A DNA stretch of 64,000 bases from a virus (taxonomy: Duplodnaviria; Caudoviricetes), in IMG/VR virus record IMGVR_UViG_3300045594_000116, positions 64,001 to 128,000 of that record; one strand, written 5' to 3'. A program made the translations under genes and the position numbers. How positions within the stretch are numbered: position 1 is the stretch's first letter; each line of letters opens with the position of its first letter. Shown here piece by piece: positions 1 to 64,000 of the stretch. Below the pieces are notes generated by a model. It saw nothing but the letters and a program-made list of their open reading frames with translations. It made no database searches and was not told the DNA's origin.

Positions 1-3000
1 CAGTGCCTTATTAATTGCTCCAGTGATGATAATAGAACTTACCATACGAGCATTAACTGCTGATGTAGTAAGAAGAGCATCTACTGGTTCATCTGGTCTG
101 AACTCTGTTCTAGGCTCATCACCCTTAGGCATTATATCTTTGACGACACCCTTGATAGAGTTATTATAGATAAGCTTATCGCCTACACCCATTTTATCTT
201 CGCACTTAAGATAGAACTCGATAAGAACGCTATCTTGTGCTTTCTTGAGTTTGCCGTTTGCTTCAAGTTTATAGTCAGGCTCTAAGAGATATTTAGCACC
301 CTCAATTTTATTTTTTGCAAACATGGCTTTATCTTTCTTGATCTGTGCTTCATAAGCTTTACAAATCTTTCTAAGAGAAGGAGAAAGATCCTCTAACTCA
401 CAAGTTCTGTAAATCTTGATATCCTGAACCCAACCAGAAAGTTTACTTCTAAGATGTATACGTCCGAGATCAGATACAGCTTCTACGTCATCATCGGTGA
501 TAGAGCGAAGCAATGCGTTAGCATCTTCTTCTTCAAATGCATTCTGGAATACCATAAGAGGATCTCCCTCATTGATAGCAGAACCTTTCTGTACCAGATT
601 ATATACATTAGCATCCTTAGACAGAATCTTTTCCTTCTTGACTACATACGTACTGCTCATAGCATCTGACAAGTATTCATCAATGATAGATGAATCCTCG
701 TATCCTTCATCTGTCGGAAGGATAGCAAGCTTACACATAGCTCCAATGGCATATGCCATATTCTTCGTATTCTTTTCAAGACCTACTGGTTTCTTATAAC
801 AAGTAGAATCATAAGCAAGAATATCATTGTTATGAAGAATCTGCCCCTTCTTAACTTTTGGATCGAGCTTAAGAGTTACATAGAATCCACCATCTGAATT
901 CTTCATTGTCTGCTCAGAAAGATTGATGAACTTACGTTCTTTGGTATCGCTATCTTCATAGATAAGATATCTATCAGTAACGTCAAGAACCTTACCTTTC
1001 TTTCCTTTGAAAGTAGCACAGAACAAATCTGATGTCATGTATGGAATAGCTTCATCCATGCCGGTAGTTATAAGATTAGGCATAGCCTTCTTGATACGCA
1101 TTGGATGTTTCGTGGACTGAATAAATCCCATTGCTACACGAATAGGATCATCATGTACAGTACAACCAGGATTCAAAGCCTCATGGATGCTAAGTGCATT
1201 AAGTGTATTTACATCCTTAGGAGTTTTGATCATTCCACGTACACCCTCTACAGATGCATTTATCGTAGCCTGACGAGTAATACCAACATTAGCGGCAAAA
1301 CCAGTAGACGATGCAACCACACCGAACATACTAGGATTGTATATACGCTTATCAAGACTGTAAGATCTATCAGAGTTCATACCAGATAGGCCTTTGAATG
1401 AAAGCGTATTAGCTTCCTCTGCTTCAAGCTGAGGATTCAATACAGATAGATCAGAGCATGTGCTATCCATAAGTACAGCATCAATTACTGCTGACTGTTT
1501 GACAGACATAGTCGCATCCTTCTTATTTCTCTTAAGCATAATGCGATATTCTCCATATGCTTTAGAAATAACTTTATCGAAGTACGCAGCAATGATTTCA
1601 TTGGTGCGGATTCTATTGCCAGAGATATCTGTATGAAGATTATACTTCGTATCTCCCAATAATGCACTAGCATAACCAAGAGCCGTTACATAATCATCTG
1701 GAAGATTATACGTATTACAAATCTCTTTAGTGATAGGATCAAACATGCAGTCATAGAAGTTATCCAAACCATCTGCTTTAATTCTTCCTCCAAAGTTATC
1801 TAAGAAGTCCAACCACATATTTTTGTTGTTGATATCTTTGATAGAGTAATCTTCTGTGTTACAGGTATACAAGCCGCTCATAAGAAGTGAGTTAGCTGTA
1901 GTATCCGGATATACTATATAGCCATCAGAGAACTTGATATAAGATTCATTAGCCTTAGGTCTTGTTTCACGGAATTCCGACTCTACTCCGGCTTTAGCCA
2001 TAGCCTGCTGTAATCCTTCACTGTATGCCATGACAACAATAACAGGAATTCCAGTAGCAAGAATAGAAGCTTCAGAATATGAAAGTCGTTTATCCGCCTT
2101 TATACCATCAAAGCAATCTAATCCCATATGAGATATGATTATAGACATGATGTCTGCACCGAAGTTTCCTGCATTACTACAAACGACCTTGCCCTTATCA
2201 TTTACATAGTAAGGGGTCATAGTAGGATCATCCTTGTCTTTAGGATTCATATAAGGCAGGCTAGTAAGTTCATCCATATTGAAACAGAGATATGATCCAT
2301 CTTTGAATATAACTTTGTTATAGTTAGAAGCTATATCTCTCATCTCGATAGGAATATCGTATTTCGAACATACAATGCTATTATCGCCTTCGATGATCTT
2401 CATTTTGTTTCCATCATACTTCTTGAGATACTTATTAATCACAGACATGGATTTCGTGGTTTTAGTACCATTTGAAGGATTGACACGACGAACAAAGATC
2501 TTATTATATGAACTTGATACTATCTGACAAGTATCTTCATCTGTTTTGATGATAGGAAGCAGTAATAACTGCCCATTCAAAACTTTTAGGTTACCACGCA
2601 ATTTCATAAAGCGATCATTTATGAATTTAGGAATGTCGAGTTTCAACGTGAATCTCTTACCATTGATATCTTCACACTTGATAGTCCATGTCTCAATATA
2701 ATCTTCGGTAGTAGATGTATCTTCCTTAATTATATCTAAGATTACGATAGGATTGGTCTTATTGTTAAGAGCCGCGAGACTATTGACAATATCTGATTCT
2801 AAGTTATACGACTTTGAGAATGTAGAGAACTGTATGTCTTTCCATTCTTCATTTATAGATTCAATAGGAATATTGTCTTTTGGCAAAGCCTGATTTGTTC
2901 CATTTACTTTGATCAGATCTTCGATCTTAGAGTTGTTAATCTTCTTTCCAAGGAAAGAGTTATATGCTTTTTCCATGCGTTGAGATCTAGCTTTATTGAT

Positions 3001-4566
3001 AGCAGGACCATCTTCAGATTGTAAATCCACAATAAGATTTTTCATCCATGCAGAGTCTACATCATTATTCAGATTGGTCATTGCGTCATCTTCATTTCCT
3101 GATTTCTCAGCAGCTGTTTGTACCTTCTGAACTAAAAGGGCTTTATCTACGTCTTCTTTAGAGGTATTTGCTTTCTTAGCATATGTAGCAGAATTGAAAT
3201 CATTACTATTCTTTTCCTTTGCTATATCCTCTTTAGTAGAACCAGATCCTGCACCACCGCTAAGATTATCTATTACGATACCACTCTTTTCAATCTTATC
3301 TACGATCTTATGAGTGATAACTTTAGACGAGTCTTTAGCAACGAACTCAGCGTCCTGCACACTATTCAAGCAAAGCTTGTTGATAAGCATATTGAAGTTA
3401 GATAACTTAGCCATAGTGAAGTCATCGAACTTCATCTTGAAGTATACTCCATTAGAGAAGAATACGAATTCAATATCTTTCCATGCGGATTTGATTTCAT
3501 CGTCTCTCTTGGTACGGAAGATACGATAGATAAGAGAGATAGGATTGATAGACTTGGTATAATCCCATACTGCATCCTTACCATTATACCATGCATCTAC
3601 TGGAATGAAGACTGTTTTTCTCTTATAGAACTCATTAAGTCTTGTATCTTGCAAGAACTTATTCAGGAAGTTGAAATAAAGGTCTATACCTTTATCCAAT
3701 TTATATACGTTATTCTTGAAGAATGATTCAGTATAGTAAGCCCAGTCAACGAAGAGATTGCGACTCTTATACTTCTTATAGTTCAAGTAGGTATATTTGA
3801 TGAATGGGCATCCTTCTTTGATTCTATCATAAATGATAGAGCATTCTTTTTGGTTCTTGATACGCTCATTGTACAGAAGTCTTCTAAGAGTACCGCCAAA
3901 ACCAGATGCTTCAGTAACATAATTCTCTACGAAATCTGGGAAGAACTGTTTGAAGTTATGACCTGATTCTGTATAAATAAGAGCTTCTTCCGTGATACGC
4001 TCTTCATCATAGTTATCATAATCAAGAACCTGCTCTGATAATGGAGTTGATTCTTTCTTTACATCTTCATGTGCATACTTATAGACTTCAGTATTCTCAG
4101 CTACTTCGATATTGAATCTCTTAGCTGCGACCATAATCCTTTTAGCGAGCTTAGACTTCTTGCCTTCTTCACAATGGCCGAATAGCTTTATAGCAGACTT
4201 TACATGCTCTGCTGTATCTAATGGGTACTTCCGATCTTCCGGCAATCCAAATGCTGAATCTGGTAACGCATTACGTTCTTTAGCAGTCATTTCCATAATA
4301 CATGATTCAAGTATCGAACTTGAATCTGTTGGAACCATGACCTTGGATTCGTTTATGATAAAATTGATGTCCTTCTCAAGATAATAAGACGTAAACAGAT
4401 TCTTATTGATAGTGAGGGGATGATTCATCATAGCGATAGAACTCTTGACATCTGGGGTCAAGAGGAAAATAGCACTTGATCTTCTTTTATCTTCTACATT
4501 AATGGGCAAGTAGAATGGAGTCTTATTCAACTTCATCTCTCTTACATCATCGAGATATATTGCCAC
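1..4566 (-). CDS. Phage multisubunit RNA polymerase beta-like subunit (3' end outside window, >1522 aa), probably virion RNAP
   Basis: Not in ORF track. GTG start at 4566 after GAAAGGTG RBS. Same frame confirmed by spot translation at several points. Motifs: FMKLRGNLKVLNGQL (~2570-2610), HDDPIRVAMGFIQSTKHP..PNLITTGMDE (~1050-1160; cf. RpoB HDDANRALMG..PLVGTGME), GDKLIYNNSIKGVVKDIMP..PVDALL..VNARM (~40-190; cf. RpoB GDK..KGV..DMP..SRM). Confidence 0.9.
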   Translation of the reverse strand, partial: MAIYLDDVREMKLNKTPFYLPINVEDKRRSSAIFLLTPDVKSSIAMMNHPLTINKNLFTSYYLEKDINFIINESKVMVPTDSSSILESCIMEMTAKERNALPDSAFGLPEDRKYPLDTAEHVKSAIKLFGHCEEGKKSKLAKRIMVAAKRFNIEVAENTEVYKYAHEDVKKESTPLSEQVLDYDNYDEERITEEALIYTESGHNFKQFFPDFVENYVTEASGFGGTLRRLLYNERIKNQKECSIIYDRIKEGCPFIKYTYLNYKKYKSRNLFVDWAYYTESFFKNNVYKLDKGIDLYFNFLNKFLQDTRLNEFYKRKTVFIPVDAWYNGKDAVWDYTKSINPISLIYRIFRTKRDDEIKSAWKDIEFVFFSNGVYFKMKFDDFTMAKLSNFNMLINKLCLNSVQDAEFVAKDSSKVITHKIVDKIEKSGIVIDNLSGGAGSGSTKEDIAKEKNSNDFNSATYAKKANTSKEDVDKALLVQKVQTAAEKSGNEDDAMTNLNNDVDSAWMKNLIVDLQSEDGPAINKARSQRMEKAYNSFLGKKINNSKIEDLIKVNGTNQALPKDNIPIESINEEWKDIQFSTFSKSYNLESDIVNSLAALNNKTNPIVILDIIKEDTSTTEDYIETWTIKCEDINGKRFTLKLDIPKFINDRFMKLRGNLKVLNGQLLLLPIIKTDEDTCQIVSSSYNKIFVRRVNPSNGTKTTKSMSVINKYLKKYDGNKMKIIEGDNSIVCSKYDIPIEMRDIASNYNKVIFKDGSYLCFNMDELTSLPYMNPKDKDDPTMTPYYVNDKGKVVCSNAGNFGADIMSIIISHMGLDCFDGIKADKRLSYSEASILATGIPVIVVMAYSEGLQQAMAKAGVESEFRETRPKANESYIKFSDGYIVYPDTTANSLLMSGLYTCNTEDYSIKDINNKNMWLDFLDNFGGRIKADGLDNFYDCMFDPITKEICNTYNLPDDYVTALGYASALLGDTKYNLHTDISGNRIRTNEIIAAYFDKVISKAYGEYRIMLKRNKKDATMSVKQSAVIDAVLMDSTCSDLSVLNPQLEAEEANTLSFKGLSGMNSDRSYSLDKRIYNPSMFGVVASSTGFAANVGITRQATINASVEGVRGMIKTPKDVNTLNALSIHEALNPGCTVHDDPIRVAMGFIQSTKHPMRIKKAMPNLITTGMDEAIPYMTSDLFCATFKGKKGKVLDVTDRYLIYEDSDTKERKFINLSEQTMKNSDGGFYVTLKLDPKVKKGQILHNNDILAYDSTCYKKPVGLEKNTKNMAYAIGAMCKLAILPTDEGYEDSSIIDEYLSDAMSSTYVVKKEKILSKDANVYNLVQKGSAINEGDPLMVFQNAFEEEDANALLRSITDDDVEAVSDLGRIHLRSKLSGWVQDIKIYRTCELEDLSPSLRKICKAYEAQIKKDKAMFAKNKIEGAKYLLEPDYKLEANGKLKKAQDSVLIEFYLKCEDKMGVGDKLIYNNSIKGVVKDIMPKGDEPRTEFRPDEPVDALLTTSAVNARMVSSIIITGAINKAL

Positions 4567-4592
4567 TTAAACTCACGCACCTTTCTTATAAA

Positions 4593-4605
4593 TTACTCTA
4601 GTGTT
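4593..4605 (-). promoter_or_regulatory. Putative late promoter AACA-N6-TAA
   Basis: AACA ctagag TAA upstream of the RNAP beta gene; same pattern upstream of other structural genes; matches the AR9 late consensus AACA-N6-TA. Confidence 0.6.
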
Positions 4606-4700
4606 TTCCTAATACAATGATACGTAATGTGATTAGCTAAATTATATTCTAATTGCTTGACGACTTTACATTAATTTTTATATGATTATTTGGAGGTATT

Positions 4701-4925
4701 ATGATAGATAAAGAGATTAAAGACGAGTTAACTAGTAAGGTTGACTCTAATAGATTTAATGAGCATCTATTGCTTCAGATGAATATCAATAACGCCATAT
4801 ATGGCGCGTTATTAAAGCAGCAAGCATTGATTACTAGGCTGATGGTGGTAGTTATTATCTTTATGATCATCACCATCCCAGTGGTAGTTGCTACAATAGG
4901 AGGTTGGATTAATGAAGCTCGATAA
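4701..4925 (+). CDS. Small membrane protein
   Basis: GGAGG RBS; one C-terminal hydrophobic helix LMVVVIIFMIITIPVVVATIGG. Confidence 0.7.
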   Translation: MIDKEIKDELTSKVDSNRFNEHLLLQMNINNAIYGALLKQQALITRLMVVVIIFMIITIPVVVATIGGWINEAR

Positions 4926-5400
4926 TGATACCTATAGAAATTCTCCACTTCTTGCTAAGCTGGTACGTAGTATCATAACAGCTACAGCAGATGGGGATAA
5001 TATGGAAAGTGTATTTGAGGAATTGACCTCGATATGCAAATATATTGCTACCAGTAAAGAGCCTGATCAAACTTATGCACCTTTGCATAGTAAATCTGAA
5101 ATATGCAGCTATTTAGCAAAGTCTAAATCCGAAGGACTATTTGTTGGACTGTGCAGAAGTAGAGGAACAGAAGGTATTCTGGTGCAGATGATTGAGCAAG
5201 ATGAGAATAAGCCAATATTTCATTACACCACTACTTATATTCCCGTATCTACTATTATGATAGATGCAATGAATTATAAGACGGTAAAAGTTAGAGCAGC
5301 TCTAAAGATGGTTTTTGACGATCTTAACAAGCTATTCTTTTATGGGAAAATAACAGGAAAGAACTGTGGGGGTTATATTCATGGCAATGAGCGTTATTGA
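4912..5400 (+). CDS. Hypothetical protein
   Basis: AGGAGG RBS, 162 aa, overlaps the previous gene. Confidence 0.7.
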   Translation: MKLDNDTYRNSPLLAKLVRSIITATADGDNMESVFEELTSICKYIATSKEPDQTYAPLHSKSEICSYLAKSKSEGLFVGLCRSRGTEGILVQMIEQDENKPIFHYTTTYIPVSTIMIDAMNYKTVKVRAALKMVFDDLNKLFFYGKITGKNCGGYIHGNERY

Positions 5401-5785
5401 TTTAAATAGCGGAATACAGGGTGTACTGGAGTATATGACAGATAATCGGGAAGAGTATGCCTACTCCGTTCTTACCACGATTTGCGAGGTACTTTGTGGC
5501 GGTAAAGAGATTACTCTAAATGATAAGGACGTAGATGACTTTATCAAATGTAGTGATAAAGGTATTCTCACTCCGGTAGATATAGCATTTCTCTATAACG
5601 ATGAATCTAATGAATTCCTGTTCGTATATATCAATGGCGATATAATGGTATATAATATGGGATTCACAATGAGTTCTATAGCAGCTGGAGATGTGTATGA
5701 TAAAGTAGATGCAATCATATCTTTGTGTAAATTCAAAGAGAGATTGCAGAATATGCTAATAAAGCATAAGAAGGCGCTGGAATGA
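5381..5785 (+). CDS. Hypothetical protein
   Basis: ORF in operon; likely ATG at 5381 after GGGGG. Confidence 0.65.
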   Translation: MAMSVIDLNSGIQGVLEYMTDNREEYAYSVLTTICEVLCGGKEITLNDKDVDDFIKCSDKGILTPVDIAFLYNDESNEFLFVYINGDIMVYNMGFTMSSIAAGDVYDKVDAIISLCKFKERLQNMLIKHKKALE

Positions 5786-5907
5786 CGGATTATTTGTGCG
5801 TTGAATGCACATTTGATCTTTTGAATAAAGCTAGAATAGAGATAGGATATGGTGAGAATGGAAGCAAATGCTTCTTATTAGATCAAAGCATGTTTAGATC
5901 TACGTAA
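5782..5907 (+). CDS. Possible 41-aa protein
   Basis: ATGA overlap with the upstream stop; MTDYLCVECTFDLL... Confidence 0.3.
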   Translation: MTDYLCVECTFDLLNKARIEIGYGENGSKCFLLDQSMFRST

Positions 5908-5921
5908 ATGTATATGAGTTA

Positions 5922-5937
5922 TATATTATAGATATGA
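5922..5937 (+). promoter_or_regulatory. Putative early promoter TATATTATA-N4-TGA
   Basis: Motif recurs upstream of small non-structural genes; resembles the phiKZ early motif TATATTAC. Confidence 0.6.
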
Positions 5938-5951
5938 AAGGAGGAATATGA

Positions 5952-6104
5952 TTGGATAAAGTAAAAGCTAAATCCGAATTCTTAGAGAAGATTAGTAAGC
6001 TCGATCGTGGAGCTATTAATGATATCCTTCATAAGAATTCCAAACCAGTAAAGAAGCTGATTGTACTCAGCTTGATAAAGAATGTAGGACCACAAGAAGA
6101 ATAG
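5952..6104 (+). CDS. Small hypothetical protein (50 aa)
   Basis: AAAGGAGG RBS, TTG start, MDKVKAKSEFLEKISKLDRGAINDIL...; below the ORF-track size cut-off. Confidence 0.65.
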   Translation: MDKVKAKSEFLEKISKLDRGAINDILHKNSKPVKKLIVLSLIKNVGPQEE

Positions 6105-6279
6105 AAAGGATGATATACTAGCATACTTGGTATCATTTTATCAAGGCCGATTACTGCTGATAAACTTATCTAATTAACGCAAATAAGTTGAATTAGATAA
6201 GTAATTATTTAATACAGCCATAACTAAATAGTAAATCCATAGCGAATATATGGAGTAGAAATGAAAGGTGGAATACCAA

Positions 6280-6819
6280 ATGGAAGAAACAGTAAAGAAA
6301 TTGGTTGCCGACATCAAGAGCAATATTACTCAGACTACAGGCAGCCGCAAAGACGAAATTCAGGTTGCACGGGCAATGCTGAATGACACGACGTACAAGG
6401 TTGGTGTCTATAACAAGAGTGGCAAAATCGGAACGGTTTGCCCATCGGAGATCGCTCGTGAGATGAGTGCTATCACTATCTCTCAGGCTGCTCGCATTCC
6501 GAAACCGGAAGCTCAGAATCTGATGTCTACGTATGAGTACGGCAAAGCAGAGGCCGAGGCATTCGTTGATCTGTCGAAGGAATTCGTTCAGACTTATATC
6601 CATACTGGCCGCAAACTTCCGCTCGGCGGCCGTGAGATGAGCGATGTATCTCTCTCGTTGAAGCATGTCGAGGGTGGTAATCGTCGTTATCCGATGCCGA
6701 GTGGTATTGGAGATAATGGCAAGCGTACGGCCACTTCCGGAGAAGTCTATGTTCCGGAATACGAGACCATCAAAGCTGTTGGTCCGTGCCCTGCTTGGAG
6801 AAAGCACAACAAAAAATAA
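6280..6819 (+). CDS. Hypothetical protein, possibly divergent HU/IHF-like DNA-binding protein
   Basis: AAAGGTGG RBS; biased codon usage; weak HU-like pattern (KAEAEAFVD..GRKLPL..SGEVYVP). CDS is secure, function is weak. Confidence 0.6.
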   Translation: MEETVKKLVADIKSNITQTTGSRKDEIQVARAMLNDTTYKVGVYNKSGKIGTVCPSEIAREMSAITISQAARIPKPEAQNLMSTYEYGKAEAEAFVDLSKEFVQTYIHTGRKLPLGGREMSDVSLSLKHVEGGNRRYPMPSGIGDNGKRTATSGEVYVPEYETIKAVGPCPAWRKHNKK

Positions 6820-6843
6820 TTTGTCATATTGGCAGCATAAGAC

Positions 6844-6881
6844 CCCTCTACTCAATGCGAGTAGAGGGATCTTTTTTTTTT
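6844..6881 (+). terminator. Intrinsic terminator, CCCTCTAC hairpin family copy 1
   Basis: CCCTCTACTC-aatgc-GAGTAGAGGG followed by a T10 run. Confidence 0.8.
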
Positions 6882-6904
6882 GTTATTCTAGATCATAATA
6901 ATCA

Positions 6905-6920
6905 TATATTATATCTGTGA
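6905..6920 (+). promoter_or_regulatory. Putative early promoter
   Basis: TATATTATA tctg TGA. Confidence 0.6.
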
Positions 6921-6978
6921 TAGTTAGTACGTAATAGCAATTCCGCTATTACAATTAAAAAATTAGGAGGAACTAATT

Positions 6979-7422
6979 ATGAAAAACGTAAAAGTAAGTA
7001 TTGAGATTTCCGATGCTCAGCAGCCTATCATACATGCAAGTTCATCTTGCTTCGAGTTGAATACGAAGTGGAACTTTATTAAAAGCTTCACTAAAAATGA
7101 ACTTGAGGTATTTGCCTCACGCCATATCAGCCCTTGTGCAATTCCTGCGCTTGGCGTTAGGAGCGCTGATGCATCTCTCAACTATAAGGAGTTCTATCTT
7201 GAACTCATTCCGAAGTTGCAGAAGATCGGGATGAGCGCATACGATGATGCTCCAGAGAAGGACGATAAGAAGGATCGAATCAAGAAAGAAGCTGAAAACA
7301 TCTCAGATCATATCGAAGAGTTCAAGGGTATCTCTATTCCGAAAAGAAGAGTCAACCTCGGCGATCGTGAGCAGGCTATTGCCTTTGCTCTGATGCTTGC
7401 ATCAGAGTTCGGCAAAGAGTAA
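6979..7422 (+). CDS. Hypothetical protein (likely early)
   Basis: AGGAGG RBS; own promoter motif and terminator. Confidence 0.75.
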   Translation: MKNVKVSIEISDAQQPIIHASSSCFELNTKWNFIKSFTKNELEVFASRHISPCAIPALGVRSADASLNYKEFYLELIPKLQKIGMSAYDDAPEKDDKKDRIKKEAENISDHIEEFKGISIPKRRVNLGDREQAIAFALMLASEFGKE

Positions 7423-7429
7423 TCTAACA

Positions 7430-7469
7430 GAAGGGGACTAGCTTAGATGCTAGTCCTTTCTTTTTTTTT
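7430..7469 (+). terminator. Intrinsic terminator
   Basis: GAAGGGGACTAGC-ttagat-GCTAGTCCTTTC plus T run. Confidence 0.8.
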
Positions 7470-7533
7470 GTCATTATCTCATATTTCAGTTATATATAAT
7501 ATAAGTGAATAAAGAATACGTAGCACAGAAAAT

Positions 7534-7559
7534 CCCTCTACCACCGCCATGGTAGAGGG
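7534..7559. repeat. CCCTCTAC hairpin family copy 2 (5' leader, no T tract)
   Basis: CCCTCTACCA-ccgcca-TGGTAGAGGG between the promoter variant TATATAATA-taag-TGA (7493) and the ORF at 7601. Confidence 0.7.
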
Positions 7560-7600
7560 GATATCTGCTGTCACTATTCTAGGAAAGAGAGGTGACAATT

Positions 7601-7759
7601 GTGAACAAACCAGAATTTTGTTCTGACTTCCTTGTTGAGGAAGCCAAGGATAAAACGTTTGCTTCTCAAGAAGAAGCGATGGACCACTTGTTTAACGCGC
7701 TTACCATAGCCAACAACAAGTGGGCTCATGAAGAAACTCCACTAGTACATACGGCATAA
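7601..7759 (+). CDS. Small hypothetical protein (52 aa)
   Basis: GAGGTG RBS, GTG start, MNKPEFCSDFLVEEAKDK... Confidence 0.55.
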   Translation: MNKPEFCSDFLVEEAKDKTFASQEEAMDHLFNALTIANNKWAHEETPLVHTA

Positions 7760-7880
7760 GCCTTATCTCTAATAAGAGTTGGAAAAGAAAGTATCCGAAG
7801 TAACGCTTTCTTTTTTACTCTTATGTATCTCTTATTTATTTTTTCTAATTGTACTATTTTAGGCAGGTTCAGATCCTCTC

Positions 7881-7893
7881 GACATAGAATTAA
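7881..7893 (+). promoter_or_regulatory. Putative late promoter
   Basis: GACA tagaat TAA upstream of the giant gene. Confidence 0.55.
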
Positions 7894-7915
7894 TAATCCG
7901 AAAGGAGGATAAATA

Positions 7916-10900
7916 ATGCTTGCAATAGTAAAGAACTATATGAAGAATATTCCTAAATCTATTGCATATGCTACAGTAGATACTATAACTTCTAAGTCGG
8001 CTACATTACACGATTTTAGTGAACGTAACCAAGATCTGTATAAGAGCACTTATCACGCTATAAGAGATTATAGAACAACGATTGATAAGACTAAGAAGGC
8101 CATTCAGTCGTCTCCGATCTATAGGGCCGGAGACTTAGCGTTTAACAATGCTATGGAAGATATCCGTACGGGTAATTTCTATAACAAAGAACGCGAAAAC
8201 AAAATGGAAGAGGAAGCTGTAGGAGACTTTGGATTAGATGAGTTTGGCGAAGGTATAAACCTTGGTAACGAGGAGGGAAAACCTGAGGGTGATAAATCCC
8301 AGGTAGCACCTCCTTCACTTGGCGATAAGATGGTATGCTCCTCAATTGGAGATGCCGCAAAAGCTAATGCAACAGCAGTAGCAACTGCTGTTGGTAAAAC
8401 CGGTAAATACATAGCCGATACTCAGAAGTCTATAGCCAATATGCAGTATGTCCAGAATGCCCAAATGATGGGTGTTATGCAGACAGGATTCGGAAATATT
8501 TCTTCTGGATTACAAACTATATATACTACTACGGCAGGTTTGCTTAAAACTCAAGCTGATAACTCTAAGACATTCTATGAGACTACTACCAGAGCCCTTA
8601 ATGAACAGAATGCCATGATCAAAGAAATGCTTGAGATGCAAAGAGAGCGTTATAAGAAAGAGCAGGAGAAAGAAAAGCCTCATTCTAATAACTACTCGGA
8701 TATCATCTCAGCATCTGGCGCACCTGATCTTAAGATGTATGGTAAAGTTGTTCTTGAGAATGTAAAGAAGTTAGCTAATGAGAAGAGTATGGGTATCGCA
8801 TCGATGCTCGATGAAAATACTCTTAAAGCAATGGCTGCTAATCCATTAGGTGGTATCATTTCCCTTGGAATTAATGCTGCTATGGGTAATCATCTTAGCA
8901 AAGCAATGGAAAGATTTGACAAGACTCTTAGCGGAGTTTTCGGCAATTTCATTTCTAGAATGAATGCTGAAGCTAAGAAAGGAGACGGGCTAGCCGGTAT
9001 ACTCGGTAAGATCTTCGGGATCAAATCAACAGTAAAGACCACGTTGGATACGTCTAAATACGAAAAAGGAAATATGTCTTGGAATGGTAAGGCTAATAAA
9101 GCTCTTACCGAAGTAATTCCTGGATATCTTGCTAGAATTGAATCGGCTCTTACCGGTAAGGAAGAGAGACGTTATGATTTAGATAGTGGTAAATGGAAAT
9201 CTGTTCGGGCTATTAGAACCGAATGGAAAGCTAACCAGAAAAAGTATGTCACTGATTCTACCAGTGATGTACGTGAAGAAATGAAGAAGCTCATGAAAGG
9301 TATGCGTTTTAAGACGCTTGATAAGAAGAAAGGATTCGATGAGGATCTTGATAACTTCTTTGAAGCGTTGTATAACAATTACGGCGAATTCAATGAGCAC
9401 AATAATAAGGCTAATAAGAGCGATTATGGAGTATCCAGTAGCCAGAATTTCAAGATGATTCGGGAGATGTTCAAGAAGCTTCCGAAAAATGTGAGATCTC
9501 AGATTGCTGGTAACACTCTTAATGCAAGAGCATCGCAAGATACTACTAATAGAGCACATGAGAAGGCTGGTAATGCTGCATACAACGTTGTTTTCGATGA
9601 ATCTAATATGGGTTCTATCAATGAATTCAATGAGAAAACAGGTGAGCTTAAAAAGAATCTCGGATTGCTGAGTTCAATGAACTTGAACGTCATGAAGGAT
9701 TCTTATAAGCATACGGTATTTGATTATCTTAGAGATATCTCTGAGACATTGAAGAATATTCGTACCTTGTCTGAACGTGGTGGATTCGGTGGAGGCGGAG
9801 GAAATGGCCACGGTCATGGACGTAATCGTCGTCCTCGTTATAATTGGGATGAGATTAATAAGAATAATCGAGGTCCTAGAGAAGAGTCTAGAACTGAGAG
9901 AGATCAGGATAGAGAGGCTAGAAAACGTCAGCACTATTTAGATAGTGCAAAGGAAGGCGAATTTCAGTTTGATGATGATTCTTCCATGGGAAGATTCAAT
10001 ACAATTATCACTGCTAATGCATCTGCTAGAGATGCTAAACAGGCAGAGGATGATAGGACTAAAGGTAATTTTATCGATAGAGCTTTAGGCAGAAGAGCTA
10101 GGAATGCTAATGGCGATAAGAAAAGCTTATCGGCAAGATTGGCTGCTGCTGGATCTATATTTGATAAAGTTGATGTAATTGCTGATCAGCTTGCAGACTT
10201 TGCTAAGAAACCAACAGAGATGTTGGCAGGCGTGGTAGAGGCAGCAGATCAGCATGTTTATGATCTCTTCTTCTCCAAGGATTCTAATGAGGTTGATCCT
10301 GAAACAGGTGAACGTGCTCATGGTATGTTCGGCTATATGAAGATTCAGCTTAAGAAGACTTTCTCGGATGCAAATAAGTGGATCAAAGAAAAGATTACTG
10401 ATAAACTTAAAGAAAAGTATGGAGCAGATTCCATGCTTGGCGTTGCGAATAATGCCTTTAAGAAATATACCGGCATAGATGTCGGAGAAAAAATGAAGTC
10501 CCTTAAGACTAGCATTGTCGGAGATGGACAGGGCCAGAAAGGCTTACTCTCTCCTGTACTTGATGGAATCACTGATTCCCTTAAGAAAGCTTTAGTCGAG
10601 ATGAAAGAGGATGTAAAATCTACTGCAGAAGAAGCTAGACAAGCTGCAATGGATGCTATGAACGATGATGTAACCGTAGGCCAGAGGGCAAATGGTGGTT
10701 TCGTTCCTAGAACTGGTTTGTACATGCTGTCTAAGGGTGAGGCTGTTGTCAACTCTGAAGATAATCCGTATAATCCTAATAAAAATGCTAATGTAAATGC
10801 TGATGCTAAACGCGAACAGTCTATGATGGTTAAATTGCGTAAGCAATTTCCTAACGTAGATATCGTTGATGGTAATTACGCTAAAGGCACAAATCCTTTT

Positions 10901-13900
10901 AAGGATAAATATAAGAAAGAACAGCATAAGATAAGAAAGGCTAAGTTTAATCTTGACAGGGTAAATGGCCTACGAGATAAATACAAAGATCAACTTTCTG
11001 CATTTATGGGCTCCTTTATGGGCGAAGGTAAATCAGAAGATTCTGGTAAGATGAATCTTAAGGATGCTAAGTCCATTCTTCGTAGTGCAGCTAAAGGTGC
11101 TGGAAATTTCTCTGCAGAGACTATCGCTAAAGCAAAAGCTTTAGTAGATGCTGAGCAGAGTGAAAGAATCAATACCAGATCGGTTCAGTTTGCTGACTCT
11201 ATCTTAGGTAATGGAGACTTTAAGAAAACAAGACTGCAGATGGACAAAGCTAAATCTGCAATCATGAAACTCACCCCTAAAGTAGCAGGTGGAGCAGCTG
11301 TCGGTACGGCTGCTGGATTTGTACTTGGTGGTCCTCTTGTCGGTGCTGTATTAGGTTCTGCTACCGCTATTGCTATGAATAGCAAAACGGTAAATGAATT
11401 CTTATTCGGTAAAGTTGGGCAGGATGGAAAGAACGATAATAAAGGTATCTTCTCTGGTAAAACTCAGGAGTCTATCAAAAAATGGTTCCCAGATGCTAAG
11501 AAATACGGCATCACAGGAGGTGTCCTTGGGCTGATTGGGCCGTTTGGACCACTTACTGGTGTAATGTTAGGGTCAGCCATTGGATTCGCTAAACACAACG
11601 ATACTATCAAGAATGCTCTCTTTGGAGAGACCGGCCTTATTAATAAAGGAACTAAACAGAAACTCAAGAAAGCTCTTCCTGCAATGGGAATGGGTGCTGC
11701 TGCTGGTAATGTAGCAGGCTTATTACTTGGTGGGCCTTTCGGTTTATTAGGTAACTCTGTTATCGGCGCTGGCGTTGGAATGCTTGCATCTACTGACCAG
11801 TTCAAAGACACGGTATTCGGTAAAGACGATGGACACGGTCATAGAACTGGCGGCCTCGTTGGTGAGTTTAGAAATGCAGTTTTGAATCCATTTAAGGGCG
11901 GAGTAAAACGCGTTGTAGATAGATTTGGAAGATATCTTTCAGAAGATATCGTTAAGCCTGTAACTAGTGCTATGGCTCCTCTTGGTAAGGTTCTTGAACT
12001 TTCTATCAAGAAAATGGCTAGTGGAATTTCTAGTGTTGTAGGCGGAACTATAAAGAAAGTCCTCTCTCCTGTAACTGATGCAGCCACTCACTATTTCAAG
12101 AAGTTCTTCCTGAATAGCTGGGTAGGTAAGAAAGTAACAGAGGGAGCTAAACTTATTGGCGGTGGATTACTCAAAGTTGCATCTGCACCATCTTGGCTTA
12201 TCGGTAAAGTTGGAGATAAGGCTCGTGGATCTCTTATTAAGTCTGGTAATGCTGATTTCATGTCTGCAGAACAAAGACTTGCATTCGCCGATAAACATGG
12301 CATCAAAGACTATTCATTCTCTGGTCTTGATCAGTCTCTTGCTAATACTGATGCAAAGGGTGCAGAATCCTTAGCAGAACAGTTAAAGCTTATGCGTAAT
12401 AATGGTGAAGGGCTTGAGGATTCTCTTGCTACTTCTAGAGCTAACATGCGTAAAGATGTTCAAAGCAATGGTTCAATAGATAACTTTACTTACCGTAAGA
12501 TTGAGAAGCTTATGGAAGCTGGTAAGTATAAAGAAGCTATAGACTACGTTCAGTCTATGAAAAATATTACTTCTACAGAGAAAATGCGTATTATCAATGC
12601 GCTCAAATCTGGTCAGAAAGAAGTAGCTAAGAAGAGAAATGCAGCTGAAGCTGGTCGTACCAATATTCAAGCTGGCTATGAGAAATTATCTAAGCAGTAT
12701 GGCTTAGATATTACTGGCGATAATGCTAAGAAAATAGAAGCCCTTGCTCGTAAAGAAGCAGAGGCTAAGAGAAAAGATGAAGGTAATGGAAACACCGTAG
12801 AAGGTGAAGCAGCTGATGGTAGCGGTAGCTTAGTTACGGCTATGAATACTAATACTATAGAAACTGTGAATATCCTTACTGAGATTAATAAGAATCTTCA
12901 GGCATTCCTTAATGGAACCAAACCTGGAAATGCTGGTGCTGCATCTGAAAACAGAGCAGCTGCAAATGCTGATAAGACATTTGACCATGGCAATGATAAG
13001 ATAAATCAAAGAGCAGCATCATTAAATGGTGCACTTGAAGATAAGATGTTTGCATTGAATCAGAAGAATGGTTCAATGGTTAGAGCTAATATCTCTGATG
13101 AAAACATCTATAAACTTGCCGATAGCCGTTCTAGAGATGGCAAGAAGAAAGATAGAATGTCTAAACTCAATAAGATTATTGACAGAGGAATCAATCTTAC
13201 TGATACTATCAATATGATTCTTGGTCTTGATGACCCAGAATTTAAAATCATAACGGATTTCTTCGATACCGGTATGAATATGAATGCAACTGAACTTGCT
13301 GAATTCATTGGTGTATGCCATGATGATCGCATCATCGGTTGCGTAAAAGATTTCATTAAAGAAGGTATTCCATTTGAGCATCTTGCTTGGATGAAGAACT
13401 GTGATAATGAAATGAGACGTATGATTATTCAGTTGCATAAAGAGGCTTTGCCTAATGCTACTGCTGATCAGTTATATGCTGTATCTGGTAAATATGGCAC
13501 TATCATCAGTAATGCTAGAAATGGCATGAATGAAGATGAGATCACTAGATCCATCGGTAAGAAGCGTGGTGCCGATCTCAAGCGTGATACCAAAGCATTT
13601 GGTAATCAGGAAGCTTCTGATGTCTCTAAACGCAATAAAATGAATGTAGCATCTGATGCTATGAATAAAGCTGGTAAAGCTACAAATGGTGCTATTGATT
13701 CTATTGGTAATGCCACTATGGCTCCAATTAATCAAGCTAGAGGATTTTTACATACTTCAGCTGCAACTCAGGATGCTAGAAATAGTAGAGCTGCTTCTGA
13801 ACGTGCTGCAAATATAGATAAAGGAAATAATGCTTCTCTTAAAGAAGAGCAGAAAATGATAGAGCAGGCTAATAAGGGCCGTGCCGAAATAGAAAAGAAT

Positions 13901-16900
13901 AGCAAGGAAGCAGTTCCCGTTGGAGCGCATGCTTTTGGCCTTGCTAATTTGATTAGCGGAGGAATGAGTGTTCTCTCTAAAGGTGAGCAGATTCTTTCTC
14001 CTGTTACTAAGGTTCTTAAGAAAGGCTATAATGGCTATCAGAAAGCTAAGAGTATAGCTAATAAGTTTGCTCATCCGATTGACACAGCAATGGGATATGG
14101 CAAGAAGAAATGGAATAAAGCCTATAATGAAGCTAAAGCTATGCAGGCTGCTAAGAACGGTGGAGCCAGTGCTGGTTCTGCTGGTGGAGCTTCTACAGAA
14201 ACTGTAAGTACAGAGTTCGGACCTCAAACTTACACTAGGACTACTGACGGGTCGATGTCATTAGCCAATACGAAAGAGAATAAAGATATCCAGGATAAGA
14301 TGGCTCATAAAGAGGAAATGCAAGAAGAGATTGTTGCTAAACTCGAAGAGATTGCTGATAATACTGGAAATCCTCAGGGTGGTGGAGAACCACAGGGAAA
14401 GAAAAGCGGTGGATTCCTTTCTACGCTTCTTGCTTTACTTGGCGGGTTGCTCTCTATGCTGAATCCATTATCACTTGCTAAGAAACTTTTCTCGATCTTG
14501 AGATCGGTTGGCGGTAAGTTATTTGGAACTATTCTCAAAGATATCCTTCCGGCTATTCTTAAGAGATTCCCTATGCTTGGAAAACTCTTAGGTGGTTTAT
14601 TCTCTGGTGGCGGTGCTGGTGGATTATTCAGCGGCATTAAAGGCCTTGGCGGAAAAGCCCTTGGATGGCTTTCTGACAAAGCTATGATAGCTAAAGACGT
14701 AGCTGGAGGTACACTTAAAGCTATGGGTGGTCTTGCCCTTGACGCAGGCGGTAAAGCATTGAGCTGGGGTAAAGATAAGTTAGGTGGAATACTTGGAGGA
14801 GCAGGCAGAGGCCTAAGTAAACTCGGCGGAAAGATCGGTGGTATCTTTGGCGGAGGATCTTCTTCTGGCGGTGGATTCCTTGGAAAGTTAAAAGGAAAAG
14901 CTGGATCATTGCTTGGAGCTGCTAAAGGAATTGGCGGCAAAGCACTAGGTATGGCTCCTGGACTTGCTAAAGGAGCTGCTGGCCTTATGGTCGGTGGCGG
15001 AATGATAGATGGTATTAAATCTCTTACGTGTACTGCTTTGGATTGGGTTAAGAGCCAGATCTTTGGCGGTGATAGTGGAGATGGTAGCTCAGACGGCAAT
15101 GAGTCTAATGGTGGTGGCGGAGGTTTATTCAATACTGCTATGGATTATGGTGGTAAAGCCGTAGATTGGGCTAGAGATAAAGCTGGTAAAGCTGCTGGTT
15201 GGGTTGGAGATAAAGCTAGTGGCCTCTGGAATGGAGCTAAATCTGTAGCTGGTAAAGCTGCTGGTTGGGTTGGAGATAAAGCATCCGCAATCAAGAATGC
15301 TGGTTCTAAAGCAGTAGATTGGGGACTTAGCCATATAGAGGGTGCTAAAGGCGCAGCTCTTAAAGGATGGCAAGGTATAAAAGGCGTCGCTAGTAGTGCT
15401 ATGGATGCTGGTAGCTCTTTCATGAGCAAAGCAGCTGATGCTGGAAGCGGTGTAATAGAGGCAGTTAAGAATAGAGTAAGTGGCTTACTTAAGACTATTG
15501 GTAACTATGCTGCTAAGATGATTCCTAAGAATATTGCCGGTAAGTTGAGCACTGTTCTTGATAAGATCATGGAAAAGGTTACTAATCCTCAGAACGCTGC
15601 TAAGCTGGCTGAGAAGATTGGTATCAAACAAGGATTTACTGCGGCTGAAGCCGGAGCAGGTCCAGAAACTCTTGGGGTTGGTACGCTTGTTGTAGGTGCT
15701 GCCGAAATTGGTTTCTGGTTCACTAAAGGTTATAACAATGCATCTGAAGATTTCGATCTGAAAGATGGTGTAGAACCAACTACAGGAATGAAGTTCGCAT
15801 CTGGTTTGGCTGAGGCTGTAACAGGCGCTACTCCTATTGGCTACGTTCTTGATGGTAAAGATGTTATCGATATCGTCCAAGACATAATGGGTTCTGATAT
15901 TGGAGCCAGCAATAAAGATGTCAACAGTGCTAACCAAAGCAATGATGGCGCTCAGCAACAGATGAGCGGCGGTAATGATAGCAATGGGGGCGACGGTGGA
16001 GATGATGATAACAAGTCTTGGTTCGATAAAGCGAAAGACTTTGCAGCTAATGCAGCTAGTTCTGCTAAGAATGCGGTCGTAGGTGCTTATGATTGGGCTA
16101 AAGATAAAGTATCTGGTATCGCTTCCGTTATAAAGAATAGATTCGGTAGTGGTAAATGGGGTAGAGGTGCTGGAGATTTCTACTCTCAGTTAGATCCATC
16201 CGTAGCAGGAATGCGTTTCAACGCTCCTGGTGATACTGTAACCCAGACCATTGGTGATTCTGCTTGTGGTCCTGCTTCTATGCTTAATATGGCCTCTGCT
16301 CTTGGTAAAGGCAAATGGGGTAGAAGCAAGTGGGGTAGAGGTGCTTCAGATCTTGTAGCTGCCGCTAAAGATGCCCTTCCTTTCAAAGAAAAAGATGGCG
16401 GTGTCCATCCTGATTACTTTAGAAAAGAAGGAGAAAAGTTAGGTATTCATACTGAGAATATCGGAGTTTCTAATATGGATGCTGCCGTAGATGCAGGTAA
16501 ACCTGTCATCTTAATGGGTAGAGATTCTAATAATAATGGTACTGGTAACACTCCTGGTGTATATGGCCCTTACAACCATTATATCACCGTTACTGGTAAA
16601 GATAAGAAAGGTAATTACATTACACAAGATCCTGAGGGTAACCCGAATCAGAGTGTATCTAAGAATTATCTTAAAGCTCATAGCTCACTTGCTATTGCTG
16701 GTTCTACTGGTAGAGGCAAATGGGGTAGAGCTAAAGCCATGATCGCTAGTGCTGCTAGAAGAGCTAAACTTGGATTTGGCCGTAGCAAATGGGGTCGTGG
16801 TACCGATAATGCTGAAACTATCTGGAACTTGCTTACTACGCAGTATGGCTTGTCTAATCAGGCAGCTGCTGGTATCATGGGTAATATGCAGCAGGAATCA

Positions 16901-19900
16901 GGATTTGATCCGCATGCCGTTCAGGATGGAGGATCTGCTGATGAACCCCCAGATTCTTGCTTGAATGCGGCAGATGGTTCAAATGCATACGGATTGTGCC
17001 AGTGGACTGGATCTAGACTTAGAGCAATGAACGATTTTGCTAAGAGTCAAGGTAAGTCTGCCGGAGATATAGAAGTTCAGTTAGCATTCATGAAGCAGGA
17101 AGCAGGAGATACCTGGAATACGATATCTAATGCTGGAACTGCTGAAGAAGCTGCTACTATTTGGGCTAGAGAATTCGAGCGTTGCGGAATAGATGGTAGT
17201 CGTGTAGCGTATGCTACAGATATCTTCGCTAAGCAGGGCAAAGGAATTACAAATAAGAGCACCCCTTCTGGTAATCAGAATGGTAATAGTAGCGGTGGTA
17301 ATCAGAAGGACTATTCTGGTCTTTATGGTAAAATCGCTAAGATACAGGATGCTTTGTCATCAGCATTCGACTTTGGAGAGAAGAAGCCGGATAACAAAAA
17401 TGGCAATAAGCCTGGTGGTCTGAACGTAACAGGAGACGTTAAGTACGCTGTTCTTAAAGATCTTTCTAAATTCATCAATGGTGGAGATCCTAAAATTGCA
17501 GCTGGTGCACAGGTAGCTATGAAGACTTCACAGCTTACTGGACTGCCGGCAGATCTGATATTCGCACAGATGGTCAATGAATCAGGTTGGTTCAAGAGCG
17601 CGGTTGCAGAAGCAGATCATAACTATGGTGGTATTAAAGCGTATGGTGATGCTAAACGTGGTAGTGCCGCTGATGATGGTGAATACTATCGTCACTTTGA
17701 TAGCGATGAAGAGTATGCACAATACTATGCAACCACCCTTAAGAAATATGAAGAGGATGGTATAGGGCAAGCAGATACTCCAGAAAAATTCGCTCATGCA
17801 TTGAAGGCTGGTGGATATTATGCTGGAGATGAAACTGATTATGCTAATACAATGCGTGGCATTCTTAATGGCGGTGGTGGCAAATGGGGAAGAGGCAGAC
17901 GCTCACTTCCTATAGGTACTACAGCTAAGTATGGCAGAGGATTCTTTAGCAGTATTGCAGATTTCATCAATAATCGTAAGCCTGCGGCAGCTGATGATAG
18001 CGAGCAGGGCTCTGAATATACAGATACCAAGCCAAATCCTAACGGAGATAGTGGCGGGGATGATAGTTCATCTTCTAGCGACGACAGTAGCAGTAGTGAT
18101 GATAGTAGCAAAGACAAAGATGGAAAAGATAAAGATAAGAAAAAGGACGATAAGAACAAAAAGCCTGATTCGAACTCTGAGGATATTGGCGATGGTGGTA
18201 TGCTTGATAAAATCGGCACTACTGCAGAAACCATGGCAAAGAGCCTTCACGATACAATAGCCCCAATAATTAAATCTATTGGCGGATTGGCCACTAAAAT
18301 ATTTGGTAGTAACATTACCAAGATCTTTGGTAAGACTAATCCATTTGAAAAACAATTTAGTTCTGGTAGTGAGAGTAGCAACAAAGATGGAGATAACAAA
18401 TCCGGCAACAAGGATTCTAAAGGAAAGCAGCTGCCTGGTGTTAAAGTAGCTGGAAATCCGGTAGAAATGTTGACCAGTAATCTGCATGCTCCTGTTACCT
18501 CTGACTATGGAGCCACCGATGGGCGTCCTGATGCAGGAGCACATGGTGGTGTAGATATAGGAGCTGAGCAAGGCACTCCGGTTCCATCCACTGTATCTGG
18601 TACTGCTACATGGGTACCGCCAGCGGGTTCCGGTGGTGGCGGATATGGTAATGCCGTCCAGGTAAAGGATTCTAAAGGAAACTTCCATATGTTTGCTCAT
18701 ATGGATTCACAGGCTGTATCACAAGGACAAACAGTCGCTAAAGGAGATATTCTTGGATATGTAGGAAGTACAGGCATATCTACAGGACCGCATCTTCACT
18801 ATGAGATAGACCCTCCAGAAAATGAAAATGCTGTTAAGAGGGGTGAACACATTGATCCTAATAGTTATTCAGTAGAAGGATTGGGGAAGTGGGGTTTAGG
18901 TGCAAGACCTAAGCATAGTGGATATGCGGATGTCGACAGCAAGCATCCTATGTCTAAAAAAATAATGCAGATTTCTGATGCCGCAAGTATACTCTCTCAC
19001 AAACAAGTTCATGAAGCTGCTAAAAGCGCTGGATTGGCTGCTAGTGGTAAATGGGGTAGAGGCATTGGCAGTTGGCTGAAGCGCGTAGGCGGAAGTGTAA
19101 GAGACTTTGCAGTTCATAGCGTTAGAAGTATCGGAGGATTCTTATCTGGCGATGCTAACGACGATACAGCTAAAACAGATGTTCCGACGGAGAAAGAAGT
19201 AGCTCCAAATGGAAAGAATTACGAAACTAATGATGTCAAATATCTGACTGATAAAGGATATACTAGAGAGGATGCTCTCAAGTTCCTCGCTACAGATCCT
19301 AAATATGCTGGCAAGGCTGGCGATGATATAGCTCCAAATGGTACTAAATATTCTGAGAATGATATTAAGTATTTGCTGAGCAAAGGATACACTAGAGCGG
19401 ATGCTCTCAAGTTCCTCGCTACAGATCCTAAGTATGCTAAAGCAGCAGGCAAGGGTAAGTGGGGTCGTGGTGGAATCGGAAGTTGGTTCCATCGTATTAC
19501 TACGAGCGTTGGAGACTTTGTGTCTCATGGCGTAAAGAGTATAGGTGGTTTCTTATCTGGTGATGCTAAAGCCGATACAACTAAAACAGATGTTCCAACT
19601 GAGAAAGAAGTAGCTCCAAATGGAAAGAACTACGAAACTAATGATGTCAAATATTTGACTGATAAAGGATATAGTAGAGAAGATGCTCTCAAGTTCCTCG
19701 CTACAGATCCTAAATATGCTGGTAAAGCCGGCGATGATACAGCTCCAAATGGTACTAAGTATTCTGAGAATGATATTAAGTATCTTTTGAGTAAAGGATA
19801 CACTAGAGCGGATGCTCTTAAGTTCCTCGCTACAGATCCTAAATATGCTAAAGCTTCTGGTAAGGGTAAGTGGGGTCGTGGTGGAATCGGAAGTTGGTTC

Positions 19901-22498
19901 CATCGTATTACTACGAGCGTTGGAGACTTTGTGTCTCATGGCGTAAAGAGTATAGGTGGTTTCTTATCTGGTGATGCCAACGCAGATACAACCAAAGCAT
20001 CCAATGTTCCTACGGAAAAGGAAGTAGCTCCAAATGGAAAGAACTACGAAACTAACGATGTTAAATATCTGACTGATAAAGGATATAGTAGAGAAGATGC
20101 TCTCAAGTTCCTCGCTACAGATCCTAAATATGCTAAGTCTGATGACACAGCACCTAATGGTACTAAATATTCTGAGAATGATATTAAGTATTTGCTGAGC
20201 AAAGGATACACTAGAGCGGATGCTCTTAAGTTCCTCGCTACAGATCCTAAATATGCTAAAGCTTCTGGTAAAGGCAAATGGGGTCGTGGTGGAATCGGAA
20301 GTTGGTTCCATCGTATTACTACAAGCATTGGTGATTTCTTTAGCGGAAAATCTAGCTCCACTCCTGCAGCTAACGTTCCAACAGAAAAGGAAGTAGCTCC
20401 AAACGGAAAGAACTACGAGACCAATGATGTCAAATATCTTTTAGATAAAGGGTATAAGAGAGAGGATGCTCTTAAGCTTCTTTCTACAGATCCTAAGTAT
20501 GCTAAGTCTGATGACACAGCACCTAATGGCAAGAAATATTCTGAGAATGATATTAAGTATTTGCTGAGCAAAGGATACACGAGAACTGATGCTCTCAACT
20601 TCCTTGCTACAGATCCTAAATATGCAAAGACGAATGCTAGCTCCACTCCTGCTCCAGCAAGTATAGCTCCAGCTAAATCTGCTACTGAGCAGGCTAGCTC
20701 TGTACTGTCAACTAAAGGAACTGTAACGCTTCCTACAGCTCCAAAGGCCGCCGCTCCTATAACGGCTCCTGCACCTAATCCGAATTCTATTGAAGGAATA
20801 AGAGCTACCATAGCCGATATTCCTATTGATCAGATTGCGGAATATAACCGTATACTTGATACTGATAGCATTGCTGTTGCTAAGGCTAAAGCTGAGAAGG
20901 CTAGATCCGAATATCAGAAAGCTACTGGTACTGGTAAATGGGGTAGAGGTAATGGAATAGATGCTATTAGGGCTTCTATCTCCGACATTCCAGAATCTAG
21001 CATTCCGTCGTATAATCGTATCAACGATGATGACGACTTATTCGTTGCTAGAGCTAAAGCCCGTAGAATCCGCGCTATGTATGGAGGAAGCAATTCTTCT
21101 ACTATGGCAGCACCTACAAGCTTAGCATCTGTTGCAGCATCGGCTCCATCGGTCGGCATTAGCAGCACTCCTGCTATGAGCTCTGGAGCTTCAGGTAATA
21201 TAGATGCAGCTAAAACTATAGCTGAGATTCGCGCATGTATCTCAGATATCCCAGAATCTAGTATTCCGTCATATAATCGTATCAGCGATGATGATGACTT
21301 ATTTGTTGCTAGAGCTAAAGCTAAGAGAATTCGTGCCATGTATGGTAGCGGCTCTGGTAAATGGGGTAGAGGTGGAATCGGTAGTTGGTTCCATCGTATT
21401 ACTACAAGCATTGGAGACTTCTTCACTGGTGGCAGTAGTAGTAAATCTACATCTGCTGCAGTGGCAGTTGAAAAAGAAGTAGCACCTAATGGTAAACATT
21501 ATGAAACCAATGATGTAAATTACCTTACTAAGAATGGGTTCACAAGAGATGCTGCAATAAAGTATCTTGCAAACGATCCTAAATATTCTTCAAAGGATCT
21601 TGCTCCTAATGGACAGGAATACTCTGAGAATGATATTAAGTATTTGCTGAGTAAAGGATACACTAGAGCGGACGCTATTAAGTTCCTCGCTACCGATCCT
21701 AAGTATGCTAAGAAGAAGGAAGAAGAGAAGAAAGCCGCAACTGCACCAGCTACGACCACTCCTATTACTAACACCACTCTTAGCACTACGAATACTTCAG
21801 TTCCTACACCTCCAAAGACTGCAGCACCTATAACTGCAGCTGCTCCAAATCCGAATTCTATTGAAGGGATTAGAGCATCTATTGCTGATATTCCGCAGGA
21901 TCAGATTGCTGATTACAATAAGATTCTTGATACTGATAGCCTTGACGTTGCTAGAGCAAAAGCAGAAAAGGCTAGATCTGAATATCAGAAAGCTACTGGT
22001 ACTGGTAAATGGGGTAGAGGTAATGGCCTTGATGCATTGCGTCAGTCCATATCTGATATTCCACAGGATCAGATTGCTGATTACAATAAGATTCTTGATA
22101 CTGATAGCCTTGATGTTGCTCATGCCAAAGCTACTCAGATAAGAGCAAACTATAGAAGATCTCTTCCATCCGCTCCGGGTAGTGTTAGCCAGTCTAACAA
22201 TATACCTCCAGCTCCTGGAACTGTAACTGCCAATGGTATGGCTCCTGGTATGCCTGATCATGGTGATAAATTCGATACGATGATTGAACTTCTTAAAGGT
22301 ATGGCTAAAACTCTTATTGTTATCGCTCAGAATGGCAATGGCGGTGGGTCTGCTCAGCAGAAGCAAATCGACGATATGAAGACGCAGCTTGGCTCCGTTG
22401 TATCTGGATTCAACCAGACTACTGGAGTTAGTGATGTATTCGGAGGAAAGGATACCTCTAGTATCATAAACTCCTTGAATGTATTAGCTACTAGATAA
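7916..22498 (+). CDS. Giant tape-measure-like tail protein / virion-associated lysin polyprotein (4860 aa)
   Basis: AAAGGAGG RBS. Long helical and Gly/Ala-rich N-terminal part with hydrophobic GxxxG segments. C39-like peptidase (YSQLD..ACGPAS..NHYI, ~16180-16700). Phage tail lysozyme (AAAGIMGNMQQES..YGLCQWT, ~16810-17230). GH73 glucosaminidase (AQMVNESGW..NYGGIK..GGYY, ~17490-17865). M23 peptidase (HGGVD..HMDS..STGPHLHYE, ~18490-18860). C-terminal repeats. Confidence 0.85.
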   Translation: MLAIVKNYMKNIPKSIAYATVDTITSKSATLHDFSERNQDLYKSTYHAIRDYRTTIDKTKKAIQSSPIYRAGDLAFNNAMEDIRTGNFYNKERENKMEEEAVGDFGLDEFGEGINLGNEEGKPEGDKSQVAPPSLGDKMVCSSIGDAAKANATAVATAVGKTGKYIADTQKSIANMQYVQNAQMMGVMQTGFGNISSGLQTIYTTTAGLLKTQADNSKTFYETTTRALNEQNAMIKEMLEMQRERYKKEQEKEKPHSNNYSDIISASGAPDLKMYGKVVLENVKKLANEKSMGIASMLDENTLKAMAANPLGGIISLGINAAMGNHLSKAMERFDKTLSGVFGNFISRMNAEAKKGDGLAGILGKIFGIKSTVKTTLDTSKYEKGNMSWNGKANKALTEVIPGYLARIESALTGKEERRYDLDSGKWKSVRAIRTEWKANQKKYVTDSTSDVREEMKKLMKGMRFKTLDKKKGFDEDLDNFFEALYNNYGEFNEHNNKANKSDYGVSSSQNFKMIREMFKKLPKNVRSQIAGNTLNARASQDTTNRAHEKAGNAAYNVVFDESNMGSINEFNEKTGELKKNLGLLSSMNLNVMKDSYKHTVFDYLRDISETLKNIRTLSERGGFGGGGGNGHGHGRNRRPRYNWDEINKNNRGPREESRTERDQDREARKRQHYLDSAKEGEFQFDDDSSMGRFNTIITANASARDAKQAEDDRTKGNFIDRALGRRARNANGDKKSLSARLAAAGSIFDKVDVIADQLADFAKKPTEMLAGVVEAADQHVYDLFFSKDSNEVDPETGERAHGMFGYMKIQLKKTFSDANKWIKEKITDKLKEKYGADSMLGVANNAFKKYTGIDVGEKMKSLKTSIVGDGQGQKGLLSPVLDGITDSLKKALVEMKEDVKSTAEEARQAAMDAMNDDVTVGQRANGGFVPRTGLYMLSKGEAVVNSEDNPYNPNKNANVNADAKREQSMMVKLRKQFPNVDIVDGNYAKGTNPFKDKYKKEQHKIRKAKFNLDRVNGLRDKYKDQLSAFMGSFMGEGKSEDSGKMNLKDAKSILRSAAKGAGNFSAETIAKAKALVDAEQSERINTRSVQFADSILGNGDFKKTRLQMDKAKSAIMKLTPKVAGGAAVGTAAGFVLGGPLVGAVLGSATAIAMNSKTVNEFLFGKVGQDGKNDNKGIFSGKTQESIKKWFPDAKKYGITGGVLGLIGPFGPLTGVMLGSAIGFAKHNDTIKNALFGETGLINKGTKQKLKKALPAMGMGAAAGNVAGLLLGGPFGLLGNSVIGAGVGMLASTDQFKDTVFGKDDGHGHRTGGLVGEFRNAVLNPFKGGVKRVVDRFGRYLSEDIVKPVTSAMAPLGKVLELSIKKMASGISSVVGGTIKKVLSPVTDAATHYFKKFFLNSWVGKKVTEGAKLIGGGLLKVASAPSWLIGKVGDKARGSLIKSGNADFMSAEQRLAFADKHGIKDYSFSGLDQSLANTDAKGAESLAEQLKLMRNNGEGLEDSLATSRANMRKDVQSNGSIDNFTYRKIEKLMEAGKYKEAIDYVQSMKNITSTEKMRIINALKSGQKEVAKKRNAAEAGRTNIQAGYEKLSKQYGLDITGDNAKKIEALARKEAEAKRKDEGNGNTVEGEAADGSGSLVTAMNTNTIETVNILTEINKNLQAFLNGTKPGNAGAASENRAAANADKTFDHGNDKINQRAASLNGALEDKMFALNQKNGSMVRANISDENIYKLADSRSRDGKKKDRMSKLNKIIDRGINLTDTINMILGLDDPEFKIITDFFDTGMNMNATELAEFIGVCHDDRIIGCVKDFIKEGIPFEHLAWMKNCDNEMRRMIIQLHKEALPNATADQLYAVSGKYGTIISNARNGMNEDEITRSIGKKRGADLKRDTKAFGNQEASDVSKRNKMNVASDAMNKAGKATNGAIDSIGNATMAPINQARGFLHTSAATQDARNSRAASERAANIDKGNNASLKEEQKMIEQANKGRAEIEKNSKEAVPVGAHAFGLANLISGGMSVLSKGEQILSPVTKVLKKGYNGYQKAKSIANKFAHPIDTAMGYGKKKWNKAYNEAKAMQAAKNGGASAGSAGGASTETVSTEFGPQTYTRTTDGSMSLANTKENKDIQDKMAHKEEMQEEIVAKLEEIADNTGNPQGGGEPQGKKSGGFLSTLLALLGGLLSMLNPLSLAKKLFSILRSVGGKLFGTILKDILPAILKRFPMLGKLLGGLFSGGGAGGLFSGIKGLGGKALGWLSDKAMIAKDVAGGTLKAMGGLALDAGGKALSWGKDKLGGILGGAGRGLSKLGGKIGGIFGGGSSSGGGFLGKLKGKAGSLLGAAKGIGGKALGMAPGLAKGAAGLMVGGGMIDGIKSLTCTALDWVKSQIFGGDSGDGSSDGNESNGGGGGLFNTAMDYGGKAVDWARDKAGKAAGWVGDKASGLWNGAKSVAGKAAGWVGDKASAIKNAGSKAVDWGLSHIEGAKGAALKGWQGIKGVASSAMDAGSSFMSKAADAGSGVIEAVKNRVSGLLKTIGNYAAKMIPKNIAGKLSTVLDKIMEKVTNPQNAAKLAEKIGIKQGFTAAEAGAGPETLGVGTLVVGAAEIGFWFTKGYNNASEDFDLKDGVEPTTGMKFASGLAEAVTGATPIGYVLDGKDVIDIVQDIMGSDIGASNKDVNSANQSNDGAQQQMSGGNDSNGGDGGDDDNKSWFDKAKDFAANAASSAKNAVVGAYDWAKDKVSGIASVIKNRFGSGKWGRGAGDFYSQLDPSVAGMRFNAPGDTVTQTIGDSACGPASMLNMASALGKGKWGRSKWGRGASDLVAAAKDALPFKEKDGGVHPDYFRKEGEKLGIHTENIGVSNMDAAVDAGKPVILMGRDSNNNGTGNTPGVYGPYNHYITVTGKDKKGNYITQDPEGNPNQSVSKNYLKAHSSLAIAGSTGRGKWGRAKAMIASAARRAKLGFGRSKWGRGTDNAETIWNLLTTQYGLSNQAAAGIMGNMQQESGFDPHAVQDGGSADEPPDSCLNAADGSNAYGLCQWTGSRLRAMNDFAKSQGKSAGDIEVQLAFMKQEAGDTWNTISNAGTAEEAATIWAREFERCGIDGSRVAYATDIFAKQGKGITNKSTPSGNQNGNSSGGNQKDYSGLYGKIAKIQDALSSAFDFGEKKPDNKNGNKPGGLNVTGDVKYAVLKDLSKFINGGDPKIAAGAQVAMKTSQLTGLPADLIFAQMVNESGWFKSAVAEADHNYGGIKAYGDAKRGSAADDGEYYRHFDSDEEYAQYYATTLKKYEEDGIGQADTPEKFAHALKAGGYYAGDETDYANTMRGILNGGGGKWGRGRRSLPIGTTAKYGRGFFSSIADFINNRKPAAADDSEQGSEYTDTKPNPNGDSGGDDSSSSSDDSSSSDDSSKDKDGKDKDKKKDDKNKKPDSNSEDIGDGGMLDKIGTTAETMAKSLHDTIAPIIKSIGGLATKIFGSNITKIFGKTNPFEKQFSSGSESSNKDGDNKSGNKDSKGKQLPGVKVAGNPVEMLTSNLHAPVTSDYGATDGRPDAGAHGGVDIGAEQGTPVPSTVSGTATWVPPAGSGGGGYGNAVQVKDSKGNFHMFAHMDSQAVSQGQTVAKGDILGYVGSTGISTGPHLHYEIDPPENENAVKRGEHIDPNSYSVEGLGKWGLGARPKHSGYADVDSKHPMSKKIMQISDAASILSHKQVHEAAKSAGLAASGKWGRGIGSWLKRVGGSVRDFAVHSVRSIGGFLSGDANDDTAKTDVPTEKEVAPNGKNYETNDVKYLTDKGYTREDALKFLATDPKYAGKAGDDIAPNGTKYSENDIKYLLSKGYTRADALKFLATDPKYAKAAGKGKWGRGGIGSWFHRITTSVGDFVSHGVKSIGGFLSGDAKADTTKTDVPTEKEVAPNGKNYETNDVKYLTDKGYSREDALKFLATDPKYAGKAGDDTAPNGTKYSENDIKYLLSKGYTRADALKFLATDPKYAKASGKGKWGRGGIGSWFHRITTSVGDFVSHGVKSIGGFLSGDANADTTKASNVPTEKEVAPNGKNYETNDVKYLTDKGYSREDALKFLATDPKYAKSDDTAPNGTKYSENDIKYLLSKGYTRADALKFLATDPKYAKASGKGKWGRGGIGSWFHRITTSIGDFFSGKSSSTPAANVPTEKEVAPNGKNYETNDVKYLLDKGYKREDALKLLSTDPKYAKSDDTAPNGKKYSENDIKYLLSKGYTRTDALNFLATDPKYAKTNASSTPAPASIAPAKSATEQASSVLSTKGTVTLPTAPKAAAPITAPAPNPNSIEGIRATIADIPIDQIAEYNRILDTDSIAVAKAKAEKARSEYQKATGTGKWGRGNGIDAIRASISDIPESSIPSYNRINDDDDLFVARAKARRIRAMYGGSNSSTMAAPTSLASVAASAPSVGISSTPAMSSGASGNIDAAKTIAEIRACISDIPESSIPSYNRISDDDDLFVARAKAKRIRAMYGSGSGKWGRGGIGSWFHRITTSIGDFFTGGSSSKSTSAAVAVEKEVAPNGKHYETNDVNYLTKNGFTRDAAIKYLANDPKYSSKDLAPNGQEYSENDIKYLLSKGYTRADAIKFLATDPKYAKKKEEEKKAATAPATTTPITNTTLSTTNTSVPTPPKTAAPITAAAPNPNSIEGIRASIADIPQDQIADYNKILDTDSLDVARAKAEKARSEYQKATGTGKWGRGNGLDALRQSISDIPQDQIADYNKILDTDSLDVAHAKATQIRANYRRSLPSAPGSVSQSNNIPPAPGTVTANGMAPGMPDHGDKFDTMIELLKGMAKTLIVIAQNGNGGGSAQQKQIDDMKTQLGSVVSGFNQTTGVSDVFGGKDTSSIINSLNVLATR
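19045..22150 (+). repeat. Intragenic repeat array: 10 copies of APNG..Y..ND..YL..KGY.R.DAL..L..DPKY and 5 copies of IRA.I.DIP...I..YN.I.D.D.L.VA.AKA
   Basis: Near-identical ~400-bp DNA units at ~19045-20630; repeats visible in the translation. Confidence 0.95.
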
Positions 22499-22505
22499 TA
22501 AAAAG

Positions 22506-22539
22506 TCCCAGAAGGTATTATCCTTCTGGGATTTCTTTT
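22506..22539 (+). terminator. Intrinsic terminator
   Basis: TCCCAGAAGG-tattat-CCTTCTGGGA plus T-rich tail. Confidence 0.8.
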
Positions 22540-22562
22540 GTAAAATTAGATGTAATGAGCTA

Positions 22563-22578
22563 TATATTATATCAATGA
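22563..22578 (+). promoter_or_regulatory. Putative early promoter
   Basis: TATATTATA tcaa TGA. Confidence 0.6.
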
Positions 22579-22636
22579 TAGATAAATAGACAAGTCTACT
22601 AGATAGGCCTCTGTCATATAAGGAGGTTGATCTATC

Positions 22637-22852
22637 ATGAGTAATTCCAAAATTGTTTCAGTCGAGTTCAAGAAGAATAGTAAATTCGATCCTACAGATG
22701 TCATCGTGACATTCGACGATGGCCGAGTAACTAAGATCTTCGACTACTTTGAAGATGAAATTACCTTCTTCGCTAATGAGCTCATTGGGCTCACAGAGAA
22801 AGAGGCTGGAGATCTCTATATGAAAAAAGATATGCATTATCTTCGTTCATAA
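22637..22852 (+). CDS. Small hypothetical protein
   Basis: AAGGAGG RBS; stand-alone cassette with promoter motif and terminator (22860-22900). Confidence 0.8.
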   Translation: MSNSKIVSVEFKKNSKFDPTDVIVTFDDGRVTKIFDYFEDEITFFANELIGLTEKEAGDLYMKKDMHYLRS

Positions 22853-22923
22853 AGAGATAAGAGAAACGAAGCATGGATGCGACGTTTCTTTTTTTTTCTT
22901 AAACGGCTGTTATTGCTGTCTTC

Positions 22924-22936
22924 AACAATATGATAA
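22924..22936 (+). promoter_or_regulatory. Putative late promoter
   Basis: AACA atatga TAA. Confidence 0.6.
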
Positions 22937-22960
22937 ACGAAGATAGGAGTGAATGTGATA

Positions 22961-24904
22961 ATGGGATATGCATATACTATAACACAAGATACAGTTGCCA
23001 GAGCTGATTGCGCTGATGATGCTGCCGTAACTGCTAATATTGCAGCTGGCACAACTCTTGGCGTAGATGAAGTATCTGGTGGTTGGTATCATACCGGTAA
23101 AGGCTGGATATACATGATGTATTCTCCAGGTGGTGGTAAGAATGATATTTGTATTCTTAATAAGGCAGATACTAGTACGGCTTCCCTTGATAAAGGAAGT
23201 TCCGTAACCTTTAAACAAGGTGATGATTTCTACGACATAGGTGGAAATCTTATGAAAAGCGCTACTAATTATATCATAAGTGATTATAATTCTAGCACCG
23301 GTATAGTAACGCTTACTGATGGAACAAATACGTATCATGTAAATAAAGATCTTATATCTACTATAGATAAGGATGGAACTGTTGTCATTCCAGGAAATAT
23401 AGCAGAGGCTAGTACAGGAGTTTTGACTGATGATGGTACGTACACTACAGTTACTAAGGAATCGGTTCTAGATCAGGCTAAGAATGCATTAAAGTCTGCT
23501 AAGGATTCTTTTTTCTCTAGCGGTGATAGCGCTACTAGTAATGGTAAAAATCTAGATTTACGAGTAAGTACGGCACATGGTATATTTGGTATGCCGTATC
23601 AGTATATGCCGATAGCAGATCCTAGGGAAGATGAGTCGAATCAGGATGCATTTGGTTTGACATACTCAGATCGTATAGCTGCTAGAATGCCTCTTATGGT
23701 TATGATACCTGGAGTACCTGAATTTTTAGCCGGTAAGAGCGATAAGGAAAAGAAAAGTTTCGCCGAGAAATTATTAAATCTTAATGCTGGAGACTTATCT
23801 GATGATCTTACCAACCTCATTAGTACACCTGGTAAGTATTATGGAATGAAGCAAGATTGGGCTTCATACTACAAGTACGTAGATGTAATGTGTGATACGG
23901 CTGCTCATCTTCTCAATGTCGATGATGTAGATTACTTTAATGGAAAACTCGGAGACTATAACTGGTATAAAGCTAGTAATGATGATCTTAGAAAGAAGTT
24001 AAACTACAAAGGCGGAGTTGCATTCTATGTAAATGCTGAGAACACAGTATCTGAGTCGTTCTCGAATGCGACTACGCAATCAGCATTACTTAGTAAAATT
24101 AATGGTCTTTCTGATATCGGCCGTGAAATTAACTTTATCACTGGTGCCAAGAATGATACACTTGGTAAAGACTCTGATAAGGTATCCAATGGCGATAATG
24201 CAATGAAGGCCAATGAAAAAGCTCAACAGGCAGAAAAGATCGCAGGCCATGGTGGTACTGTACAGAATCTTATTGGCGCATTAGGATCGGGTTTAACCAC
24301 TGTTATCTCTGGTGGTAAACTCATGTTTCCTGAGATATGGCAGGATTCACAGTTCTCTAGAGATTATAATGTAAGTATCAAACTCACCTCTCCAGATTGT
24401 GATAACCTTTCTATATTTTTAAATATTATTGTTCCATATTTACATCTCGTTGCATTTGTAGCACCTCATAACGTCAACGTTAATGGATATATATCTCCAT
24501 TCTTGGCTCGTGTATACTACAAAGGCATGTTTAACTGTGATATGGGAATGGTAACTTCTATGTCTGTATCTAAAGGCGGAGATGGAAACTGGACACCATC
24601 TGGCATTCCTACAGTTATAGAGGTACAGCTTTCTATAAAAGAACTATATGGAACTATGTCAATCAATAATAGTCAGCAGGCTAATGGAACTGGTATCCTT
24701 TCTAATTTGATTCTTATGGATTATATTGGTAATCTTTGCGGAATTAATATTCAGGATATGGATCTTCCACGTATGGCTGCATTCTATTACGCAATGTACG
24801 TCCATAATAGATTCACCTCATACTTCTACGAGAATATCGAATCTGAGTTAAACAACTGGATTGATAATCGTAGGTTGGGCTTCTCTCGGCTATTTGGCAG
24901 TTAA
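22961..24904 (+). CDS. Baseplate / tail-tube-initiator-like structural protein
   Basis: C-terminal PEIWQDS.FSRDY.V.IKL..PF..GMVTSMSV.KG..WT..G.P..IEVQLSIKEL resembles the T4 gp48/gp54 tube-like fold; N-terminus SH3-like (GGWYHTGKGWI). Confidence 0.6.
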   Translation: MGYAYTITQDTVARADCADDAAVTANIAAGTTLGVDEVSGGWYHTGKGWIYMMYSPGGGKNDICILNKADTSTASLDKGSSVTFKQGDDFYDIGGNLMKSATNYIISDYNSSTGIVTLTDGTNTYHVNKDLISTIDKDGTVVIPGNIAEASTGVLTDDGTYTTVTKESVLDQAKNALKSAKDSFFSSGDSATSNGKNLDLRVSTAHGIFGMPYQYMPIADPREDESNQDAFGLTYSDRIAARMPLMVMIPGVPEFLAGKSDKEKKSFAEKLLNLNAGDLSDDLTNLISTPGKYYGMKQDWASYYKYVDVMCDTAAHLLNVDDVDYFNGKLGDYNWYKASNDDLRKKLNYKGGVAFYVNAENTVSESFSNATTQSALLSKINGLSDIGREINFITGAKNDTLGKDSDKVSNGDNAMKANEKAQQAEKIAGHGGTVQNLIGALGSGLTTVISGGKLMFPEIWQDSQFSRDYNVSIKLTSPDCDNLSIFLNIIVPYLHLVAFVAPHNVNVNGYISPFLARVYYKGMFNCDMGMVTSMSVSKGGDGNWTPSGIPTVIEVQLSIKELYGTMSINNSQQANGTGILSNLILMDYIGNLCGINIQDMDLPRMAAFYYAMYVHNRFTSYFYENIESELNNWIDNRRLGFSRLFGS

Positions 24905-24986
24905 TTTTTTATATGCTAGGTTACAATAGACTAAAGGCCATTATGTGCCTTTAGTCTAACCTTTGCTAAAAATTCGAGGTGATACT

Positions 24987-25703
24987 TTGGCGGGCAAAAA
25001 GAAAAAATATAAAACTCGTGAAGATAAAGCGGAAGAGTATGAAGCTAAGTTTAGCGACATACCGAAGGATTATAATACTAGATTAGATTGGCTATACGAT
25101 AAGCTACATCTTACTCCTAAAAAGAGTCAAGAGATAATAGAGAAATACCAGCGTATGCAATCTACTATTTGTTATAACGGAATATTTATAGTCTTATATG
25201 AGGTTCCAGAAGGATCTCCAAGACCAAGATTTAGACTAGTTAATAGAAAGAACTTAAGCGATATGGCTAAAGCTAACTCTAGCTTTGTTCATGTCTATTC
25301 ATTAACTGGTGAAAGCGATAATAGATTTATGAGAAGATTGATGTCCGATGAGGACTTTATCGATCTTGACCATATTATATATACACCATGCAACTTAGTA
25401 TATACTACATATTTTAAGACTCCTGGTTACTACAACTCAGTTGATACATATCTAGCTGAGCTTGGAATGCACAGGCCTATAACTAAACCAGATTGGGATA
25501 ATCTGGGTAAAAAATACAGTGATATGAGTAATAGCAACCTATGGTTAGATGATAATCTAGTTATAGATGGAACGGTAAGGAAGTTCTATTCGGTTCTTCC
25601 ACGAGTAGAAATAGAACTACAGTATACCAATATGCTATTTAATAAATATCAGTATGAATCTATTAGAAAAAGGTATGATGGAGATGTGCAATATTTTAAG
25701 TAG
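24987..25703 (+). CDS. rusA: RusA-family Holliday junction resolvase
   Basis: P.GSPRPRF, KPDWDNLGK..SD, W.DDNLV, K.Y..PRVEI motifs; GAGGTG RBS with TTG start. Confidence 0.85.
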   Translation: MAGKKKKYKTREDKAEEYEAKFSDIPKDYNTRLDWLYDKLHLTPKKSQEIIEKYQRMQSTICYNGIFIVLYEVPEGSPRPRFRLVNRKNLSDMAKANSSFVHVYSLTGESDNRFMRRLMSDEDFIDLDHIIYTPCNLVYTTYFKTPGYYNSVDTYLAELGMHRPITKPDWDNLGKKYSDMSNSNLWLDDNLVIDGTVRKFYSVLPRVEIELQYTNMLFNKYQYESIRKRYDGDVQYFK

Positions 25704-25717
25704 GGGAGTTTTTAGAA

Positions 25718-26077
25718 ATGATTGATACTGACAATACGTTACTTTTTATTGGAAAGGTGCGTTGTAAGCTGGCGCAGAACAACTTCTATGATCCGTATAT
25801 TATAGACGATATCGCTTCTGCACTCAAAGCTAAGGAATATGATTACGATAATACTAGAGGATTGCTGATCCTCAAGATGGAGAAAAGTATTCTTTGTTCA
25901 AAAGGTAAAGATGCGTATTCTGTAATAGAACCTATGCTTCAGAGATTCTATGAAAGCAGATCATTGAGATTGCTTCAGATCCTTGGGAGAGATGATACAG
26001 AGCGTATGCTGAGTCTCCCATCGAAATTATTTTATACAGTTATGGAAATGGACAATTCAATTGTTGTTCAGTTTTAA
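25718..26077 (+). CDS. Hypothetical protein
   Basis: GGGGAG RBS, follows rusA. Confidence 0.7.
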   Translation: MIDTDNTLLFIGKVRCKLAQNNFYDPYIIDDIASALKAKEYDYDNTRGLLILKMEKSILCSKGKDAYSVIEPMLQRFYESRSLRLLQILGRDDTERMLSLPSKLFYTVMEMDNSIVVQF

Positions 26078-26091
26078 AACACAAAATATAC

Positions 26092-26116
26092 CCCTCTACT
26101 CATTGCGAGTAGAGGG
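26092..26116. terminator. CCCTCTAC hairpin family copy 3, between convergent genes
   Basis: CCCTCTACTC-attgc-GAGTAGAGGG. Confidence 0.75.
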
Positions 26117-26123
26117 ATATATT

Positions 26124-27119
26124 TTATTTCATATCAAGTACATGCTCTACGACATAGTCACGATCTACATCGATAAGGCCCATGGTGTTTACCATTTCAA
26201 GAACAGTATACATTACACGAGTATCATTGAGCACTTTACCTACATTCAAGCTTCCACTTTCATTTACATATCCAGCTTCCTTGAACTTAGGATCTTTGAT
26301 CATCGACTCACTGAACTGACGTACCATTGCGCCATAAAGATTAGTGCTCTCACCATATACAGATGCAACCTTTTTCTTAGCTGCTACTGTATAATCTTTA
26401 ATGACAGCCTCATTAGTAGTTTTACCAATTTTAGCTTTGGCCGCAGTATAGATATCTTTGATCTGCTGTTTTGCCTCGGAGTTCTGGTCTACGAAATGCG
26501 TAACTGCATCTTCAACCCTCTTCGAGATCACTCCAGCGAGTTTGTTAGGAGTGCATCCCTGAATTGTATGAATGAACTTATCTGCATAATCTTTATCAAG
26601 AGTATAGCAGATGTCAGTTTCATCATCAGGGCATTCCTTGCATTTCTTTTTGCTGCTTTCCATGACGACTTTAACAAGGTCATTGATCTCATTAGCGTAT
26701 TCACAAAGATATACGTTCTTATCCTGCATTGAGAATAAGAGATCCCCGATCCCGTTCTCTGCAATGATGCTTTCAATGATACCATGGCCGAGACTGGTCT
26801 GATGCTCATTATAACCATCAAGCGCAGCGATCTGGTCGAATGGAACAGCAAGGGCTTCAGCAAGAAGACTTCCTCTGAGAATTTCACCGAATTCCTTAAT
26901 CTTTTTCAGATTCTTTTCTTTCTTGTCGAGCTGTGCCTTACTCTTCTTGAATTTTTCGTCTTTAGCCTGAATAGCCATTTTGGATGCATGTTCACGAAGA
27001 ATGCTATCCTTCTCCGCCTGAGAAGCCTGGCTAGGGCCAAACACGGATTCTCTAAGGCGAGCCGCCTCACGTTGTCTACGAGCTGATCTGAATTTAGCAT
27101 AGTTATCTACGAGTTCCAC
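26124..27119 (-). CDS. Putative virion structural protein
   Basis: GGAGG RBS then GTG at 27119; in an operon downstream of a late-type motif; many hydrophobic-x-E-S sites. Confidence 0.65.
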   Translation of the reverse strand: MELVDNYAKFRSARRQREAARLRESVFGPSQASQAEKDSILREHASKMAIQAKDEKFKKSKAQLDKKEKNLKKIKEFGEILRGSLLAEALAVPFDQIAALDGYNEHQTSLGHGIIESIIAENGIGDLLFSMQDKNVYLCEYANEINDLVKVVMESSKKKCKECPDDETDICYTLDKDYADKFIHTIQGCTPNKLAGVISKRVEDAVTHFVDQNSEAKQQIKDIYTAAKAKIGKTTNEAVIKDYTVAAKKKVASVYGESTNLYGAMVRQFSESMIKDPKFKEAGYVNESGSLNVGKVLNDTRVMYTVLEMVNTMGLIDVDRDYVVEHVLDMK

Positions 27120-27134
27120 GTTTGTCACCTCCAA

Positions 27135-28190
27135 TTAAAATATAGAATCACCCTGCGGAACACTGTTACCACCTTTCGGAACGGTAGGATTAGTATCCAC
27201 AACGTCATCGTATTTCATCTTTTTGCTTGTACGTTCAATTTCCTTAGGAGCAGCTTTCTCCCCATAGGTCTGATCGATACAAATCTTGTTAGAGATGGCT
27301 TTGAAGAACTTTGCAATAGCCTTCTGCTTCTTAACAACATCATCGCGCTTACCGACCGTAGCACTGTTGTTCATCTCAATATCCCGAGCATTCATTTCCA
27401 GAAGATCTGCCTGAATATCGAAATACTGACTTACTCTCGTGCGAAGCGAGAAGAAGAAGAATGTCAGCTCACGAAGAATCGGGAGGATGTTCATCAGAAT
27501 ACCAGCGATAGCTGCTACACCGGCAATGACAGCAAGATCATCTACACCAGTGATTTTCTTTACACGGCCCTTGATAAGAGGCTCGAATGCTTTATTGATC
27601 TGATCTTTCTCGCAAGCTTTATTGAAGCCGCAGAGAGAATGATATACCATTGATTGACGAGTACGAGCAATACCAGCTTTATCCAGAGCAATCTGGAATC
27701 CATCGGAATTTGGTACTTTTACATATTCAATCGTTGCAGCGATCATGTAAGACAGACTCTCAACAACCGAAAGAACCATCTCGCAATACGTTACCTCAAT
27801 GATCTCTACATCAGCCATATAGCCACGAGTAAAGATCTGCTTATGCTTTTCGATGTTAGCAAGGCATCTAGAAATCTGGTCAATCGGTTCTGTGTCCTGG
27901 TTATACTGCTTGATCAAATCATGCAGAATGCCGATACACTCAACCATATCATCATATTTACTAAGCTTGCGAACATCGCCTTTAGTATCAGGAATCTCGC
28001 CAAAGTCGATCTCATCGACCTTACTTACAATCATCTGATACAGCTTGGACGTAAGAGCAAGAATAATACTATTCTGCTCTGCTTCTACTACAGGGGTCTG
28101 ATCCGCTTCGATAAGAGAGCAGACTTTGTTTCTCGTAGTAGGATCTTGTAAATCAAGCATTAAACTTGATTCTCTAAACAAAGTTCTCAT
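27135..28190 (-). CDS. Putative virion structural protein (one hydrophobic helix)
   Basis: GGAGG RBS, 351 aa, same operon. Confidence 0.65.
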   Translation of the reverse strand: MRTLFRESSLMLDLQDPTTRNKVCSLIEADQTPVVEAEQNSIILALTSKLYQMIVSKVDEIDFGEIPDTKGDVRKLSKYDDMVECIGILHDLIKQYNQDTEPIDQISRCLANIEKHKQIFTRGYMADVEIIEVTYCEMVLSVVESLSYMIAATIEYVKVPNSDGFQIALDKAGIARTRQSMVYHSLCGFNKACEKDQINKAFEPLIKGRVKKITGVDDLAVIAGVAAIAGILMNILPILRELTFFFFSLRTRVSQYFDIQADLLEMNARDIEMNNSATVGKRDDVVKKQKAIAKFFKAISNKICIDQTYGEKAAPKEIERTSKKMKYDDVVDTNPTVPKGGNSVPQGDSIF

Positions 28191-28207
28191 TGATATCCAC
28201 CCTCCAA

Positions 28208-29464
28208 TTATCGATTCGTTGCAAGGAGATTGATAATCTTCTTGTAGTTTCCGCTCTCTTCACGTTCCAGATGAGCATAAGACATAACTTCATACTGACC
28301 AGAACCATCATCAAAGAGGAAGCTTACTTTCTCAAGCACTTCATCGACAACAACGAATGCCATCACATTATATGCATCCATGATAGGAAGGATATTGCTA
28401 CCTTTCAAAACACGAATACGCTCTTCTTTTTCAAGAGTATCTGCAGTATCTTTAGAGATAAGCAGAGTGGTGATAGCGGATGCATCATTCATCATGCCGG
28501 TGAACCGTTTAATACGACTCTTGATGGCACGACGCTCAAGCAACTTCCAAACACGGTCAGAAGAACCACGCCCAGATGTAGAGAGAGCATCAAGCTTAGC
28601 CCGATCAATAGCAAAGACAAAATCTTTCCAGAAAGAAATTTCACGGGTAGAAGCACGCAGGAAATTGAACAGACCATTGCGATCCTTGTTTTTGATAACA
28701 AGACGATTGATCATATCCTGGCGAGATACATACTGCAGCTTAGCCTTTACGCCAACTACAGCCGTCTGAGGAACACACGCACCATCGACATTTGCATAGA
28801 ATTTGATAGTAATGAGTGTCGGAACAAGTTCATTTGCTTTCTTTACGTCAGTTGCAATCTGCTGCTTAGCAACAAAATCCTGCTCTGCCGCAAACTGGTC
28901 ATCTTCATTGGAACGAGCTTCAGTGATAGGAACACCATAAGAATTCTGGTTTACACCAAAACGAGAAAGTGAAGGATTCATAACTCCTTCATTCATATGG
29001 TAGTCAATGTTTTTCATATCTTCCATTACAGCTTTAAACTGAGATGGATCAGTGATCTCGATACCCGTAACAGAACTAGACTCATTAGAAATCTTGTCCA
29101 TGATACCGATGAACTCGTTTACATCGAGCTCGTCATCAAGCTCAATATTCTTATGAAGCTGACCGATATACTCGATAGCATTACGGCTATCTGAGATATT
29201 GATTGCTGAGAAGAGCATCTGTAACATTACAACTGCTTTTCTCTCTATAGCTTTGCAGCACATTCTTGCAGCATCCACCGTCACACTTTCTTCCGCAATG
29301 ACAGGGAAGACAAGAGTAAGATTAGATGCACCCTTTGCGATGCTTCTATATGACGTATTGGTGAAGATACCCTTTAACGGTTCAGTTTCTGAATTAATTC
29401 CGCTAATTACATCCACGATGTCACGAAGAACAGTCTCATGGATCTGTCTAGGATTTTTATTCAT
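28208..29464 (-). CDS. Putative virion structural protein
   Basis: AAGGAGG RBS, 418 aa; late motif GACA tatcag TAA at 29486-29498. Confidence 0.65.
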   Translation of the reverse strand: MNKNPRQIHETVLRDIVDVISGINSETEPLKGIFTNTSYRSIAKGASNLTLVFPVIAEESVTVDAARMCCKAIERKAVVMLQMLFSAINISDSRNAIEYIGQLHKNIELDDELDVNEFIGIMDKISNESSSVTGIEITDPSQFKAVMEDMKNIDYHMNEGVMNPSLSRFGVNQNSYGVPITEARSNEDDQFAAEQDFVAKQQIATDVKKANELVPTLITIKFYANVDGACVPQTAVVGVKAKLQYVSRQDMINRLVIKNKDRNGLFNFLRASTREISFWKDFVFAIDRAKLDALSTSGRGSSDRVWKLLERRAIKSRIKRFTGMMNDASAITTLLISKDTADTLEKEERIRVLKGSNILPIMDAYNVMAFVVVDEVLEKVSFLFDDGSGQYEVMSYAHLEREESGNYKKIINLLATNR

Positions 29465-29560
29465 CTGTGATTACCTCCTTTAAGTTTACTGATATGTCAG
29501 AAAAAATAAAAAGGCCACGCCAGCCAATTCAATGGAATCAAGACGATTTAAGATAGAATC

Positions 29561-29767
29561 TTAATCGAACTCAAATTCAATTATCGGTGGTTTCTGCGGT
29601 GTAACTTTTACCTCCCTCCTTTCTGCTTTAGATTCAGATACTTGCTTCGGAGAATCATCAACGTAATGGTGATACACATGCTGTGTATTGTCACCTCCAA
29701 ATCTATTGATGTTATTCTTCTTACAGTATCTCAAGTAGCTAGCATTTGGTGGTTCGAGTCTTATCAC
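29561..29767 (-). CDS. Small hypothetical protein
   Basis: AGGGG RBS, GTG start; early-type motif variant TATATCATA-ataa-TGA at ~29869-29884. Confidence 0.5.
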   Translation of the reverse strand: MIRLEPPNASYLRYCKKNNINRFGGDNTQHVYHHYVDDSPKQVSESKAERREVKVTPQKPPIIEFEFD

Positions 29768-29914
29768 AATATCATACCCCTATCTTATTGAATTTCTGTT
29801 CGGATGCGAATCTCTACCGAAAAACTATAACGTGGGATAGGATATGTATTGGACAATGCTATGACCTTTCATTATTATGATATATAAGTCAATCCGATAT
29901 TAACCTACCGTGGA

Positions 29915-29927
29915 AACATTTGAATAA
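29915..29927 (+). promoter_or_regulatory. Putative late promoter
   Basis: AACA tttgaa TAA. Confidence 0.6.
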
Positions 29928-29952
29928 TTTAACGAGATTGGAGGGAATTAGC

Positions 29953-31077
29953 TTGGCTGAAAATGTAGGTAGCACTGGCGATTATTACGATAATAATACT
30001 GATAGTGATGGTAATGTGTATGACCAGGGCTCAGTACAAAAAGGAATGAACAAAGGAGCTACAAAAGACTCTGCTTATCAGAGTATAATTGATAAAACCA
30101 ATGCTGATGGAAATCTGATAAAAGTTATGCATGCTAATGGCATTTATGATAGATCAGATTTCAATGACTGGGGTACATTTTATCGGTTCCAGCGAATGGA
30201 CCCGTATAGATTAGCACCTAATTCAAAGGAGTATATATTCATCACCAAACCTGATTTGCATATTTTTGAGGGATCTGCTGATACACTCAATCCAGAAATT
30301 GCTGGTAATGCTTTCTTCGTGGATCTTATGACTAGGGGATATGGTACCGTTCTTAAGAATCTTCAGTATTCTGTAGATACGTCTTGTCCTTTTATTAGAG
30401 CTTTTACTAATCTGAAGAGATCTAATGTAGACTTGACTGCTATTACAGCTGGAGATCAGGATACCGCATCCAACATGTTCAACACCAAAATGACATATCG
30501 AAAGAGTTCATTCTCTTCCGATGAAGATGCTGATTTCAATATAGAGTTCGAAGACTCTAAGTATCTTGAAGTTTATCTTTGGTTTAGGGCATTTGATGAA
30601 TATGAGAGAAAGAAGTTTGAAGGGAGAGTAACACCTCCTTCACAGAGTTATACCTTCAACAAGATTCTTCATGACCAGATGACCTTGTTTAAGTTCATCG
30701 TCGGAGAGAATGGAGAAGATATTATTCACTACTCTCGAATCACTGGTTGCTATCCTAAGAATGTAAACCGAGATGCTTTTGGCGATATGCCTGATGATGG
30801 TCATATCAAATTAACCACATCATGGAAGGGAACATTCGTAAAGGATATGGACCCAGAGATTATTGCCCACTTCAATAAACTCGTATCTGCCAATGGTGTA
30901 TCCGGCACTGGATATGTGGATGTATGGGACGACTCTATTCAGGCTATTAGTGGTGAAGATGTAACTATGCCATATATCTCTGTCGACTATGTGCCTAACT
31001 CAGATTATCTTCAGTATAGACTCAAATGGAGAGGTTATACTGATACTAGTACAACTACAGATACTACTTCAAAATAA
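29953..31077 (+). CDS. Tail-tube-like / baseplate structural protein
   Basis: GGAGGG RBS with TTG start; FNIEFEDS..VY.WF..TGCYPKNV pattern typical of tube-fold proteins; adjacent to the wedge gene. Confidence 0.55.
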   Translation: MAENVGSTGDYYDNNTDSDGNVYDQGSVQKGMNKGATKDSAYQSIIDKTNADGNLIKVMHANGIYDRSDFNDWGTFYRFQRMDPYRLAPNSKEYIFITKPDLHIFEGSADTLNPEIAGNAFFVDLMTRGYGTVLKNLQYSVDTSCPFIRAFTNLKRSNVDLTAITAGDQDTASNMFNTKMTYRKSSFSSDEDADFNIEFEDSKYLEVYLWFRAFDEYERKKFEGRVTPPSQSYTFNKILHDQMTLFKFIVGENGEDIIHYSRITGCYPKNVNRDAFGDMPDDGHIKLTTSWKGTFVKDMDPEIIAHFNKLVSANGVSGTGYVDVWDDSIQAISGEDVTMPYISVDYVPNSDYLQYRLKWRGYTDTSTTTDTTSK

Positions 31078-31095
31078 GGATGGTGATATAAGCAA

Positions 31096-33723
31096 ATGGC
31101 TACAACAACGACAACCAAACTATCTACAGATGTATATGATATAGCTAAGATAGTAGAAGCTATAAAACAGAAGTACACTGAGATTTCTGAAGATACATTA
31201 GCATTGGGTATCTATGGATACTTCAATGAAATGCATACTAATATCCTTGAGAATACAACCGTTATGGCTGCAAACTACGCAAATGAGGCTGTTCCTACGA
31301 AAGCTAAATTTGAACGTAATGTAATTTGCCATGCAGTTTCATTAGGGATTAACAATATCCGTGCAACTCCGGCTGCTATACAGGTTCTTTATGCTATTCC
31401 TGAGAAGGAGCTAATAGCAAATATGCAGGATGATACATTCATTCTGGATAAAGAGATTACTGTTACATTTGGATCTGATCCAGCATTGCAGTATGATTAT
31501 ATACTGGACTATGATATCGTTATAAAGCGTAATCTGCTTCCAACTGGTAAGTACGTTTATACTGCATACTATAACATGAATAAATGGAATGAAGTATCAG
31601 ATATCGATACTCCATACCTTCCAGCTATCGCTGTTATAAACTACGGGCCTGATAACTTTATTGCTCTGAGTACAATTCTTAGAGAAGTCACCCATAGCCA
31701 GGTTTATAAGAAGATCACTGTAACTAACCCATTAGAGACTATGACAGTTAATTTTGGGTTTGAAAATCAGTTAGCTTATTTCTACGTAGAAGCAGTAGAA
31801 GACGGTGTTACTCATACCCTTGAGTGCTGCTACGATGGCTTATACTCTACAAAGGGAAATGAATACTGCAACTACATGTATATCGACGATAAGAATATTC
31901 GTATCAAGTTCAATCGTGATTCTTATCAGCCTAGAACCAATGCAGATGTAACGGTTCATGTATTTACTACTCATGGCTCTGCTTGTAACTTCTCTTACAA
32001 AGAGAACATTCAACAGGAACTGCCGTCAAAGAGATTTGGATACAAGAACATGTACTGCATCATTCGTCCACTTACTGATTCTCAGGATGGCGTGGACAAG
32101 ATGGGTATTGAAGCTATTAGAGCAGCAATACCTAAACAGATGCTTATGAGAAACAGTGTAACCACTTACACTGATCTGAATAACTATTTCAACTCTTTGA
32201 ATAATGAGTATATCAGACTTTTGTTCTTAGAGAAGATTCATAATCAGGAAGAGAGATTATTCTATACATATCTTCTTTTAAAGGATGATAATCTTAATAT
32301 CATCCCTACTAATACGGTAGACGTTACTTTTAGTAGAGATATGTTTGCAAATATCAATCGCTTCAACTATACATTAGCACCTGGCTCTATGTTCTACCAT
32401 GATAAAACCCAATGCAAAGGGATAGATCAGCATACGGATGCCGATGTTACTAGATATGATAGCAATGGATTTTTATATTTTAATCCATTTCTTACAGTAA
32501 TTAATAAGAACCCATTCTTCGTATCTTATTATCTAAACGTGCTAGACTATTCTCGGGCTATGATCTTTGACTATGTCAATGATAAGTCTGAGGTTCAATT
32601 CATCGCTGGTGATAATATCACTGTTAAAAGAGCATACTTTACTGATAGGGATACTTATAAGCTTAGAGTGTTGCTTACACAGAATATCACATCTGACTTT
32701 GGCCTTGTTGCTACAGATGATTCTGGTACTATTACTAGCACTAAGGTCAAGTTGTTCGGAGTAGTTTATATCGATGGATCTCCATACAGATATCTGGAAG
32801 CTACACTGACTAACTATGATGATAAAAACTACATCTACACTTTTGACATGACTTTCAAAACAAATGATGTAATAGACAAAAATGGAAAGATCTACGTGAC
32901 TAAAGGGCTTACCCAGCCAATGCAGTCAGCAGAAGTTTCCACTTACCTTCCGGCAAACATCGAACTCAAGATGTTTGTTCTTGCTAAATTCGATGAAGAG
33001 TTTGGAAGATCAGAAGGAAGTATAGATGCTATTATTCCTAGTGGGTTAACTGGATATACTCTTTGTAATATCTATTCTGCTAAGAATGGTATAGATCTGT
33101 ATTATGACTATAGCAACATAGTCGGCTCTTATATTACACTTAAAAAGAACGATGATTCTTCTTATACGTATTTTATCAAGAAGATGCCTATGGTGCGCTG
33201 GACATATATGAATACAGAAGCTAGATATAAGAAGCTGGTCAATATATTGGAGAAGAGAAGACTTTATATGGAGAACTGCTTAGTTCTCTTAGAGGATTCA
33301 TTCGGTATTGATTTTAAGTTCTTCAATACATATGGGCCAAGCTTACTCTACTATATCGATCAGAATACTGACGATACGTTGAACAAAGTAAATCTCTCAC
33401 TTACATTCGAAGTCAAGTACAATATGCCTGATGATGCTAAATGCCAGCCTGAGATTACTAACTACATTAAAGAATACCTTGAAGATATCAATGATATCAG
33501 AGATCTGCATTTCTCTGTGCTTCAAGGAAAAGTTCTTGATAAGTTTTCTTCTCAATTGGTATACTTCCAGTTATATGACGTTAATGGTTATAGCAATGAC
33601 CATCAGAACTTCTATAAGAGGAATACAGATGAATTTGTTGAGGCTCACACTGTTCCAGAGTTTATCAATGTAAATACCAATACAGATGAGACTGCAGATA
33701 TCAAATATAGGGTAATTTCATAA
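31096..33723 (+). CDS. Baseplate wedge subunit (T4 gp6-like)
   Basis: NEAVPTKAKFERNV..HA.SLG..ATPA and G.D...IE.IR..IP....R.SVTT..D motifs of gp6/BaseplateJ-like proteins. Confidence 0.7.
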   Translation: MATTTTTKLSTDVYDIAKIVEAIKQKYTEISEDTLALGIYGYFNEMHTNILENTTVMAANYANEAVPTKAKFERNVICHAVSLGINNIRATPAAIQVLYAIPEKELIANMQDDTFILDKEITVTFGSDPALQYDYILDYDIVIKRNLLPTGKYVYTAYYNMNKWNEVSDIDTPYLPAIAVINYGPDNFIALSTILREVTHSQVYKKITVTNPLETMTVNFGFENQLAYFYVEAVEDGVTHTLECCYDGLYSTKGNEYCNYMYIDDKNIRIKFNRDSYQPRTNADVTVHVFTTHGSACNFSYKENIQQELPSKRFGYKNMYCIIRPLTDSQDGVDKMGIEAIRAAIPKQMLMRNSVTTYTDLNNYFNSLNNEYIRLLFLEKIHNQEERLFYTYLLLKDDNLNIIPTNTVDVTFSRDMFANINRFNYTLAPGSMFYHDKTQCKGIDQHTDADVTRYDSNGFLYFNPFLTVINKNPFFVSYYLNVLDYSRAMIFDYVNDKSEVQFIAGDNITVKRAYFTDRDTYKLRVLLTQNITSDFGLVATDDSGTITSTKVKLFGVVYIDGSPYRYLEATLTNYDDKNYIYTFDMTFKTNDVIDKNGKIYVTKGLTQPMQSAEVSTYLPANIELKMFVLAKFDEEFGRSEGSIDAIIPSGLTGYTLCNIYSAKNGIDLYYDYSNIVGSYITLKKNDDSSYTYFIKKMPMVRWTYMNTEARYKKLVNILEKRRLYMENCLVLLEDSFGIDFKFFNTYGPSLLYYIDQNTDDTLNKVNLSLTFEVKYNMPDDAKCQPEITNYIKEYLEDINDIRDLHFSVLQGKVLDKFSSQLVYFQLYDVNGYSNDHQNFYKRNTDEFVEAHTVPEFINVNTNTDETADIKYRVIS

Positions 33724-33745
33724 TCAACCGAAAATGAAGCATATA

Positions 33746-33758
33746 AACATATTAATAA
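33746..33758 (+). promoter_or_regulatory. Putative late promoter
   Basis: AACA tattaa TAA upstream of the head-protein cluster. Confidence 0.6.
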
Positions 33759-33808
33759 AATCTGCTGCCTAATGCAGCTAGGTTACATTTAAAGGAGGAA
33801 TAACAACT

Positions 33809-34930
33809 ATGTTTATTGGTGAAAATACACTGTTCGGCACTGCTCCGACGGTACACGTAGAAGCTGATACTAACTATGATGGCGGCATCGGCTGCCAGGT
33901 AGCTATGGTTGAAAGCTATCAGAATGAATTCGAATTCCTTAAAGCTGCTGTATTGGCAGACGTCAAGGAATGCGCTATGATCAGCGAGTCTGCTTCTGAG
34001 GAAGATATTGCTGCTATGCAGGAAGGCGTTCTCAGCTCTGTATGGAACAAGCTCAAGGAGCTTGTTAAAAAGATCATCGCAAAAGTGAAAGGTATCTTCA
34101 AGGGCTTCATCGCTCGTCTGGAAGCTTTCATGGGCAAGAACGGTTATGCTTTCTTCGAGAAGTATAAGAAGGTTCTGTATGATGGTACGGACATCAGCAA
34201 ACTGAAGTTCGAGTATTGTGAGCCGAAAGAGAAGTTCTCTCCAGACGGGAAATTCAAAGGCATCAACTTGATGCCGGTTGTTGGCTCGATGGGAGACGAT
34301 GACGATGCGACGGATATCGAGGAGAAATTCCTTGATAGCATTTCTGGCGGTATCTGCAAAGATGCCAAGACGGTTGCTAAAGATCTGAAGGATCATTACT
34401 TTGATAGTGAGACCCAGACTGATGCTAAATCCAGTGACATTGGCAAGTATTGCCAGTACATCATGGACAAGACTTCCGTTGTAACGTCGCTTGAGAAGGT
34501 CCAGAGCAAAGAAGAGTCTGAGATGAACAAGTGGGTCGCAGAGATCGACAAAGCTGCCAACAACCAGGCTTCCAACATTGCTGACGTTGCTGCTGGTAAA
34601 GATACGTCCAATCCTAAAGATATGTCTTTCCGGCATAACGGAAATGGTGCTAAAGCTTTTGGCCAGGCTAATACCGCAAGCCAGAAGATTGTTACGAAAT
34701 ACCAGCGTGCAGTTGGTGCTGCTAGCCGCGCTCTGAATTCGTACAACAGCGCTGCTATGAGCGTTGCTAAATTCGGCGTTGCTCAGTCCCGCCGTGTTGC
34801 TGCAATCATCGTTGCTTACAAGAGCCGTCATAAAGGCAGCAAGCACGAGTCTGCTGATCTCGATCTGTATCTGGATGCAGTTGGCGAGGCAGCTGAGATT
34901 AACACTCTTACAGAGCTTGAGTCTCTGTAA
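33809..34930 (+). CDS. Internal head protein-like, paralog 1
   Basis: Acidic N-terminal propeptide then MQE|GVLSSVWNKLKELVKKIIAKVKGIF amphipathic helix, as in jumbo-phage internal head proteins; strong codon bias. Confidence 0.7.
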   Translation: MFIGENTLFGTAPTVHVEADTNYDGGIGCQVAMVESYQNEFEFLKAAVLADVKECAMISESASEEDIAAMQEGVLSSVWNKLKELVKKIIAKVKGIFKGFIARLEAFMGKNGYAFFEKYKKVLYDGTDISKLKFEYCEPKEKFSPDGKFKGINLMPVVGSMGDDDDATDIEEKFLDSISGGICKDAKTVAKDLKDHYFDSETQTDAKSSDIGKYCQYIMDKTSVVTSLEKVQSKEESEMNKWVAEIDKAANNQASNIADVAAGKDTSNPKDMSFRHNGNGAKAFGQANTASQKIVTKYQRAVGAASRALNSYNSAAMSVAKFGVAQSRRVAAIIVAYKSRHKGSKHESADLDLYLDAVGEAAEINTLTELESL

Positions 34931-34960
34931 TTCAAATAAAAATAGAGGAGGAAAACTAAC

Positions 34961-36001
34961 ATGTTTATTGGCGAAAGCACATTGACCGGCCATTACCTGG
35001 ACAACGTTCAGGCTGAGGCCGTTGAAATTGATAATGCACATGAAGCTATGATCGCTGCTACGGCAGTTGATGAAGCAAACTTCAATGCAATTATGGCTCC
35101 GTTCGCAGTTGCAGAACTGAATGCACTTCGCGAGGGTGCTGATCCGTTCACGACCGTATATACGGAAGGCACGCTCAGTTCTTTCTGGGAGAAGGTAAAG
35201 GCTTTCTTCAAGAAAGTTTGGGCAAAGATCAAAGGTATTTTTGCTAAAGTTATGACGCGTCTTGACGCTCAGTTCCGCAGTGGCAAATCCTTCTGGGATA
35301 AGTACAACAAGGAGCTGGCTAGCAAATTTGCAAAGATCGACAAAGATAAGGTCAAATTTGTTGGTTACAAATATGACGTTAAAGCTCTCACCGATGATGT
35401 AGCTACTCCGGCTACTGGTGAGAAGAACTCCAACGTATATGCTACGAATGATGCTGATCGCGATGAAGAGATTCTCGATAAGTATCGTGGCGAAACGGTT
35501 GGTCAGGGTTCTCTGGCTGCCAACGAGTATTCCAAAGAGCTCCAGCAGCATTTCCGCGGTGGAGATACGACGAAGAGCGAAGTTGACGGAGTAAATCTCT
35601 CGTACATCGCTTCTTTCCTCAGCTCCGATAAGCTCATCAGCGATGTGAAGAAAAACTTCCGCATCCTTGAAAAGGCATGCGAAGCTAATATTCGTGACGC
35701 TGAGAAGAAGTCGAAAGAGCATATCGATCAGAACGTTGAAGCTTCCAAAGGCGACGACAAGAAGGCTAAAGAAAGTGCACAGTCTGCAGTTTCTTCCGAT
35801 CAGCATTGGCTTGTTATCGCTCGTGGTCGTCTTGCTATTGCTCAGCAGTATGTAGGCGCACAGGTATCCGCTATCCAGAGCGCTATCGGCCAGGCTAAAG
35901 GCTTTGCTGGTCAGGTTCTGCGTGCATCCGTTAAAGAGGGCGCTGCTCTCGAGGGTGCTTATGGCAGCAACGATATCTTCGGCAGCGTAAAGCTTAAGTA
36001 A
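34961..36001 (+). CDS. Internal head protein-like, paralog 2
   Basis: Shares the MFIGE start; YTE|GTLSSFWEKVKAFFKKVWAKIKGIF. Confidence 0.7.
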   Translation: MFIGESTLTGHYLDNVQAEAVEIDNAHEAMIAATAVDEANFNAIMAPFAVAELNALREGADPFTTVYTEGTLSSFWEKVKAFFKKVWAKIKGIFAKVMTRLDAQFRSGKSFWDKYNKELASKFAKIDKDKVKFVGYKYDVKALTDDVATPATGEKNSNVYATNDADRDEEILDKYRGETVGQGSLAANEYSKELQQHFRGGDTTKSEVDGVNLSYIASFLSSDKLISDVKKNFRILEKACEANIRDAEKKSKEHIDQNVEASKGDDKKAKESAQSAVSSDQHWLVIARGRLAIAQQYVGAQVSAIQSAIGQAKGFAGQVLRASVKEGAALEGAYGSNDIFGSVKLK

Positions 36002-36078
36002 GAAAAAATAATAGAGTATATATTTCAGGCAATGGCTTAGTCCATTGCCTGTTATATTACTTTTAAGGAGGATAAAAA

Positions 36079-37344
36079 ATGGCTTCAATATTTAGCGCAC
36101 AATCCTTCCTCAAAGAGTCTTCTATTTACTCTATTCAGTTAGATGATAAGGGAACTTATAGAGAGGAATCTTTCTTCATGGAAGGTTTGGATTTCCTTAC
36201 TGAAATGCAGAAAGAGAATGTAAGATATAGAGCTGATCTGTATCGCGCAGTTGCTGAGTCTGGTACCAATATGGTAGCAGTTCATGAAGCATTTACTGAT
36301 TTCTTTGGGCATATCAAGGATTTCATTAAGAAGGTAATCAACTTCTTTAAGAAGCTGCTTGCAAAGTTCTGGGTACGTATAAACAGCATGTTCCTTCGTG
36401 ATAAGTATATTACGAAGCACAAAGACGAACTTAAGAAGTTCGAGTCGAAACATGAGTTCGACTTCAATGGATTTGAATATACGTTTAGCGATAACATTCC
36501 ATCGCTGTCTGTAATTGAATCAGTTAAAAATGCTGTTACTACACTTGCAGATGAAGCAACTGAAGAAGGAAAATGTAAGACGTTCAAGAGCAAGAAAGAC
36601 CTTGAGACTGCTTACAAAACCTTTACGACCGAGAAATGCGAATCTTCATATCTTGACAAGCAGCGCGGATCGATTCTTGGCAATAAGCGTGGCATCAGTG
36701 AAACGGAGTATAAGGATGAACTCTTTAAAGTCTTCAGAAACAATGAGGACAAGAAGGGTAAGATTACTGCCAATGCTACACTGGTAAACAAATGCCTGTA
36801 TGATTTCGAGAAATACTCAGAGATCAAAAAGAAGACAGAGCATCAGCGTGATGAAGTGGAAAAGGCATACAATCTTATCGAAAAGGGTTTTGATCGGATT
36901 CATAATGCGGTATTCGGCAAATCTGGCAAGGAAGTCGATGTCCTGGATATCGTAGATACTGCTGATGAAGATCGTACCCAGCTAATTGACATGTTCGCAA
37001 AAGAGAAGGCTGTAGAAGTACAGGAGATTTCCAATCTTCATGTAATGGCTTTCACTGCTAAACTTGATGCACTTAGAGATAAGTATGCTCAGGATAAGGC
37101 TGTAATGTATGCGGCATTCAAGAAGATTCTTGCGAAAGAGAAGATGTTCGCTAAAGAATCTGCTGAACTCGATGAAGTTCTTGAGCATAACGATATCGAT
37201 GCTATCATTGATACTCATGTCCGTGATGCAGTTCCAAGCGAGGACGATTCTGATAAGAAAGAACCTTGGTCTAACACTGATAAAGATACGTCCGTAGCAG
37301 ATGCTACAGACAGCGGCAATAATGGAGGTGAGTGCTGTGCGTAA
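36079..37344 (+). CDS. Internal head protein-like, paralog 3
   Basis: VHE|AFTDFFGHIKDFIKKVINFFKKLL. Confidence 0.7.
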   Translation: MASIFSAQSFLKESSIYSIQLDDKGTYREESFFMEGLDFLTEMQKENVRYRADLYRAVAESGTNMVAVHEAFTDFFGHIKDFIKKVINFFKKLLAKFWVRINSMFLRDKYITKHKDELKKFESKHEFDFNGFEYTFSDNIPSLSVIESVKNAVTTLADEATEEGKCKTFKSKKDLETAYKTFTTEKCESSYLDKQRGSILGNKRGISETEYKDELFKVFRNNEDKKGKITANATLVNKCLYDFEKYSEIKKKTEHQRDEVEKAYNLIEKGFDRIHNAVFGKSGKEVDVLDIVDTADEDRTQLIDMFAKEKAVEVQEISNLHVMAFTAKLDALRDKYAQDKAVMYAAFKKILAKEKMFAKESAELDEVLEHNDIDAIIDTHVRDAVPSEDDSDKKEPWSNTDKDTSVADATDSGNNGGECCA

Positions 37345-38779
37345 CGAATATTTGGAAGATACTAGATATGCTCAGTATCTTATTGAAATGACGGCTGAAG
37401 AGGAAAAGCTGAAAGGCTTTACTGAAGCTCTTATCGGTGTACATGAAGGTGCAAGCATCGATAGCCTTATGGCTATTCGTGAAGGCGTTAGCGATAAGAT
37501 CAATGGTGTATGGGAGAAGTTTAAAGGATTCCTTGAGAGAATCTGGGCTAAGTTCATGAACTATGCCAACAAAGCTATCCTGAATCAGGTTGAGTATCTT
37601 GAGCAGTATAAAGATATCATTCTCAATCGTAAGCCTAACGACTTTGCTTTTGAAATGACCGATTATCCTGCTGGTATTCAGCGGATGGGCTCTGTAACCA
37701 TTCCGGTCTTTAAGACGGTTATCGACAAAGTCACTACAGAACCAACTGATACGAGTTTCATGCACACCATCATTGGTGAGTACGATGATAAGACCCCATG
37801 GCCTACGTTCTGTGCTCAGTTCTTTGAAGGTGGTACTGTTCAGAAACCTGCAAATCTGCAGAATATGAATATGACCGATCTTTACAATTACTGCCATGAC
37901 TTCAAGTCTAGAATCCTTTCCAATATCGAGAAGGATCAGAAGACTTTGCAGGGAACGCTCGACAGTATCAGAGGCGATATCACTTCTGCTAGTCAGGCCG
38001 CAGCAAAGCCGGCAGCAACGGCTCCAGAAGCTAAGAAGCCTGAAGATACCGGGAATTCAGCCCCTACGAATAATACCCAGCCTACATCTCAGAATTCAAG
38101 TTTTATTGACGATACGTATAAGCATTTCTTTACTGAAGATATGACTATCGGAAAGCCGGATGACAATAAGGACAATGGAACTGCAAAAGCTCCTACGTCT
38201 ACTCAGACCGCTGGAAATTCCACGGTTACGAATCAGTCATCTACGAAACTTGGCTCTACTACAGGAACCAATACTGGTGTAAGCTCCTTGAAGACTACGA
38301 CAGACGCTAAGGGTGCAGATACCAGCGCTCAGGTAGATACCAAGGGACAGGATTCTGAACAGCTTAAAACCCTTGAAGAGAAATTGAAGAACTATGATAC
38401 AGTTGCTGCAGGCGTACTTACTGGTAAACTGCAGGCTGCACAGAATATCTTCAATGACTATATGAAGCTGATCAAAATCCATATCCAGCAGCAGACTGGT
38501 AAGGGTGGTACTAACCAGGCAGCAGCCAATGGTACTAACACTAATCAGGCTCTTGATCTTTCTGGACTTGGTGATCTGGCTGACTTCGCGGTAGATGCAG
38601 GTAAGATTGTTAAGAATGATCCTCCATATAACGATGCTCAGAAGAAAGCTGAAACTATCAAGCAGTATATCGATAAAGTTAAGAATAACAATCCTAACTT
38701 TACTGGTAACTTCAATGATATCATGAAAGCAGCATCTTCGCAGATTGCAGCTCAACAGAAAAAAACTGAGGGTAAATAA
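37337..38779 (+). CDS. Internal head protein-like, paralog 4
   Basis: GGAGG RBS then GTG at 37337; IRE|GVSDKINGVWEKFKGFLERIWAKF. Confidence 0.7.
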   Translation: MRNEYLEDTRYAQYLIEMTAEEEKLKGFTEALIGVHEGASIDSLMAIREGVSDKINGVWEKFKGFLERIWAKFMNYANKAILNQVEYLEQYKDIILNRKPNDFAFEMTDYPAGIQRMGSVTIPVFKTVIDKVTTEPTDTSFMHTIIGEYDDKTPWPTFCAQFFEGGTVQKPANLQNMNMTDLYNYCHDFKSRILSNIEKDQKTLQGTLDSIRGDITSASQAAAKPAATAPEAKKPEDTGNSAPTNNTQPTSQNSSFIDDTYKHFFTEDMTIGKPDDNKDNGTAKAPTSTQTAGNSTVTNQSSTKLGSTTGTNTGVSSLKTTTDAKGADTSAQVDTKGQDSEQLKTLEEKLKNYDTVAAGVLTGKLQAAQNIFNDYMKLIKIHIQQQTGKGGTNQAAANGTNTNQALDLSGLGDLADFAVDAGKIVKNDPPYNDAQKKAETIKQYIDKVKNNNPNFTGNFNDIMKAASSQIAAQQKKTEGK

Positions 38780-38800
38780 TACCCAAATGACAAATAATAT

Positions 38801-38825
38801 CCCTGTACTCGTAATGAGTACAGGG
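38801..38825. terminator. CCCTCTAC hairpin family copy 4 (compensatory variant), between convergent genes
   Basis: CCCTGTACTC-gtaat-GAGTACAGGG. Confidence 0.75.
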
Positions 38826-38836
38826 ACTTATTGTGT

Positions 38837-41521
38837 TTATTTTTTCGTTGTATCAGTAGTAGTAGTTTTAGCATATTTAGGATCTTTAGAAAGGGTATCC
38901 AAAGCATCTGCTTTAGTATAACCTTTACTGATAAGATAGTTAATATCATTATCGGTATATGCAACCCCATTAGGACCAATTTCCTTATTTGCTACTTTAT
39001 TAGCATTTATCTGTAACTGGCCATTTACGGTATTCATATCAGCATATGATTTTTGAATATCTGCTCCGGTATCTACTACTTTCATAAGGCTATCAATACT
39101 GAAATTGCCACCCTTAAGATCATTGATAATATCTCTCGCTCCAAGGATAATAGCTCGTCTATCAGCCTTCTGTGCTTTCTGGAGTCTTTCAGCTTCAGCA
39201 GCTGCAGTTTCAGCTGTAGTAGCAGCATCCTTAGATTTCTTAGACTTAGAGTCTTCTGCGACCTTATCAAATTCAAGCATCGTATTTAACGTGAACTTAT
39301 CATCTTCACGTACAAAGAACTCTACTTTTCTAGACAAGATAAATGTACCATCCTTATCGGAATGAGCATCATAATTCTTAATGATGTATTCTTTATTAGG
39401 AGTAAATACTTCAGAGTCAAGATCATTTTTATTGACAACTAAGCGGTTGGCTTTGTTCTCAATAGATGACTTAATATTCTTAAGCATATTGTAATTATCG
39501 TTGTCAAGCTTCAAAACGGCGGTACCCGTACCACTTGCACTAAGATTGAGTTTCAAATCGAAAGCGGACAATCCGAGCTTCCCAAGTTGGGCTATATCCT
39601 TTACTTTAGAGAAGTCTTCTTGAAGGTCTTTAAGCGAACCAAACTTAAAACCTCCATTCATTATCTGCCCACCAGCACTCTTCATATTTCCAAGCAGTCC
39701 AGAAATATTTTGCTGAATGCCTTTAGCCATTCCAGACCAATCAGGCTTGAATTCACTAAGAGTAGATCCAAGGTCTACTGAACTGGTATTAACTTGCTTA
39801 ACAGTGGCTGCAAGATCCTCATGTATTCCTTTGAATACATCTTTCATATTAGTGAATTTATCAATATCACTTTGCGTTCCTTCTACTATAGAGGCCATTT
39901 CTTTCTGTAAAGGAACCATAGCTTCATAAGTAGATGTGATGTCTGGTTCTTCTACAGCTGGAGCATTACCACTAGCTGCAGCAGCACCATTCTTAGTCTG
40001 CTCTGCCAGCCACTTAGCTTCATATACAATCTCTCCAGTAGCGTCATATGTCATTTGTCCACCACCAAAGCAACCAGCCATAGGCCCCATGATCTTTTTC
40101 ATCATGCTATCTTTATAAGCTTCTAAGCTAGAATGAAATCCATTAAGAAGACCTTTGTTATCAAATACATTGATAGCACTTACGGCATTAACAGATGAAG
40201 GGATCATGCTAGTAGCCATAGAAGCATCTATAGCAGTATTACCAGTAGAAGCAGCTACATCATTCAACTTGTAGAACTCTTCTGCTGTTGTATTAGCCCT
40301 TTCCATATTATCTGTTATCATCTTAATATATTCTTGCTTCTTATCTCCAGTCATGGTGAAGCACTTCACCGTCTGACTAGCTCCGTTTTCATCTGTATAA
40401 TCAGGAGCCGATTCCGGAATCTTCTTTATCTGCTCAATAAGAGTATCAACCAACTTCTTGAACTTTTCCATATCTTCTTTGAGAGTAGTAACACGAGCTC
40501 TACAGTCAACCTTGATATCTCTAATTCCCATAGGAATCTGCTTAAGAACTGGAAGTATCGCATCAACTTTCTTGTTGATAGCTTCTTTCTGAGCATTGAT
40601 CTGATTAATGGTATTATTCATGGCTTCACAGTTAAGGATAGAGTTTCCTTTACTTGGGTCCATGATAGCCGATATATCATTCATATACTTACAGGTAGTA
40701 TTATCTATGCTATAGTTGCTATCTTTTACATTGATATCTACACTGTATCTCTTATTAGTTTCGTCTTCTTCCATTCCTTGCACAAGAGCTTCAGCCTTAT
40801 CTAGAGATTGAATAGTCAAGTATACACTACTATACTTTTCAGTTTTCTTGGCGACTGCATCACCGCAGCTGCTAAGAAGGTATATACAATCGCAATCTAT
40901 AAAGAATCGATACTGAGTAGTATAGAATACTTTATAAGAGTTCATGAAAGCGATGAACTTTGATAGACTCTCTTGAGGGGGAATAGTTAACTGATCCACT
41001 ATTTCATTATAATCGAATTTCTGAATAGTAGTTGGAAAAGCAGATAGCTGATCCATTACCACATTCATGATAGCTGTATTTACGATGACATTGTTAGTTG
41101 TAGCGCTATTCTCCTCATTAGCTGTCTTGAAATACAGTCCTAAGAAAATGGATTTGTATACATCCTTTTTATCAGGATTATCCGCATAATCGATTTCCTT
41201 GTTGTAATTGATATCATCTGTTATGAAGTAAGAATACTCTCCAGACCATGCGGTCTGTTGTGCTGCGTCTTGTGTCTGAGTAGCTCCATCATCTTCTACA
41301 TGAACTTTATTAGCATAGATAAAGATACTAGCAGTCTTAGCATTCATAATTACTTTATCCACATTATTCTTATCCAGAGTCAGTGAACAAACAATTTTAC
41401 TGATATTCTCTTTATCGTAGTTATTATCACGCATAAAGGTTTTGAAGTTTTCTTGCTTGATATCAAATGTATCATTACCATTCTTCCATTGAGCGGTTAT
41501 GATATATTTACATCTGTACAC
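38837..41521 (-). CDS. Putative baseplate hub / tail structural protein with coiled-coil insert and C-terminal PNG..DPKY repeat
   Basis: GGAGG RBS; beta-rich N- and C-terminal parts around a long helical region; ends GPNGVAYTDNDINYLISKGYTKADALDTLSKDPKY. Confidence 0.55.
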   Translation of the reverse strand: MYRCKYIITAQWKNGNDTFDIKQENFKTFMRDNNYDKENISKIVCSLTLDKNNVDKVIMNAKTASIFIYANKVHVEDDGATQTQDAAQQTAWSGEYSYFITDDINYNKEIDYADNPDKKDVYKSIFLGLYFKTANEENSATTNNVIVNTAIMNVVMDQLSAFPTTIQKFDYNEIVDQLTIPPQESLSKFIAFMNSYKVFYTTQYRFFIDCDCIYLLSSCGDAVAKKTEKYSSVYLTIQSLDKAEALVQGMEEDETNKRYSVDINVKDSNYSIDNTTCKYMNDISAIMDPSKGNSILNCEAMNNTINQINAQKEAINKKVDAILPVLKQIPMGIRDIKVDCRARVTTLKEDMEKFKKLVDTLIEQIKKIPESAPDYTDENGASQTVKCFTMTGDKKQEYIKMITDNMERANTTAEEFYKLNDVAASTGNTAIDASMATSMIPSSVNAVSAINVFDNKGLLNGFHSSLEAYKDSMMKKIMGPMAGCFGGGQMTYDATGEIVYEAKWLAEQTKNGAAAASGNAPAVEEPDITSTYEAMVPLQKEMASIVEGTQSDIDKFTNMKDVFKGIHEDLAATVKQVNTSSVDLGSTLSEFKPDWSGMAKGIQQNISGLLGNMKSAGGQIMNGGFKFGSLKDLQEDFSKVKDIAQLGKLGLSAFDLKLNLSASGTGTAVLKLDNDNYNMLKNIKSSIENKANRLVVNKNDLDSEVFTPNKEYIIKNYDAHSDKDGTFILSRKVEFFVREDDKFTLNTMLEFDKVAEDSKSKKSKDAATTAETAAAEAERLQKAQKADRRAIILGARDIINDLKGGNFSIDSLMKVVDTGADIQKSYADMNTVNGQLQINANKVANKEIGPNGVAYTDNDINYLISKGYTKADALDTLSKDPKYAKTTTTDTTKK

Positions 41522-41548
41522 ATTTTACACCTCCATTACAAAAAATAA

Positions 41549-41576
41549 AAGGTAATAGCATAATGCTATTACCTTT
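41549..41576 (-). terminator. Hairpin / terminator
   Basis: AAGGTAATAGCA-taa-TGCTATTACCTT with an A run to its left (T run on the minus strand). Confidence 0.7.
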
Positions 41577-41581
41577 GTGTT

Positions 41582-42649
41582 TCAGACGCCTTCGAAGTTG
41601 ATTGGATAATGGGTAAAGTATCGCCCATTAATGTATTTCATAGCATCAGGATCTTCAAGCTGTGTGAGGAATGCATTCTCAGTAGCTTCAGGCGTATGCT
41701 GATATATAGCAAGCTGTGTGTTAATATCAATCGCCATGAATCTATTGTAAAACGCCTCATACGACAATAGCCTTTGATTCTTAGCTTTACATTTCTCGCT
41801 TAAGAAGCGATAAGTCCCTTCAATATTGCCAATCATTTCTTTTGGCATATCTGATAAAAGATTTACCGATGTTACAATATCCTTACTACTGATCACATTC
41901 TTTTTAGGAATGCCACTCAGTACCATGATAGTTGAAATAAGCTTAGGATAAACAGGATGGTCTATCACTATCTTACGTGTCTCATGGGCAAATGCATTAA
42001 TAGCATTTACAAAATTGTAAGAATACGCAATCGTAGCTTTTTTCTTAGCATTGTACTTACGTCTGAATACAACAGTATCTTCGCAGTTTGCCGGCAAGCA
42101 ATACATATACTCAGATGAAGATATCACTACATTAGGGAATTGCTGAAATAATGGAATCGTAGTTATAAGATTCTTTATTATGACAGCGGGTTCCACCGTT
42201 CCAAACTTGAAATACACATCAGGCATATATGGAACAAGCATCTTTACAAACTCTAATGCCCGATCTACTTTATCACCTATCTCACTGTTAGATAATACAC
42301 GATCTCTATACTTAGAATTATACTCTGGGCAGTATCTTGAGATATTGATAGAGGTCATATTTGAATAAACAAATATAATCTGTGTCGTTACCCTATGACG
42401 AGTCCAAAAGTATTTTCTATAGTGCGATACCATGTTTAAAATACACGATGAGATAAGCTCTATAGCATGACTAGTATTCAAATGCCGATATAGAGGAAGC
42501 AAAGCTTCATATAAGTCAATGAATACATTTACATGCTCAGCGCTAGACCCTTCAAATTCCAAACCTACCAATGTGTTCAGATGTTCATAGCGAATATACT
42601 GTCCGTACATAACTTGATCTAAAGGCATATCCTGATCATATCGCTGCAT
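41582..42649 (-). CDS. Divergent 5'-3' exonuclease (FEN/T4 RNase H-like PIN fold) protein
   Basis: Motif order VFID, IFVY, PEY..R, VEP..II, VVISS resembles FEN-family nucleases, but several acidic residues are absent. Confidence 0.45.
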   Translation of the reverse strand: MQRYDQDMPLDQVMYGQYIRYEHLNTLVGLEFEGSSAEHVNVFIDLYEALLPLYRHLNTSHAIELISSCILNMVSHYRKYFWTRHRVTTQIIFVYSNMTSINISRYCPEYNSKYRDRVLSNSEIGDKVDRALEFVKMLVPYMPDVYFKFGTVEPAVIIKNLITTIPLFQQFPNVVISSSEYMYCLPANCEDTVVFRRKYNAKKKATIAYSYNFVNAINAFAHETRKIVIDHPVYPKLISTIMVLSGIPKKNVISSKDIVTSVNLLSDMPKEMIGNIEGTYRFLSEKCKAKNQRLLSYEAFYNRFMAIDINTQLAIYQHTPEATENAFLTQLEDPDAMKYINGRYFTHYPINFEGV

Positions 42650-42661
42650 CTGTAATCCTCC

Positions 42662-43087
42662 TTACATTGGGCATTTGCTACAATGGTAGCATCTCTCTAA
42701 CTTACTGTGATGCTCAGGCTGAGCTAAGTCATAAAGATTATCAAGGCACTCTTGGCATAACCCGCTGAATATCCAGTTAGTAGGTGACTCTATAAGTTTA
42801 CCACAAGCTTTACATGCAACTGGCAATACTTCTGCCTTTTGCATACGTTTGATACACGATTGGCAGAAATGAGCTTTCATCTCTTTAGGGTCAATGCAAT
42901 CTACTTCACCGCAGATGATGCATTTAAAGAAATGAAGTTTTGCGGTTTGAGGCATACCATCATACTTGCAATTTTCAAAGATACACCTACCTGCAATATC
43001 TTTATGCTTACAATCTGCTGTTGGATGCTTACACATCTCAAACTGGGGATACGGAGCAGCCCCAGTGTCTCCCTCCATCTTAGCCAT
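42662..43087 (-). CDS. Cys-rich zinc-binding protein
   Basis: Five CxxC pairs plus further Cys residues in 141 aa. Confidence 0.65.
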   Translation of the reverse strand: MAKMEGDTGAAPYPQFEMCKHPTADCKHKDIAGRCIFENCKYDGMPQTAKLHFFKCIICGEVDCIDPKEMKAHFCQSCIKRMQKAEVLPVACKACGKLIESPTNWIFSGLCQECLDNLYDLAQPEHHSKLERCYHCSKCPM

Positions 43088-43090
43088 AGC

Positions 43091-43477
43091 TTACACCAGC
43101 TCTTTCGGATCATAGAATTTTGTGTCACTTGGAACTTCTTTGATCTTCTTTACCTTCTTGGGTCCAATTACATGAGACAATGCACTCATGAAATCATCAC
43201 GCTTCTGTAATGACTCAATGCACTGCTCTGTATCTCCATACCCATTGTCGATCAAAGATTTGGTAAGATTATGCGGGCCATCATCAGTGAGGAACGTTAC
43301 TCCCTTAGATGCTTTCTCGCTATCTACATCCACAAACCATTTACGAATCTCGAGCTTTTCTTTACCGCTACCCCATGCGAGTTTACGCATCATGATAACA
43401 GCATTACCACGCTCATCTACAACTTCATCAATATCTCCTACTGTGTAGCTGTAGTCTTTCTCTGCACCATAAGCCAT
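43091..43477 (-). CDS. PC4/YdbC-like ssDNA-binding protein
   Basis: MRKLAWG...KLEIRKW...SKGVTF matches the YdbC/PC4 pattern (L..VSW..KYDIR.W..KG.TL); AGGAGG RBS. Confidence 0.7.
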   Translation of the reverse strand: MAYGAEKDYSYTVGDIDEVVDERGNAVIMMRKLAWGSGKEKLEIRKWFVDVDSEKASKGVTFLTDDGPHNLTKSLIDNGYGDTEQCIESLQKRDDFMSALSHVIGPKKVKKIKEVPSDTKFYDPKELV

Positions 43478-43510
43478 TATAGTTTCCTCCTAAATTTAAA
43501 AAATAAATAA

Positions 43511-43533
43511 GGAGTAGCGTTATCCGCTACTCC
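43511..43533 (-). terminator. Hairpin / terminator
   Basis: GGAGTAGCG-ttatc-CGCTACTCC with A-rich left flank. Confidence 0.65.
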
Positions 43534-43561
43534 CATATTTACTTCTCTTCTACTCTTAACG

Positions 43562-44371
43562 TTAACGACGAACGTTGCTGAAGCCCATGCTATTGCTAAC
43601 CGGAGCTCCGATGATCGTTGCATTCGCCTTGATCGAAGATTCTTCGTCGATCTGGATGATCTCGAAGGCGTAGTTATTTGCATAACCAGCCTGAACCTGA
43701 CCCTGCTGCATCTGCAGTTCCGGAACCATGCCCAGAGCACGCTGAACAGTGATCATGTAAGATACATGATTGCCCTCCTCCGTCTTGCTTCCATAGAAGC
43801 GATTGACGAAGTTAACAATGTCCACATTCACCTTGAATGCGATCTGCGGGCTCGGGTTACCGAATACAGTGCCTAGGCAGATTTCCTGAGAAGCAGCACC
43901 CCAATTGATCTTCGGGATGTTACGCTCATGATCAAAGCCATTGCGGAAGTTCGGACCCACGAACGGAGTCAGAGCCTCTTTAGCTTCCTGCGTCAGGCGA
44001 TAGCGCGTGGACGTAGTTTTTGCACCATTCCAACGTGCGATCTTCGCCATCATATCGCCACCCTTGTTCGGAGCGATTGTCGACTCGAGCGCAACGAGTT
44101 TCTTCGTTTTCTCAGCTGCATACGTGTCCAGCGGCGTGAATGCAATTTCTGCAACGATTACGCCGTTGTTGTTTACGTTGATGCGGGAACCCATGTAATC
44201 CGCAAACGTAGAACCAAATACCTCATCGATCATGTCGGTGAGCTGTTTGGTGTTGATCAACGAAACTGCGTGAGTCATTTCAAACTTACGCGGCTGAATG
44301 TTGATCGTGCATACCCCCGTGTTTTTCTCCTCGTTGTTGACCTTCTGATTGTTGTTTTTCTGATTCATCAT
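43562..44371 (-). CDS. Hypothetical protein, probably abundant and early
   Basis: AAAGGAGG RBS; strong codon bias; early motif TATATTATA-gata-TGA at ~44460-44475. Confidence 0.75.
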   Translation of the reverse strand: MMNQKNNNQKVNNEEKNTGVCTINIQPRKFEMTHAVSLINTKQLTDMIDEVFGSTFADYMGSRINVNNNGVIVAEIAFTPLDTYAAEKTKKLVALESTIAPNKGGDMMAKIARWNGAKTTSTRYRLTQEAKEALTPFVGPNFRNGFDHERNIPKINWGAASQEICLGTVFGNPSPQIAFKVNVDIVNFVNRFYGSKTEEGNHVSYMITVQRALGMVPELQMQQGQVQAGYANNYAFEIIQIDEESSIKANATIIGAPVSNSMGFSNVRR

Positions 44372-44493
44372 TAGTGAATCCTCCTTTAATTTATTCTATA
44401 AAAGCCAATCCCTAGTTCTCTCCTGGGGAGCTAGGTAACTGCTATCATAGCTATGTTTATCATATCTATAATATATGATCATTTAACCGTTTA

Positions 44494-45393
44494 TTAACGG
44501 TTAAATTTAGCGATCTCCTCGTCACTCAAATGTTGAGGCTTTATAAATTCACCTTTCTGATACTGTACAACGTAAACGCTGCCACTATCATCTCTGATGA
44601 GCATAAAGTCTGTAATGATTTTGGAGAAGTCTAAATCATACCAATATGGGATAATTTCTACTTCAAGCATGTAGTGAGAAATCTTATCCTGAAGGAAATA
44701 TAACTGAGTAAGGGAAAGACCTTCTCTTCCAATATCATCAGTCATTACCAAACCAGGCATCGAAGTGATCTCAAACATACTATCGAACATATCCCAGAAT
44801 GAATGTCTCTCAAACAGTTCCTTAAGGGAACTGCAGAAATCATCATTCTTTTTAAACTTTTGTTTCGTATCCAGTAAAATCTTATTGGCTGCAGCCTCAG
44901 CACTGGATGCGATATCGAGAATACTATCAATTGTATCATCGCGATAAATAGAAATATTATAAGACTTGATAAGTTTATCAAAGCCTTTAGCATCATCGTA
45001 GCTTACATAACTCGGACAATTATCTCTTGAAAGAGCTACACCGAATCTTTTAATACCAGAAAAGCTCTGGTAATATGGATTGACGATATTCTGTCGGCAC
45101 ATCGCATAATCTGTATTCTCCGATGCCCTGCCGATCATAGCAACTACATCTTTTAATGCATTATGTTTTCCGACCTGCACGATGGCGATAATGAATACGC
45201 CATGTGGGTTAAGAGGACGATATTCTTTGATTTCTTCTACTGAGTATTCACGACGCGTATCAGGTTCGCCGTCCATTTGTGCAATCATTACTTTATCTGA
45301 TTTACGACGAATAACTCGGATTACTTCGACTTCATTGTCGTTAATGGCTTTATAAAGTTTAAGCCCGTTATAGTTTGCTTGTCTTTTTGGCAT
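44494..45393 (-). CDS. Hypothetical protein
   Basis: AAGGAG RBS; early motif TATATTATA-atat-TGG at ~45456-45471. Confidence 0.75.
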   Translation of the reverse strand: MPKRQANYNGLKLYKAINDNEVEVIRVIRRKSDKVMIAQMDGEPDTRREYSVEEIKEYRPLNPHGVFIIAIVQVGKHNALKDVVAMIGRASENTDYAMCRQNIVNPYYQSFSGIKRFGVALSRDNCPSYVSYDDAKGFDKLIKSYNISIYRDDTIDSILDIASSAEAAANKILLDTKQKFKKNDDFCSSLKELFERHSFWDMFDSMFEITSMPGLVMTDDIGREGLSLTQLYFLQDKISHYMLEVEIIPYWYDLDFSKIITDFMLIRDDSGSVYVVQYQKGEFIKPQHLSDEEIAKFNR

Positions 45394-45528
45394 TGCTCAT
45401 ATCTCCTTTTTAGTTGTAAAAATTATTAAGTAGTATAGCATAGAATAATTTATTACCAATATTATAATATATAAGTAAAGGAGTTTATTCCTTGCTCCTT
45501 TACATTTTATACTTCTATAGTATCATAC

Positions 45529-45574
45529 ACACAGATATTCCCTCTACCCCATATAGGTAGAGGGATATTCTGTG
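45529..45574. terminator. CCCTCTAC hairpin family copy 5 with extended CACAGA/TCTGTG stem
   Basis: cacagatattcCCCTCTACC-catata-GGTAGAGGGatattctgtg. Confidence 0.75.
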
Positions 45575-45579
45575 TTTTA

Positions 45580-47433
45580 TTACTTGATTCCGATTATTCT
45601 TTTAAAAAGATCGATAGTGTAAAGTAACGTACTTCTACGAATCTTTACTCTATCATCAGAGAATGGACTATCCTGATATTCCTTAAGCATATCAAAGTTT
45701 CTATCATATTTCTGTACGATAGCCATATACTTTGTAATATCATTGATAATCTTTGCCCTAGCTTTATGATAATCCTGTATCTTCTTTTTACTACGTTCCT
45801 GATGGATTTTCTCCTCAAGAATCGTATTCAGATACCAAAGTTTGCAAAGGCAATATTTCATTCCTTCTACGTTCTTTGCTTTCTCATATTGTTTAAGAGC
45901 AAGATGTGTTGTAGAATACTCAGCTTCAAAGTCTACATCGAGACCCTTATCTATAAGAAGGTTTCCATCATCATCAAACTGAATAGGCCATTCTTTTGCT
46001 TCCATAATGCATGAGAATGAATCTATCAATGTATTCTCTGTTTTAGGAGCATTAGACTTGGAAAGCGAATCGATATAGCTCAATACCTTTGCCGCCGAAT
46101 ACTTCTTAGGTGATCCATAGAATACCTTATAGATGAATGCCGAATACTTCTTTTTCTTTACTGCTCTATTCAAACTTCCAGGAGATACCATATTAGAACC
46201 AATCTTAGTGATATCTACATCTGCAAGCTTGAGCATGCTATCCACAAACTGAGAGCATACCATCTTTACGTTATCAACGTAATTGATATTGAGCGGTATA
46301 GTAATCAGATTGATAAGAGAGTAGTCAGCATGTGATTCTTTCAGCTTTTCTATCTTCTGCTTAAGCTTATTGTATCTTTCCTTAGATACAAATACTGCAT
46401 ATACTTGAATAGCTTTATCAGATGTGCGTTCTTTCAACGATTGTGCCTGAAACCCACCAGGGAAAGAGAAACTATACAAAGTTTTCATAGATGCATCAAA
46501 TGATAATGCTGAATGTGAGTATACTGACTTAGTAGCTATTCTAGTCAATTTATTGAAAAATGTCTCAGAATTGAAGAAAACTACGTATAGTGGGTACACA
46601 TCAAGGGAAGTCTCTGTAAACGCGTTTTTCGCATTTTTGACACTCTCAGATACATCCAAAATGGTGTAATTAGAAACTGATTCTGAGATGATCTTGCTAA
46701 CTCTTTTGCTGGCAAAGCGTTTAGTAGATTCATTATATTGTATTTCTGGATTCCATCCTAGATCAAGTATAGATTGCTTAACAGCATCTACATCTTTCTT
46801 ATCAGAAGTCTTAGAAAGTTTCATATACAGTTTCTTTAAAGTATTATCCCAATCGGTGTATCTGGACATGGTAGATCCAAATCCATTCAGCCTATTGCAA
46901 TAATGCTTATACCATTCCGCTGCATCCAAGTCAGTTTTGAATGCCTCTTTAGAGTACATAGGATTTTCACTCAAGTATGACACTCCAAGGTGCTCCATTT
47001 CGTTAGATGTGAAGTAAGGAGTGCCGAGAAATCTTACAGAATTATCGGCATCGACCCTATCAACTATATCTTCTGTAGCACATTCAGAAAGATACTTACT
47101 ACGAATATCAATAGGTTTCATAAGAGCTGCCGACTCAAGAGCCGGGCTGTATCTCTTATCAAACAAACTATCATTGATATCGTTCTTTAAGAATTCATGC
47201 GCCATTTTCTCATAGCGAGTTCTGTTATCAAAGTTAAATAACTCTATCGATTTCCAGTCAGATTCATGCTGAAAATCTATAGGCATTTCTTGATATGAAT
47301 TGAAGTCCTGCTTAAGCGATTTAAAATCTGGATACTTACTATACAGAAGAATCTTATTGTTACCAATACGCCATTTCTTAACTTCTCTATCGCCAAGCTC
47401 TACATGCTTGATTTCTTCATCAATGTTTAACAT
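45580..47433 (-). CDS. Virion-type protein containing a permuted papain-like (NlpC/P60, YiiX/YaeF-like) domain
   Basis: YSHSALSFD (~46510) precedes Y.L..MVCSQFV..SPG.L (~46250), the His-before-Cys order of permuted NlpC/P60; start MLNIDEE at 47433 after GGTGG. Confidence 0.65.
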   Translation of the reverse strand: MLNIDEEIKHVELGDREVKKWRIGNNKILLYSKYPDFKSLKQDFNSYQEMPIDFQHESDWKSIELFNFDNRTRYEKMAHEFLKNDINDSLFDKRYSPALESAALMKPIDIRSKYLSECATEDIVDRVDADNSVRFLGTPYFTSNEMEHLGVSYLSENPMYSKEAFKTDLDAAEWYKHYCNRLNGFGSTMSRYTDWDNTLKKLYMKLSKTSDKKDVDAVKQSILDLGWNPEIQYNESTKRFASKRVSKIISESVSNYTILDVSESVKNAKNAFTETSLDVYPLYVVFFNSETFFNKLTRIATKSVYSHSALSFDASMKTLYSFSFPGGFQAQSLKERTSDKAIQVYAVFVSKERYNKLKQKIEKLKESHADYSLINLITIPLNINYVDNVKMVCSQFVDSMLKLADVDITKIGSNMVSPGSLNRAVKKKKYSAFIYKVFYGSPKKYSAAKVLSYIDSLSKSNAPKTENTLIDSFSCIMEAKEWPIQFDDDGNLLIDKGLDVDFEAEYSTTHLALKQYEKAKNVEGMKYCLCKLWYLNTILEEKIHQERSKKKIQDYHKARAKIINDITKYMAIVQKYDRNFDMLKEYQDSPFSDDRVKIRRSTLLYTIDLFKRIIGIK

Positions 47434-50400
47434 TTTTCTTAGCCACCACCTTAGCTGGAATATCTTTGATCCTCTGGTAATATGCTGTACGCATTCCAGT
47501 CTTTGCGTTCTTAGCATAGACACCATACTGATTCTCCATCACTACGACATCTTTCAATCCTTCAGTGATAGCATCTGCTTCTTTAATCATATGAGGATTA
47601 GTAAGAGGGAATTCATGATCTTTCTTACCCTTAATAGACTTAAGCTGCTCAGCTACAGTCTGTAGATATGAGGTAGCTTCAGATCCAATATCAATTGGAG
47701 ATACCTCTGTACATGATTCATCACAAAGAATCTGATCATCTGATAACAGCTTCTTTCCAGTAAGGGCTTCATATATGAATCCTCTAGGTTGAACAGTTCC
47801 TATAGCATTTTCGATAATACGTAATCCTTCTGGATCAGATCTGAATTGGAATACACGAAGCTTTCTTCCTTTTAAGAACTCCTCCGTATTCTCTTTCTTC
47901 ACCATACCAGATTTGTCTTGCGTAAGAATATTCTTAGTCAGGATATCATTGGAGACTGCATATCCTTCTACATTCATATCCATGATTCCAGTACCAGTAT
48001 CACGATGTACTGGTCCGTACTGGGTTACATATGATAAGTCAGGTGCAGGTGTCATCCCACCAGGGCCTGCAAACTCATTCAAGTCCATATCTGCTCCTTC
48101 CCGAATAGCATCCCGATGATTGAAGTAGAAGTCAATTGCCTCTTCATGCTCCGCTCTCCAATCAATGGTATCTACTCCAACATATTTTGCTTTCTGATAG
48201 AAATCGTCTTTGTCGACGTCCTCTATATGACCAGTAAACTTCTTAGCGTATTCTGCTACGAATATGAATGTAAGACTGCCTTCGTATTTCAATCCCAGTG
48301 GCCAAAGTTTCTTCTTTTGCCATTCAGGATATTTTCCTTCATAATTCTGGAAGTAAGTCATTCCAGTATATGATCTATTCTTAGTTACGACTAAGGCCTC
48401 TTCATTGCATTCAGCCTCAGCTTGCTCATCTAATGCTCTGCCTTTATCTAATCCACCACCAGGAAGTTTATAGTTGGTTCCATACTTGTTAAGATTCTTA
48501 GGATCTTGCATTTCTACAAGTACATCCCCATGCTTATCGAATATAAGAGTTTCTACTCTTACACGATACTGCTTGTTGTCATACATGATATAAGGATTAT
48601 CTATACCTTCAGCAGACTTAATATATTTGATATCTTTCGGCTTAGGAATAGGAACTAAATTTGCTTCCATTGCGATAGAATCTCTGTAGGTATTCATAGG
48701 TGGAACAGGCATAGGAATAAGTTCCATCCACTCTGTATCCATATTATATGCAACTAAGAATATCTTCTCTATCTCATCCTCTCCAAAGAGAATCAGATAA
48801 GATAACCAAAGATCTTTAGCCATCTGAATATGCATAATACCAGAGTAGGTAAAGAGTTTATCTCTCATAGTATCTACTAACCCATTACCGGTAGCCATAG
48901 ATTGAATATAGTTACAAAGCTGATTAGCATTGTATCTCTTATCTGCATCAGTATCTTTAGGATTGAAGATGATAAGGAACTCATATTCCTTTCCAGCTTT
49001 TTCATAGAAAGAAGCAGTAGCCTTGCCGATGATACTAAAGAATTTCTCGCTAGGATCGAACCATTCTTTGAATCTATCCTTTCCAGCACATGCCAGATTA
49101 GCAAGAAGAATCTCAGCCCCTTCAGACTTTGGAGAGATAAAGTAGTTTATACGTTCTTTATGTTCTACTCCTACAGATTCTATCAATGATTCATAGTTAG
49201 GATCTGTGCTATGATATTCTCCTTCATAAGTAGATACTGATTCCTGCATACCAACGTTATCTATAACGATGGTTCCAGTGTCATATATGTGATTCATATA
49301 TTTAACGGTTGTAAGACCAAATTTTCTAGATGGTTTATACTTCATAAGAAGATTTGGCATCTTTTCTTCATTAAGTTTACTTACGTATACAGCTATCATA
49401 TCTTGCTCATTGTCAAAACAATGAACTCCTTTAAAGCTATACCATGAAGATTCTACCACGTAAACTTTATTACCTTTCATACATGCTACCCATGTATGTG
49501 TAGGATTAACTCCATCATCACTATTGAATTGATGATAGTATAATGAATATTTACCATTGCTTAAATCTGCAGTGGTATTTTTATATCCCATTTTCTCTAG
49601 ATACTTAGCTTCATAGTCTGCATAATCCCAGCATATACCATATCCAAGCTTTTCAAATTCAGCCGGAGACTTAGTTTTATAATCTTTAAAGTAGTCATCC
49701 CTCTCTTCATAAGAGAAGTTTGCCTCTAAATTATTATATAACCTTACCAATTCCTTAGGACCTTTGGCAGGTTTTGCGTTTTCTAATACCATATTATTAT
49801 CACCTCTATAATTATAATATATAGGTGAAAGGTTAGTTGACTCTCCTTCATAAGTAGATACCGAGTCATCGAGTTCTCCAGATTCCATCATAGAATCATT
49901 CGTCCTATTAAACCAATCTGATGCAGCATATATCAACTTAGCTTTTATAGACTTTGGAAGGTGCGTTAGCTTTTCCTTCAAGTTGTCGTACATATCGTTA
50001 TGCATCTCAGGATTTGGAGAATCGTATTTGCAAATAAGAGATGGCATATACTTAGATTTGAACATCATATCATCTCTAAATATCTTTTTATCTCCATAGA
50101 ATTTATCATAGATTGGATACTCCTTGGTATCCTGGATAGCTGCAAAATATTTAATATCACATAAATCATTGTCGCTAGCTTTTCCTATGATATTCTTTAC
50201 ACTCATAACATGCTTCTTCATCATCTTAAGTTGTTCATTTCTTACATCTTCAGGCTTAGAGTATGGGCCCTTCATTCCATAAGAACGTTTCCCTTGATAA
50301 TTAAAAACATAGTACAATCCATCTTTTTCTTTATAGATGCACATAAAGTGCTGGAACATATGATACTCTTTATCTCCATACTTACGGAAGTATTTGGAAG

Positions 50401-52828
50401 TCCTAAGGATATAGTTTTCGATATGTTTACGTTCGCAGAAGAAATGCATGAGCAAAGCAAAGTCGATACACGTTCCAAGCTTCGTTCTCAATATATCATC
50501 AGGCCAATAGAAATGTATTCCTTTGCTACGGTCTTTAGCATTAAACTCTTTAGGCCAATCACACTGATTCACCTTAACCCAATTAAGAACGTCGGTTGGA
50601 GATTGCATGTCCTTACAGAAGGCATCGAAGCTAGTATACTTCTTTTTGTATCTATCAATACCAGATTCATTGATGGTAGACTCTCCAAATATTCCTTTTA
50701 TAGATTTGAGTATGCTGCTCAACTTGATTTTATCTAGTTTAGAAAGAACCTCATCGAGCCACGTAATCTTATCAGTATGGCATTCTTTATTCACCTTAGC
50801 AAACATATCCCAAATTTCAGGTATACGTTTAACTATCTCTGCTTGGGTGGCATACCTATCATTATAATAATCATCATATACATTCAGATTTTCTTTTTGT
50901 ATACGAGAAAACACCTTTTTAGCATGATACTTTCCAGGCATCAGTTTTAAGAAAAGAGAAGTGATGTAGAAATAATACTTTTTATATGCCGCTTCTGCTT
51001 CTTCGTATGAGCCAAATGGTCCCTGGAGTGAACCTTCATTGTTAGCACGATAATTAAAGATATAGACTCCAGAATCTTTTATTTTGTATAGGCATACTAT
51101 ATGACCTAAATACTTAGTATCTTTATCATTAGTCGCTATAGTTCCTATATACAGCATTCTATTTTCTATGCTATTACGATTACAAAGCAGACGCATAAAG
51201 ATGGCATGATCGAAGCAAATTCCAGCATGATTTTTGATTATTTCATCAGGCCAAGCTACGATAACATCATCTTCATTCGTACTATGAATGGCTAATCTTC
51301 TTTTTACCCTCTCATCTTGCGTAAACCATCTGATATTATTTACGTTATACCAGTCATTCAATTCACTAGGAGTTTTGATAGATTTACATAAATCATTAAA
51401 CCCAGAATACCTTTTGGTAAACTTACTACCTACAGTTTCATCAATAAGATTCTCTTCAAACATATCATCTCTCATACGATTTGTAATAGAGATATAGTTC
51501 CTATACCCATTTACTATCTTAGGAATTCTTTTCATTGCTAAACTTGGCGTTCCATAGTCTCTTTTGATTCTACGGATTATAGACGTAGTTAATGAAGTTC
51601 CCTTGATGACAAAAGCAGCATTGTTAAGTAATGGAGAATGATATTCATACATATCCAGTATAAAAGCTCCCTCTATTACAAATCTTTCATTAGAGCCTAT
51701 AATAAACTTGATATAGTCTTCCATAAGCTTTTTACGAAAGATCTTATCATACTTTACCTTTTTAGCAATATTAGTATTTACTTTAGTATCACCGTACCAA
51801 TCTTCCATTCTCCATGGAATTTTATCTGCTGGAATACTATCAGCATCGGTTAGCCACCAGAGTATTTTATCAGTATCTATATGATGAGCATCATATTCAT
51901 CTGACAATTCTTCCGATAACGTGGATTTACCACTTCCAGATAATCCCACCATATAAAGTACAGAAAGTTCTTTATTTTTCCACGCATCCAAATTCAATAC
52001 TAAGTCTTTTTCTGAAAAGATGATAGGAGTGCCTTCTTGCAGCATATTTACTTCTTCATTGACATTGATGATGACCTTCTTATTCTCTTCACTATCATCA
52101 ATCATCTGAGCTTTCAATTCTGCTACGATACCAAGCAGCTGGCTGAAATCGTTATCAGTCAATCTAAGGTAGTTGAATTTACCCATATTGGTAATCATCT
52201 GCTCTTTGGCTAACTGCTTTTCTCTATAAGAAACCATCTCTCTGTTATTAGGATTGCTGCCTCCATCCTTAACTTCAATCACAAGATTGAATGGGATAAG
52301 AAGGATATCGGTAATCCATTTAAGTTTCTTTCCTTTGTAGATATATTCTATCGTAGGCCCAGGAGAGAGAATATCAGTGCTTTTGAATCCCATCACTTTA
52401 TCCATGAATTCAAGAGCCTTCTCTTCGTATTTACCAGTAAATACATGATATCCACCATCAGTGAATTTATACTTACCAGATATACGTCTGTTAGCCAGCA
52501 TCTTTTCTTGCTGCTCTGGGTCATCAAGAAGAGTAGTCTTACCATGTACTCTAAGCATATTCTTCTTATAAGCATCTCGCAAAGCTTTCTGGCACTGTGG
52601 TCTACCACAGAGCCGATCATATTTGCAAGCTGTTTCATTCCATTTCGTTGGTCTCTTGCATACAACGCAAGTACCATGATCTTTATGATTGATAGTGTTG
52701 AATACTATCTGATTCGCTGTCATACCTTTTGGAATGCATTCCTCATGCTCTTCCTCAATATGAGATCCTAAGTTTTCTCTAGTAGCTCTATAGCTGCAAA
52801 AGGGACACTTATACGTTTTCGTACTCAT
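47420..52828 (-). CDS. 1802-aa multi-enzyme protein: Zn finger, PD-(D/E)XK-like, P-loop kinase, three transglutaminase-like domains, Nudix hydrolase
   Basis: CPFC..H...H; TDILL..VIEVKDG; GLSGSGKST; GICFDHA/GHIVC, GTCIDFA/QHFMC, GICWDYA/THTWV; LPGGGLDKG..AEAECNEEA (Nudix box variant). GGGAGG RBS; late motif GACA tactag TAA at 52852-52864. Confidence 0.75.
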   Translation of the reverse strand: MSTKTYKCPFCSYRATRENLGSHIEEEHEECIPKGMTANQIVFNTINHKDHGTCVVCKRPTKWNETACKYDRLCGRPQCQKALRDAYKKNMLRVHGKTTLLDDPEQQEKMLANRRISGKYKFTDGGYHVFTGKYEEKALEFMDKVMGFKSTDILSPGPTIEYIYKGKKLKWITDILLIPFNLVIEVKDGGSNPNNREMVSYREKQLAKEQMITNMGKFNYLRLTDNDFSQLLGIVAELKAQMIDDSEENKKVIINVNEEVNMLQEGTPIIFSEKDLVLNLDAWKNKELSVLYMVGLSGSGKSTLSEELSDEYDAHHIDTDKILWWLTDADSIPADKIPWRMEDWYGDTKVNTNIAKKVKYDKIFRKKLMEDYIKFIIGSNERFVIEGAFILDMYEYHSPLLNNAAFVIKGTSLTTSIIRRIKRDYGTPSLAMKRIPKIVNGYRNYISITNRMRDDMFEENLIDETVGSKFTKRYSGFNDLCKSIKTPSELNDWYNVNNIRWFTQDERVKRRLAIHSTNEDDVIVAWPDEIIKNHAGICFDHAIFMRLLCNRNSIENRMLYIGTIATNDKDTKYLGHIVCLYKIKDSGVYIFNYRANNEGSLQGPFGSYEEAEAAYKKYYFYITSLFLKLMPGKYHAKKVFSRIQKENLNVYDDYYNDRYATQAEIVKRIPEIWDMFAKVNKECHTDKITWLDEVLSKLDKIKLSSILKSIKGIFGESTINESGIDRYKKKYTSFDAFCKDMQSPTDVLNWVKVNQCDWPKEFNAKDRSKGIHFYWPDDILRTKLGTCIDFALLMHFFCERKHIENYILRTSKYFRKYGDKEYHMFQHFMCIYKEKDGLYYVFNYQGKRSYGMKGPYSKPEDVRNEQLKMMKKHVMSVKNIIGKASDNDLCDIKYFAAIQDTKEYPIYDKFYGDKKIFRDDMMFKSKYMPSLICKYDSPNPEMHNDMYDNLKEKLTHLPKSIKAKLIYAASDWFNRTNDSMMESGELDDSVSTYEGESTNLSPIYYNYRGDNNMVLENAKPAKGPKELVRLYNNLEANFSYEERDDYFKDYKTKSPAEFEKLGYGICWDYADYEAKYLEKMGYKNTTADLSNGKYSLYYHQFNSDDGVNPTHTWVACMKGNKVYVVESSWYSFKGVHCFDNEQDMIAVYVSKLNEEKMPNLLMKYKPSRKFGLTTVKYMNHIYDTGTIVIDNVGMQESVSTYEGEYHSTDPNYESLIESVGVEHKERINYFISPKSEGAEILLANLACAGKDRFKEWFDPSEKFFSIIGKATASFYEKAGKEYEFLIIFNPKDTDADKRYNANQLCNYIQSMATGNGLVDTMRDKLFTYSGIMHIQMAKDLWLSYLILFGEDEIEKIFLVAYNMDTEWMELIPMPVPPMNTYRDSIAMEANLVPIPKPKDIKYIKSAEGIDNPYIMYDNKQYRVRVETLIFDKHGDVLVEMQDPKNLNKYGTNYKLPGGGLDKGRALDEQAEAECNEEALVVTKNRSYTGMTYFQNYEGKYPEWQKKKLWPLGLKYEGSLTFIFVAEYAKKFTGHIEDVDKDDFYQKAKYVGVDTIDWRAEHEEAIDFYFNHRDAIREGADMDLNEFAGPGGMTPAPDLSYVTQYGPVHRDTGTGIMDMNVEGYAVSNDILTKNILTQDKSGMVKKENTEEFLKGRKLRVFQFRSDPEGLRIIENAIGTVQPRGFIYEALTGKKLLSDDQILCDESCTEVSPIDIGSEATSYLQTVAEQLKSIKGKKDHEFPLTNPHMIKEADAITEGLKDVVVMENQYGVYAKNAKTGMRTAYYQRIKDIPAKVVAKKNVKH
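49218..49861. repeat. 20-bp direct repeats (TCTCCTTCATAAGTAGATAC) at 49218-49237 and 49842-49861 flanking the third transglutaminase-like module
   Basis: Exact match 624 bp apart (208 codons); encodes VSTYEGE twice. Confidence 0.9.
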
Positions 52829-52958
52829 TGTTGGAATCCTCCCTTGTAAGTTTACTAGTATGTCAGATAGGCCTAATTTGACATATCCAGTAATATAAAT
52901 TATTTTTGCGTATAAATTAACTACTCAAACTTTATTAGTAATAAATGGAGGTAATCAT

Positions 52959-53336
52959 ATGGCTATAACTACTGTTACTAAGATAACAGAGCATACTCTT
53001 AGTATCAACGAATTTAACAAGCCAAAGGTACTAACTAATGAAGCAGCTATCGCTCAAAAGCTGATAGAAATCGCTTTGCTAAATCCAGGAACATATCCTA
53101 CTAGACCTGACATGGGTTTAGGCTTGGTAAGAAACTATCGTTATCAATCTGACACTGACGTCGAAAAGATGAAAGAAGAATATAAGAGTCAGATAGAGAC
53201 ATATCTCCCAACGTTAACTGACGTTGAGATCGATATAAAAGTAGTTGGCAAAGAGCTTAGATTCTTTGTCAAGATAGATGGGACAATGTTCCGTCTTATC
53301 TTAAATACAGACACAAAAACATTGATGTCATTATAA
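52959..53336 (+). CDS. Baseplate wedge gp25/GpW-like protein
   Basis: AIAQKL..LL.NPGTYPTRPDMGLGL..Y motif; 125 aa. Confidence 0.75.
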   Translation: MAITTVTKITEHTLSINEFNKPKVLTNEAAIAQKLIEIALLNPGTYPTRPDMGLGLVRNYRYQSDTDVEKMKEEYKSQIETYLPTLTDVEIDIKVVGKELRFFVKIDGTMFRLILNTDTKTLMSL

Positions 53337-53352
53337 TGGAGGTAGAAACAGA

Positions 53353-55137
53353 ATGTCGAAATCTAAGAGAAAAATTAATCTTAATGACTTGAGTAAGGCT
53401 CAGACCGCTTCCGTTGCAGCTGCAGCTGAGCCGGAAGTTAAAACGGTTGAAGTTGCACAGCCCACTCAGAAAATCACCCCAGAGTTGGATGCGGATACCC
53501 GTGCAAAGCGTCAGGCTGCGGCCGATGCTGAACCGGTATTTGTAAAGAATCTTGAGGAAGTTGCAAAACCAGCTCCGAAACTTGTAGCTCCGGAAGTGCG
53601 TAATATGGCCAATCTTATGTCTCGTACAGATGATGCCATTGAGCGTGTAAAGCGGGATCAGAAAGAAAACGTCATGAAACCGCTCAAAGAAAAGCTCATC
53701 AAGGAAATCGAAAAGAAATCCACTGAGCAGAATGAAAAAGATCTGGCTGCTGTAAGAACAGAAAGCGGTAAAGACGCTCTGACCGCTGCACTCGATGTTG
53801 ATAACAGCGAAGAGGATGCTCTCCTCGCAGAAGCTACATCACTTCCTGCTCAGGGCATTCGTGATGAACTCAGCAATACGAAGATGGATCTGTCCACTCC
53901 GGTTGAAGAGGACGATGAAATGAAATCCCTGCTTCGTGAAATCGACGAAGATGATGACGAAGAAGAGGAAGAGAAGGTTACAGAAGACCTTTCTAAGCTC
54001 ACTGACGAAGAGCAGAAGATCGCTGACGAATGGGAAAAGAAAGCAATCACTACGTATCGTGAGTCTCTGAAGAAGAAACTCGTTACGAGTGGTCGTGTCG
54101 AGAAAGAGAATGGCGAACTTAAGATCGCCAAGGCTCCTATCTCTGTAAGCCGTGCTCTTCGCAATGCAAATACTGCAATTGCTCATACGGCTTCTTTCCC
54201 GCTCATCCATACTGGTCGTATGATCACTATGCAGTCTCTGACTGGTGATGAGATTCCGACTCTCGATGCTCGTAGCTATAACAGCGATATGGAAGCTGCT
54301 CGTGCTATGTATTCGCTGATGTATAAGAAAGATGTGTCTCCGAATAAGCCATCGACCTTTGAGGTATGGCTGAAGAGCATCTGCGATTGGGATATCTTCA
54401 ATCTTTACATGTGCCTCTACGTTGCTACGTTCAAAGATAGCAACTATATCTCTTATACCTGCCCTGAGTGCCACAACATGTTTGTCACTGAGCAGCCGAT
54501 CGAAGCTATGTATCGCAAGCATCCGGATTCTACTAAGGATTTTGATACTCGCATTGATGCTATCAAAACAAAGGGAGACAATGCAGTACCTTCTGTACTG
54601 AAGTCTAACCTTGTTCAGATTTCTCGGAAGTTTGCTATTGGCCTGCGTGCTCCAAGCATCTTCTCTTCGACGTTCGAGACGGCAGCTCTTGACGTTGCAT
54701 TCCGTCGTAAGCATATCCAGTGTGTAAACCTGGCTCAGTATGTAGATGGGGTGTATACGATCGAGAATGGCATTGCTACGCCGATCAACTTCAAAGTGGA
54801 TCAGCACAATACGTCGAAGACCGTTAAGATGAAGATTGTTTCTCTTGAGAGAATCATTTCCACTCTTACGACCGATGAAGCTGCAGCACTGTCTGGTACT
54901 ATTGCTTCCTTCAATCAGAAGGCAAACGATCGTTACCAGTTCGTCATCCCTGCAACTGATTGCCATGGTACTTTTGGTCCTTATAAGGATGCAGAAGGCA
55001 AATCTATGAATGGAAAGGAATGTCACTACAAGATTCCGGAGATCGTTCAGGATCGTGGCAACGAGGTGACTCCTTTGGACCTCCTTTTTACGCGTCACAG
55101 GCTCACACAGTTCGCCTTCTACGAGACAGAATTATGA
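53353..55137 (+). CDS. Baseplate hub / tail assembly chaperone (T4 gp26-like) with long acidic N-terminal extension
   Basis: FPL..GR.ITM.SLTG.E, D...L...LY..T, YTCPECH, second Cys pair, C-terminal DLLF. Confidence 0.6.
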   Translation: MSKSKRKINLNDLSKAQTASVAAAAEPEVKTVEVAQPTQKITPELDADTRAKRQAAADAEPVFVKNLEEVAKPAPKLVAPEVRNMANLMSRTDDAIERVKRDQKENVMKPLKEKLIKEIEKKSTEQNEKDLAAVRTESGKDALTAALDVDNSEEDALLAEATSLPAQGIRDELSNTKMDLSTPVEEDDEMKSLLREIDEDDDEEEEEKVTEDLSKLTDEEQKIADEWEKKAITTYRESLKKKLVTSGRVEKENGELKIAKAPISVSRALRNANTAIAHTASFPLIHTGRMITMQSLTGDEIPTLDARSYNSDMEAARAMYSLMYKKDVSPNKPSTFEVWLKSICDWDIFNLYMCLYVATFKDSNYISYTCPECHNMFVTEQPIEAMYRKHPDSTKDFDTRIDAIKTKGDNAVPSVLKSNLVQISRKFAIGLRAPSIFSSTFETAALDVAFRRKHIQCVNLAQYVDGVYTIENGIATPINFKVDQHNTSKTVKMKIVSLERIISTLTTDEAAALSGTIASFNQKANDRYQFVIPATDCHGTFGPYKDAEGKSMNGKECHYKIPEIVQDRGNEVTPLDLLFTRHRLTQFAFYETEL

Positions 55138-55322
55138 TGTTAGCCGATTGGTTCGGTACGGGCTTTGATATTCTTAAAGCCCCTACTGTTCCTTACGGCT
55201 ATCTTCAATATCTATTTTTTAGATACAGTGTTGAAGCTAAAGAAAAAGAGCTTCGGCAAATGCGGGAAGCAGCCGCACAAGCGAATGCAATGAACGGAAA
55301 TCGTGGAAGGAGGGCAATGTAG
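55134..55322 (+). CDS. Small chaperone-associated protein or -1 frameshift extension of the upstream gene
   Basis: ATGA overlap, no clear RBS; the -1 frame is open back to 55020. Confidence 0.55.
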   Translation: MMLADWFGTGFDILKAPTVPYGYLQYLFFRYSVEAKEKELRQMREAAAQANAMNGNRGRRAM

Positions 55323-55645
55323 TGACATTTGAACAGTTTACGATGGCTGTTAATTATCCAAATAGAGAACAGCAATTTTATAAATACTATGATTCACATC
55401 TTGCCCTATTCAAATTGATGTGCCAATATATGGATGAAAAGTCCGGAATGGATATTGGTATTCGTGATACTGGTAAAAGATGCAAATATATTATCACTTT
55501 GCAGTCTGGTAGGCCTGGTAATCTAATTGATCTTGCTAATAGATTACAGGGTTCTACTGTATCATCAGCTGTAGATGATAACACTATATGGGTTGGAAAG
55601 ACATCCTTGAAAGATCCTAACGTACTTGAAGTTAGTTTTAATTAA
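55322..55645 (+). CDS. Hypothetical protein
   Basis: GGAGGG RBS, GTG start overlapping the upstream stop. Confidence 0.7.
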   Translation: MTFEQFTMAVNYPNREQQFYKYYDSHLALFKLMCQYMDEKSGMDIGIRDTGKRCKYIITLQSGRPGNLIDLANRLQGSTVSSAVDDNTIWVGKTSLKDPNVLEVSFN

Positions 55646-55662
55646 AGTATATAAGTTATATT

Positions 55663-55687
55663 CCCTCTACCTATAATGGGTAGAGGG
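55663..55687. terminator. CCCTCTAC hairpin family copy 6
   Basis: CCCTCTACC-tataatg-GGTAGAGGG. Confidence 0.7.
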
Positions 55688-55800
55688 ATATACTTTGTAA
55701 AAAGTTAAAACTTACACTACAGATAGATAGGGGAAGCATATACAACCAGCAGCAACAATACTATGCTTGGTTTGTCGTTATAAGAGGAGGAATATAGCTA

Positions 55801-56211
55801 ATGGTAATGAATAATAATATTGCGTATATAAAAGAAAGAGGAATGATTGTTGGAAATCTATCAGAGGAATTCGATAACGGTGCTATGCTAACTATGTTTA
55901 TCAGATCAGAACAATTCGAACTTGGATTCACCAAAAATGCTATTTATGAGTTTGGATCTATTTTAGTAGAATTAGCTAATAGAGACCTTAAGCTTGATGC
56001 ATTATTAGGAAGAAGATGGAGTTTAGAAAAAGCCTTAACAGAAAATGGTTTAGGCTTTGGCAATGGTATGAGATTTCTATACGATAGACCTATACGTATA
56101 GAAAAAGATTTTGATGAACTGACTTGCATCAAGCAGTTAGTTATCCAATTTGGTGAGTGGCTTATGGACAATTATGATTCAGAAGAATTAAGTGTATTCT
56201 ATAAAAATTAA
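55801..56211 (+). CDS. Hypothetical protein (probable paralog of 56349..56768)
   Basis: GAGGAGG RBS; ends VFYKN. Confidence 0.75.
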   Translation: MVMNNNIAYIKERGMIVGNLSEEFDNGAMLTMFIRSEQFELGFTKNAIYEFGSILVELANRDLKLDALLGRRWSLEKALTENGLGFGNGMRFLYDRPIRIEKDFDELTCIKQLVIQFGEWLMDNYDSEELSVFYKN

Positions 56212-56215
56212 TATT

Positions 56216-56240
56216 AGAGGTATCCATTACGGATACCTCT
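56216..56240 (+). terminator. Hairpin terminator, identical to 56781-56805
   Basis: AGAGGTATCC-attac-GGATACCTCT. Confidence 0.8.
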
Positions 56241-56272
56241 AAATTTTTTGTAAAAGTTCAATATTTCGATTA

Positions 56273-56288
56273 TATATTATATCAGTGA
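56273..56288 (+). promoter_or_regulatory. Putative early promoter
   Basis: TATATTATA tcag TGA. Confidence 0.6.
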
Positions 56289-56348
56289 TAGAGATAGAAG
56301 CAAGTAACAATTCAGCTACTTGCAATTATTAAAAAGGAGGTCTTTATC

Positions 56349-56768
56349 ATGACAAAAGATATATATAATAAAGTTAACCTGGTAAGCATCGTTGGTATCA
56401 TTGATGGTACAATTAATATCGTTAATGAATCCATGGAATGTACAATTTTTGTACATTCTACCAAATTGGATTTGGCTTTTACTAAAGGCAAAATGATCCT
56501 TCTTGGACAGAGTATCCGGGATGCGGCAATAACTTGTCTTGAAGCATTGAAAGATGATGAAGACATCAACGTAGTAAAATACATATTCAATGCTGTACCG
56601 ATGCTTGAACAGTATAAAGGTTTAATCAATCTTTCTATTGACATTAAAGCTCAGTGTGGTACTTACCAAAAAGGAACATCTAGAGATTATGCAAGAGCAT
56701 GGCAGTGTGTAGGTAATGAGATTGCAGCACTAGCAGATGAAAATTTCCTTAAAGTATTCTACAAGTAA
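56349..56768 (+). CDS. Hypothetical protein
   Basis: AAAGGAGG RBS; ends VFYK. Confidence 0.75.
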   Translation: MTKDIYNKVNLVSIVGIIDGTINIVNESMECTIFVHSTKLDLAFTKGKMILLGQSIRDAAITCLEALKDDEDINVVKYIFNAVPMLEQYKGLINLSIDIKAQCGTYQKGTSRDYARAWQCVGNEIAALADENFLKVFYK

Positions 56769-56780
56769 TGCAAGAAATAG

Positions 56781-56805
56781 AGAGGTATCCATTACGGATA
56801 CCTCT
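56781..56805. terminator. Hairpin terminator between convergent genes
   Basis: AGAGGTATCC-attac-GGATACCTCT plus T run. Confidence 0.8.
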
Positions 56806-56814
56806 TTATTTTTT

Positions 56815-58497
56815 TTAGAATTTAGGCATTGAGAACTTATTCTCATCTGTTGGTAATGATAATGTAAGAGCATACAATGCATCGATACCTTCATTAGTAG
56901 TACACATTATATTCTTACCAGAAAGAGAAATGAAGTGCCGCTTAGAGTTAAGCTGGTCTTCAAGTTCTTTATTGGCTTCTGTACTATATACAGACTTACA
57001 TGAAACTTGGTCGCCATCATAATCCCCACCAATAGATCCAAGATAGATATTACTAATACCTAATGTATCAATAAACAAGTTGGTGGTATTACTATTGATC
57101 AATTCTTTTGTAATGTATGGATAGTTCTTATAGAACGTTCCATTCACTACCATTGGTTCTGTACGCTTGGTAGAATATACGTTTACTTTTGTAGGGAACT
57201 GGTTGAAGCAACTATCGATAGGATATCTGGTAACCAGAATCATCTTGTCCTTAGTTACTTCTTTAGCTGCCATAAACAAAAGATCACACCATGTAAGAAT
57301 ACGTTCCTGTAATGGGAATTTGTTTATGTCAGAGTCTTTTGCCGTAAACTCTTCTTCTGTACACTGATGACCTTTGAAAATCATATTCGTAAACTTAATA
57401 GTTTCTCCATGGTACTTGAATGGTTCTACTGGAACCTCTATAGGACGTAACCGCCCTGCATAGCCATGGATAAATCTATCGATTTCTTCTTTTAGCACTT
57501 CATCTGAAAATGAGATCAGCGGGTCTTTTACCTTAGCAGCAACAACTTCATTTCCATTTCTTGAGAATGGAACACTGCCCATATCAGAGAACTGATTCTG
57601 AAAGAAGTTTCTTAACCAGAATATGATATACGGAAAGAAGTTAGCACATACAGCCGCTAATGGAACAGCACTATGATCTACATCAACCATCATATCATCG
57701 ATATTCTCTACCTTCAGATTAGGAGCGGACAATACTAATCGGGCAGACATATCTGTTGTCTTACTAGTAGCAGCTCTATTGATGATACCTTGCTTACCGG
57801 TTATCTCACCTGTAATCCAATCAAAGATCGAAACCAGTATGTCCTGTATACGGGCAGCTACTGTCGTAGAAAGGCTAATTCCGTATTCAGCACTCTCCTC
57901 AAGTGACTTAGTTGCTACGATTAGAGATGTATAAAGCTTGTTTATATCTCCAACTCCAAGTCCATGATAAGCATCTTCTGCGCTGTTCACATCTCGATAG
58001 TATGCAGGAAGAATGATAAAATCTTTTATCCACATACGATCACCGAATCGCTTCAGGAACTTGATATTGTATTCTCTAGATTCAGCACCGGTGGATTTGA
58101 ACTTAAGAGAGTCATATACCTTCTTGAAGAATTTTATTCCGCATTCTCCATTTTCTTCATCTTCTACAAGTTCTCCACCTTTAACGACAAATTTCTTTGT
58201 TCCGTGAATACATGCAGAGATTTTTCCATCAAGCTTACAGAGAATCTTATAAAATAATGGAGACAAGAATGGAGTATTCCCAAGTGCTACATATGCAAAT
58301 GTATTAGAACGATCATACTGCGTAATACCAAAGATTTCATGAGAAAGCAAACCTTCTGGATTAGCCTGCATCCCACTACCATTCTTGCTAAAGATGATAG
58401 GAGATGTAACCTGCTGCAATTTGTTGACTTTAACAAAATGGTCAGTTCTGAGAGGCTTTACATTCAGATATCTATTCTTTTTTTCTTTCTTTATCAT
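56815..58497 (-). CDS. Phage RNA polymerase beta'-like subunit, N-terminal/catalytic half (560 aa)
   Basis: EGLLSHEIFG, ILPAYYRD, GKQG.I..K.TD.SARLV, LVTRYP, GGDYDGDQ (metal-binding DxDGD). AAAGGAG RBS gives a start at 58497; late motif AACA tcgagg TAA at 58520-58532. Confidence 0.92.
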   Translation of the reverse strand: MIKKEKKNRYLNVKPLRTDHFVKVNKLQQVTSPIIFSKNGSGMQANPEGLLSHEIFGITQYDRSNTFAYVALGNTPFLSPLFYKILCKLDGKISACIHGTKKFVVKGGELVEDEENGECGIKFFKKVYDSLKFKSTGAESREYNIKFLKRFGDRMWIKDFIILPAYYRDVNSAEDAYHGLGVGDINKLYTSLIVATKSLEESAEYGISLSTTVAARIQDILVSIFDWITGEITGKQGIINRAATSKTTDMSARLVLSAPNLKVENIDDMMVDVDHSAVPLAAVCANFFPYIIFWLRNFFQNQFSDMGSVPFSRNGNEVVAAKVKDPLISFSDEVLKEEIDRFIHGYAGRLRPIEVPVEPFKYHGETIKFTNMIFKGHQCTEEEFTAKDSDINKFPLQERILTWCDLLFMAAKEVTKDKMILVTRYPIDSCFNQFPTKVNVYSTKRTEPMVVNGTFYKNYPYITKELINSNTTNLFIDTLGISNIYLGSIGGDYDGDQVSCKSVYSTEANKELEDQLNSKRHFISLSGKNIMCTTNEGIDALYALTLSLPTDENKFSMPKF

Positions 58498-58589
58498 TAG
58501 TGACTCAGCTCCTTTACTATTACCTCGATGTTTCCAAAGCACGTAATTACGGTTAAAACTATTAAGTAAACCATAAAGGAGGTAATAAT

Positions 58590-59141
58590 ATGGGACAGAT
58601 TTTAGGTGTAGATATTTCTGAGAACAATGATCTGTGTCTGGAAGATTTTCAGGCAATGGTCAATGCTGGCGTAGAATTTGTAGTCATTCGTTCTTCGTAT
58701 GGTCTGCATAGCGCCGACAGCCGTTTCAAAGAATATTGTGGCTATGCCGATCAGGTTGGTTTGCGTAAGCAGGCTTATCATTATTCTTATGGCCATAATG
58801 CGGACGAAGTTGCTCAGGAAGCTGAGAACTGCCGTAAGACCATTGAGGATGCTGGTGTTTCCCTGGAAATGGTATGGTATGATTGCGAGGAAGCTCGTCT
58901 TCGTGGCTGGGCTACTGAAGCATGCAAGACTTTCTTGGACAATGTCGGGCTGCATTGCGGAGTTTATGCTTCGCTGAGCTGGTTCCCTGACGAGATCGAC
59001 TATGAGTCGCTCGGCTGCTCTATTTGGGTAGCACAGTACAACCGTACTTGTGACCTTAAAGGCTATATGTGGCAGTTCACCGATGCCTTTGAGATCAATG
59101 GCAAAGGGTTCGATGGAGATTACATCTTCACCGAAGACTAA
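58590..59141 (+). CDS. GH25 muramidase endolysin (catalytic domain only)
   Basis: GVDISENN, FVVIRSSYG, AYHYSY, WYDCEE, WVAQY, MWQFT, FDGD; late-type motif AACT attaag TAA at 58557-58569. Confidence 0.9.
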   Translation: MGQILGVDISENNDLCLEDFQAMVNAGVEFVVIRSSYGLHSADSRFKEYCGYADQVGLRKQAYHYSYGHNADEVAQEAENCRKTIEDAGVSLEMVWYDCEEARLRGWATEACKTFLDNVGLHCGVYASLSWFPDEIDYESLGCSIWVAQYNRTCDLKGYMWQFTDAFEINGKGFDGDYIFTED

Positions 59142-59163
59142 GAGAAAATTTAAGCAAATTATC

Positions 59164-59194
59164 GAGAATGCCATTTTGGCATTCTCGGTTTTTT
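59164..59194 (+). terminator. Intrinsic terminator
   Basis: GAGAATGCCA-ttt-TGGCATTCTC plus T run. Confidence 0.75.
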
Positions 59195-59200
59195 GTGTTA

Positions 59201-59216
59201 TATATTATAATTATGG
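59201..59216 (+). promoter_or_regulatory. Putative early promoter
   Basis: TATATTATA atta TGG. Confidence 0.55.
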
Positions 59217-59284
59217 AGTGGTGAAAATGCATCATCACTAAATAACTATATTCAGGTACAAGTCGTACCAAGGGAGGTCTCTTA

Positions 59285-59857
59285 ATGTCAACAGCTACAG
59301 AGTTATGGAAAGAGTGTACTCAACCACCAGCAGGAATGGGTGCACAGAACCTCAAGAAGATCCAGGAGAGGGTCTATGGGAACAGTTTCAAGGTTCCGTT
59401 GTATGGACATAAGTTTGTCTTTACTCCGGAGCAATGCCCAGTAGTGTTTAAAGATGGTAAGGTAGTAATCTTTGAGCATGGGTTCGTAAAACTCTTTGAC
59501 GAGAAGTTTAATCTTGTCAAAGAGATGAAATCCAAGATTACGGATAGATTGGATTTCAATGGTAGTATGATCTATCACCAAAGAGCACCAAAGGAGAAAT
59601 GGAAAAGACTCTTATGGGAAGTAGGATTGGTTAAAAGGAATTGGCGCCATCCTAACAATATTCAAATGAGACTCATAGATGACTCATTTTGTGTAGAGGA
59701 TAGATCTACACAGGTTACATACAGTATTACTGTTTATAAAACGGGGACTAATGCATTATTTTGGCATGCACATGTCAAAGAGACCCCAGCAGTGATTCTG
59801 CAGTCAATGGCCGAGCGCGTTAAGAAAATAATGAATACAAAAGGATGGGTTAAATAA
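59285..59857 (+). CDS. Hypothetical protein
   Basis: GGGAGG RBS, 190 aa. Confidence 0.75.
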   Translation: MSTATELWKECTQPPAGMGAQNLKKIQERVYGNSFKVPLYGHKFVFTPEQCPVVFKDGKVVIFEHGFVKLFDEKFNLVKEMKSKITDRLDFNGSMIYHQRAPKEKWKRLLWEVGLVKRNWRHPNNIQMRLIDDSFCVEDRSTQVTYSITVYKTGTNALFWHAHVKETPAVILQSMAERVKKIMNTKGWVK

Positions 59858-60450
59858 TGATGAAAATAAATGCAGCAAAGGAAATCGCAAGAAAGATCGA
59901 AAACAAACAGGAATATGATATGTTCCTGCTTAATATAACGAATCTTAAAGATCAGGGAAAGCTGGATCAGAAAGATTATATGGACTTGTTTACTGTAGCA
60001 TGCAAGTCTTATGTCAATCATCAGTATCCGGAAGATATTCCATATGGCTTTTACACAGTGGATGAGATGTTCGATCGCTACCCAGAGGAATGGATAGTAA
60101 TGAATGAAGATGAACTTAGGTTTGTTATTCGTAAAGCCATTATGAAGCTTTCTAAGATGACTCCATTTGTAGAAGATTTGGCATACAATGTCAGAATGGC
60201 TAATATCATTCAGCTTGAGTTCCCTTCTCCATATGGGTTAGATAGTAGTATGAATCTTTCGTGGCTTGGAGATTATATGAGTCATATCGACGTAGATCTT
60301 TCTGGTGCTGTTGCGGCTATTAAACAGATTGAAAAGGATTACAGAGAGGAGTATAAGAAGTTCGGATGCAGTGATTATACTGCTGGCGATATAATGATAA
60401 TCGATAATGCTTTGAGCATATTGATTCCGAACTATGAAAGGGTATTTTAA
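59857..60450 (+). CDS. Hypothetical protein
   Basis: Start overlaps the upstream stop, 197 aa. Confidence 0.75.
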   Translation: MMKINAAKEIARKIENKQEYDMFLLNITNLKDQGKLDQKDYMDLFTVACKSYVNHQYPEDIPYGFYTVDEMFDRYPEEWIVMNEDELRFVIRKAIMKLSKMTPFVEDLAYNVRMANIIQLEFPSPYGLDSSMNLSWLGDYMSHIDVDLSGAVAAIKQIEKDYREEYKKFGCSDYTAGDIMIIDNALSILIPNYERVF

Positions 60451-60462
60451 AGGAGATGATAC

Positions 60463-60682
60463 GATGATTAATCCGGATTTTTATATTGTGTCTTCGGCGT
60501 TAAGCGCCATTATTATCTTGCTGATTATAACTTTCGTTATAGAGCATGGTAATGGAAACAAATTGTACTTAGGATTTAATCAAACCCAGATAATAGTGAT
60601 TACATATGGGATGGCTCTTCTGATTGATGTGGTACTTATAGTATACCTGGCATATACGCCAAATCGTTTTTGGAATGGATAA
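60463..60682 (+). CDS. Small two-TM membrane protein
   Basis: AAGGAG RBS before MINPDF; two hydrophobic helices. Confidence 0.6.
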
Positions 60683-60771
60683 TAAAACAGCAACCGTATT
60701 GTTGCTTGAGTGGATGATAGGAATAGTCATCACCCTCCTACTTATGATGATAGGAGTAATGATATTCTACT

Positions 60772-60808
60772 AAAGGGAAGGAGTCTTAACGGCTCCTTTC
60801 TTTTTTTT
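60772..60808 (+). terminator. Intrinsic terminator
   Basis: AAAGGGAAGGAGTC-ttaac-GGCTCCTTTCTTT plus T run. Confidence 0.75.
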
Positions 60809-60882
60809 AATCATCCCTTGTTCGGTATGATAAAAGATATTCTGAACTTATTATTAATGAGATCACAAAGGAGTGGTAAAAA

Positions 60883-63180
60883 TTGAAACACATAATTCCG
60901 ATCAGTGAGGTATGCTATAAAAGCCGTAGTATACCGCAGCGAGCCATGTACTGTTATCCACTATATGAGACCTATAGGAAGGTATATAACTTCCGCAATA
61001 TAGAAGAGTCTCTGTCTAGATGGAATTCGTACAGCAAAGATGAACAGGTGTGCTTTGAGCAAGCAACTTCACTTCTCAATTATGTATTGGAGAAGGGACC
61101 AGCTAGCGACAAACGTACGGCTGTAGAGCGTGTAGCTAATATTGCTGTAAATCTCCAAAACCCAAAAGCTTCTAAAGGTGTAGTTACGGCAATGACTAAG
61201 AAAGCCGATAATGCTGTAAAGAAAGAAGCTGTATCTGTTATTGAGTCTGCTCTCGATAAGAATATCGAGGAACGGCGTATTATCGCTAATCATGAGATGA
61301 TTAGCAAAAGATTCAATGTAGATTCATTTGTGCGTGAGAATCTGATGTTCAGTAATGATCCATCGGAAGTTCTTTACGAGTTGTGCTCCTTTGTAGAAAC
61401 GTATAAACTTGGATTAGATTCCAAGTTTAAGATCGCTTTGGAGGAATGCTTATTTGCAATGGCCAAGAACAATATCGAAGTAGATGAACAGACTGTTCTT
61501 GAAGCTGTTACAGATTTCTTTATCTCTAATGAGATGAAGAAGAATGATAAGGGTGGTCAGATCTTTGATATCATGGATAAGGTCTGTAAATCGAGTAAGC
61601 TAATCAGTAATTGGGATTATATTAAAGATTTGCAGAAACACTGCAAATCTAAAGATTCTGTGAAAGAAAGCATGATGCTTACAGAGGCAGACAAAGGGAT
61701 TATCAATACACTTGGTAATGCTAAGAACCTTGGCAAAGAAACCATTAACAAATTCAAGTCTCTTTCTGATAAAACCGTTCCTGACCTTAAGACTGTTATC
61801 AATAAACTCTTCATTCTCAAGAGGGATGAAGATGTAATCAATGATACTTCAAACGTACTCTCTCTTATTTTTTATCTTATTATCATTGCTGGGACATTCG
61901 CCATTGGAGTATTGCCCGGAATCTTGGGTTTGATAGTCACCAAGACTATCAATATGCATCTTGAGCGTAAGTATTATGATAAGGTGCTTAAGAAATGGTA
62001 TGCCCATAGAGATGCCACTGCAAGAAAGATGGAGAAGTGCAAAGATCCTGAGAAGAAGAAAAAGCTTGAAGAATATCTTAAAGAACTCGATAAGAACATT
62101 GAGAAGCTTGAAGACTATTCGGATGCAATGCGTGGCGATGATGAAAAGAAGTCAAGCGATAAACGTCCAGAGAACTACAGTAAGAAAGATGACGATGATT
62201 TTGGGGATCTTGGATTTGGATTTGAAGCTTCAAATATGGCATCTGATATAGAAGCTATATCATTTGGTATAGAGAATATCAAATGGGATAGAAAGTTAGT
62301 AGAGAATACATTGCTTTCTTATGAAGGAGCACAGAAATTATCTACTGATGATTTGAATTATCTTGCTGAGTTTGCTATCAGATACCCTGGCATGCTTTCA
62401 CTTGATAAGATTCATGAAGCTGTTTGTATCAAAGAGAAGAGTATTCTCGATGAATCTACTAGCGTGATGAGCTATGTAGAAACTGGATTCTGCTCTAGTA
62501 TCAAAGAGAAAGTTGAGCTGGCTAAGAAGAAGGAAGACGAGGTTAAATATCTCGAGAAAGATACTACAACTAAAGATGTATTCAAAGAATTGAATGATCT
62601 GTACAAGTATACCTCGAATATTAATCATCATATTTCCTGCTTCAATGAGCTCTCTATGACTAGCAATCTTAAACTGGCTGCAGATAAACTTATGAATGGT
62701 GTATCTAAGTTATCTGATAAAGAGCAGGTTGCATCTAGAACTCTTGATGGTGCTTGCAGACTTATGCAGCGTTCAGTTGAAAGAGCGCTGACAATGGAGA
62801 ATAGAGAAGCCGTAATCCGTGGAGATGTTCTTCCATCTTTGAGTAAGATTATTAAGTTAGCAGCTGTTACAGGTGTAGCAGCACTTATCCATCCGGCATT
62901 GGCAGCTATAATTCTTATTGGTAGATTCGCTATGAGTGCCAAGATTCGTACTAAAGAGCGTCAGATGGTCGTAGATGAACTGTCTGTCGAACTCAAGATG
63001 ATCGATAAATATATCCAGGATGCTGATGACAAGAAAGATTACAAGAAAGAGCGTGAACTCATGCTTGTAAAGAAAAAGCTTCAGAATCAGTATTCTCGCT
63101 TGAGCTATAATATAAACGTCGAATGGAAAGACGACAATACCCACATGCATATCGATAAGAATATTAAAAATGATGATTAA
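60883..63180 (+). CDS. Putative virion structural protein (765 aa, two hydrophobic segments)
   Basis: AAAGGAG RBS, TTG start; late-type motif AACT tattat TAA at 60845-60857. Confidence 0.65.
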   Translation: MKHIIPISEVCYKSRSIPQRAMYCYPLYETYRKVYNFRNIEESLSRWNSYSKDEQVCFEQATSLLNYVLEKGPASDKRTAVERVANIAVNLQNPKASKGVVTAMTKKADNAVKKEAVSVIESALDKNIEERRIIANHEMISKRFNVDSFVRENLMFSNDPSEVLYELCSFVETYKLGLDSKFKIALEECLFAMAKNNIEVDEQTVLEAVTDFFISNEMKKNDKGGQIFDIMDKVCKSSKLISNWDYIKDLQKHCKSKDSVKESMMLTEADKGIINTLGNAKNLGKETINKFKSLSDKTVPDLKTVINKLFILKRDEDVINDTSNVLSLIFYLIIIAGTFAIGVLPGILGLIVTKTINMHLERKYYDKVLKKWYAHRDATARKMEKCKDPEKKKKLEEYLKELDKNIEKLEDYSDAMRGDDEKKSSDKRPENYSKKDDDDFGDLGFGFEASNMASDIEAISFGIENIKWDRKLVENTLLSYEGAQKLSTDDLNYLAEFAIRYPGMLSLDKIHEAVCIKEKSILDESTSVMSYVETGFCSSIKEKVELAKKKEDEVKYLEKDTTTKDVFKELNDLYKYTSNINHHISCFNELSMTSNLKLAADKLMNGVSKLSDKEQVASRTLDGACRLMQRSVERALTMENREAVIRGDVLPSLSKIIKLAAVTGVAALIHPALAAIILIGRFAMSAKIRTKERQMVVDELSVELKMIDKYIQDADDKKDYKKERELMLVKKKLQNQYSRLSYNINVEWKDDNTHMHIDKNIKNDD

Positions 63181-63196
63181 GGAGGTATGAACATTT

Positions 63197-64000
63197 ATGA
63201 GCAGTATGTTTGATAGTTTACGCTATATAGTAAATGAAAAGATCACCGTAAATGGGCAGCCACTTGGGGATGATACAGCTGATGGCGAGGAGGAACCTAA
63301 ATATGATGACGACCCTAATCAAGATCCAGCAGCGCCAGATGACAATGGAGGCACTAATGCAGACAATACACCAGCTGAGCCGGCACCGGCTGCTGATGCC
63401 ACTGGCGATGCTGCTAATGATGCTACTTCAGCACCTGATCAAGCACCAGATACGGCGAATGCTCCGGATGACACTGCGGCTGAGCCAGAACCCGCTGGCG
63501 AAGATCAACCCAATGACCAAACGAATGCACCAGATAATACTGCGGATGCAGGTGATGCTGACGCTACTGGGGATGAACCACCAGTATACGATGATGACCC
63601 TAATGCAGAAGACGATACCGATGGAGGCTTAGACGCTGGAGACACTGGTGCAGATGATACAGCTGCAGATGCTCCGGATGCTGGTACAGACCAAGCCGCT
63701 ACTGATACACCACCAGAAGAGGCAGGAGCGGCTCCTGCCACTGGTGGAGATGATACTGGGGATGAACCGCCAACATATGACGACGATCCTAATGCTGAAG
63801 ACGATGCACCAGCCGACGACGGTACAGATCCTCAAGAAGGAGGAGATGACAATGGGCAGGGCGCTGAGGACGGTGGAGAGGAACCGCCAACATATGACGA
63901 CGATCCTAACGCAGAAGATGGCGAAGGTGACGACGGACAAGAAGCTGGAGATGACGGTGCTGGTGATACTGGCGATGCAGCTCCTGCTGATGGTGTGGAT
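63197..64000 (+). CDS. Highly acidic Asp/Ala/Gly/Pro-rich protein (partial, runs off window)
   Basis: AAGGAGG RBS, MSSMFDSLRYIVNEKITVNG..., open to the window end; four (E/D)EPxxYDDDPN-type repeats. Not in ORF track. Confidence 0.8.
   Translation, partial: MSSMFDSLRYIVNEKITVNGQPLGDDTADGEEEPKYDDDPNQDPAAPDDNGGTNADNTPAEPAPAADATGDAANDATSAPDQAPDTANAPDDTAAEPEPAGEDQPNDQTNAPDNTADAGDADATGDEPPVYDDDPNAEDDTDGGLDAGDTGADDTAADAPDAGTDQAATDTPPEEAGAAPATGGDDTGDEPPTYDDDPNAEDDAPADDGTDPQEGGDDNGQGAEDGGEEPPTYDDDPNAEDGEGDDGQEAGDDGAGDTGDAAPADGVD

Follow-up and report, generated by a model that had tools for sequence, protein, structure and literature searches.

We propose that a giant tail protein of 4860 amino acids, encoded in a 64,000-nucleotide stretch of viral DNA (hereafter the window), cleaves itself, and that a short motif repeated along its C-terminal part is the putative site of a C39-like cysteine protease built into the same chain. 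We put the probability of this reading, which is drawn from sequence comparison and structure prediction, at roughly 0.6. The enlarged C-terminal region would then make the protein a polyprotein comprised of a ruler, the protease, exchangeable cargo cassettes and an anchor. Two features expected of a self-processing polyprotein, a recurrent consensus at module borders and a protease with intact catalytic residues, are found in one chain; the motif is conserved among homologs and the protease holds a fixed position.

The tape-measure ortholog and its genome setting

The source genome is a 229.5-kb uncultured virus record, 91% complete according to CheckV. The first 450 residues of the giant protein match gp203 of Bacillus phage AR9 (annotated as a tape measure), PBS1 gp95, BpSp gp263 and gp176 of the Fusobacterium phage JD-Fnp1, with an E-value of 5e-13 for the N-terminus in a tblastn search against AR9, and the downstream order of genes, a virion protein followed by RusA, is the same in the window and in AR9. 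This N-terminal homology and the shared order of tape measure, virion protein and RusA place the protein among the AR9/PBS1-type tape measures and identify it as the tape measure of an AR9/PBS1-like jumbo myophage, with an enlarged C-terminal cargo region. Homologs of ~2700-7300 amino acids were found on metagenomic contigs, many of them 230-320 kb long. The features of the gene are as follows:

7916..22498, + strand: giant tail-protein gene (4860 aa), a single ORF, ortholog of AR9 gp203, PBS1 gp95 and JD-Fnp1 gp176
7916..16150, + strand: motif-free, tape-measure-like N-terminal part (aa 1-2745), the putative ruler for a tail of ~390 nm
16151..16168, + strand: first GKWGRG, separating the ruler part from the C39-like domain
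16172..16711, + strand: C39-like papain-fold cysteine peptidase (PF13529, 30.2 bits, cut-off 24)
16310..16342, + strand: two motifs in tandem, in the loop that follows the catalytic helix; they duplicate the Y-G-R-G found there across the family
16715..16801, + strand: GKWGRA and SKWGRG, two motifs that follow the C39 domain and precede the lysozyme
16805..17230, + strand: phage tail lysozyme (PF18013, E 1.7e-34)
17510..17869, + strand: GH73 glucosaminidase (PF01832, E 1.4e-16), with no motif between it and the lysozyme
17879..17941, + strand: GKWGRG and AKYGRG, after GH73
18539..18823, + strand: M23 peptidase (Pfam), zinc-ligand motifs intact
18884..19063, + strand: GKWGLG and GKWGRG, after M23
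19058..22120, + strand: repeat region with units of ~136-220 aa that each begin with a motif; an amphipathic helix follows many of these motifs
22253..22495, + strand: C-terminal helical segment with a similar pattern across the family, a candidate baseplate anchor by analogy with T5 pb2C (PMC10038345)

The length of the motif-free part can be compared with a known tail. The cultured phage JD-Fnp1 has a tail of 335 nm (PMC9670143). The first motif of its ortholog lies at residue 2352, which gives 0.142 nm per residue (335 nm over 2352 aa), an approximate figure because a second C39-like domain lies within the JD-Fnp1 ruler part. This ratio is close to the one usual for tape measures, and when applied to the phage of the window it yields the tail of ~390 nm given above; the full-length JD-Fnp1 protein would give ~430 nm. 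In this one ortholog the tail fits the part before the first motif, which suggests that the cargo lies outside the ruler. The fit is compatible with cleavage but is no proof of it, since cargo folded uncut at the baseplate would fit too. The second C39-like domain of JD-Fnp1 gp176 (L002, aa 1309-1432) has Cys, His and Asp, and no aromatic-G-x-G sites were found beside it.

Several other genes in the window deserve mention. An 1802-aa protein (47420-52828, - strand) has an N-terminal zinc finger, an AAA/kinase-like stretch, a NUDIX-like domain and three transglutaminase-like segments, each with a Cys in G-x-C context. Four tandem ORFs of 346-492 aa (33809-38779, + strand) have N-terminal halves that look alike, and one of them weakly matches phiKZ_IP (E 7e-4); they are probably internal head proteins. 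A 1522-aa protein (1-4566, - strand) has DUF6582 near its start and a weak RNA_pol_Rpb2_6 match near its end, and the relatives L004 and L005 have a 1448-aa gene in its place.

The repeated motif at module borders

The earlier note had listed 13 KWGR copies and two variants in this protein, and all of them are present, within the last 2115 of its 4860 residues. The hexamers start at nucleotides 16151, 16310, 16325, 16715, 16784, 17879, 19046, 19454, 19865, 20273, 20933, 21356 and 22004 (the positions first reported were those of the Lys codon, 3 nt after each hexamer start), and the variants AKYGRG and GKWGLG at 17924 and 18884. Also as reported, no copy occurs before residue 2746. The composition of the protein predicts 0.02 occurrences of KWGR, so that a chance origin of the 13 copies is rejected, and the other ORFs of at least 100 aa in the genome (~62,000 aa) hold six scattered loose matches, none of them repeated. 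Several copies stem from tandem duplication of repeat units, and the number of independent placements is therefore ~9-10 rather than 15. An origin as a low-complexity artefact was rejected, as was a site for a head protease, since phiKZ-type head proteases cut after Glu.

The placement of the motif at module borders holds in part. The Pfam-assigned C39_2, lysozyme, GH73 and M23 domains lie among the motifs, which bracket the cargo block at both ends; however, the lysozyme/GH73 border and the front of M23 have none, M23 being preceded by a ~200-aa spacer. The separate release of each hydrolase that had been suggested is thus not borne out, because lysozyme and GH73 would remain one piece.

Downstream, one 38-aa repeat occurs ten times in the repeat region and a second at least four times, and searches of the Atlas with both repeat types gave no match. 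A Pfam match to DUF434 in this region was set aside as probably an artefact of the repeats. Between 19058 and 21450 five motifs are directly followed by an amphipathic helix with a hydrophobic moment of 0.42-0.54; a cut would possibly expose this helix at a new N-terminus and yield a membrane-binding piece.

The motif system is a real, family-wide feature. We searched for the strict pattern [KR][WYF]G[RKMTL][GAS], whose consensus is [KR]-[YFW]-G-[RKTM]-G, and found 383 occurrences in the cargo regions of 139 homolog clusters against 8.75 in shuffled sequences, 374 of them outside the four mapped domains. In 133 clusters its density is ~40-fold above shuffles and 18-fold higher in the cargo than in the N-terminal ruler part. 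It lies at most 25 aa upstream of C39 in 35% of cases and of lysozyme in 53% of C39-bearing clusters, and within 25 aa downstream of M23 in 44%, against a ruler background of 0.3% in each case; in 80% of the 95 clusters with at least three sites, the first site precedes the C39 start by no more than 35 aa. Conservation at borders in homologs, named beforehand as the refuting test, was thus checked and the motif survived it. Because the first searches had contained the motif, we repeated the count on 29 clusters found by the N-terminus alone, which hold 47 motifs against 2.7 expected.

The wording of the motif differs between lineages, from GKWGRG in the window to SKYGRG, GRFGRG, looser GSG or GRG sites and the G-F-G-P of JD-Fnp1, and ~50 C39-bearing clusters have only looser GSG/GRG/GKG sites. 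Within each protein the motif is homogenised, and tandem and clustered copies are common. W, Y and F interchange, as do K and R, and the codons vary (AGA/CGT, AAA/AAG); this synonymous variation indicates that selection acts on the peptide. The last motif lies a median of 149 aa from the protein end. In the homologs P0003, P0005 and P0016 an extra motif near residue 2720, ~400-450 aa upstream of C39, follows an Arg-rich run and is absent from the protein of the window. Several motif-bracketed cassettes of 200-400 aa in P0003, P0043 and P0016 have no or weak Pfam matches and are candidate new wall-active domains.

The modules themselves are exchangeable. In a sibling phage that is 97-99% identical, an unrelated Cys/His module replaces M23: by blastn ranges, identity is lost at 18351 and returns at 19037, three codons ahead of a motif. 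The replacement (L012:3001-13536 versus window 18352-19036) has no Pfam hit. The giant gene of this sibling is split into parts of 1400 and 3511 aa, probably by a frameshift or an assembly error. Judging from this swap, motifs can serve as crossover points for module exchange; recombination would explain the spread of copies but not their conservation, since only one swap end lies at a motif.

The C39-like domain and orthologs that lack it

The protease domain is a member of Peptidase_C39_2 (PF13529), with a profile score above the curated cut-off and a papain-like fold that carries Gln2777 (16244), Cys2784 (16265), His2888 (16577) and Asp2905 (16628). In 128 representatives, taken from clusters at <50% identity, Cys, His and Gln are conserved in 100% and Asp in 99%, which upholds the view that the catalytic residues are intact. 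The AlphaFold model has a pLDDT of 92, and its fold matches PeiR (Z 15.8), PCAT1 (14.2), ComA (14.1), LahT (13.3) and a CDI toxin domain (12.3). Among them PeiR is lytic, a phage cell-wall peptidase (PMC6189367), and ComA, LahT and Cpe1 cut at Gly-Gly motifs (PMC12136450). The fold matches both wall-cutting and protein-cutting enzymes, with a lead of PeiR over PCAT1 of <2 in Z, and thus leaves the role undecided between the two. The C39 domain alone gave no sequence match in the PDB or among cultured phages, and a related-locus search with the C39 region returned nothing.

The domain is not one of the double-glycine leader peptidases. Pfam found no ABC transporter domain in the protein and no PF03412 match in the genome, and the motif is aromatic-G-x-G rather than GG or GA, with a further Gly after G-x-G at only 18 of the 199 border sites. 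The original argument from double-glycine cleavage is therefore not supported in the form given.

More telling for its role than the fold, as far as comparison of homologs can indicate, is the fixed first position of C39. Profile searches place the domain in 132 of 139 clusters (Pfam adds JD-Fnp1), and in 131 it heads the mapped cargo modules, whereas the wall lysins are swapped (lysozyme in 112, M23 in 39, GH73 in 14). Several homologs carry host-type C39 copies among their cargo, the split between primary and host-type copies being a crude pattern. Other comparisons were less informative: a predicted complex pairing the C39 domain and a motif peptide of 32 aa scored 0.07 and was not counted as evidence; when protease columns were compared with motif type, 2785, 2830, 2832, 2887 and 2891 differed between clades, none significantly and with only 5 independent pairs; and distance congruence with the N-terminus is mixed (C39 0.31, lysozyme 0.16, M23 0.43).

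One tandem motif pair lies inside the protease. It aligns with a Y-G-R-G seen across the family (Y39 G93 R37 G56; 128 representatives) where the catalytic helix ends, a place at which a Tyr-Gly cap is usual in C39 domains, and its loop is modelled at a pLDDT of ~72, below the rest of the domain. A self-limiting cut at this pair is possible, given the occurrence of an internal aromatic site in 39 clusters, all with at least two external motifs, and in none of the 49 clusters without them, a comparison confounded by kinship; against it, the site coincides with the ordinary C39 helix cap. From its location, the pair may be a site that nicks or inactivates the enzyme, or merely the helix cap.

C39 is absent at three places on the tree, namely AR9/BpSp, P0271 and a 53-sequence clade that is surrounded by motif-rich proteins, and no C39 was found elsewhere in the AR9 genome or in a complete genome of that clade. 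The aromatic-type motifs are nearly absent from orthologs without the protease: the strict motif occurs 0.42 times per 1000 aa in C39-less gut lineages versus 2.55 with C39, and P0271 keeps one copy. The tie is not exclusive, as C39-less gut orthologs carry an x-G-G motif at the same borders, so that C39 is not required for a border Gly motif; the 40-fold enrichment of x-G-G is inflated, having been obtained with a pattern defined on those same proteins. All 54 C39-less gut sequences keep M23, versus 35 of the 132 C39-bearing clusters. The sequence of the motif thus appears to shift upon loss of the protease, as a substrate site should, although a tree test of C39 presence against motif has no power with only three loss events (3 pairs).

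Proposed self-cleavage, its alternatives and related systems

In the mechanism that we favor, the built-in cysteine protease would recognise the repeated basic-aromatic-Gly-basic-Gly motif and cut most likely after its first Gly (P2 aromatic, P1 Gly), as suggested by the habits of the papain family, either during tail assembly or at ejection. The cuts would free a ruler of ~2750 aa and release the protease, lysozyme with GH73, the spacer with M23, repeat units and the anchor, with cassettes of 130-365 aa that would then sit in the baseplate or go to the cell wall. Support comes from close structural relatives (PCAT/ComA, Cpe1) that cut proteins at Gly-containing motifs, from the Fusobacterium phage JD-Fnp1, which keeps C39 along with G-F-G-P/G-Y-G-R sites of its own, and from the fall of the strict motif where C39 is lost. 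Self-cleavage is weakened by the cell-wall peptidase at the top of the structural matches, the motif copy inside the protease, the ~50 C39-bearing clusters with only looser sites, the x-G-G borders without C39 and the small number (3) of independent C39 losses. The earlier interpretation is supported in part, by the motif at homolog borders, the intact catalytic residues, C39 in its fixed first place and the near absence of aromatic motifs where C39 is lacking; the double-glycine argument, the release of separate hydrolases and an exclusive tie to C39 are not supported as they were put.

Another enzyme (M23, a separate phage protease or a host protease) might cut the motif, with C39 as a PeiR-like wall hydrolase, but we consider this improbable. 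The rank of the lytic enzyme PeiR among the fold matches (PMC6189367), the host-type C39 copies carried as cargo and the 54 of 54 C39-less gut orthologs with M23 and Gly-Gly borders all speak for it, and in TP901-1 Tal processing takes place at a Gly-rich motif that lies ahead of the catalytic part (PMC11409707). However, the motif is widespread although M23 is found in only 35 of 132 C39-bearing clusters, C39 stays first while true wall enzymes swap, and the other papain-fold protein of this genome, the 1802-aa transglutaminase-like one, had no match in four related phages with the segment tested.

The shift from the aromatic motif to x-G-G that accompanies C39 loss in two separate lineages, its homogenisation within each protein and its place at both ends of the cargo block also make it unlikely that the motif is never cut and acts as a docking or turn signal, with an aromatic anchor and basic residues between glycines that tether folded modules to the baseplate, tube, chaperone, membrane or teichoic acid. 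Such docking would agree with the persistence of a G-x-G core whether C39 is present or not (AR9 has a GSG-type linker in front of its lysozyme), with the frequent tandem and clustered copies, as avidity would predict, and with the copy within the protease fold. We give very little weight to the motif as a by-product of DNA microhomology, a crossover point for swapping or duplicating modules: the M23 swap of the sibling does end at 19037, next to a motif, and repeat units begin at motifs, but the left swap end (~18351) is not at one, codons vary, and across the family conservative amino-acid changes alter the DNA. A DNA-only signal as the sole cause is largely refuted by the variable codons and the off-motif left end.

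The closest known systems include orthologs. AR9 gp203 and PBS1 gp95, tape measures of Takahashivirus, share the N-terminus, the gene neighbourhood and a wall hydrolase near the C-terminus; unlike the protein of the window, AR9 gp203 has 1925 aa, one lysozyme-type domain, no strict motif and no C39 in either protein or genome. JD-Fnp1 gp176 (UTV60964, annotated as a papain-like cysteine protease) is an ortholog from a cultured phage; its C39 is intact and its module borders carry three G-[FY]-G-[PR] sites, another variant of the motif, but the C39 follows the lytic module and a second C39-like domain is present; the isolation paper (PMC9670143) does not discuss it. T5 pb2, lambda gpH and T4 gp5 are tail proteins with single cuts (PMC10038345), and in these and TP901-1 Tal (PMC11409707) cleavage separates a muralytic domain, in Tal at a Gly-rich motif; in contrast to the protein of the window, they have one cut, no repeated consensus and no built-in cysteine protease described. 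PCAT1/ComA/LahT, Cpe1 (PMC12136450) and PeiR (PMC6189367) share the fold (Z 12-16) and Cys-His catalysis with our domain, and several cut at Gly motifs, whereas our domain is 14-21% identical to members of the C39 family, has neither ABC transporter nor GG leader, and its substrate is putative. Built-in processing peptidases are known from MARTX, clostridial and polymorphic toxins (PMC3482391). Of these, the MARTX and large clostridial ones are working analogues, giant proteins with exchangeable modules and an intrinsic thiol peptidase (PMC3482391), but that peptidase has a caspase-like fold and is induced by small molecules in eukaryotic cells, and the toxins are secreted rather than virion proteins.

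Our literature search found no description of the motif and no paper on a tape measure with a cis-acting cysteine protease and many consensus sites. Cleavage of tape-measure proteins is known but usually, to our knowledge, not the enzyme behind it. With a candidate enzyme, candidate sites and the cultured phage JD-Fnp1 named, the question becomes directly testable. More tentatively, and as a doubtful extension, tape measures across a gut/rumen jumbo-phage clade may be multi-site polyproteins cut by a built-in papain-fold protease, with motif and protease acting together as a plug-in device for the exchange of lysin cassettes, with an internal site that switches the protease off, and with protease-less lineages having moved to Gly-Gly sites handled by M23. 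The protein offers a possible new sequence-specific protease, and the motif provides natural borders for mining lysins and cargo domains that lack an assignment. If self-cleavage is true, it would explain how a tail protein of 3000-7000 aa with several folded enzymes fits a narrow tail tube, and a phage virion protein would join RNA viruses and MARTX toxins in using the polyprotein strategy.

Follow-up and report, generated by a model that had tools for sequence, protein, structure and literature searches.

Polyvalent proteins (Iyer, Burroughs, Anand, de Souza and Aravind 2017, PMC5512222) combine many unrelated conflict-type domains, among them nuclease, kinase, peptidase-fold, Nudix and GNAT, in one phage-encoded polypeptide, vary in domain content among relatives and are predicted to travel with the DNA; processing by built-in zincin-like metallopeptidases has been proposed for them. 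The words 'jumbo', 'phiKZ' and 'transglutaminase' are absent from that paper. In T4, IPI-III and Alt carry a capsid-targeting sequence (CTS) and are cut by gp21 at L/I-X-E (PMC9026906), each being a single protein that loses one short propeptide. The prohead proteases of phiKZ and SPN3US cut at S/A-X-E and at A-X-E with Ser at P1', respectively (PMC9026906, PMC10052503), and every documented cut of other proteins by the SPN3US protease takes off an N-terminal propeptide (PMC10052503). The jumbo phages phiKZ, 201phi2-1 and SPN3US (gp175/gp245 proteases; PMC10052503, PMC5694885) have a virion RNA polymerase and many head-internal proteins, and no enzyme polyprotein has been described in them. 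We found no experimental precedent in the literature for several retained enzymes freed from one chain by a prohead protease, and a literature search combining jumbo phage, polyprotein and prohead protease returned no paper with all three. AR9 g233, PBS1 gp124 and phiR1-37 g237 are proteins of about 236-243 aa ('endonuclease fused to N-terminal Zn finger domain', phrog_15137); in AR9, g233 belongs to the late genes and its late promoter has been mapped, and phiR1-37 g237 is annotated 'phage structural protein' in a GenBank note.

The window analyzed here, a stretch of 64,000 nt from the genome of an uncultured Caudoviricetes phage (positions 64,001 to 128,000 of IMG/VR record IMGVR_UViG_3300045594_000116), contains a gene whose product, P0001, is orthologous in its N-terminal 245 residues to the AR9 g233 group. 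The two have in common the baseplate wedge neighbourhood, late-gene character and the catalytic D..E-x-K, but the AR9 group stops before the linker, whereas P0001 runs another 1550 residues. Like the polyvalent proteins, P0001 holds unrelated conflict-type domains, eight of them, in one polypeptide; unlike them, it has a prohead-protease-type site at each joint and bears its cassettes on a defined two-domain chassis, and Pfam and PHROG scans at E<=0.1 detect no metallopeptidase family in it. The likeness to T4 internal proteins lies in an encoded gp21-family protease, sites of hydrophobic-x-Glu plus a small residue, relatives with 6-12-residue N-terminal peptides ending in this motif, and presumed ejection with the DNA. 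The differences from T4 cargo are up to nine sites and six or more predicted enzymes in one chain, and the lack of an N-terminal targeting peptide in P0001 itself (its N-terminus, MSTKTYKCPFC, is not T4-like). The phage resembles phiKZ, 201phi2-1 and SPN3US as a jumbo phage with a virion RNA polymerase, many head-internal proteins and predicted cleavage after Glu with P1' Ser preferred; phiKZ/SPN3US-type proteases favour S/A at P3, whereas the P0001 sites have I/L/M/F, as in T4. P0001 also differs from phiKZ-like internal head proteins in having no match to the phiKZ_IP profile (PF12699), which weakly matches the neighbour genes 36079-37344 and 37301-38779.

We infer, with a probability of roughly 0.6, that P0001 is a cargo-bearing form of a late protein conserved in AR9/PBS1-like jumbo phages, and that it is packaged, cut and ejected. 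The protein would be synthesized late and join prohead assembly through its constant parts; the T4 gp21-type prohead protease of the phage would then cleave the chain behind every linker Glu, yielding single enzymes and small spacer peptides. The freed enzymes would be ejected with the DNA and, at the onset of infection, target nucleic acids, nucleotides or proteins of the host.

Architecture and expression signals of P0001

The features of the locus are as follows; a downward arrow marks the bond after the Glu of a candidate site.

47420..52828, minus strand: candidate polyprotein gene, 1802 aa (P0001); ORF whose C-terminus matches the C-termini of homologs
52853..52864, minus strand: late-promoter-like motif GACATACTAGTA (RACA-N6-TA), one change from the AR9 late consensus
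52838..52845, minus strand: ribosome-binding site AAGGGAGG, strong, read from the sequence
52094..52828, minus strand: residues 1-245, Zn-finger and PD-(D/E)XK nuclease, constant N-terminal part (phrog_15137, tblastn, invariant residues, synteny)
52034..52093, minus strand: residues 246-265, linker KKVIINVNE-EVNMLQE↓G, absent from stand-alone orthologs
51437..52033, minus strand: residues 266-464, P-loop kinase cassette ending LIDE↓T (Pfam AAA_33, phrog kinase)
50681..51436, minus strand: residues 465-716, transglutaminase-like domain 1 (DUF553 match), ending IFGE↓S
50666..50680, minus strand: residues 717-721, 5-residue spacer STINE↓S between two sites; similar double sites in relatives
49883..50665, minus strand: residues 722-982, transglutaminase-like domain 2 (DUF553), paralog of domain 1 (28% identity), ending SMME↓S
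49241..49882, minus strand: residues 983-1196, transglutaminase-core domain 3, ending GMQE↓S (Pfam Transglut_core 3.7e-07; homologs P0185/P0186)
49842..49867, no strand assigned: direct repeat copy 2, upstream flank of domain 3 (repeat search)
49218..49243, no strand assigned: direct repeat copy 1, 26 nt, encoding SVSTYEGE, downstream flank of domain 3 (92% identity)
49178..49240, minus strand: residues 1197-1217, spacer SVSTYEGEYHSTDPNYESLIE↓S, within residues 1190-1234
48665..49177, minus strand: residues 1218-1388, domain without family match, ending IAME↓A (31-34% identity in P0004-P0014)
48098..48664, minus strand: residues 1389-1577, Nudix hydrolase domain, ending AIRE↓G (Pfam NUDIX, AF2, BFVD)
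47423..48097, minus strand: residues 1578-1802, constant C-terminal region (alignments, AF2)

The 1802-aa reading frame is real, and every domain listed in the first-pass annotation is present: Zn-finger/PD-(D/E)XK, kinase, three transglutaminase-like, unassigned, Nudix and C-terminal. The late-type promoter motif reported there likewise stands. The motif GACATACTAGTA fits the AR9 late consensus, AACA-N6-TA/G (PMC5312081), as a GACA variant, the exact AR9 AACA-N6-TA being absent from the region ahead of the gene; transcription is predicted to start at the A at 52853, with the ATG 25 nt further on. Genome-wide, RACA-N6-TA is ~10x enriched at -70..-10 of genes. The 20-nt leader recurs identically before the virion gene 28208-29464. 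The gene has no DNA-level match in 50,697 phage records, and the gene downstream (45580-47433) has no match among cultured phages.

The constant N-terminal part matches phrog_15137 ('endonuclease') with E=2.5e-43, residues 4-231 corresponding to profile positions 2-227 of 236. It contains C2H2 and Cys4 zinc sites. Across 52 relatives C8, H23, H28, C54, C79, D174 and K187 are invariant and C11, C57 and C74 nearly so; E185 is invariant in a 7-sequence alignment, and the nuclease motif D...E-x-K is kept. By tblastn, this domain is 31-40% identical to AR9, PBS1, S6 and phiR1-37, and it is the sole part of P0001 that cultured phages match at the protein level. P0001 is the positional ortholog of AR9 g233 and phiR1-37 g237, and in all relatives the gene divergently adjoins a gp25-like baseplate wedge gene. 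The constant C-terminal region consists of a conserved yet disordered lead (LNE↓FAGPGG..YVTQYGP..VEGYAVSND) and, after it, an alpha/beta domain, as judged from alignments and AF2 models. The AF2 model of this domain (pLDDT 70.6) has no convincing PDB match (best Foldseek E=0.75, VIA Z=3.9), so no fold was assigned; its ESM Atlas matches are at noise level.

Between the constant parts lie ~1330 residues of enzyme cassettes, with a GC content below that of the ends. The AF2 models cover the C-terminal half of P0001. The AAA_33 match of the kinase cassette (1e-05) is just below the Pfam cut-off. All three transglutaminase-like domains are of the Cys-His type with the catalytic Cys motif G-x-C-x-D-x-A, and the third cassette (TG3) is bracketed by the 26-nt direct repeat with a spacing of 624 nt, in frame. 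Residues 1190-1234 are the sole long stretch of P0001 without coverage by distant homologs. Residues 1218-1388 have no match in Pfam, PHROG or ESM Atlas. The Pfam match of the Nudix domain is weak (1e-3), and its AF2 model (pLDDT ~80) matches phage Nudix hydrolases in BFVD down to E=1e-8.

Relatives and the exchange of cassettes

The P0001 family comprises about 959 clusters. Syntenic orthologs range from 733 to 1879 aa, with ends alike and middles different, so the domain content of orthologs is not fixed, in agreement with the first-pass annotation: the nuclease and C-terminal ends are kept and the middle varies. Between close relatives, cassettes are gained and lost exactly at linkers. P0002, 99% identical, differs only in being without residues 266-461, an exact DNA-level indel of the kinase cassette; in P0003, 96% identical, a GNAT domain replaces several cassettes. 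The cassettes of 52 relatives comprise, among others, GNAT, kinase, M23, HAD, transglutaminase-like and Nudix types, and cassettes are also found before or after the nuclease/C-terminal core. A search for loci related to P0179 found none.

The Zn-finger PD-(D/E)XK nuclease is the ancestral unit, and in many uncultured relatives the C-terminal domain follows it directly. Among 147 nuclease-domain representatives, 57 have the C-terminal domain, about 35 of them directly after the nuclease. Stand-alone orthologs of the AR9 g233 type stop before the linker, and a C-terminal-domain HMM has no match near the short orthologs of AR9, phiR1-37, BpSp and DC4. The carrier is a two-domain protein, nuclease plus C-terminal domain, with a minimal form of about 470 aa. 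The earlier description of the gene as a scaffold with swappable modules holds for the modules, which are inserted in a carrier; the word scaffold, in its assembly meaning, does not apply to that carrier.

Junction motifs and the prohead protease

All eight junction strings of the first-pass annotation are found, with the P1 Glu at residues 265, 464, 721, 982, 1196, 1217, 1388 and 1577; a further site, FGE↓S, has its P1 Glu at 716. Each linker of P0001 has hydrophobic-x-Glu followed by Ser, Thr, Gly or Ala. Counted as [LIVMFA]-x-E-[STGA], the motif occurs 14 times, against 8.8+/-2.9 in shuffled sequences (P=0.06). The total is unremarkable, and the positions are strongly biased. Seven junction zones, defined independently of the motif from the ends of BLAST HSPs against distant relatives, cover 285 of 1802 residues (16%) and hold 9 of the 14 sites (binomial P=5.8e-5). 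Under random placement of Glu, 9/14 sites in zones has P=6e-4 and the occupation of all seven zones P=5.5e-5. As the first-pass annotation expected, x-x-E sites are enriched at junctions over domain interiors (9/14 in seven zones, P about 6e-5). The remaining five sites fall inside domains, so the motif alone is insufficient to decide cutting. A family-wide version of the test, with ragged BLAST HSP ends as boundaries, gives only about 2-fold enrichment and is too noisy to bear much weight.

The linker motif is retained at the protein level, whereas the DNA of the linkers and the residues around the motif change (LQE↓G, IDE↓T, SITE↓A, SFHE↓A, INE↓S). Hydrophobic-x-hydrophobic-(N/H)-E follows the nuclease domain in 140 of 148 representatives, in which P1' after this site is Ser in 41%, against a background of 5.9% (7-fold). 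The linker Glu E258 is invariant in 52 long members, just four of which have transglutaminase-like domains. The strictly conserved I-x-I-N-E after the nuclease domain may alternatively serve as a structural strand between domains and not be cut. Double sites that would free spacers of 5-6 residues recur in relatives of P0001.

The phage encodes a gp21-type protease (genome 141993-142841), recognized at 142074-142511 by PF03420 (Peptidase_S77) with 37.4 bits against a cut-off of 27 and 27% identical to the DC4 protease by tblastn. In the phage's capsid protein, IMTE↓A at the propeptide boundary (residue 112) aligns with ILME↓S of the Staphylococcus phage DC4 capsid precursor. Motif clusters are present in the C-terminal part of the protease and in phiKZ_IP-like proteins. 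Among 45 relatives of P0001 with short N-terminal extensions, 20 start with a T4-CTS-like peptide ending in hydrophobic-x-E↓S/A (P about 3e-9).

Competing readings and implications

The P0001 gene adjoins baseplate genes and not head genes, which counts against head cargo. The short ortholog is not listed in the virion proteomes of BpSp (23 proteins) and DC4 (15 proteins), both of which are shallow. P0001 might instead be a tail or baseplate enzyme carrier, comparable to virion-associated cell-wall hydrolases, that never meets the prohead protease; the gp25-like wedge gene adjoining it divergently in all relatives and the M23 peptidase cassettes of some homologs would fit. We consider this improbable, since most cassettes are of cytoplasm-acting types (kinase, Nudix, GNAT, HAD, nuclease), the T4-CTS-like N-terminal peptides of relatives indicate the head, and the motif fits the head protease rule. 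An uncleaved 'polyvalent' virion or ejection protein, in which hydrophobic-x-Glu-Ser reflects flexible-linker composition or a footprint of recombination homology, is the least implausible of the alternatives, though still unlikely. Phages commonly encode polyvalent proteins of 2-15 domains, several of which are transferred intact (PMC5512222), and the chains of the N4 virion RNA polymerase and ArdC-type proteins are reported to stay whole. A motif count not above chance overall and the DNA direct repeat at a cassette border point the same way. However, neither composition nor recombination homology accounts well for a motif kept at the protein level while linker DNA and neighbouring residues diverge, for a linker Glu invariant in 52 distant members, or for the 7-fold enrichment of P1' Ser. 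The recurrence of double sites with 5-6-residue spacers, and the use of the same motif at the ends of relatives' short N-terminal peptides and at the capsid propeptide boundary, also argue for cutting.

Cutting need not involve the prohead protease. The transglutaminase-like (papain-fold) domains of P0001, or a suggested papain-like domain of gene 45580-47433, might process the chain in the cytoplasm or after ejection. The three Cys-His domains with G-x-C-x-D-x-A would supply the catalyst, and built-in peptidases are the route proposed for polyvalent proteins (PMC5512222). This is the least probable of the readings that we weighed: a transglutaminase-like domain is present in just 4 of the 52 long members, all of which have the linker Glu, and P0015 and P0017 have the same junction motifs and no such domains. 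We know of no cleavage by transglutaminase-like enzymes after Glu with a hydrophobic P3, which also counts against self-processing.

Packaging of P0001 and cutting by the prohead protease remain the preferred reading, for which the structural-protein annotation of phiR1-37 g237, the late expression of AR9 g233 and the late-type promoter motif of the P0001 gene also speak. Whether it extends to the family is, in our estimate, evenly balanced: a plug-in cargo system may be common to the mostly uncultured AR9/PBS1-like jumbo phages. A two-domain virion nuclease would be its chassis and carry protease-bounded cassettes that are co-assembled, diced and injected, and that would enter before, between or after the chassis domains by recombination at linkers. 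Such a system would be a natural, evolving counterpart of the engineered T4 'expression-packaging-processing' system, and the first case of a prohead protease processing a polyprotein to release several retained enzymes. Should the joints prove to be genuine cleavage sites, the role of prohead proteases would go beyond propeptide removal and resemble that of the polyprotein proteases of RNA viruses. One gene would then supply the capsid with a changeable set of enzymes, and cassette exchange would account for the renewal of the takeover or anti-defence tools that jumbo phages use in the first minutes of infection. The family would offer about a thousand natural examples of enzymes worth injecting (GNAT, kinases, Nudix, HAD, M23, cysteine enzymes), together with a defined chassis and linker rule for packing foreign proteins into phage heads.

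A polyprotein gene beside the baseplate wedge gene

The record holding the window is a 229.5-kb IMG/VR virus with an estimated completeness of 91%. Its RNA polymerase beta-prime-like subunit lies nearest to a group of jumbo phages comprising AR9/PBS1, Staphylococcus S6/DC4, Listeria LPJP1 and phiR1-37. The polyprotein gene is preceded by a strong ribosome-binding site, and its neighbours include virion structural PHROGs as well as weak phiKZ_IP-like proteins. The following window features are listed:

47420-52828 (-): polyprotein of 1802 residues (P0001)
52959-53336: gp25-like baseplate wedge gene, divergent neighbour of the polyprotein gene
45580-47433 (-): 617-aa gene directly downstream, with a 14-nt overlap at the polyprotein stop
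36079-37344 and 37301-38779 (+): two weak phiKZ_IP-like internal head proteins
7916-22498 (+): 4860-aa ORF

P0001 divides into eight parts according to profile searches, sequence alignments and a single AlphaFold model.

Parts of P0001 (residues)
1-245: Zn-finger and PD-(D/E)XK nuclease (phrog_15137, E=2.5e-43; zinc ligands and D174/E185/K187 conserved)
266-464: P-loop kinase (profile match)
465-716: DUF553 transglutaminase-like domain 1, paralog of 722-982
722-982: DUF553 transglutaminase-like domain 2, paralog of 465-716
983-1196: Transglut_core domain (profile match)
1218-1388: domain without family
1389-1577: Nudix domain (weak Pfam match, borne out by fold comparison with phage Nudix proteins)
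1578-1802: conserved C-terminal region

Neither the domain at 1218-1388 nor the C-terminal domain has a recognisable family or fold. The C-terminal region opens with a conserved, predicted-disordered stretch (E-x-x-G-P-G-G...Q-Y-G-P...V-E-G-Y-A-V-S-N-D) which could, speculatively, be a binding peptide.

The N-terminal domain has a stand-alone counterpart of ~236-243 aa in AR9 (g233), PBS1, BpSp, DC4/S6 and phiR1-37 (g237, annotated in AJ972879.2 as 'phage structural protein'). At the loci read (AR9, BpSp and DC4) the stand-alone gene divergently adjoins a gp25-like wedge gene. The window has the same arrangement; therefore, the polyprotein gene is the positional ortholog of the stand-alone genes. 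In L002, the locus encoding the close homolog P0002, an extra 213-aa ORF (5282-5923, -) lies between the gp25-like and polyprotein genes and is absent from the window.

In AR9, g233 belongs to the late genes and has a mapped AACA-N6-TA promoter; its RNA climbs from 0.47 units at 5 min to 1092 at 40 min (PMC5312081). The first-pass annotation placed a late-type promoter motif before the polyprotein gene. This is supported by the late expression of AR9 g233, by GACATACTAGTA located 25 nt upstream of the ATG, by the ~10-fold enrichment of RACA-N6-TA upstream of genes in this genome, and by the 20-nt leader, which also precedes a virion structural gene. Genome-wide, two promoter-like motifs are each enriched ~10x upstream of genes: TATATTAT (23 genes) is AR9 early-like, and RACA-N6-TA (33 genes) resembles the AR9 late motif except for having G or A in the first position.

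Constant ends and exchanged cassettes

In P0002, from a 99%-identical phage, the kinase cassette is the sole part missing. The DNA difference is exact: 588 nt between ...CTGCAAGAA (LQE) and ATTGATGAA (IDE), with flanks 97-99% identical. In P0003 (96% identical) a GNAT domain is present and two transglutaminase-like cassettes are missing, and more distant proteins bear M23 peptidase, GNAT, additional kinases and other domains. Four more viral contigs show synteny across the entire neighbourhood; there the gene, flanked by the wedge gene and the 617-aa downstream gene, encodes the nuclease domain at its start and the C-terminal domain at its end; lengths are 733-762 aa (one GNAT mid-protein) or 1879 aa, and one gene is split. 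The conserved ends and variable middle anticipated for orthologs are thus seen in P0002, P0003 and the syntenic contigs.

An exhaustive HMMER search gave 959 clusters of the nuclease-domain family at 50% identity, and 147 representatives from the best 150 were analyzed. Nearly all extend beyond the nuclease domain, and 57 of the 147 also possess the C-terminal domain, which in ~35 cases follows the nuclease directly in a core of ~465-490 aa. Other representatives have 70-880 residues between the two domains, 380-820 added behind both, or 90-780 ahead of them. Six relatives (P0053, P0092, P0101, P0102, P0141 and P0159) carry the core at the protein end, behind 240-780 residues of other modules, so cassettes can also be added ahead of it. 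Cassettes in the 52 long members include GNAT (17), P-loop kinases/ATPases, M23, HAD, transglutaminase-like and Nudix domains. The GC content of the middle cassettes of P0001 (0.33-0.35) is below that of its ends (0.38-0.40), and the third transglutaminase-like cassette is flanked on both sides by an in-frame direct repeat of 26 nt.

Junction motifs and the prohead protease

All eight junction strings listed in the first-pass annotation are found in P0001, with FGE/S at 716 in addition (slashes mark presumed cuts). The total of [LIVMFA]-x-E-[STGA] sites is not clearly above chance (14 versus 8.8+/-2.9 in shuffles, P=0.06). Motif positions, unlike motif number, are far from random. Seven junction zones, set without the motif by the start and stop points of BLAST alignments to distant relatives, together cover 285 residues (15.8% of the protein); they hold 9 of the 14 sites (binomial P=5.8e-5; random placement on Glu residues, P=6e-4), and every zone has at least one (P=5.5e-5). 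This placement bears out the expected concentration of x-x-E sites at junctions over domain interiors. Among the five interior sites, one falls within the conserved kinase motif FVIEG and three in helices of the C-terminal model.

The stand-alone orthologs end just short of the linker, which therefore lies outside the nuclease fold known from cultured phages. Hydrophobic-x-hydrophobic-(Asn/His)-Glu follows the nuclease domain in 140 of 148 extended representatives. This Glu is followed by Ser in 41% of cases, compared with a background of 5.9%, and by a small residue in 59%, compared with 20%; all 52 long members share the Glu. Double sites, which would free spacers of 5-6 residues, are common in the family (INE/STILE/S; FGE/STINE/S in P0001), and one domain start is preceded variously by LIDE/T, SITE/A, SFHE/A and TINE/S, differing in sequence while keeping the rule.

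The phage has a gene for a T4 gp21-family protease (PF03420, 37.4 bits) with four junction-type sites in its C-terminal part. The major capsid protein gene (genome 128481-130463, +) begins about 480 nt past the window end; its product shares 22% identity with the DC4 capsid precursor and carries a predicted 112-residue propeptide ending in IMTE/A. This site aligns exactly with ILME/S of DC4, just ahead of the conserved mature part, and the upstream pair GIDE/G and SINE/S is likewise aligned. According to the literature, T4 gp21 recognises L/I-X-E, the phiKZ protease S/A-X-E, and the SPN3US protease A-X-E followed by Ser at P1' (PMC9026906, PMC10052503); the rule seen in this phage is the T4-like one. 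Of 45 members with a short N-terminal extension, 20 begin with a 5-12-residue peptide (a few longer) such as MIINE/S, MEILME/A or MCTIINE/S (P about 3e-9), built like the T4 capsid-targeting sequence.

Junction motifs also occur in other genes of the window. The 617-aa downstream gene, syntenic in all relatives examined and without a match in cultured phages, has six hydrophobic-x-E/small sites (ISE/S, VSE/S, FTE/T, IME/A and others), and its product may be a second carrier. The two phiKZ_IP-like proteins have motif clusters near their N-termini (e.g. GFTE/ALIGVHE/GASIDSLMAIRE/G), the same pattern as the multi-site propeptides of phiKZ and SPN3US.

Proposed packaging and cleavage, and alternatives

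The domain architecture, cassette exchange at linkers, non-random motif placement, protease gene and late-promoter motif are direct observations. We propose that the polyprotein would enter the prohead via its constant parts, that the prohead protease would cut at each linker, and that the enzymes would then be ejected. Presumed targeting and cutting are like those of T4 internal proteins, but P0001 would free many enzymes from a single chain.

Several points cast doubt on packaging and cleavage. P0001 itself lacks an N-terminal targeting peptide, the very strict I-x-I-N-E after the nuclease domain could be structural, and every cleavage of other SPN3US proteins described so far removes an N-terminal propeptide only (PMC10052503). 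An uncleaved polyvalent protein is an unlikely alternative. P0001 fits polyvalent proteins as a descriptive class, but the processing proposed there is by a built-in metallopeptidase, which P0001 lacks (PMC5512222). The gene also lies among baseplate genes, a further doubt about packaging; that the product is a baseplate-borne carrier seems improbable. Slightly less probable still is self-processing by cysteine domains of the chain, since such domains occur in only 4 of 52 relatives, whereas the linker Glu is kept in all.

Our literature search found no paper that joins jumbo phage, polyprotein and prohead protease. The present case offers an especially clear chassis, a cassette indel between near-isogenic phages and a census of the family.

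Follow-up and report, generated by a model that had tools for sequence, protein, structure and literature searches.

A gene of an AR9-like jumbo phage contains a 624-bp in-frame unit that encodes a transglutaminase-like domain, lies between two identical 20-bp direct repeats and opens with sequences resembling the promoter, ribosome-binding site (RBS) and start codon of a free gene. We consider that the locus is best explained, with a probability of about 0.6, as a gene for a polyvalent-type protein in which entire modules are acquired and lost through recombination at short repeats in the linkers, the third transglutaminase-like module (domain 3) deriving from an independent early gene. The modules are compact domains that short disordered linkers connect. 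Close relatives differ in which complete modules they carry, in every case with the frame preserved and the breakpoints situated in linkers. According to our interpretation, the unit would be a complete Cys-His-Glu enzyme domain that was once an independent early gene, or was derived from one, and that probably came in with its own promoter, RBS and start codon, now translated as a disordered leader of some 30 residues. The two repeats would represent duplicated linker-coding sequence at which homologous recombination inserted the unit; recombination between them would remove it precisely and leave the junction seen in a natural relative. The free-gene origin of the unit, recombination at the repeats and the recency of the event are what we infer from the observations described below.

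47420-52828, minus strand: host gene, encoding the 1802-aa modular multi-enzyme protein P0001 (open reading frame and translation, Pfam and PHROG matches, module-wise tblastn against the genome)
49842-49861, minus strand: upstream copy of the repeat (in gene orientation), encoding VSTYEGE as residues 990-996 in a disordered linker (exact 20-bp match; AF2)
49218-49237, minus strand: downstream copy of the repeat, encoding VSTYEGE as residues 1198-1204, right after the folded domain (exact 20-bp match; AF2)
49238-49771, minus strand: folded transglutaminase-like (papain-fold) domain 3, residues ~1020-1197, with conserved C1066, H1111 and E1126 (Pfam, homologues, AF2, Foldseek)

The host gene and its third transglutaminase-like domain

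The 64-kb window (that is, the whole stretch of DNA analysed) belongs to a 229.5-kb virus record of an AR9-like jumbo phage, which has its early-promoter consensus in common with Bacillus phage AR9. No match was obtained by megablast against phage records. P0001 comprises, in this order, a Zn-finger endonuclease (phrog_15137), a P-loop kinase, the transglutaminase-like domains 1, 2 and 3, an unknown domain, a Nudix domain and a conserved C-terminal domain. A synteny comparison with AR9 revealed that the AR9 genes after its endonuclease are not homologous to P0001 modules. The late-promoter motif AACA-N6-T[AG] is about threefold enriched upstream of genes in the genome, and only a one-mismatch variant of it, GACA-N6-TA, is found upstream of the host gene. 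A scan for sigma-70 promoters and terminators showed nothing over background.

Domain 3 matches Pfam family PF01841 over residues 1021-1081 with 30.8 bits (cut-off 23 bits). All 35 sequences of an alignment (A2) share H1111, and C1066 and E1126 each occur in at least 90% of them. The AF2 model shows a confident fold, with pLDDT of 88-98 over domain 3 and above 90 in its core, between disordered segments at residues 975-1017 (pLDDT below 50) and past residue 1198. Foldseek retrieved LapG, the CPR-C4 protease, vasohibins and arylamine N-acetyltransferases with probabilities of 0.9-1.0, but with E of ~4e-3. Domain 3 thus has the fold and the conserved Cys-His-acid triad in common with transglutaminase-like cysteine peptidases (LapG, CPR-C4 protease, vasohibins; PF01841), at only 10-15% sequence identity to the solved members. 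It could act as a peptidase, a deamidase or an acyltransferase.

We found 338 homologues of domain 3. Of the 150 listed, about half are free-standing, with lengths of 170-230 aa. A close stand-alone donor did not emerge, the nearest stand-alone homologue being 47% identical. In these free proteins, the N-terminus aligns with M1013 and the C-terminus falls at the second repeat. Across 20 jumbo-phage loci the domain may stand alone or occupy an N-terminal, internal or C-terminal position, and P0006 and several other large proteins begin with it. The closest homologue overall, in P0004 (57% identical), is fused after a domain-2-like module, so the pairing of domains 2 and 3 may be old and the condition of a relative that carries neither of the two (P0003, see below) may be a deletion. 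At 0.249, the GC3 of the cassette is below that of its neighbours (0.398 and 0.323) and below the genome mean (0.37), and falls into the lowest 1.3% of genome windows. Taken together, these data support the unit between the repeats as a discrete evolutionary module.

Start signals within the open reading frame

49803-49829, minus strand: early-promoter-like site, made up of upstream context TTCACCTA and the perfect core TATATTATA (49813-49821), with A instead of G at +1 (N4-TAG) (matrix from 32 intergenic sites)
49807-49818, minus strand: tandem hexamer ATTATA-ATTATA within the promoter-like site (in-silico removal of one copy)
49790-49806, minus strand: Shine-Dalgarno (SD) sequence GAGGTGAT (49799-49806), 6-nt spacer and in-frame ATG of M1013 (49790-49792) (duplex energy; homologue N-termini)
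48086-48102, minus strand: second strong internal SD (GGGAAGGAG) and in-frame ATG of M1581, at the junction between the Nudix and C-terminal modules

Just inside the upstream repeat, the minus strand reads CCTATATATTATAATTATAGAGGTGATAATAATATG. The core contained in it, TATATTATA, is a genuine signal of this genome, which has 42 copies of it, 35 in intergenic DNA, followed by a conserved N4-TG(R). The motif is that of the AR9 early promoter, AAATATATATTAT-N6-G(+1) (PMC5312081). Early promoters of the AR9 and phiKZ type are read by a virion RNA polymerase (Lavysh et al. 2017; PMC5312081), and their core TATATTAT, followed six nucleotides later by G at +1, holds at 31 of the 32 intergenic copies here. 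The internal site has the core and the upstream context of such promoters but differs from them in its A at +1 and in its position inside an open reading frame.

With the derived matrix, the internal site scores 19.9 bits, which ranks 39 in the genome and first among sites in any open reading frame, and codon-shuffled open reading frames yield 0.01 sites of that score per genome. Besides the perfect 9-mer core, six of the eight upstream positions carry a base common at the 32 reference sites. Over 28 nt, the site is a 93% match to a genuine promoter at genome positions 6199-6227; the gene downstream of this look-alike (genome 6215) was considered as a donor and rejected, being unrelated. Deleting one hexamer in silico lifts the matrix score from 19.9 to 26.2 bits and brings back the consensus spacing to GAGG-TGATAA, from which we infer a real 6-bp in-frame duplication.

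The SD before M1013, which includes GAGGTG at 49801-49806, pairs with the 3' end of the 16S rRNA at -13.1 kcal/mol and ranks first among 1925 in-frame internal ATGs; the median SD of real gene starts is weaker (-10.0 kcal/mol). The promoter core, RBS and in-frame ATG at codon 1013 reported in the first-pass annotation stand at their coordinates, far beyond chance. In P0001, this stretch is read through as a leader of ~30 residues that is disordered in the AF2 model and lacks conservation in P0004, so that protein constraint does not explain the nucleotide motifs. The SD at M1581 (-12.1 kcal/mol) ranks fifth of the 1925, and the N-terminus of P0004 is a homologue of the P0001 C-terminal module that starts at this junction.

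These signals raise the possibility of a functional nested gene, which is compatible with the origin that we favour for the unit. The internal early-type promoter and the SD/ATG would be in use, giving the full-length protein from the outer promoter and, possibly earlier in infection, a 790-aa protein from M1013, predicted to hold transglutaminase domain 3, the unknown domain, Nudix and the C-terminal domain. The signals are essentially intact, with the strongest internal SD of the genome, and natural proteins have the architecture of this isoform: domain 3 is N-terminal in large proteins, and P0006 has the same C-terminal domain. Folding of the full-length RNA predicts that the SD pairs with an upstream CACCU, an arm that an internal transcript would not carry (z = -1.8, weak). 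In AR9, the early promoter of g044 is active despite a deviation at the start point, and N-terminally truncated proteins are thought to arise from 13 internal late promoters (PMC5312081). Against use of the promoter stands the A at +1. The AR9 virion RNA polymerase was reported to be sensitive to single deviations from the promoter consensus, and the g057 promoter, one base off consensus, is silent (PMC5312081). Moreover, the polyproteins of more distant relatives have no internal promoter-like sites. Considering the strong SD and ATG, internal initiation at M1013 is plausible on any mRNA covering them, whereas the promoter-like site is more likely weakened or dead because the G at +1 is absent. 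We thus regard a nested gene with all its signals in use as conceivable, at odds well below even.

Modules present and absent in natural alleles

The first-pass annotation pointed to related phages as the place to look for an empty site with a single repeat. P0003, a relative whose flanks are 96-98% identical, has the junction LDDSVSTYEGE/YHSTD (slash marking the join) with one repeat copy at the protein level, as predicted for the product of a precise loss of the unit between the repeats. P0003 is also devoid of transglutaminase domain 2, carries other modules and has a domain 1 only 77% identical, and is therefore a mosaic and not a clean empty site or a simple excision product. A formerly independent gene integrated in frame, as first proposed, agrees with a discrete module whose extent is that of the stand-alone family, with the start signals and with the atypical GC3; with P0003 a mosaic, the event may have been an insertion or a deletion.

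A second module of the gene is polymorphic as well.

51457-52038, minus strand: second polymorphic in-frame cassette, the 582-bp P-loop kinase module (alignment of the window with the L005 gene; P0001 against P0002)

This module is missing from a 99%-identical phage as a 582-bp in-frame indel, and it is flanked by an imperfect repeat, ATATGCTGCAAGA / ATATGTTTGAAGA (MLQE / MFEE). Alleles are 1802, 1608 and 1276 aa long, and relatives that carry other modules range from 260 to 1105 aa; the kit of kinase, GNAT, Nudix and transglutaminase-like domains recurs in many of them in shuffled order. A protein search for shorter alleles across the junction found none, the other cluster members being end fragments, and a metagenome scan with the domain following the cassette found no relative.

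A fusion of neighbouring genes would account for the unit in a different way: an upstream gene, from endonuclease to transglutaminase domain 2, would have lost its stop codon and would now read through an old intergenic promoter and RBS into a gene starting with domain 3, the repeats being unrelated to the event. Large proteins starting with domain 3 are indeed common, the promoter, RBS and ATG are placed exactly where an intergenic spacer would be expected, and an AR9 early promoter immediately follows its stand-alone endonuclease gene. Nevertheless, such a fusion leaves the exact 20-bp repeats unaccounted for. In addition, P0003 joins the unknown domain, Nudix and the C-terminal domain through the same linker without domain 3, indicating that domain 3 is separable from what follows it. 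For these reasons we find a fusion improbable.

Direct repeats and linkers

The 20-mer GTATCTACTTATGAAGGAGA occurs exactly twice in the window, on the minus strand and 624 bp apart, with 0.01 copies expected in shuffled sequence, and the match between the two copies extends to 24 of 26 nt. Both copies, with VSTYEGE encoded twice around domain 3, agree in coordinates and sequence with the first description of the locus. Twenty nucleotides is also the longest exact direct repeat in the native gene; in 300 codon-shuffled versions the longest was typically of 12-13 nt and at most of 18 nt. With the codon usage of this genome, two independent encodings of VSTYEG come out identical with P = 0.002, suggesting shared DNA ancestry and not merely a shared peptide. 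Tandem duplication does not explain the repeats, since BLAST detects no similarity of domain 3 to domains 1 and 2 and the genome has no paralogue of it.

Scans with the 20-mer matched only the sister contig among viral contigs and, among metagenome contigs, gave seven matches, all of them unrelated chance hits and none encoding a relative. The repeats are plain linker-coding sequence, and recombination-site structure is not evident in them: the local RNA fold is a weak hairpin only, there is no Rfam match and, in a search covering the neighbouring open reading frames, no recombinase match was found. Site-specific recombination, first suggested for the integration as an alternative to short homology and known from integron-like gene cassettes, is here no more than a hypothetical route. 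An intein or self-splicing intron was also considered and rejected, given that what is inserted is a transglutaminase-like domain with homologues among free proteins and that no Rfam family matched.

The linkers could also be read as protein features. VSTYEGE would then be a functional linker or a cleavage site, for a prohead protease or for the cysteine-peptidase domains of the protein itself, kept alike by selection or gene conversion, and the likeness to a promoter and RBS would be an AT-rich accident. All P0001 junctions carry x-x-E followed by S, T, G or A (LQE/G, IDE/T, INE/S, MME/S, MQE/S, LIE/S, AME/A and IRE/G), and motifs of this type are cleaved after the Glu by the prohead proteases of T4, phiKZ and SPN3US (PMC5694885). 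The two copies of the repeat are each located in a disordered segment, and P0003 retains one of them even without domain 3. Selection on a peptide, on the other hand, does not yield 20 of 20 identical bases, and VSTYEGE is absent elsewhere in the proteome. Furthermore, within open reading frames no site of either kind in the genome ranks above this promoter-like site and this SD, and both are found at the homologous N-terminus of free genes. A purely peptide-level origin consequently seems quite unlikely to us. Chance or an assembly artefact can be dismissed with near certainty on account of the shuffle controls and of a second, independent assembly (IMGVR_UViG_3300042975_000100) with the same repeats and gene-start signals.

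Proposed module capture compared with known systems

In-frame nested genes and internal initiation are familiar in phages, as in lambda C/Nu3, T7 4A/4B and phiX174 A/A*. As in those cases and at the internal late promoters of AR9 (PMC5312081), an SD and ATG at M1013 within a longer open reading frame of the same frame would give a shorter protein with an identical C-terminus. The known nested genes differ from this locus, where M1013 is found inside an indel bracketed by repeats, at the border of a module and at the position where the members of a free gene family begin. Such a placement speaks for capture rather than for an overlap that evolved in place.

Module exchange by recombination at short conserved motifs is also known, for instance in adhesin swapping of T-even tail fibres and at the boundary or linker sequences of lambdoid phages. 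There, short intermodule sequences are the crossover points, as would also hold at the P0001 locus, and in both cases close relatives are mosaics with breakpoints at these sequences. The present case differs in being located within a multi-enzyme open reading frame, in frame, with an exact duplicated 20-mer around a single module.

Polyvalent proteins of phages and conjugative elements combine 2 to 15 unrelated effector or enzyme domains in one polypeptide and are predicted to be packaged, delivered with the DNA and released by proteolysis (Iyer, Burroughs, Anand, de Souza, Aravind 2017; PMC5512222). P0001 is likewise a single virus-encoded polypeptide with many unrelated enzyme domains (nuclease, kinase, peptidase-fold and Nudix, with GNAT in relatives), and its architecture varies among relatives by shuffling of domain order. 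That catalogue makes no mention of transglutaminase or jumbo phages, and the P0001 domain kit and the AR9-like group are not matched to it. P0001 also departs from the proteins described there in having a module that has retained free-gene expression signals and lies between exact repeats, offering a tangible view of module gain and loss.

Shuffled domain orders were already known for polyvalent and polyprotein phage genes, while the in-frame entry of a new domain has so far been inferred. Here, a single locus combines the module limits of a free gene, start signals retained as a disordered linker, 20-bp repeats and a relative with the loss junction, and looks like a snapshot of giant proteins gaining and losing parts. 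Together with the second module polymorphic between 99%-identical phages, it makes domain accretion directly testable. It also suggests a rule to search for other recent captures in phage genomes, namely a strong internal SD and ATG with a promoter motif at a domain boundary.

A more far-reaching version of module capture, which we consider doubtful, would have whole genes captured reversibly and in frame at linker repeats with their signals still working. The enzyme would then have two forms, one produced early from its own promoter and start codon, free or truncated, and the other produced late within a packaged, protease-cut polyprotein. If true, such dual-expression capture would constitute a protein cassette system analogous to integrons, but within the reading frame. 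As to packaging, no virion matches were found among the genes neighbouring the host gene, and the only hint is that g237 of phiR1-37, a homologue of the N-terminal domain of P0001, is annotated as 'phage structural protein'.

Modular organization of the gene

The gene encoding P0001, an 1802-residue protein, best fits a modular gene of the polyvalent type (for the concept, see PMC5512222), in which recombination within short linkers would swap, add and remove modules. Within it, the third transglutaminase-like domain (domain 3) would be a comparatively recent unit from an independent early gene, and the cassette that holds it would still bear the 5' signals of that ancestral free gene. The source virus record (229.5 kb, 91% complete, GC 38.9%), of which the window covers bases 64001-128000, uses an early promoter of the AR9 type; genome statistics rest on a crude longest-ORF set of 208 genes. 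Modules were assigned with Pfam and PHROGs.

Modules of P0001
47420-52828 (-): modular multi-enzyme ORF, 1802 residues
Residues 1-265: Zn-finger endonuclease (phrog_15137, 2.5e-43)
Residues about 266-455: P-loop kinase (Pfam/PHROGs)
After the kinase: three transglutaminase-like domains (Pfam/PHROGs)
Between transglutaminase-like domain 3 and Nudix: domain without assignment
Residues about 1421-1524: Nudix (Pfam/PHROGs)
After Nudix: C-terminal domain

Transglutaminase-like domains 1 and 2 are paralogues (about 27% identity) and domain 3 belongs to another subfamily, with no second copy in the whole 229.5-kb record. Upstream of the gene (window 52829-52958) we found no early promoter, only the near-miss TATATTAC with the wrong spacing. 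The same stretch holds a late-type motif, GACA-N6-TA, with one mismatch, about 25 nt before the Shine-Dalgarno (SD) sequence; AACA-N6-T[AG] is about threefold enriched 5' of genes in this genome. The product of the next gene (longest ORF 45580-47526) matches an enoyl-CoA hydratase-like PHROG. This gene more probably begins at 47431-47433, with an ATG behind a strong SD; it would then overlap the end of the polyprotein gene by 14 nt, suggesting translational coupling.

Direct repeats and the domain between them

As the first-pass annotation had claimed, exact 20-bp direct repeats (49218-49237 and 49842-49861, -) bracket domain 3. The window contains just these two copies of the 20-mer, spaced by 624 bp, where 0.01 copies would be expected, and the match widens to 24/26 nt around it. 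The longest repeat in 300 codon-shuffled versions of the gene was 18 nt, 20 nt being reached in none, and the probability that two independent encodings of one and the same hexapeptide agree at every base is 0.002. These controls argue for a common, recent DNA descent of the two copies. The encoded peptide, VSTYEGE, is unique to this gene.

Both copies lie within segments predicted by AlphaFold2 to be disordered (residues 975-1017 and beyond 1198), and the stretch between them is modelled as a compact domain (pLDDT 88-98). Foldseek matched it to LapG, CPR-C4 protease, vasohibins and arylamine N-acetyltransferases, predicting a transglutaminase/papain-like fold with high probability and weak E values. 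All 35 family members compared have H1111, and at least 90% of them have C1066 and E1126.

Stand-alone counterparts of domain 3

By exhaustive HMMER search, domain 3 has 338 homologues. Of the 150 matches listed, about half are proteins of 170-230 aa; in the remainder of those listed, the domain is embedded anywhere in proteins of 300-2800 aa. In our alignment of the family, the N-termini of the free proteins fall at M1013, an in-frame internal methionine of P0001, or a few residues away, and their C-termini at the second repeat or just beyond. In 20 jumbo-phage loci, the domain stands alone in four and is N-terminal in proteins of 545-1896 aa in five, being internal or C-terminal in the others. 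Homologues occur in proteins in which the same set of kinase, GNAT and Nudix modules is shuffled.

The cassette has a GC3 of 0.249, compared with 0.398 for domain 2, 0.323 for the next domain and a genome mean of 0.37, placing it within the lowest 1.3% of 201-codon windows. Such a value is consistent with a foreign or separate origin, weakly on its own; the GC3 of the polymorphic kinase module is likewise low (0.272).

Promoter-like site and internal start signals

Signals inside the cassette and the gene
49803-49829 (-): promoter-like site, 19.9 bits in a 27-position matrix, genome rank 39
Six bases 5' of the M1013 ATG (-): SD GAGGTGAT, -13.1 kcal/mol with the 16S 3' end
48086-48102 (-): SD GGGAAGGAG and in-frame ATG M1581, rank 5/1925 genome-wide, at the Nudix/C-terminal module junction

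The motif TATATTATA has 42 copies in the genome, 35 of them intergenic, and is followed by N4-TG, mostly TGA, in 31/32 reference sites. The intergenic sites with N4-TG correspond to the AR9 early consensus AAATATATATTAT-N6-G(+1), which is known from dRNA-seq and primer-extension mapping (PMC5312081); the AR9 record annotates this consensus beside its homologous endonuclease gene. The internal site has the top matrix score within any ORF, its class being expected 0.01 times per genome in codon-shuffled ORFs, and matches a genuine promoter at genome 6199-6227 over 28 nt (93%). Its sole defect is an A instead of G at +1, in agreement with the N4-TAG, in place of TGR, first read after the core. 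When one copy of its tandem ATTATA-ATTATA is deleted in silico, GAGG-TGATAA comes to lie at the canonical spacing and the site scores 26.2 bits, from which we infer that a once-perfect promoter may have been disabled by a 6-bp in-frame duplication. In AR9, the off-consensus promoter of g057 is silent, and that of g044, deviating at the start point, is active (PMC5312081). Elsewhere, a ~50-nt repeat (…TTCTGTGCTACGTATTCTTTATTCAC-TTATATTATA-TATAACTGAAAT) has four to five intergenic copies (window 7495 region, genome 71493-71503; genome 63569, 150704 and 216512), whose opposite strand carries TATATAATA-N4-TGAATA, a variant of the promoter at about 20 bits.

The M1013 SD ranks 1/1925 among in-frame internal ATGs (first percentile -10.4 kcal/mol; median of real gene starts -10.0). 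Since this SD and its ATG are strong enough, internal initiation, predicted to yield a 790-aa protein, is plausible. The architecture of that product occurs naturally, and P0006, a 430-aa protein, has domain 3 followed by the C-terminal domain that P0001 has. In the full-length RNA (window 49795-49830, -), folding prediction pairs the SD with a CACCU that lies just 5' of the promoter core, in a weak fold (z = -1.8); a transcript from the internal site would lack the CACCU arm. The core, the RBS and the ATG described at first all hold. The ~30-residue leader encoded by this region is predicted by AlphaFold2 to be disordered and is not conserved in P0004, the closest homologue (57% identical), so protein constraint does not explain the nucleotide motifs. 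P0004 carries a homologue of the P0001 C-terminal module at its own N-terminus, and M1581 may represent a further start that has been kept or is in use.

Alleles and proposed module exchange

Compared with a relative's DNA (L005:8790-8800), the kinase module is a clean in-frame indel:
51457-52038 (-): present/absent kinase cassette, 582 bp

Its breakpoints lie inside an imperfect repeat, ATATGCTGCAAGA / ATATGTTTGAAGA (MLQE / MFEE). The module is absent in P0002, the allele of IMGVR_UViG_3300042975_000100 (DNA 98.4% identical across the gene), which retains the domain-3 unit, both repeats and identical signals. P0003 is a 1276-aa allele found in a Logan assembly. Its endonuclease and the whole part that follows the second repeat match P0001 at 96-98% identity; its middle holds a GNAT module and domain 1 at 77% identity. 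At protein level, its junction reads GIFGES-AP-LDDSVSTYEGE-YHSTD, that is, the four residues preceding the upstream copy, a single repeat copy and the residues following the downstream copy, and is the sequence to be expected had the two 20-mers recombined with each other. P0003 also lacks domain 2 and is therefore a mosaic not derived by a single event; the anticipated empty site is matched in repeat and junction, without being clean. In more distant relatives, the endonuclease either stands by itself (260 aa) or is fused to other module sets (483-1105 aa), and scans of metagenome and viral contigs found no further alleles.

The in-frame integration of a formerly independent gene, as first proposed, is partly supported in that the module is discrete, with free-gene limits and 5' signals; either an insertion or a deletion may have produced the difference between the alleles. 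Nothing in evidence favors the site-specific variant of that proposal over homologous recombination. Every module junction of P0001 reads x-x-E followed by a small residue, and the prohead proteases of T4, phiKZ and SPN3US cleave after Glu at motifs of this type (PMC5694885). If the linkers were prohead-protease cut sites, this would explain their likeness and hence the homology that they offer for recombination. An 8-nt repeat, GAATCTGG, which may be due to chance, brackets domain 2 (INE-SG … MME-SG; window 50687-50710 and 49863-49883, -). The linkers of the gene resemble one another pairwise, and GGAGAGTC-AC (GEST.N) is shared by domains 2 and 3 at their left edges.
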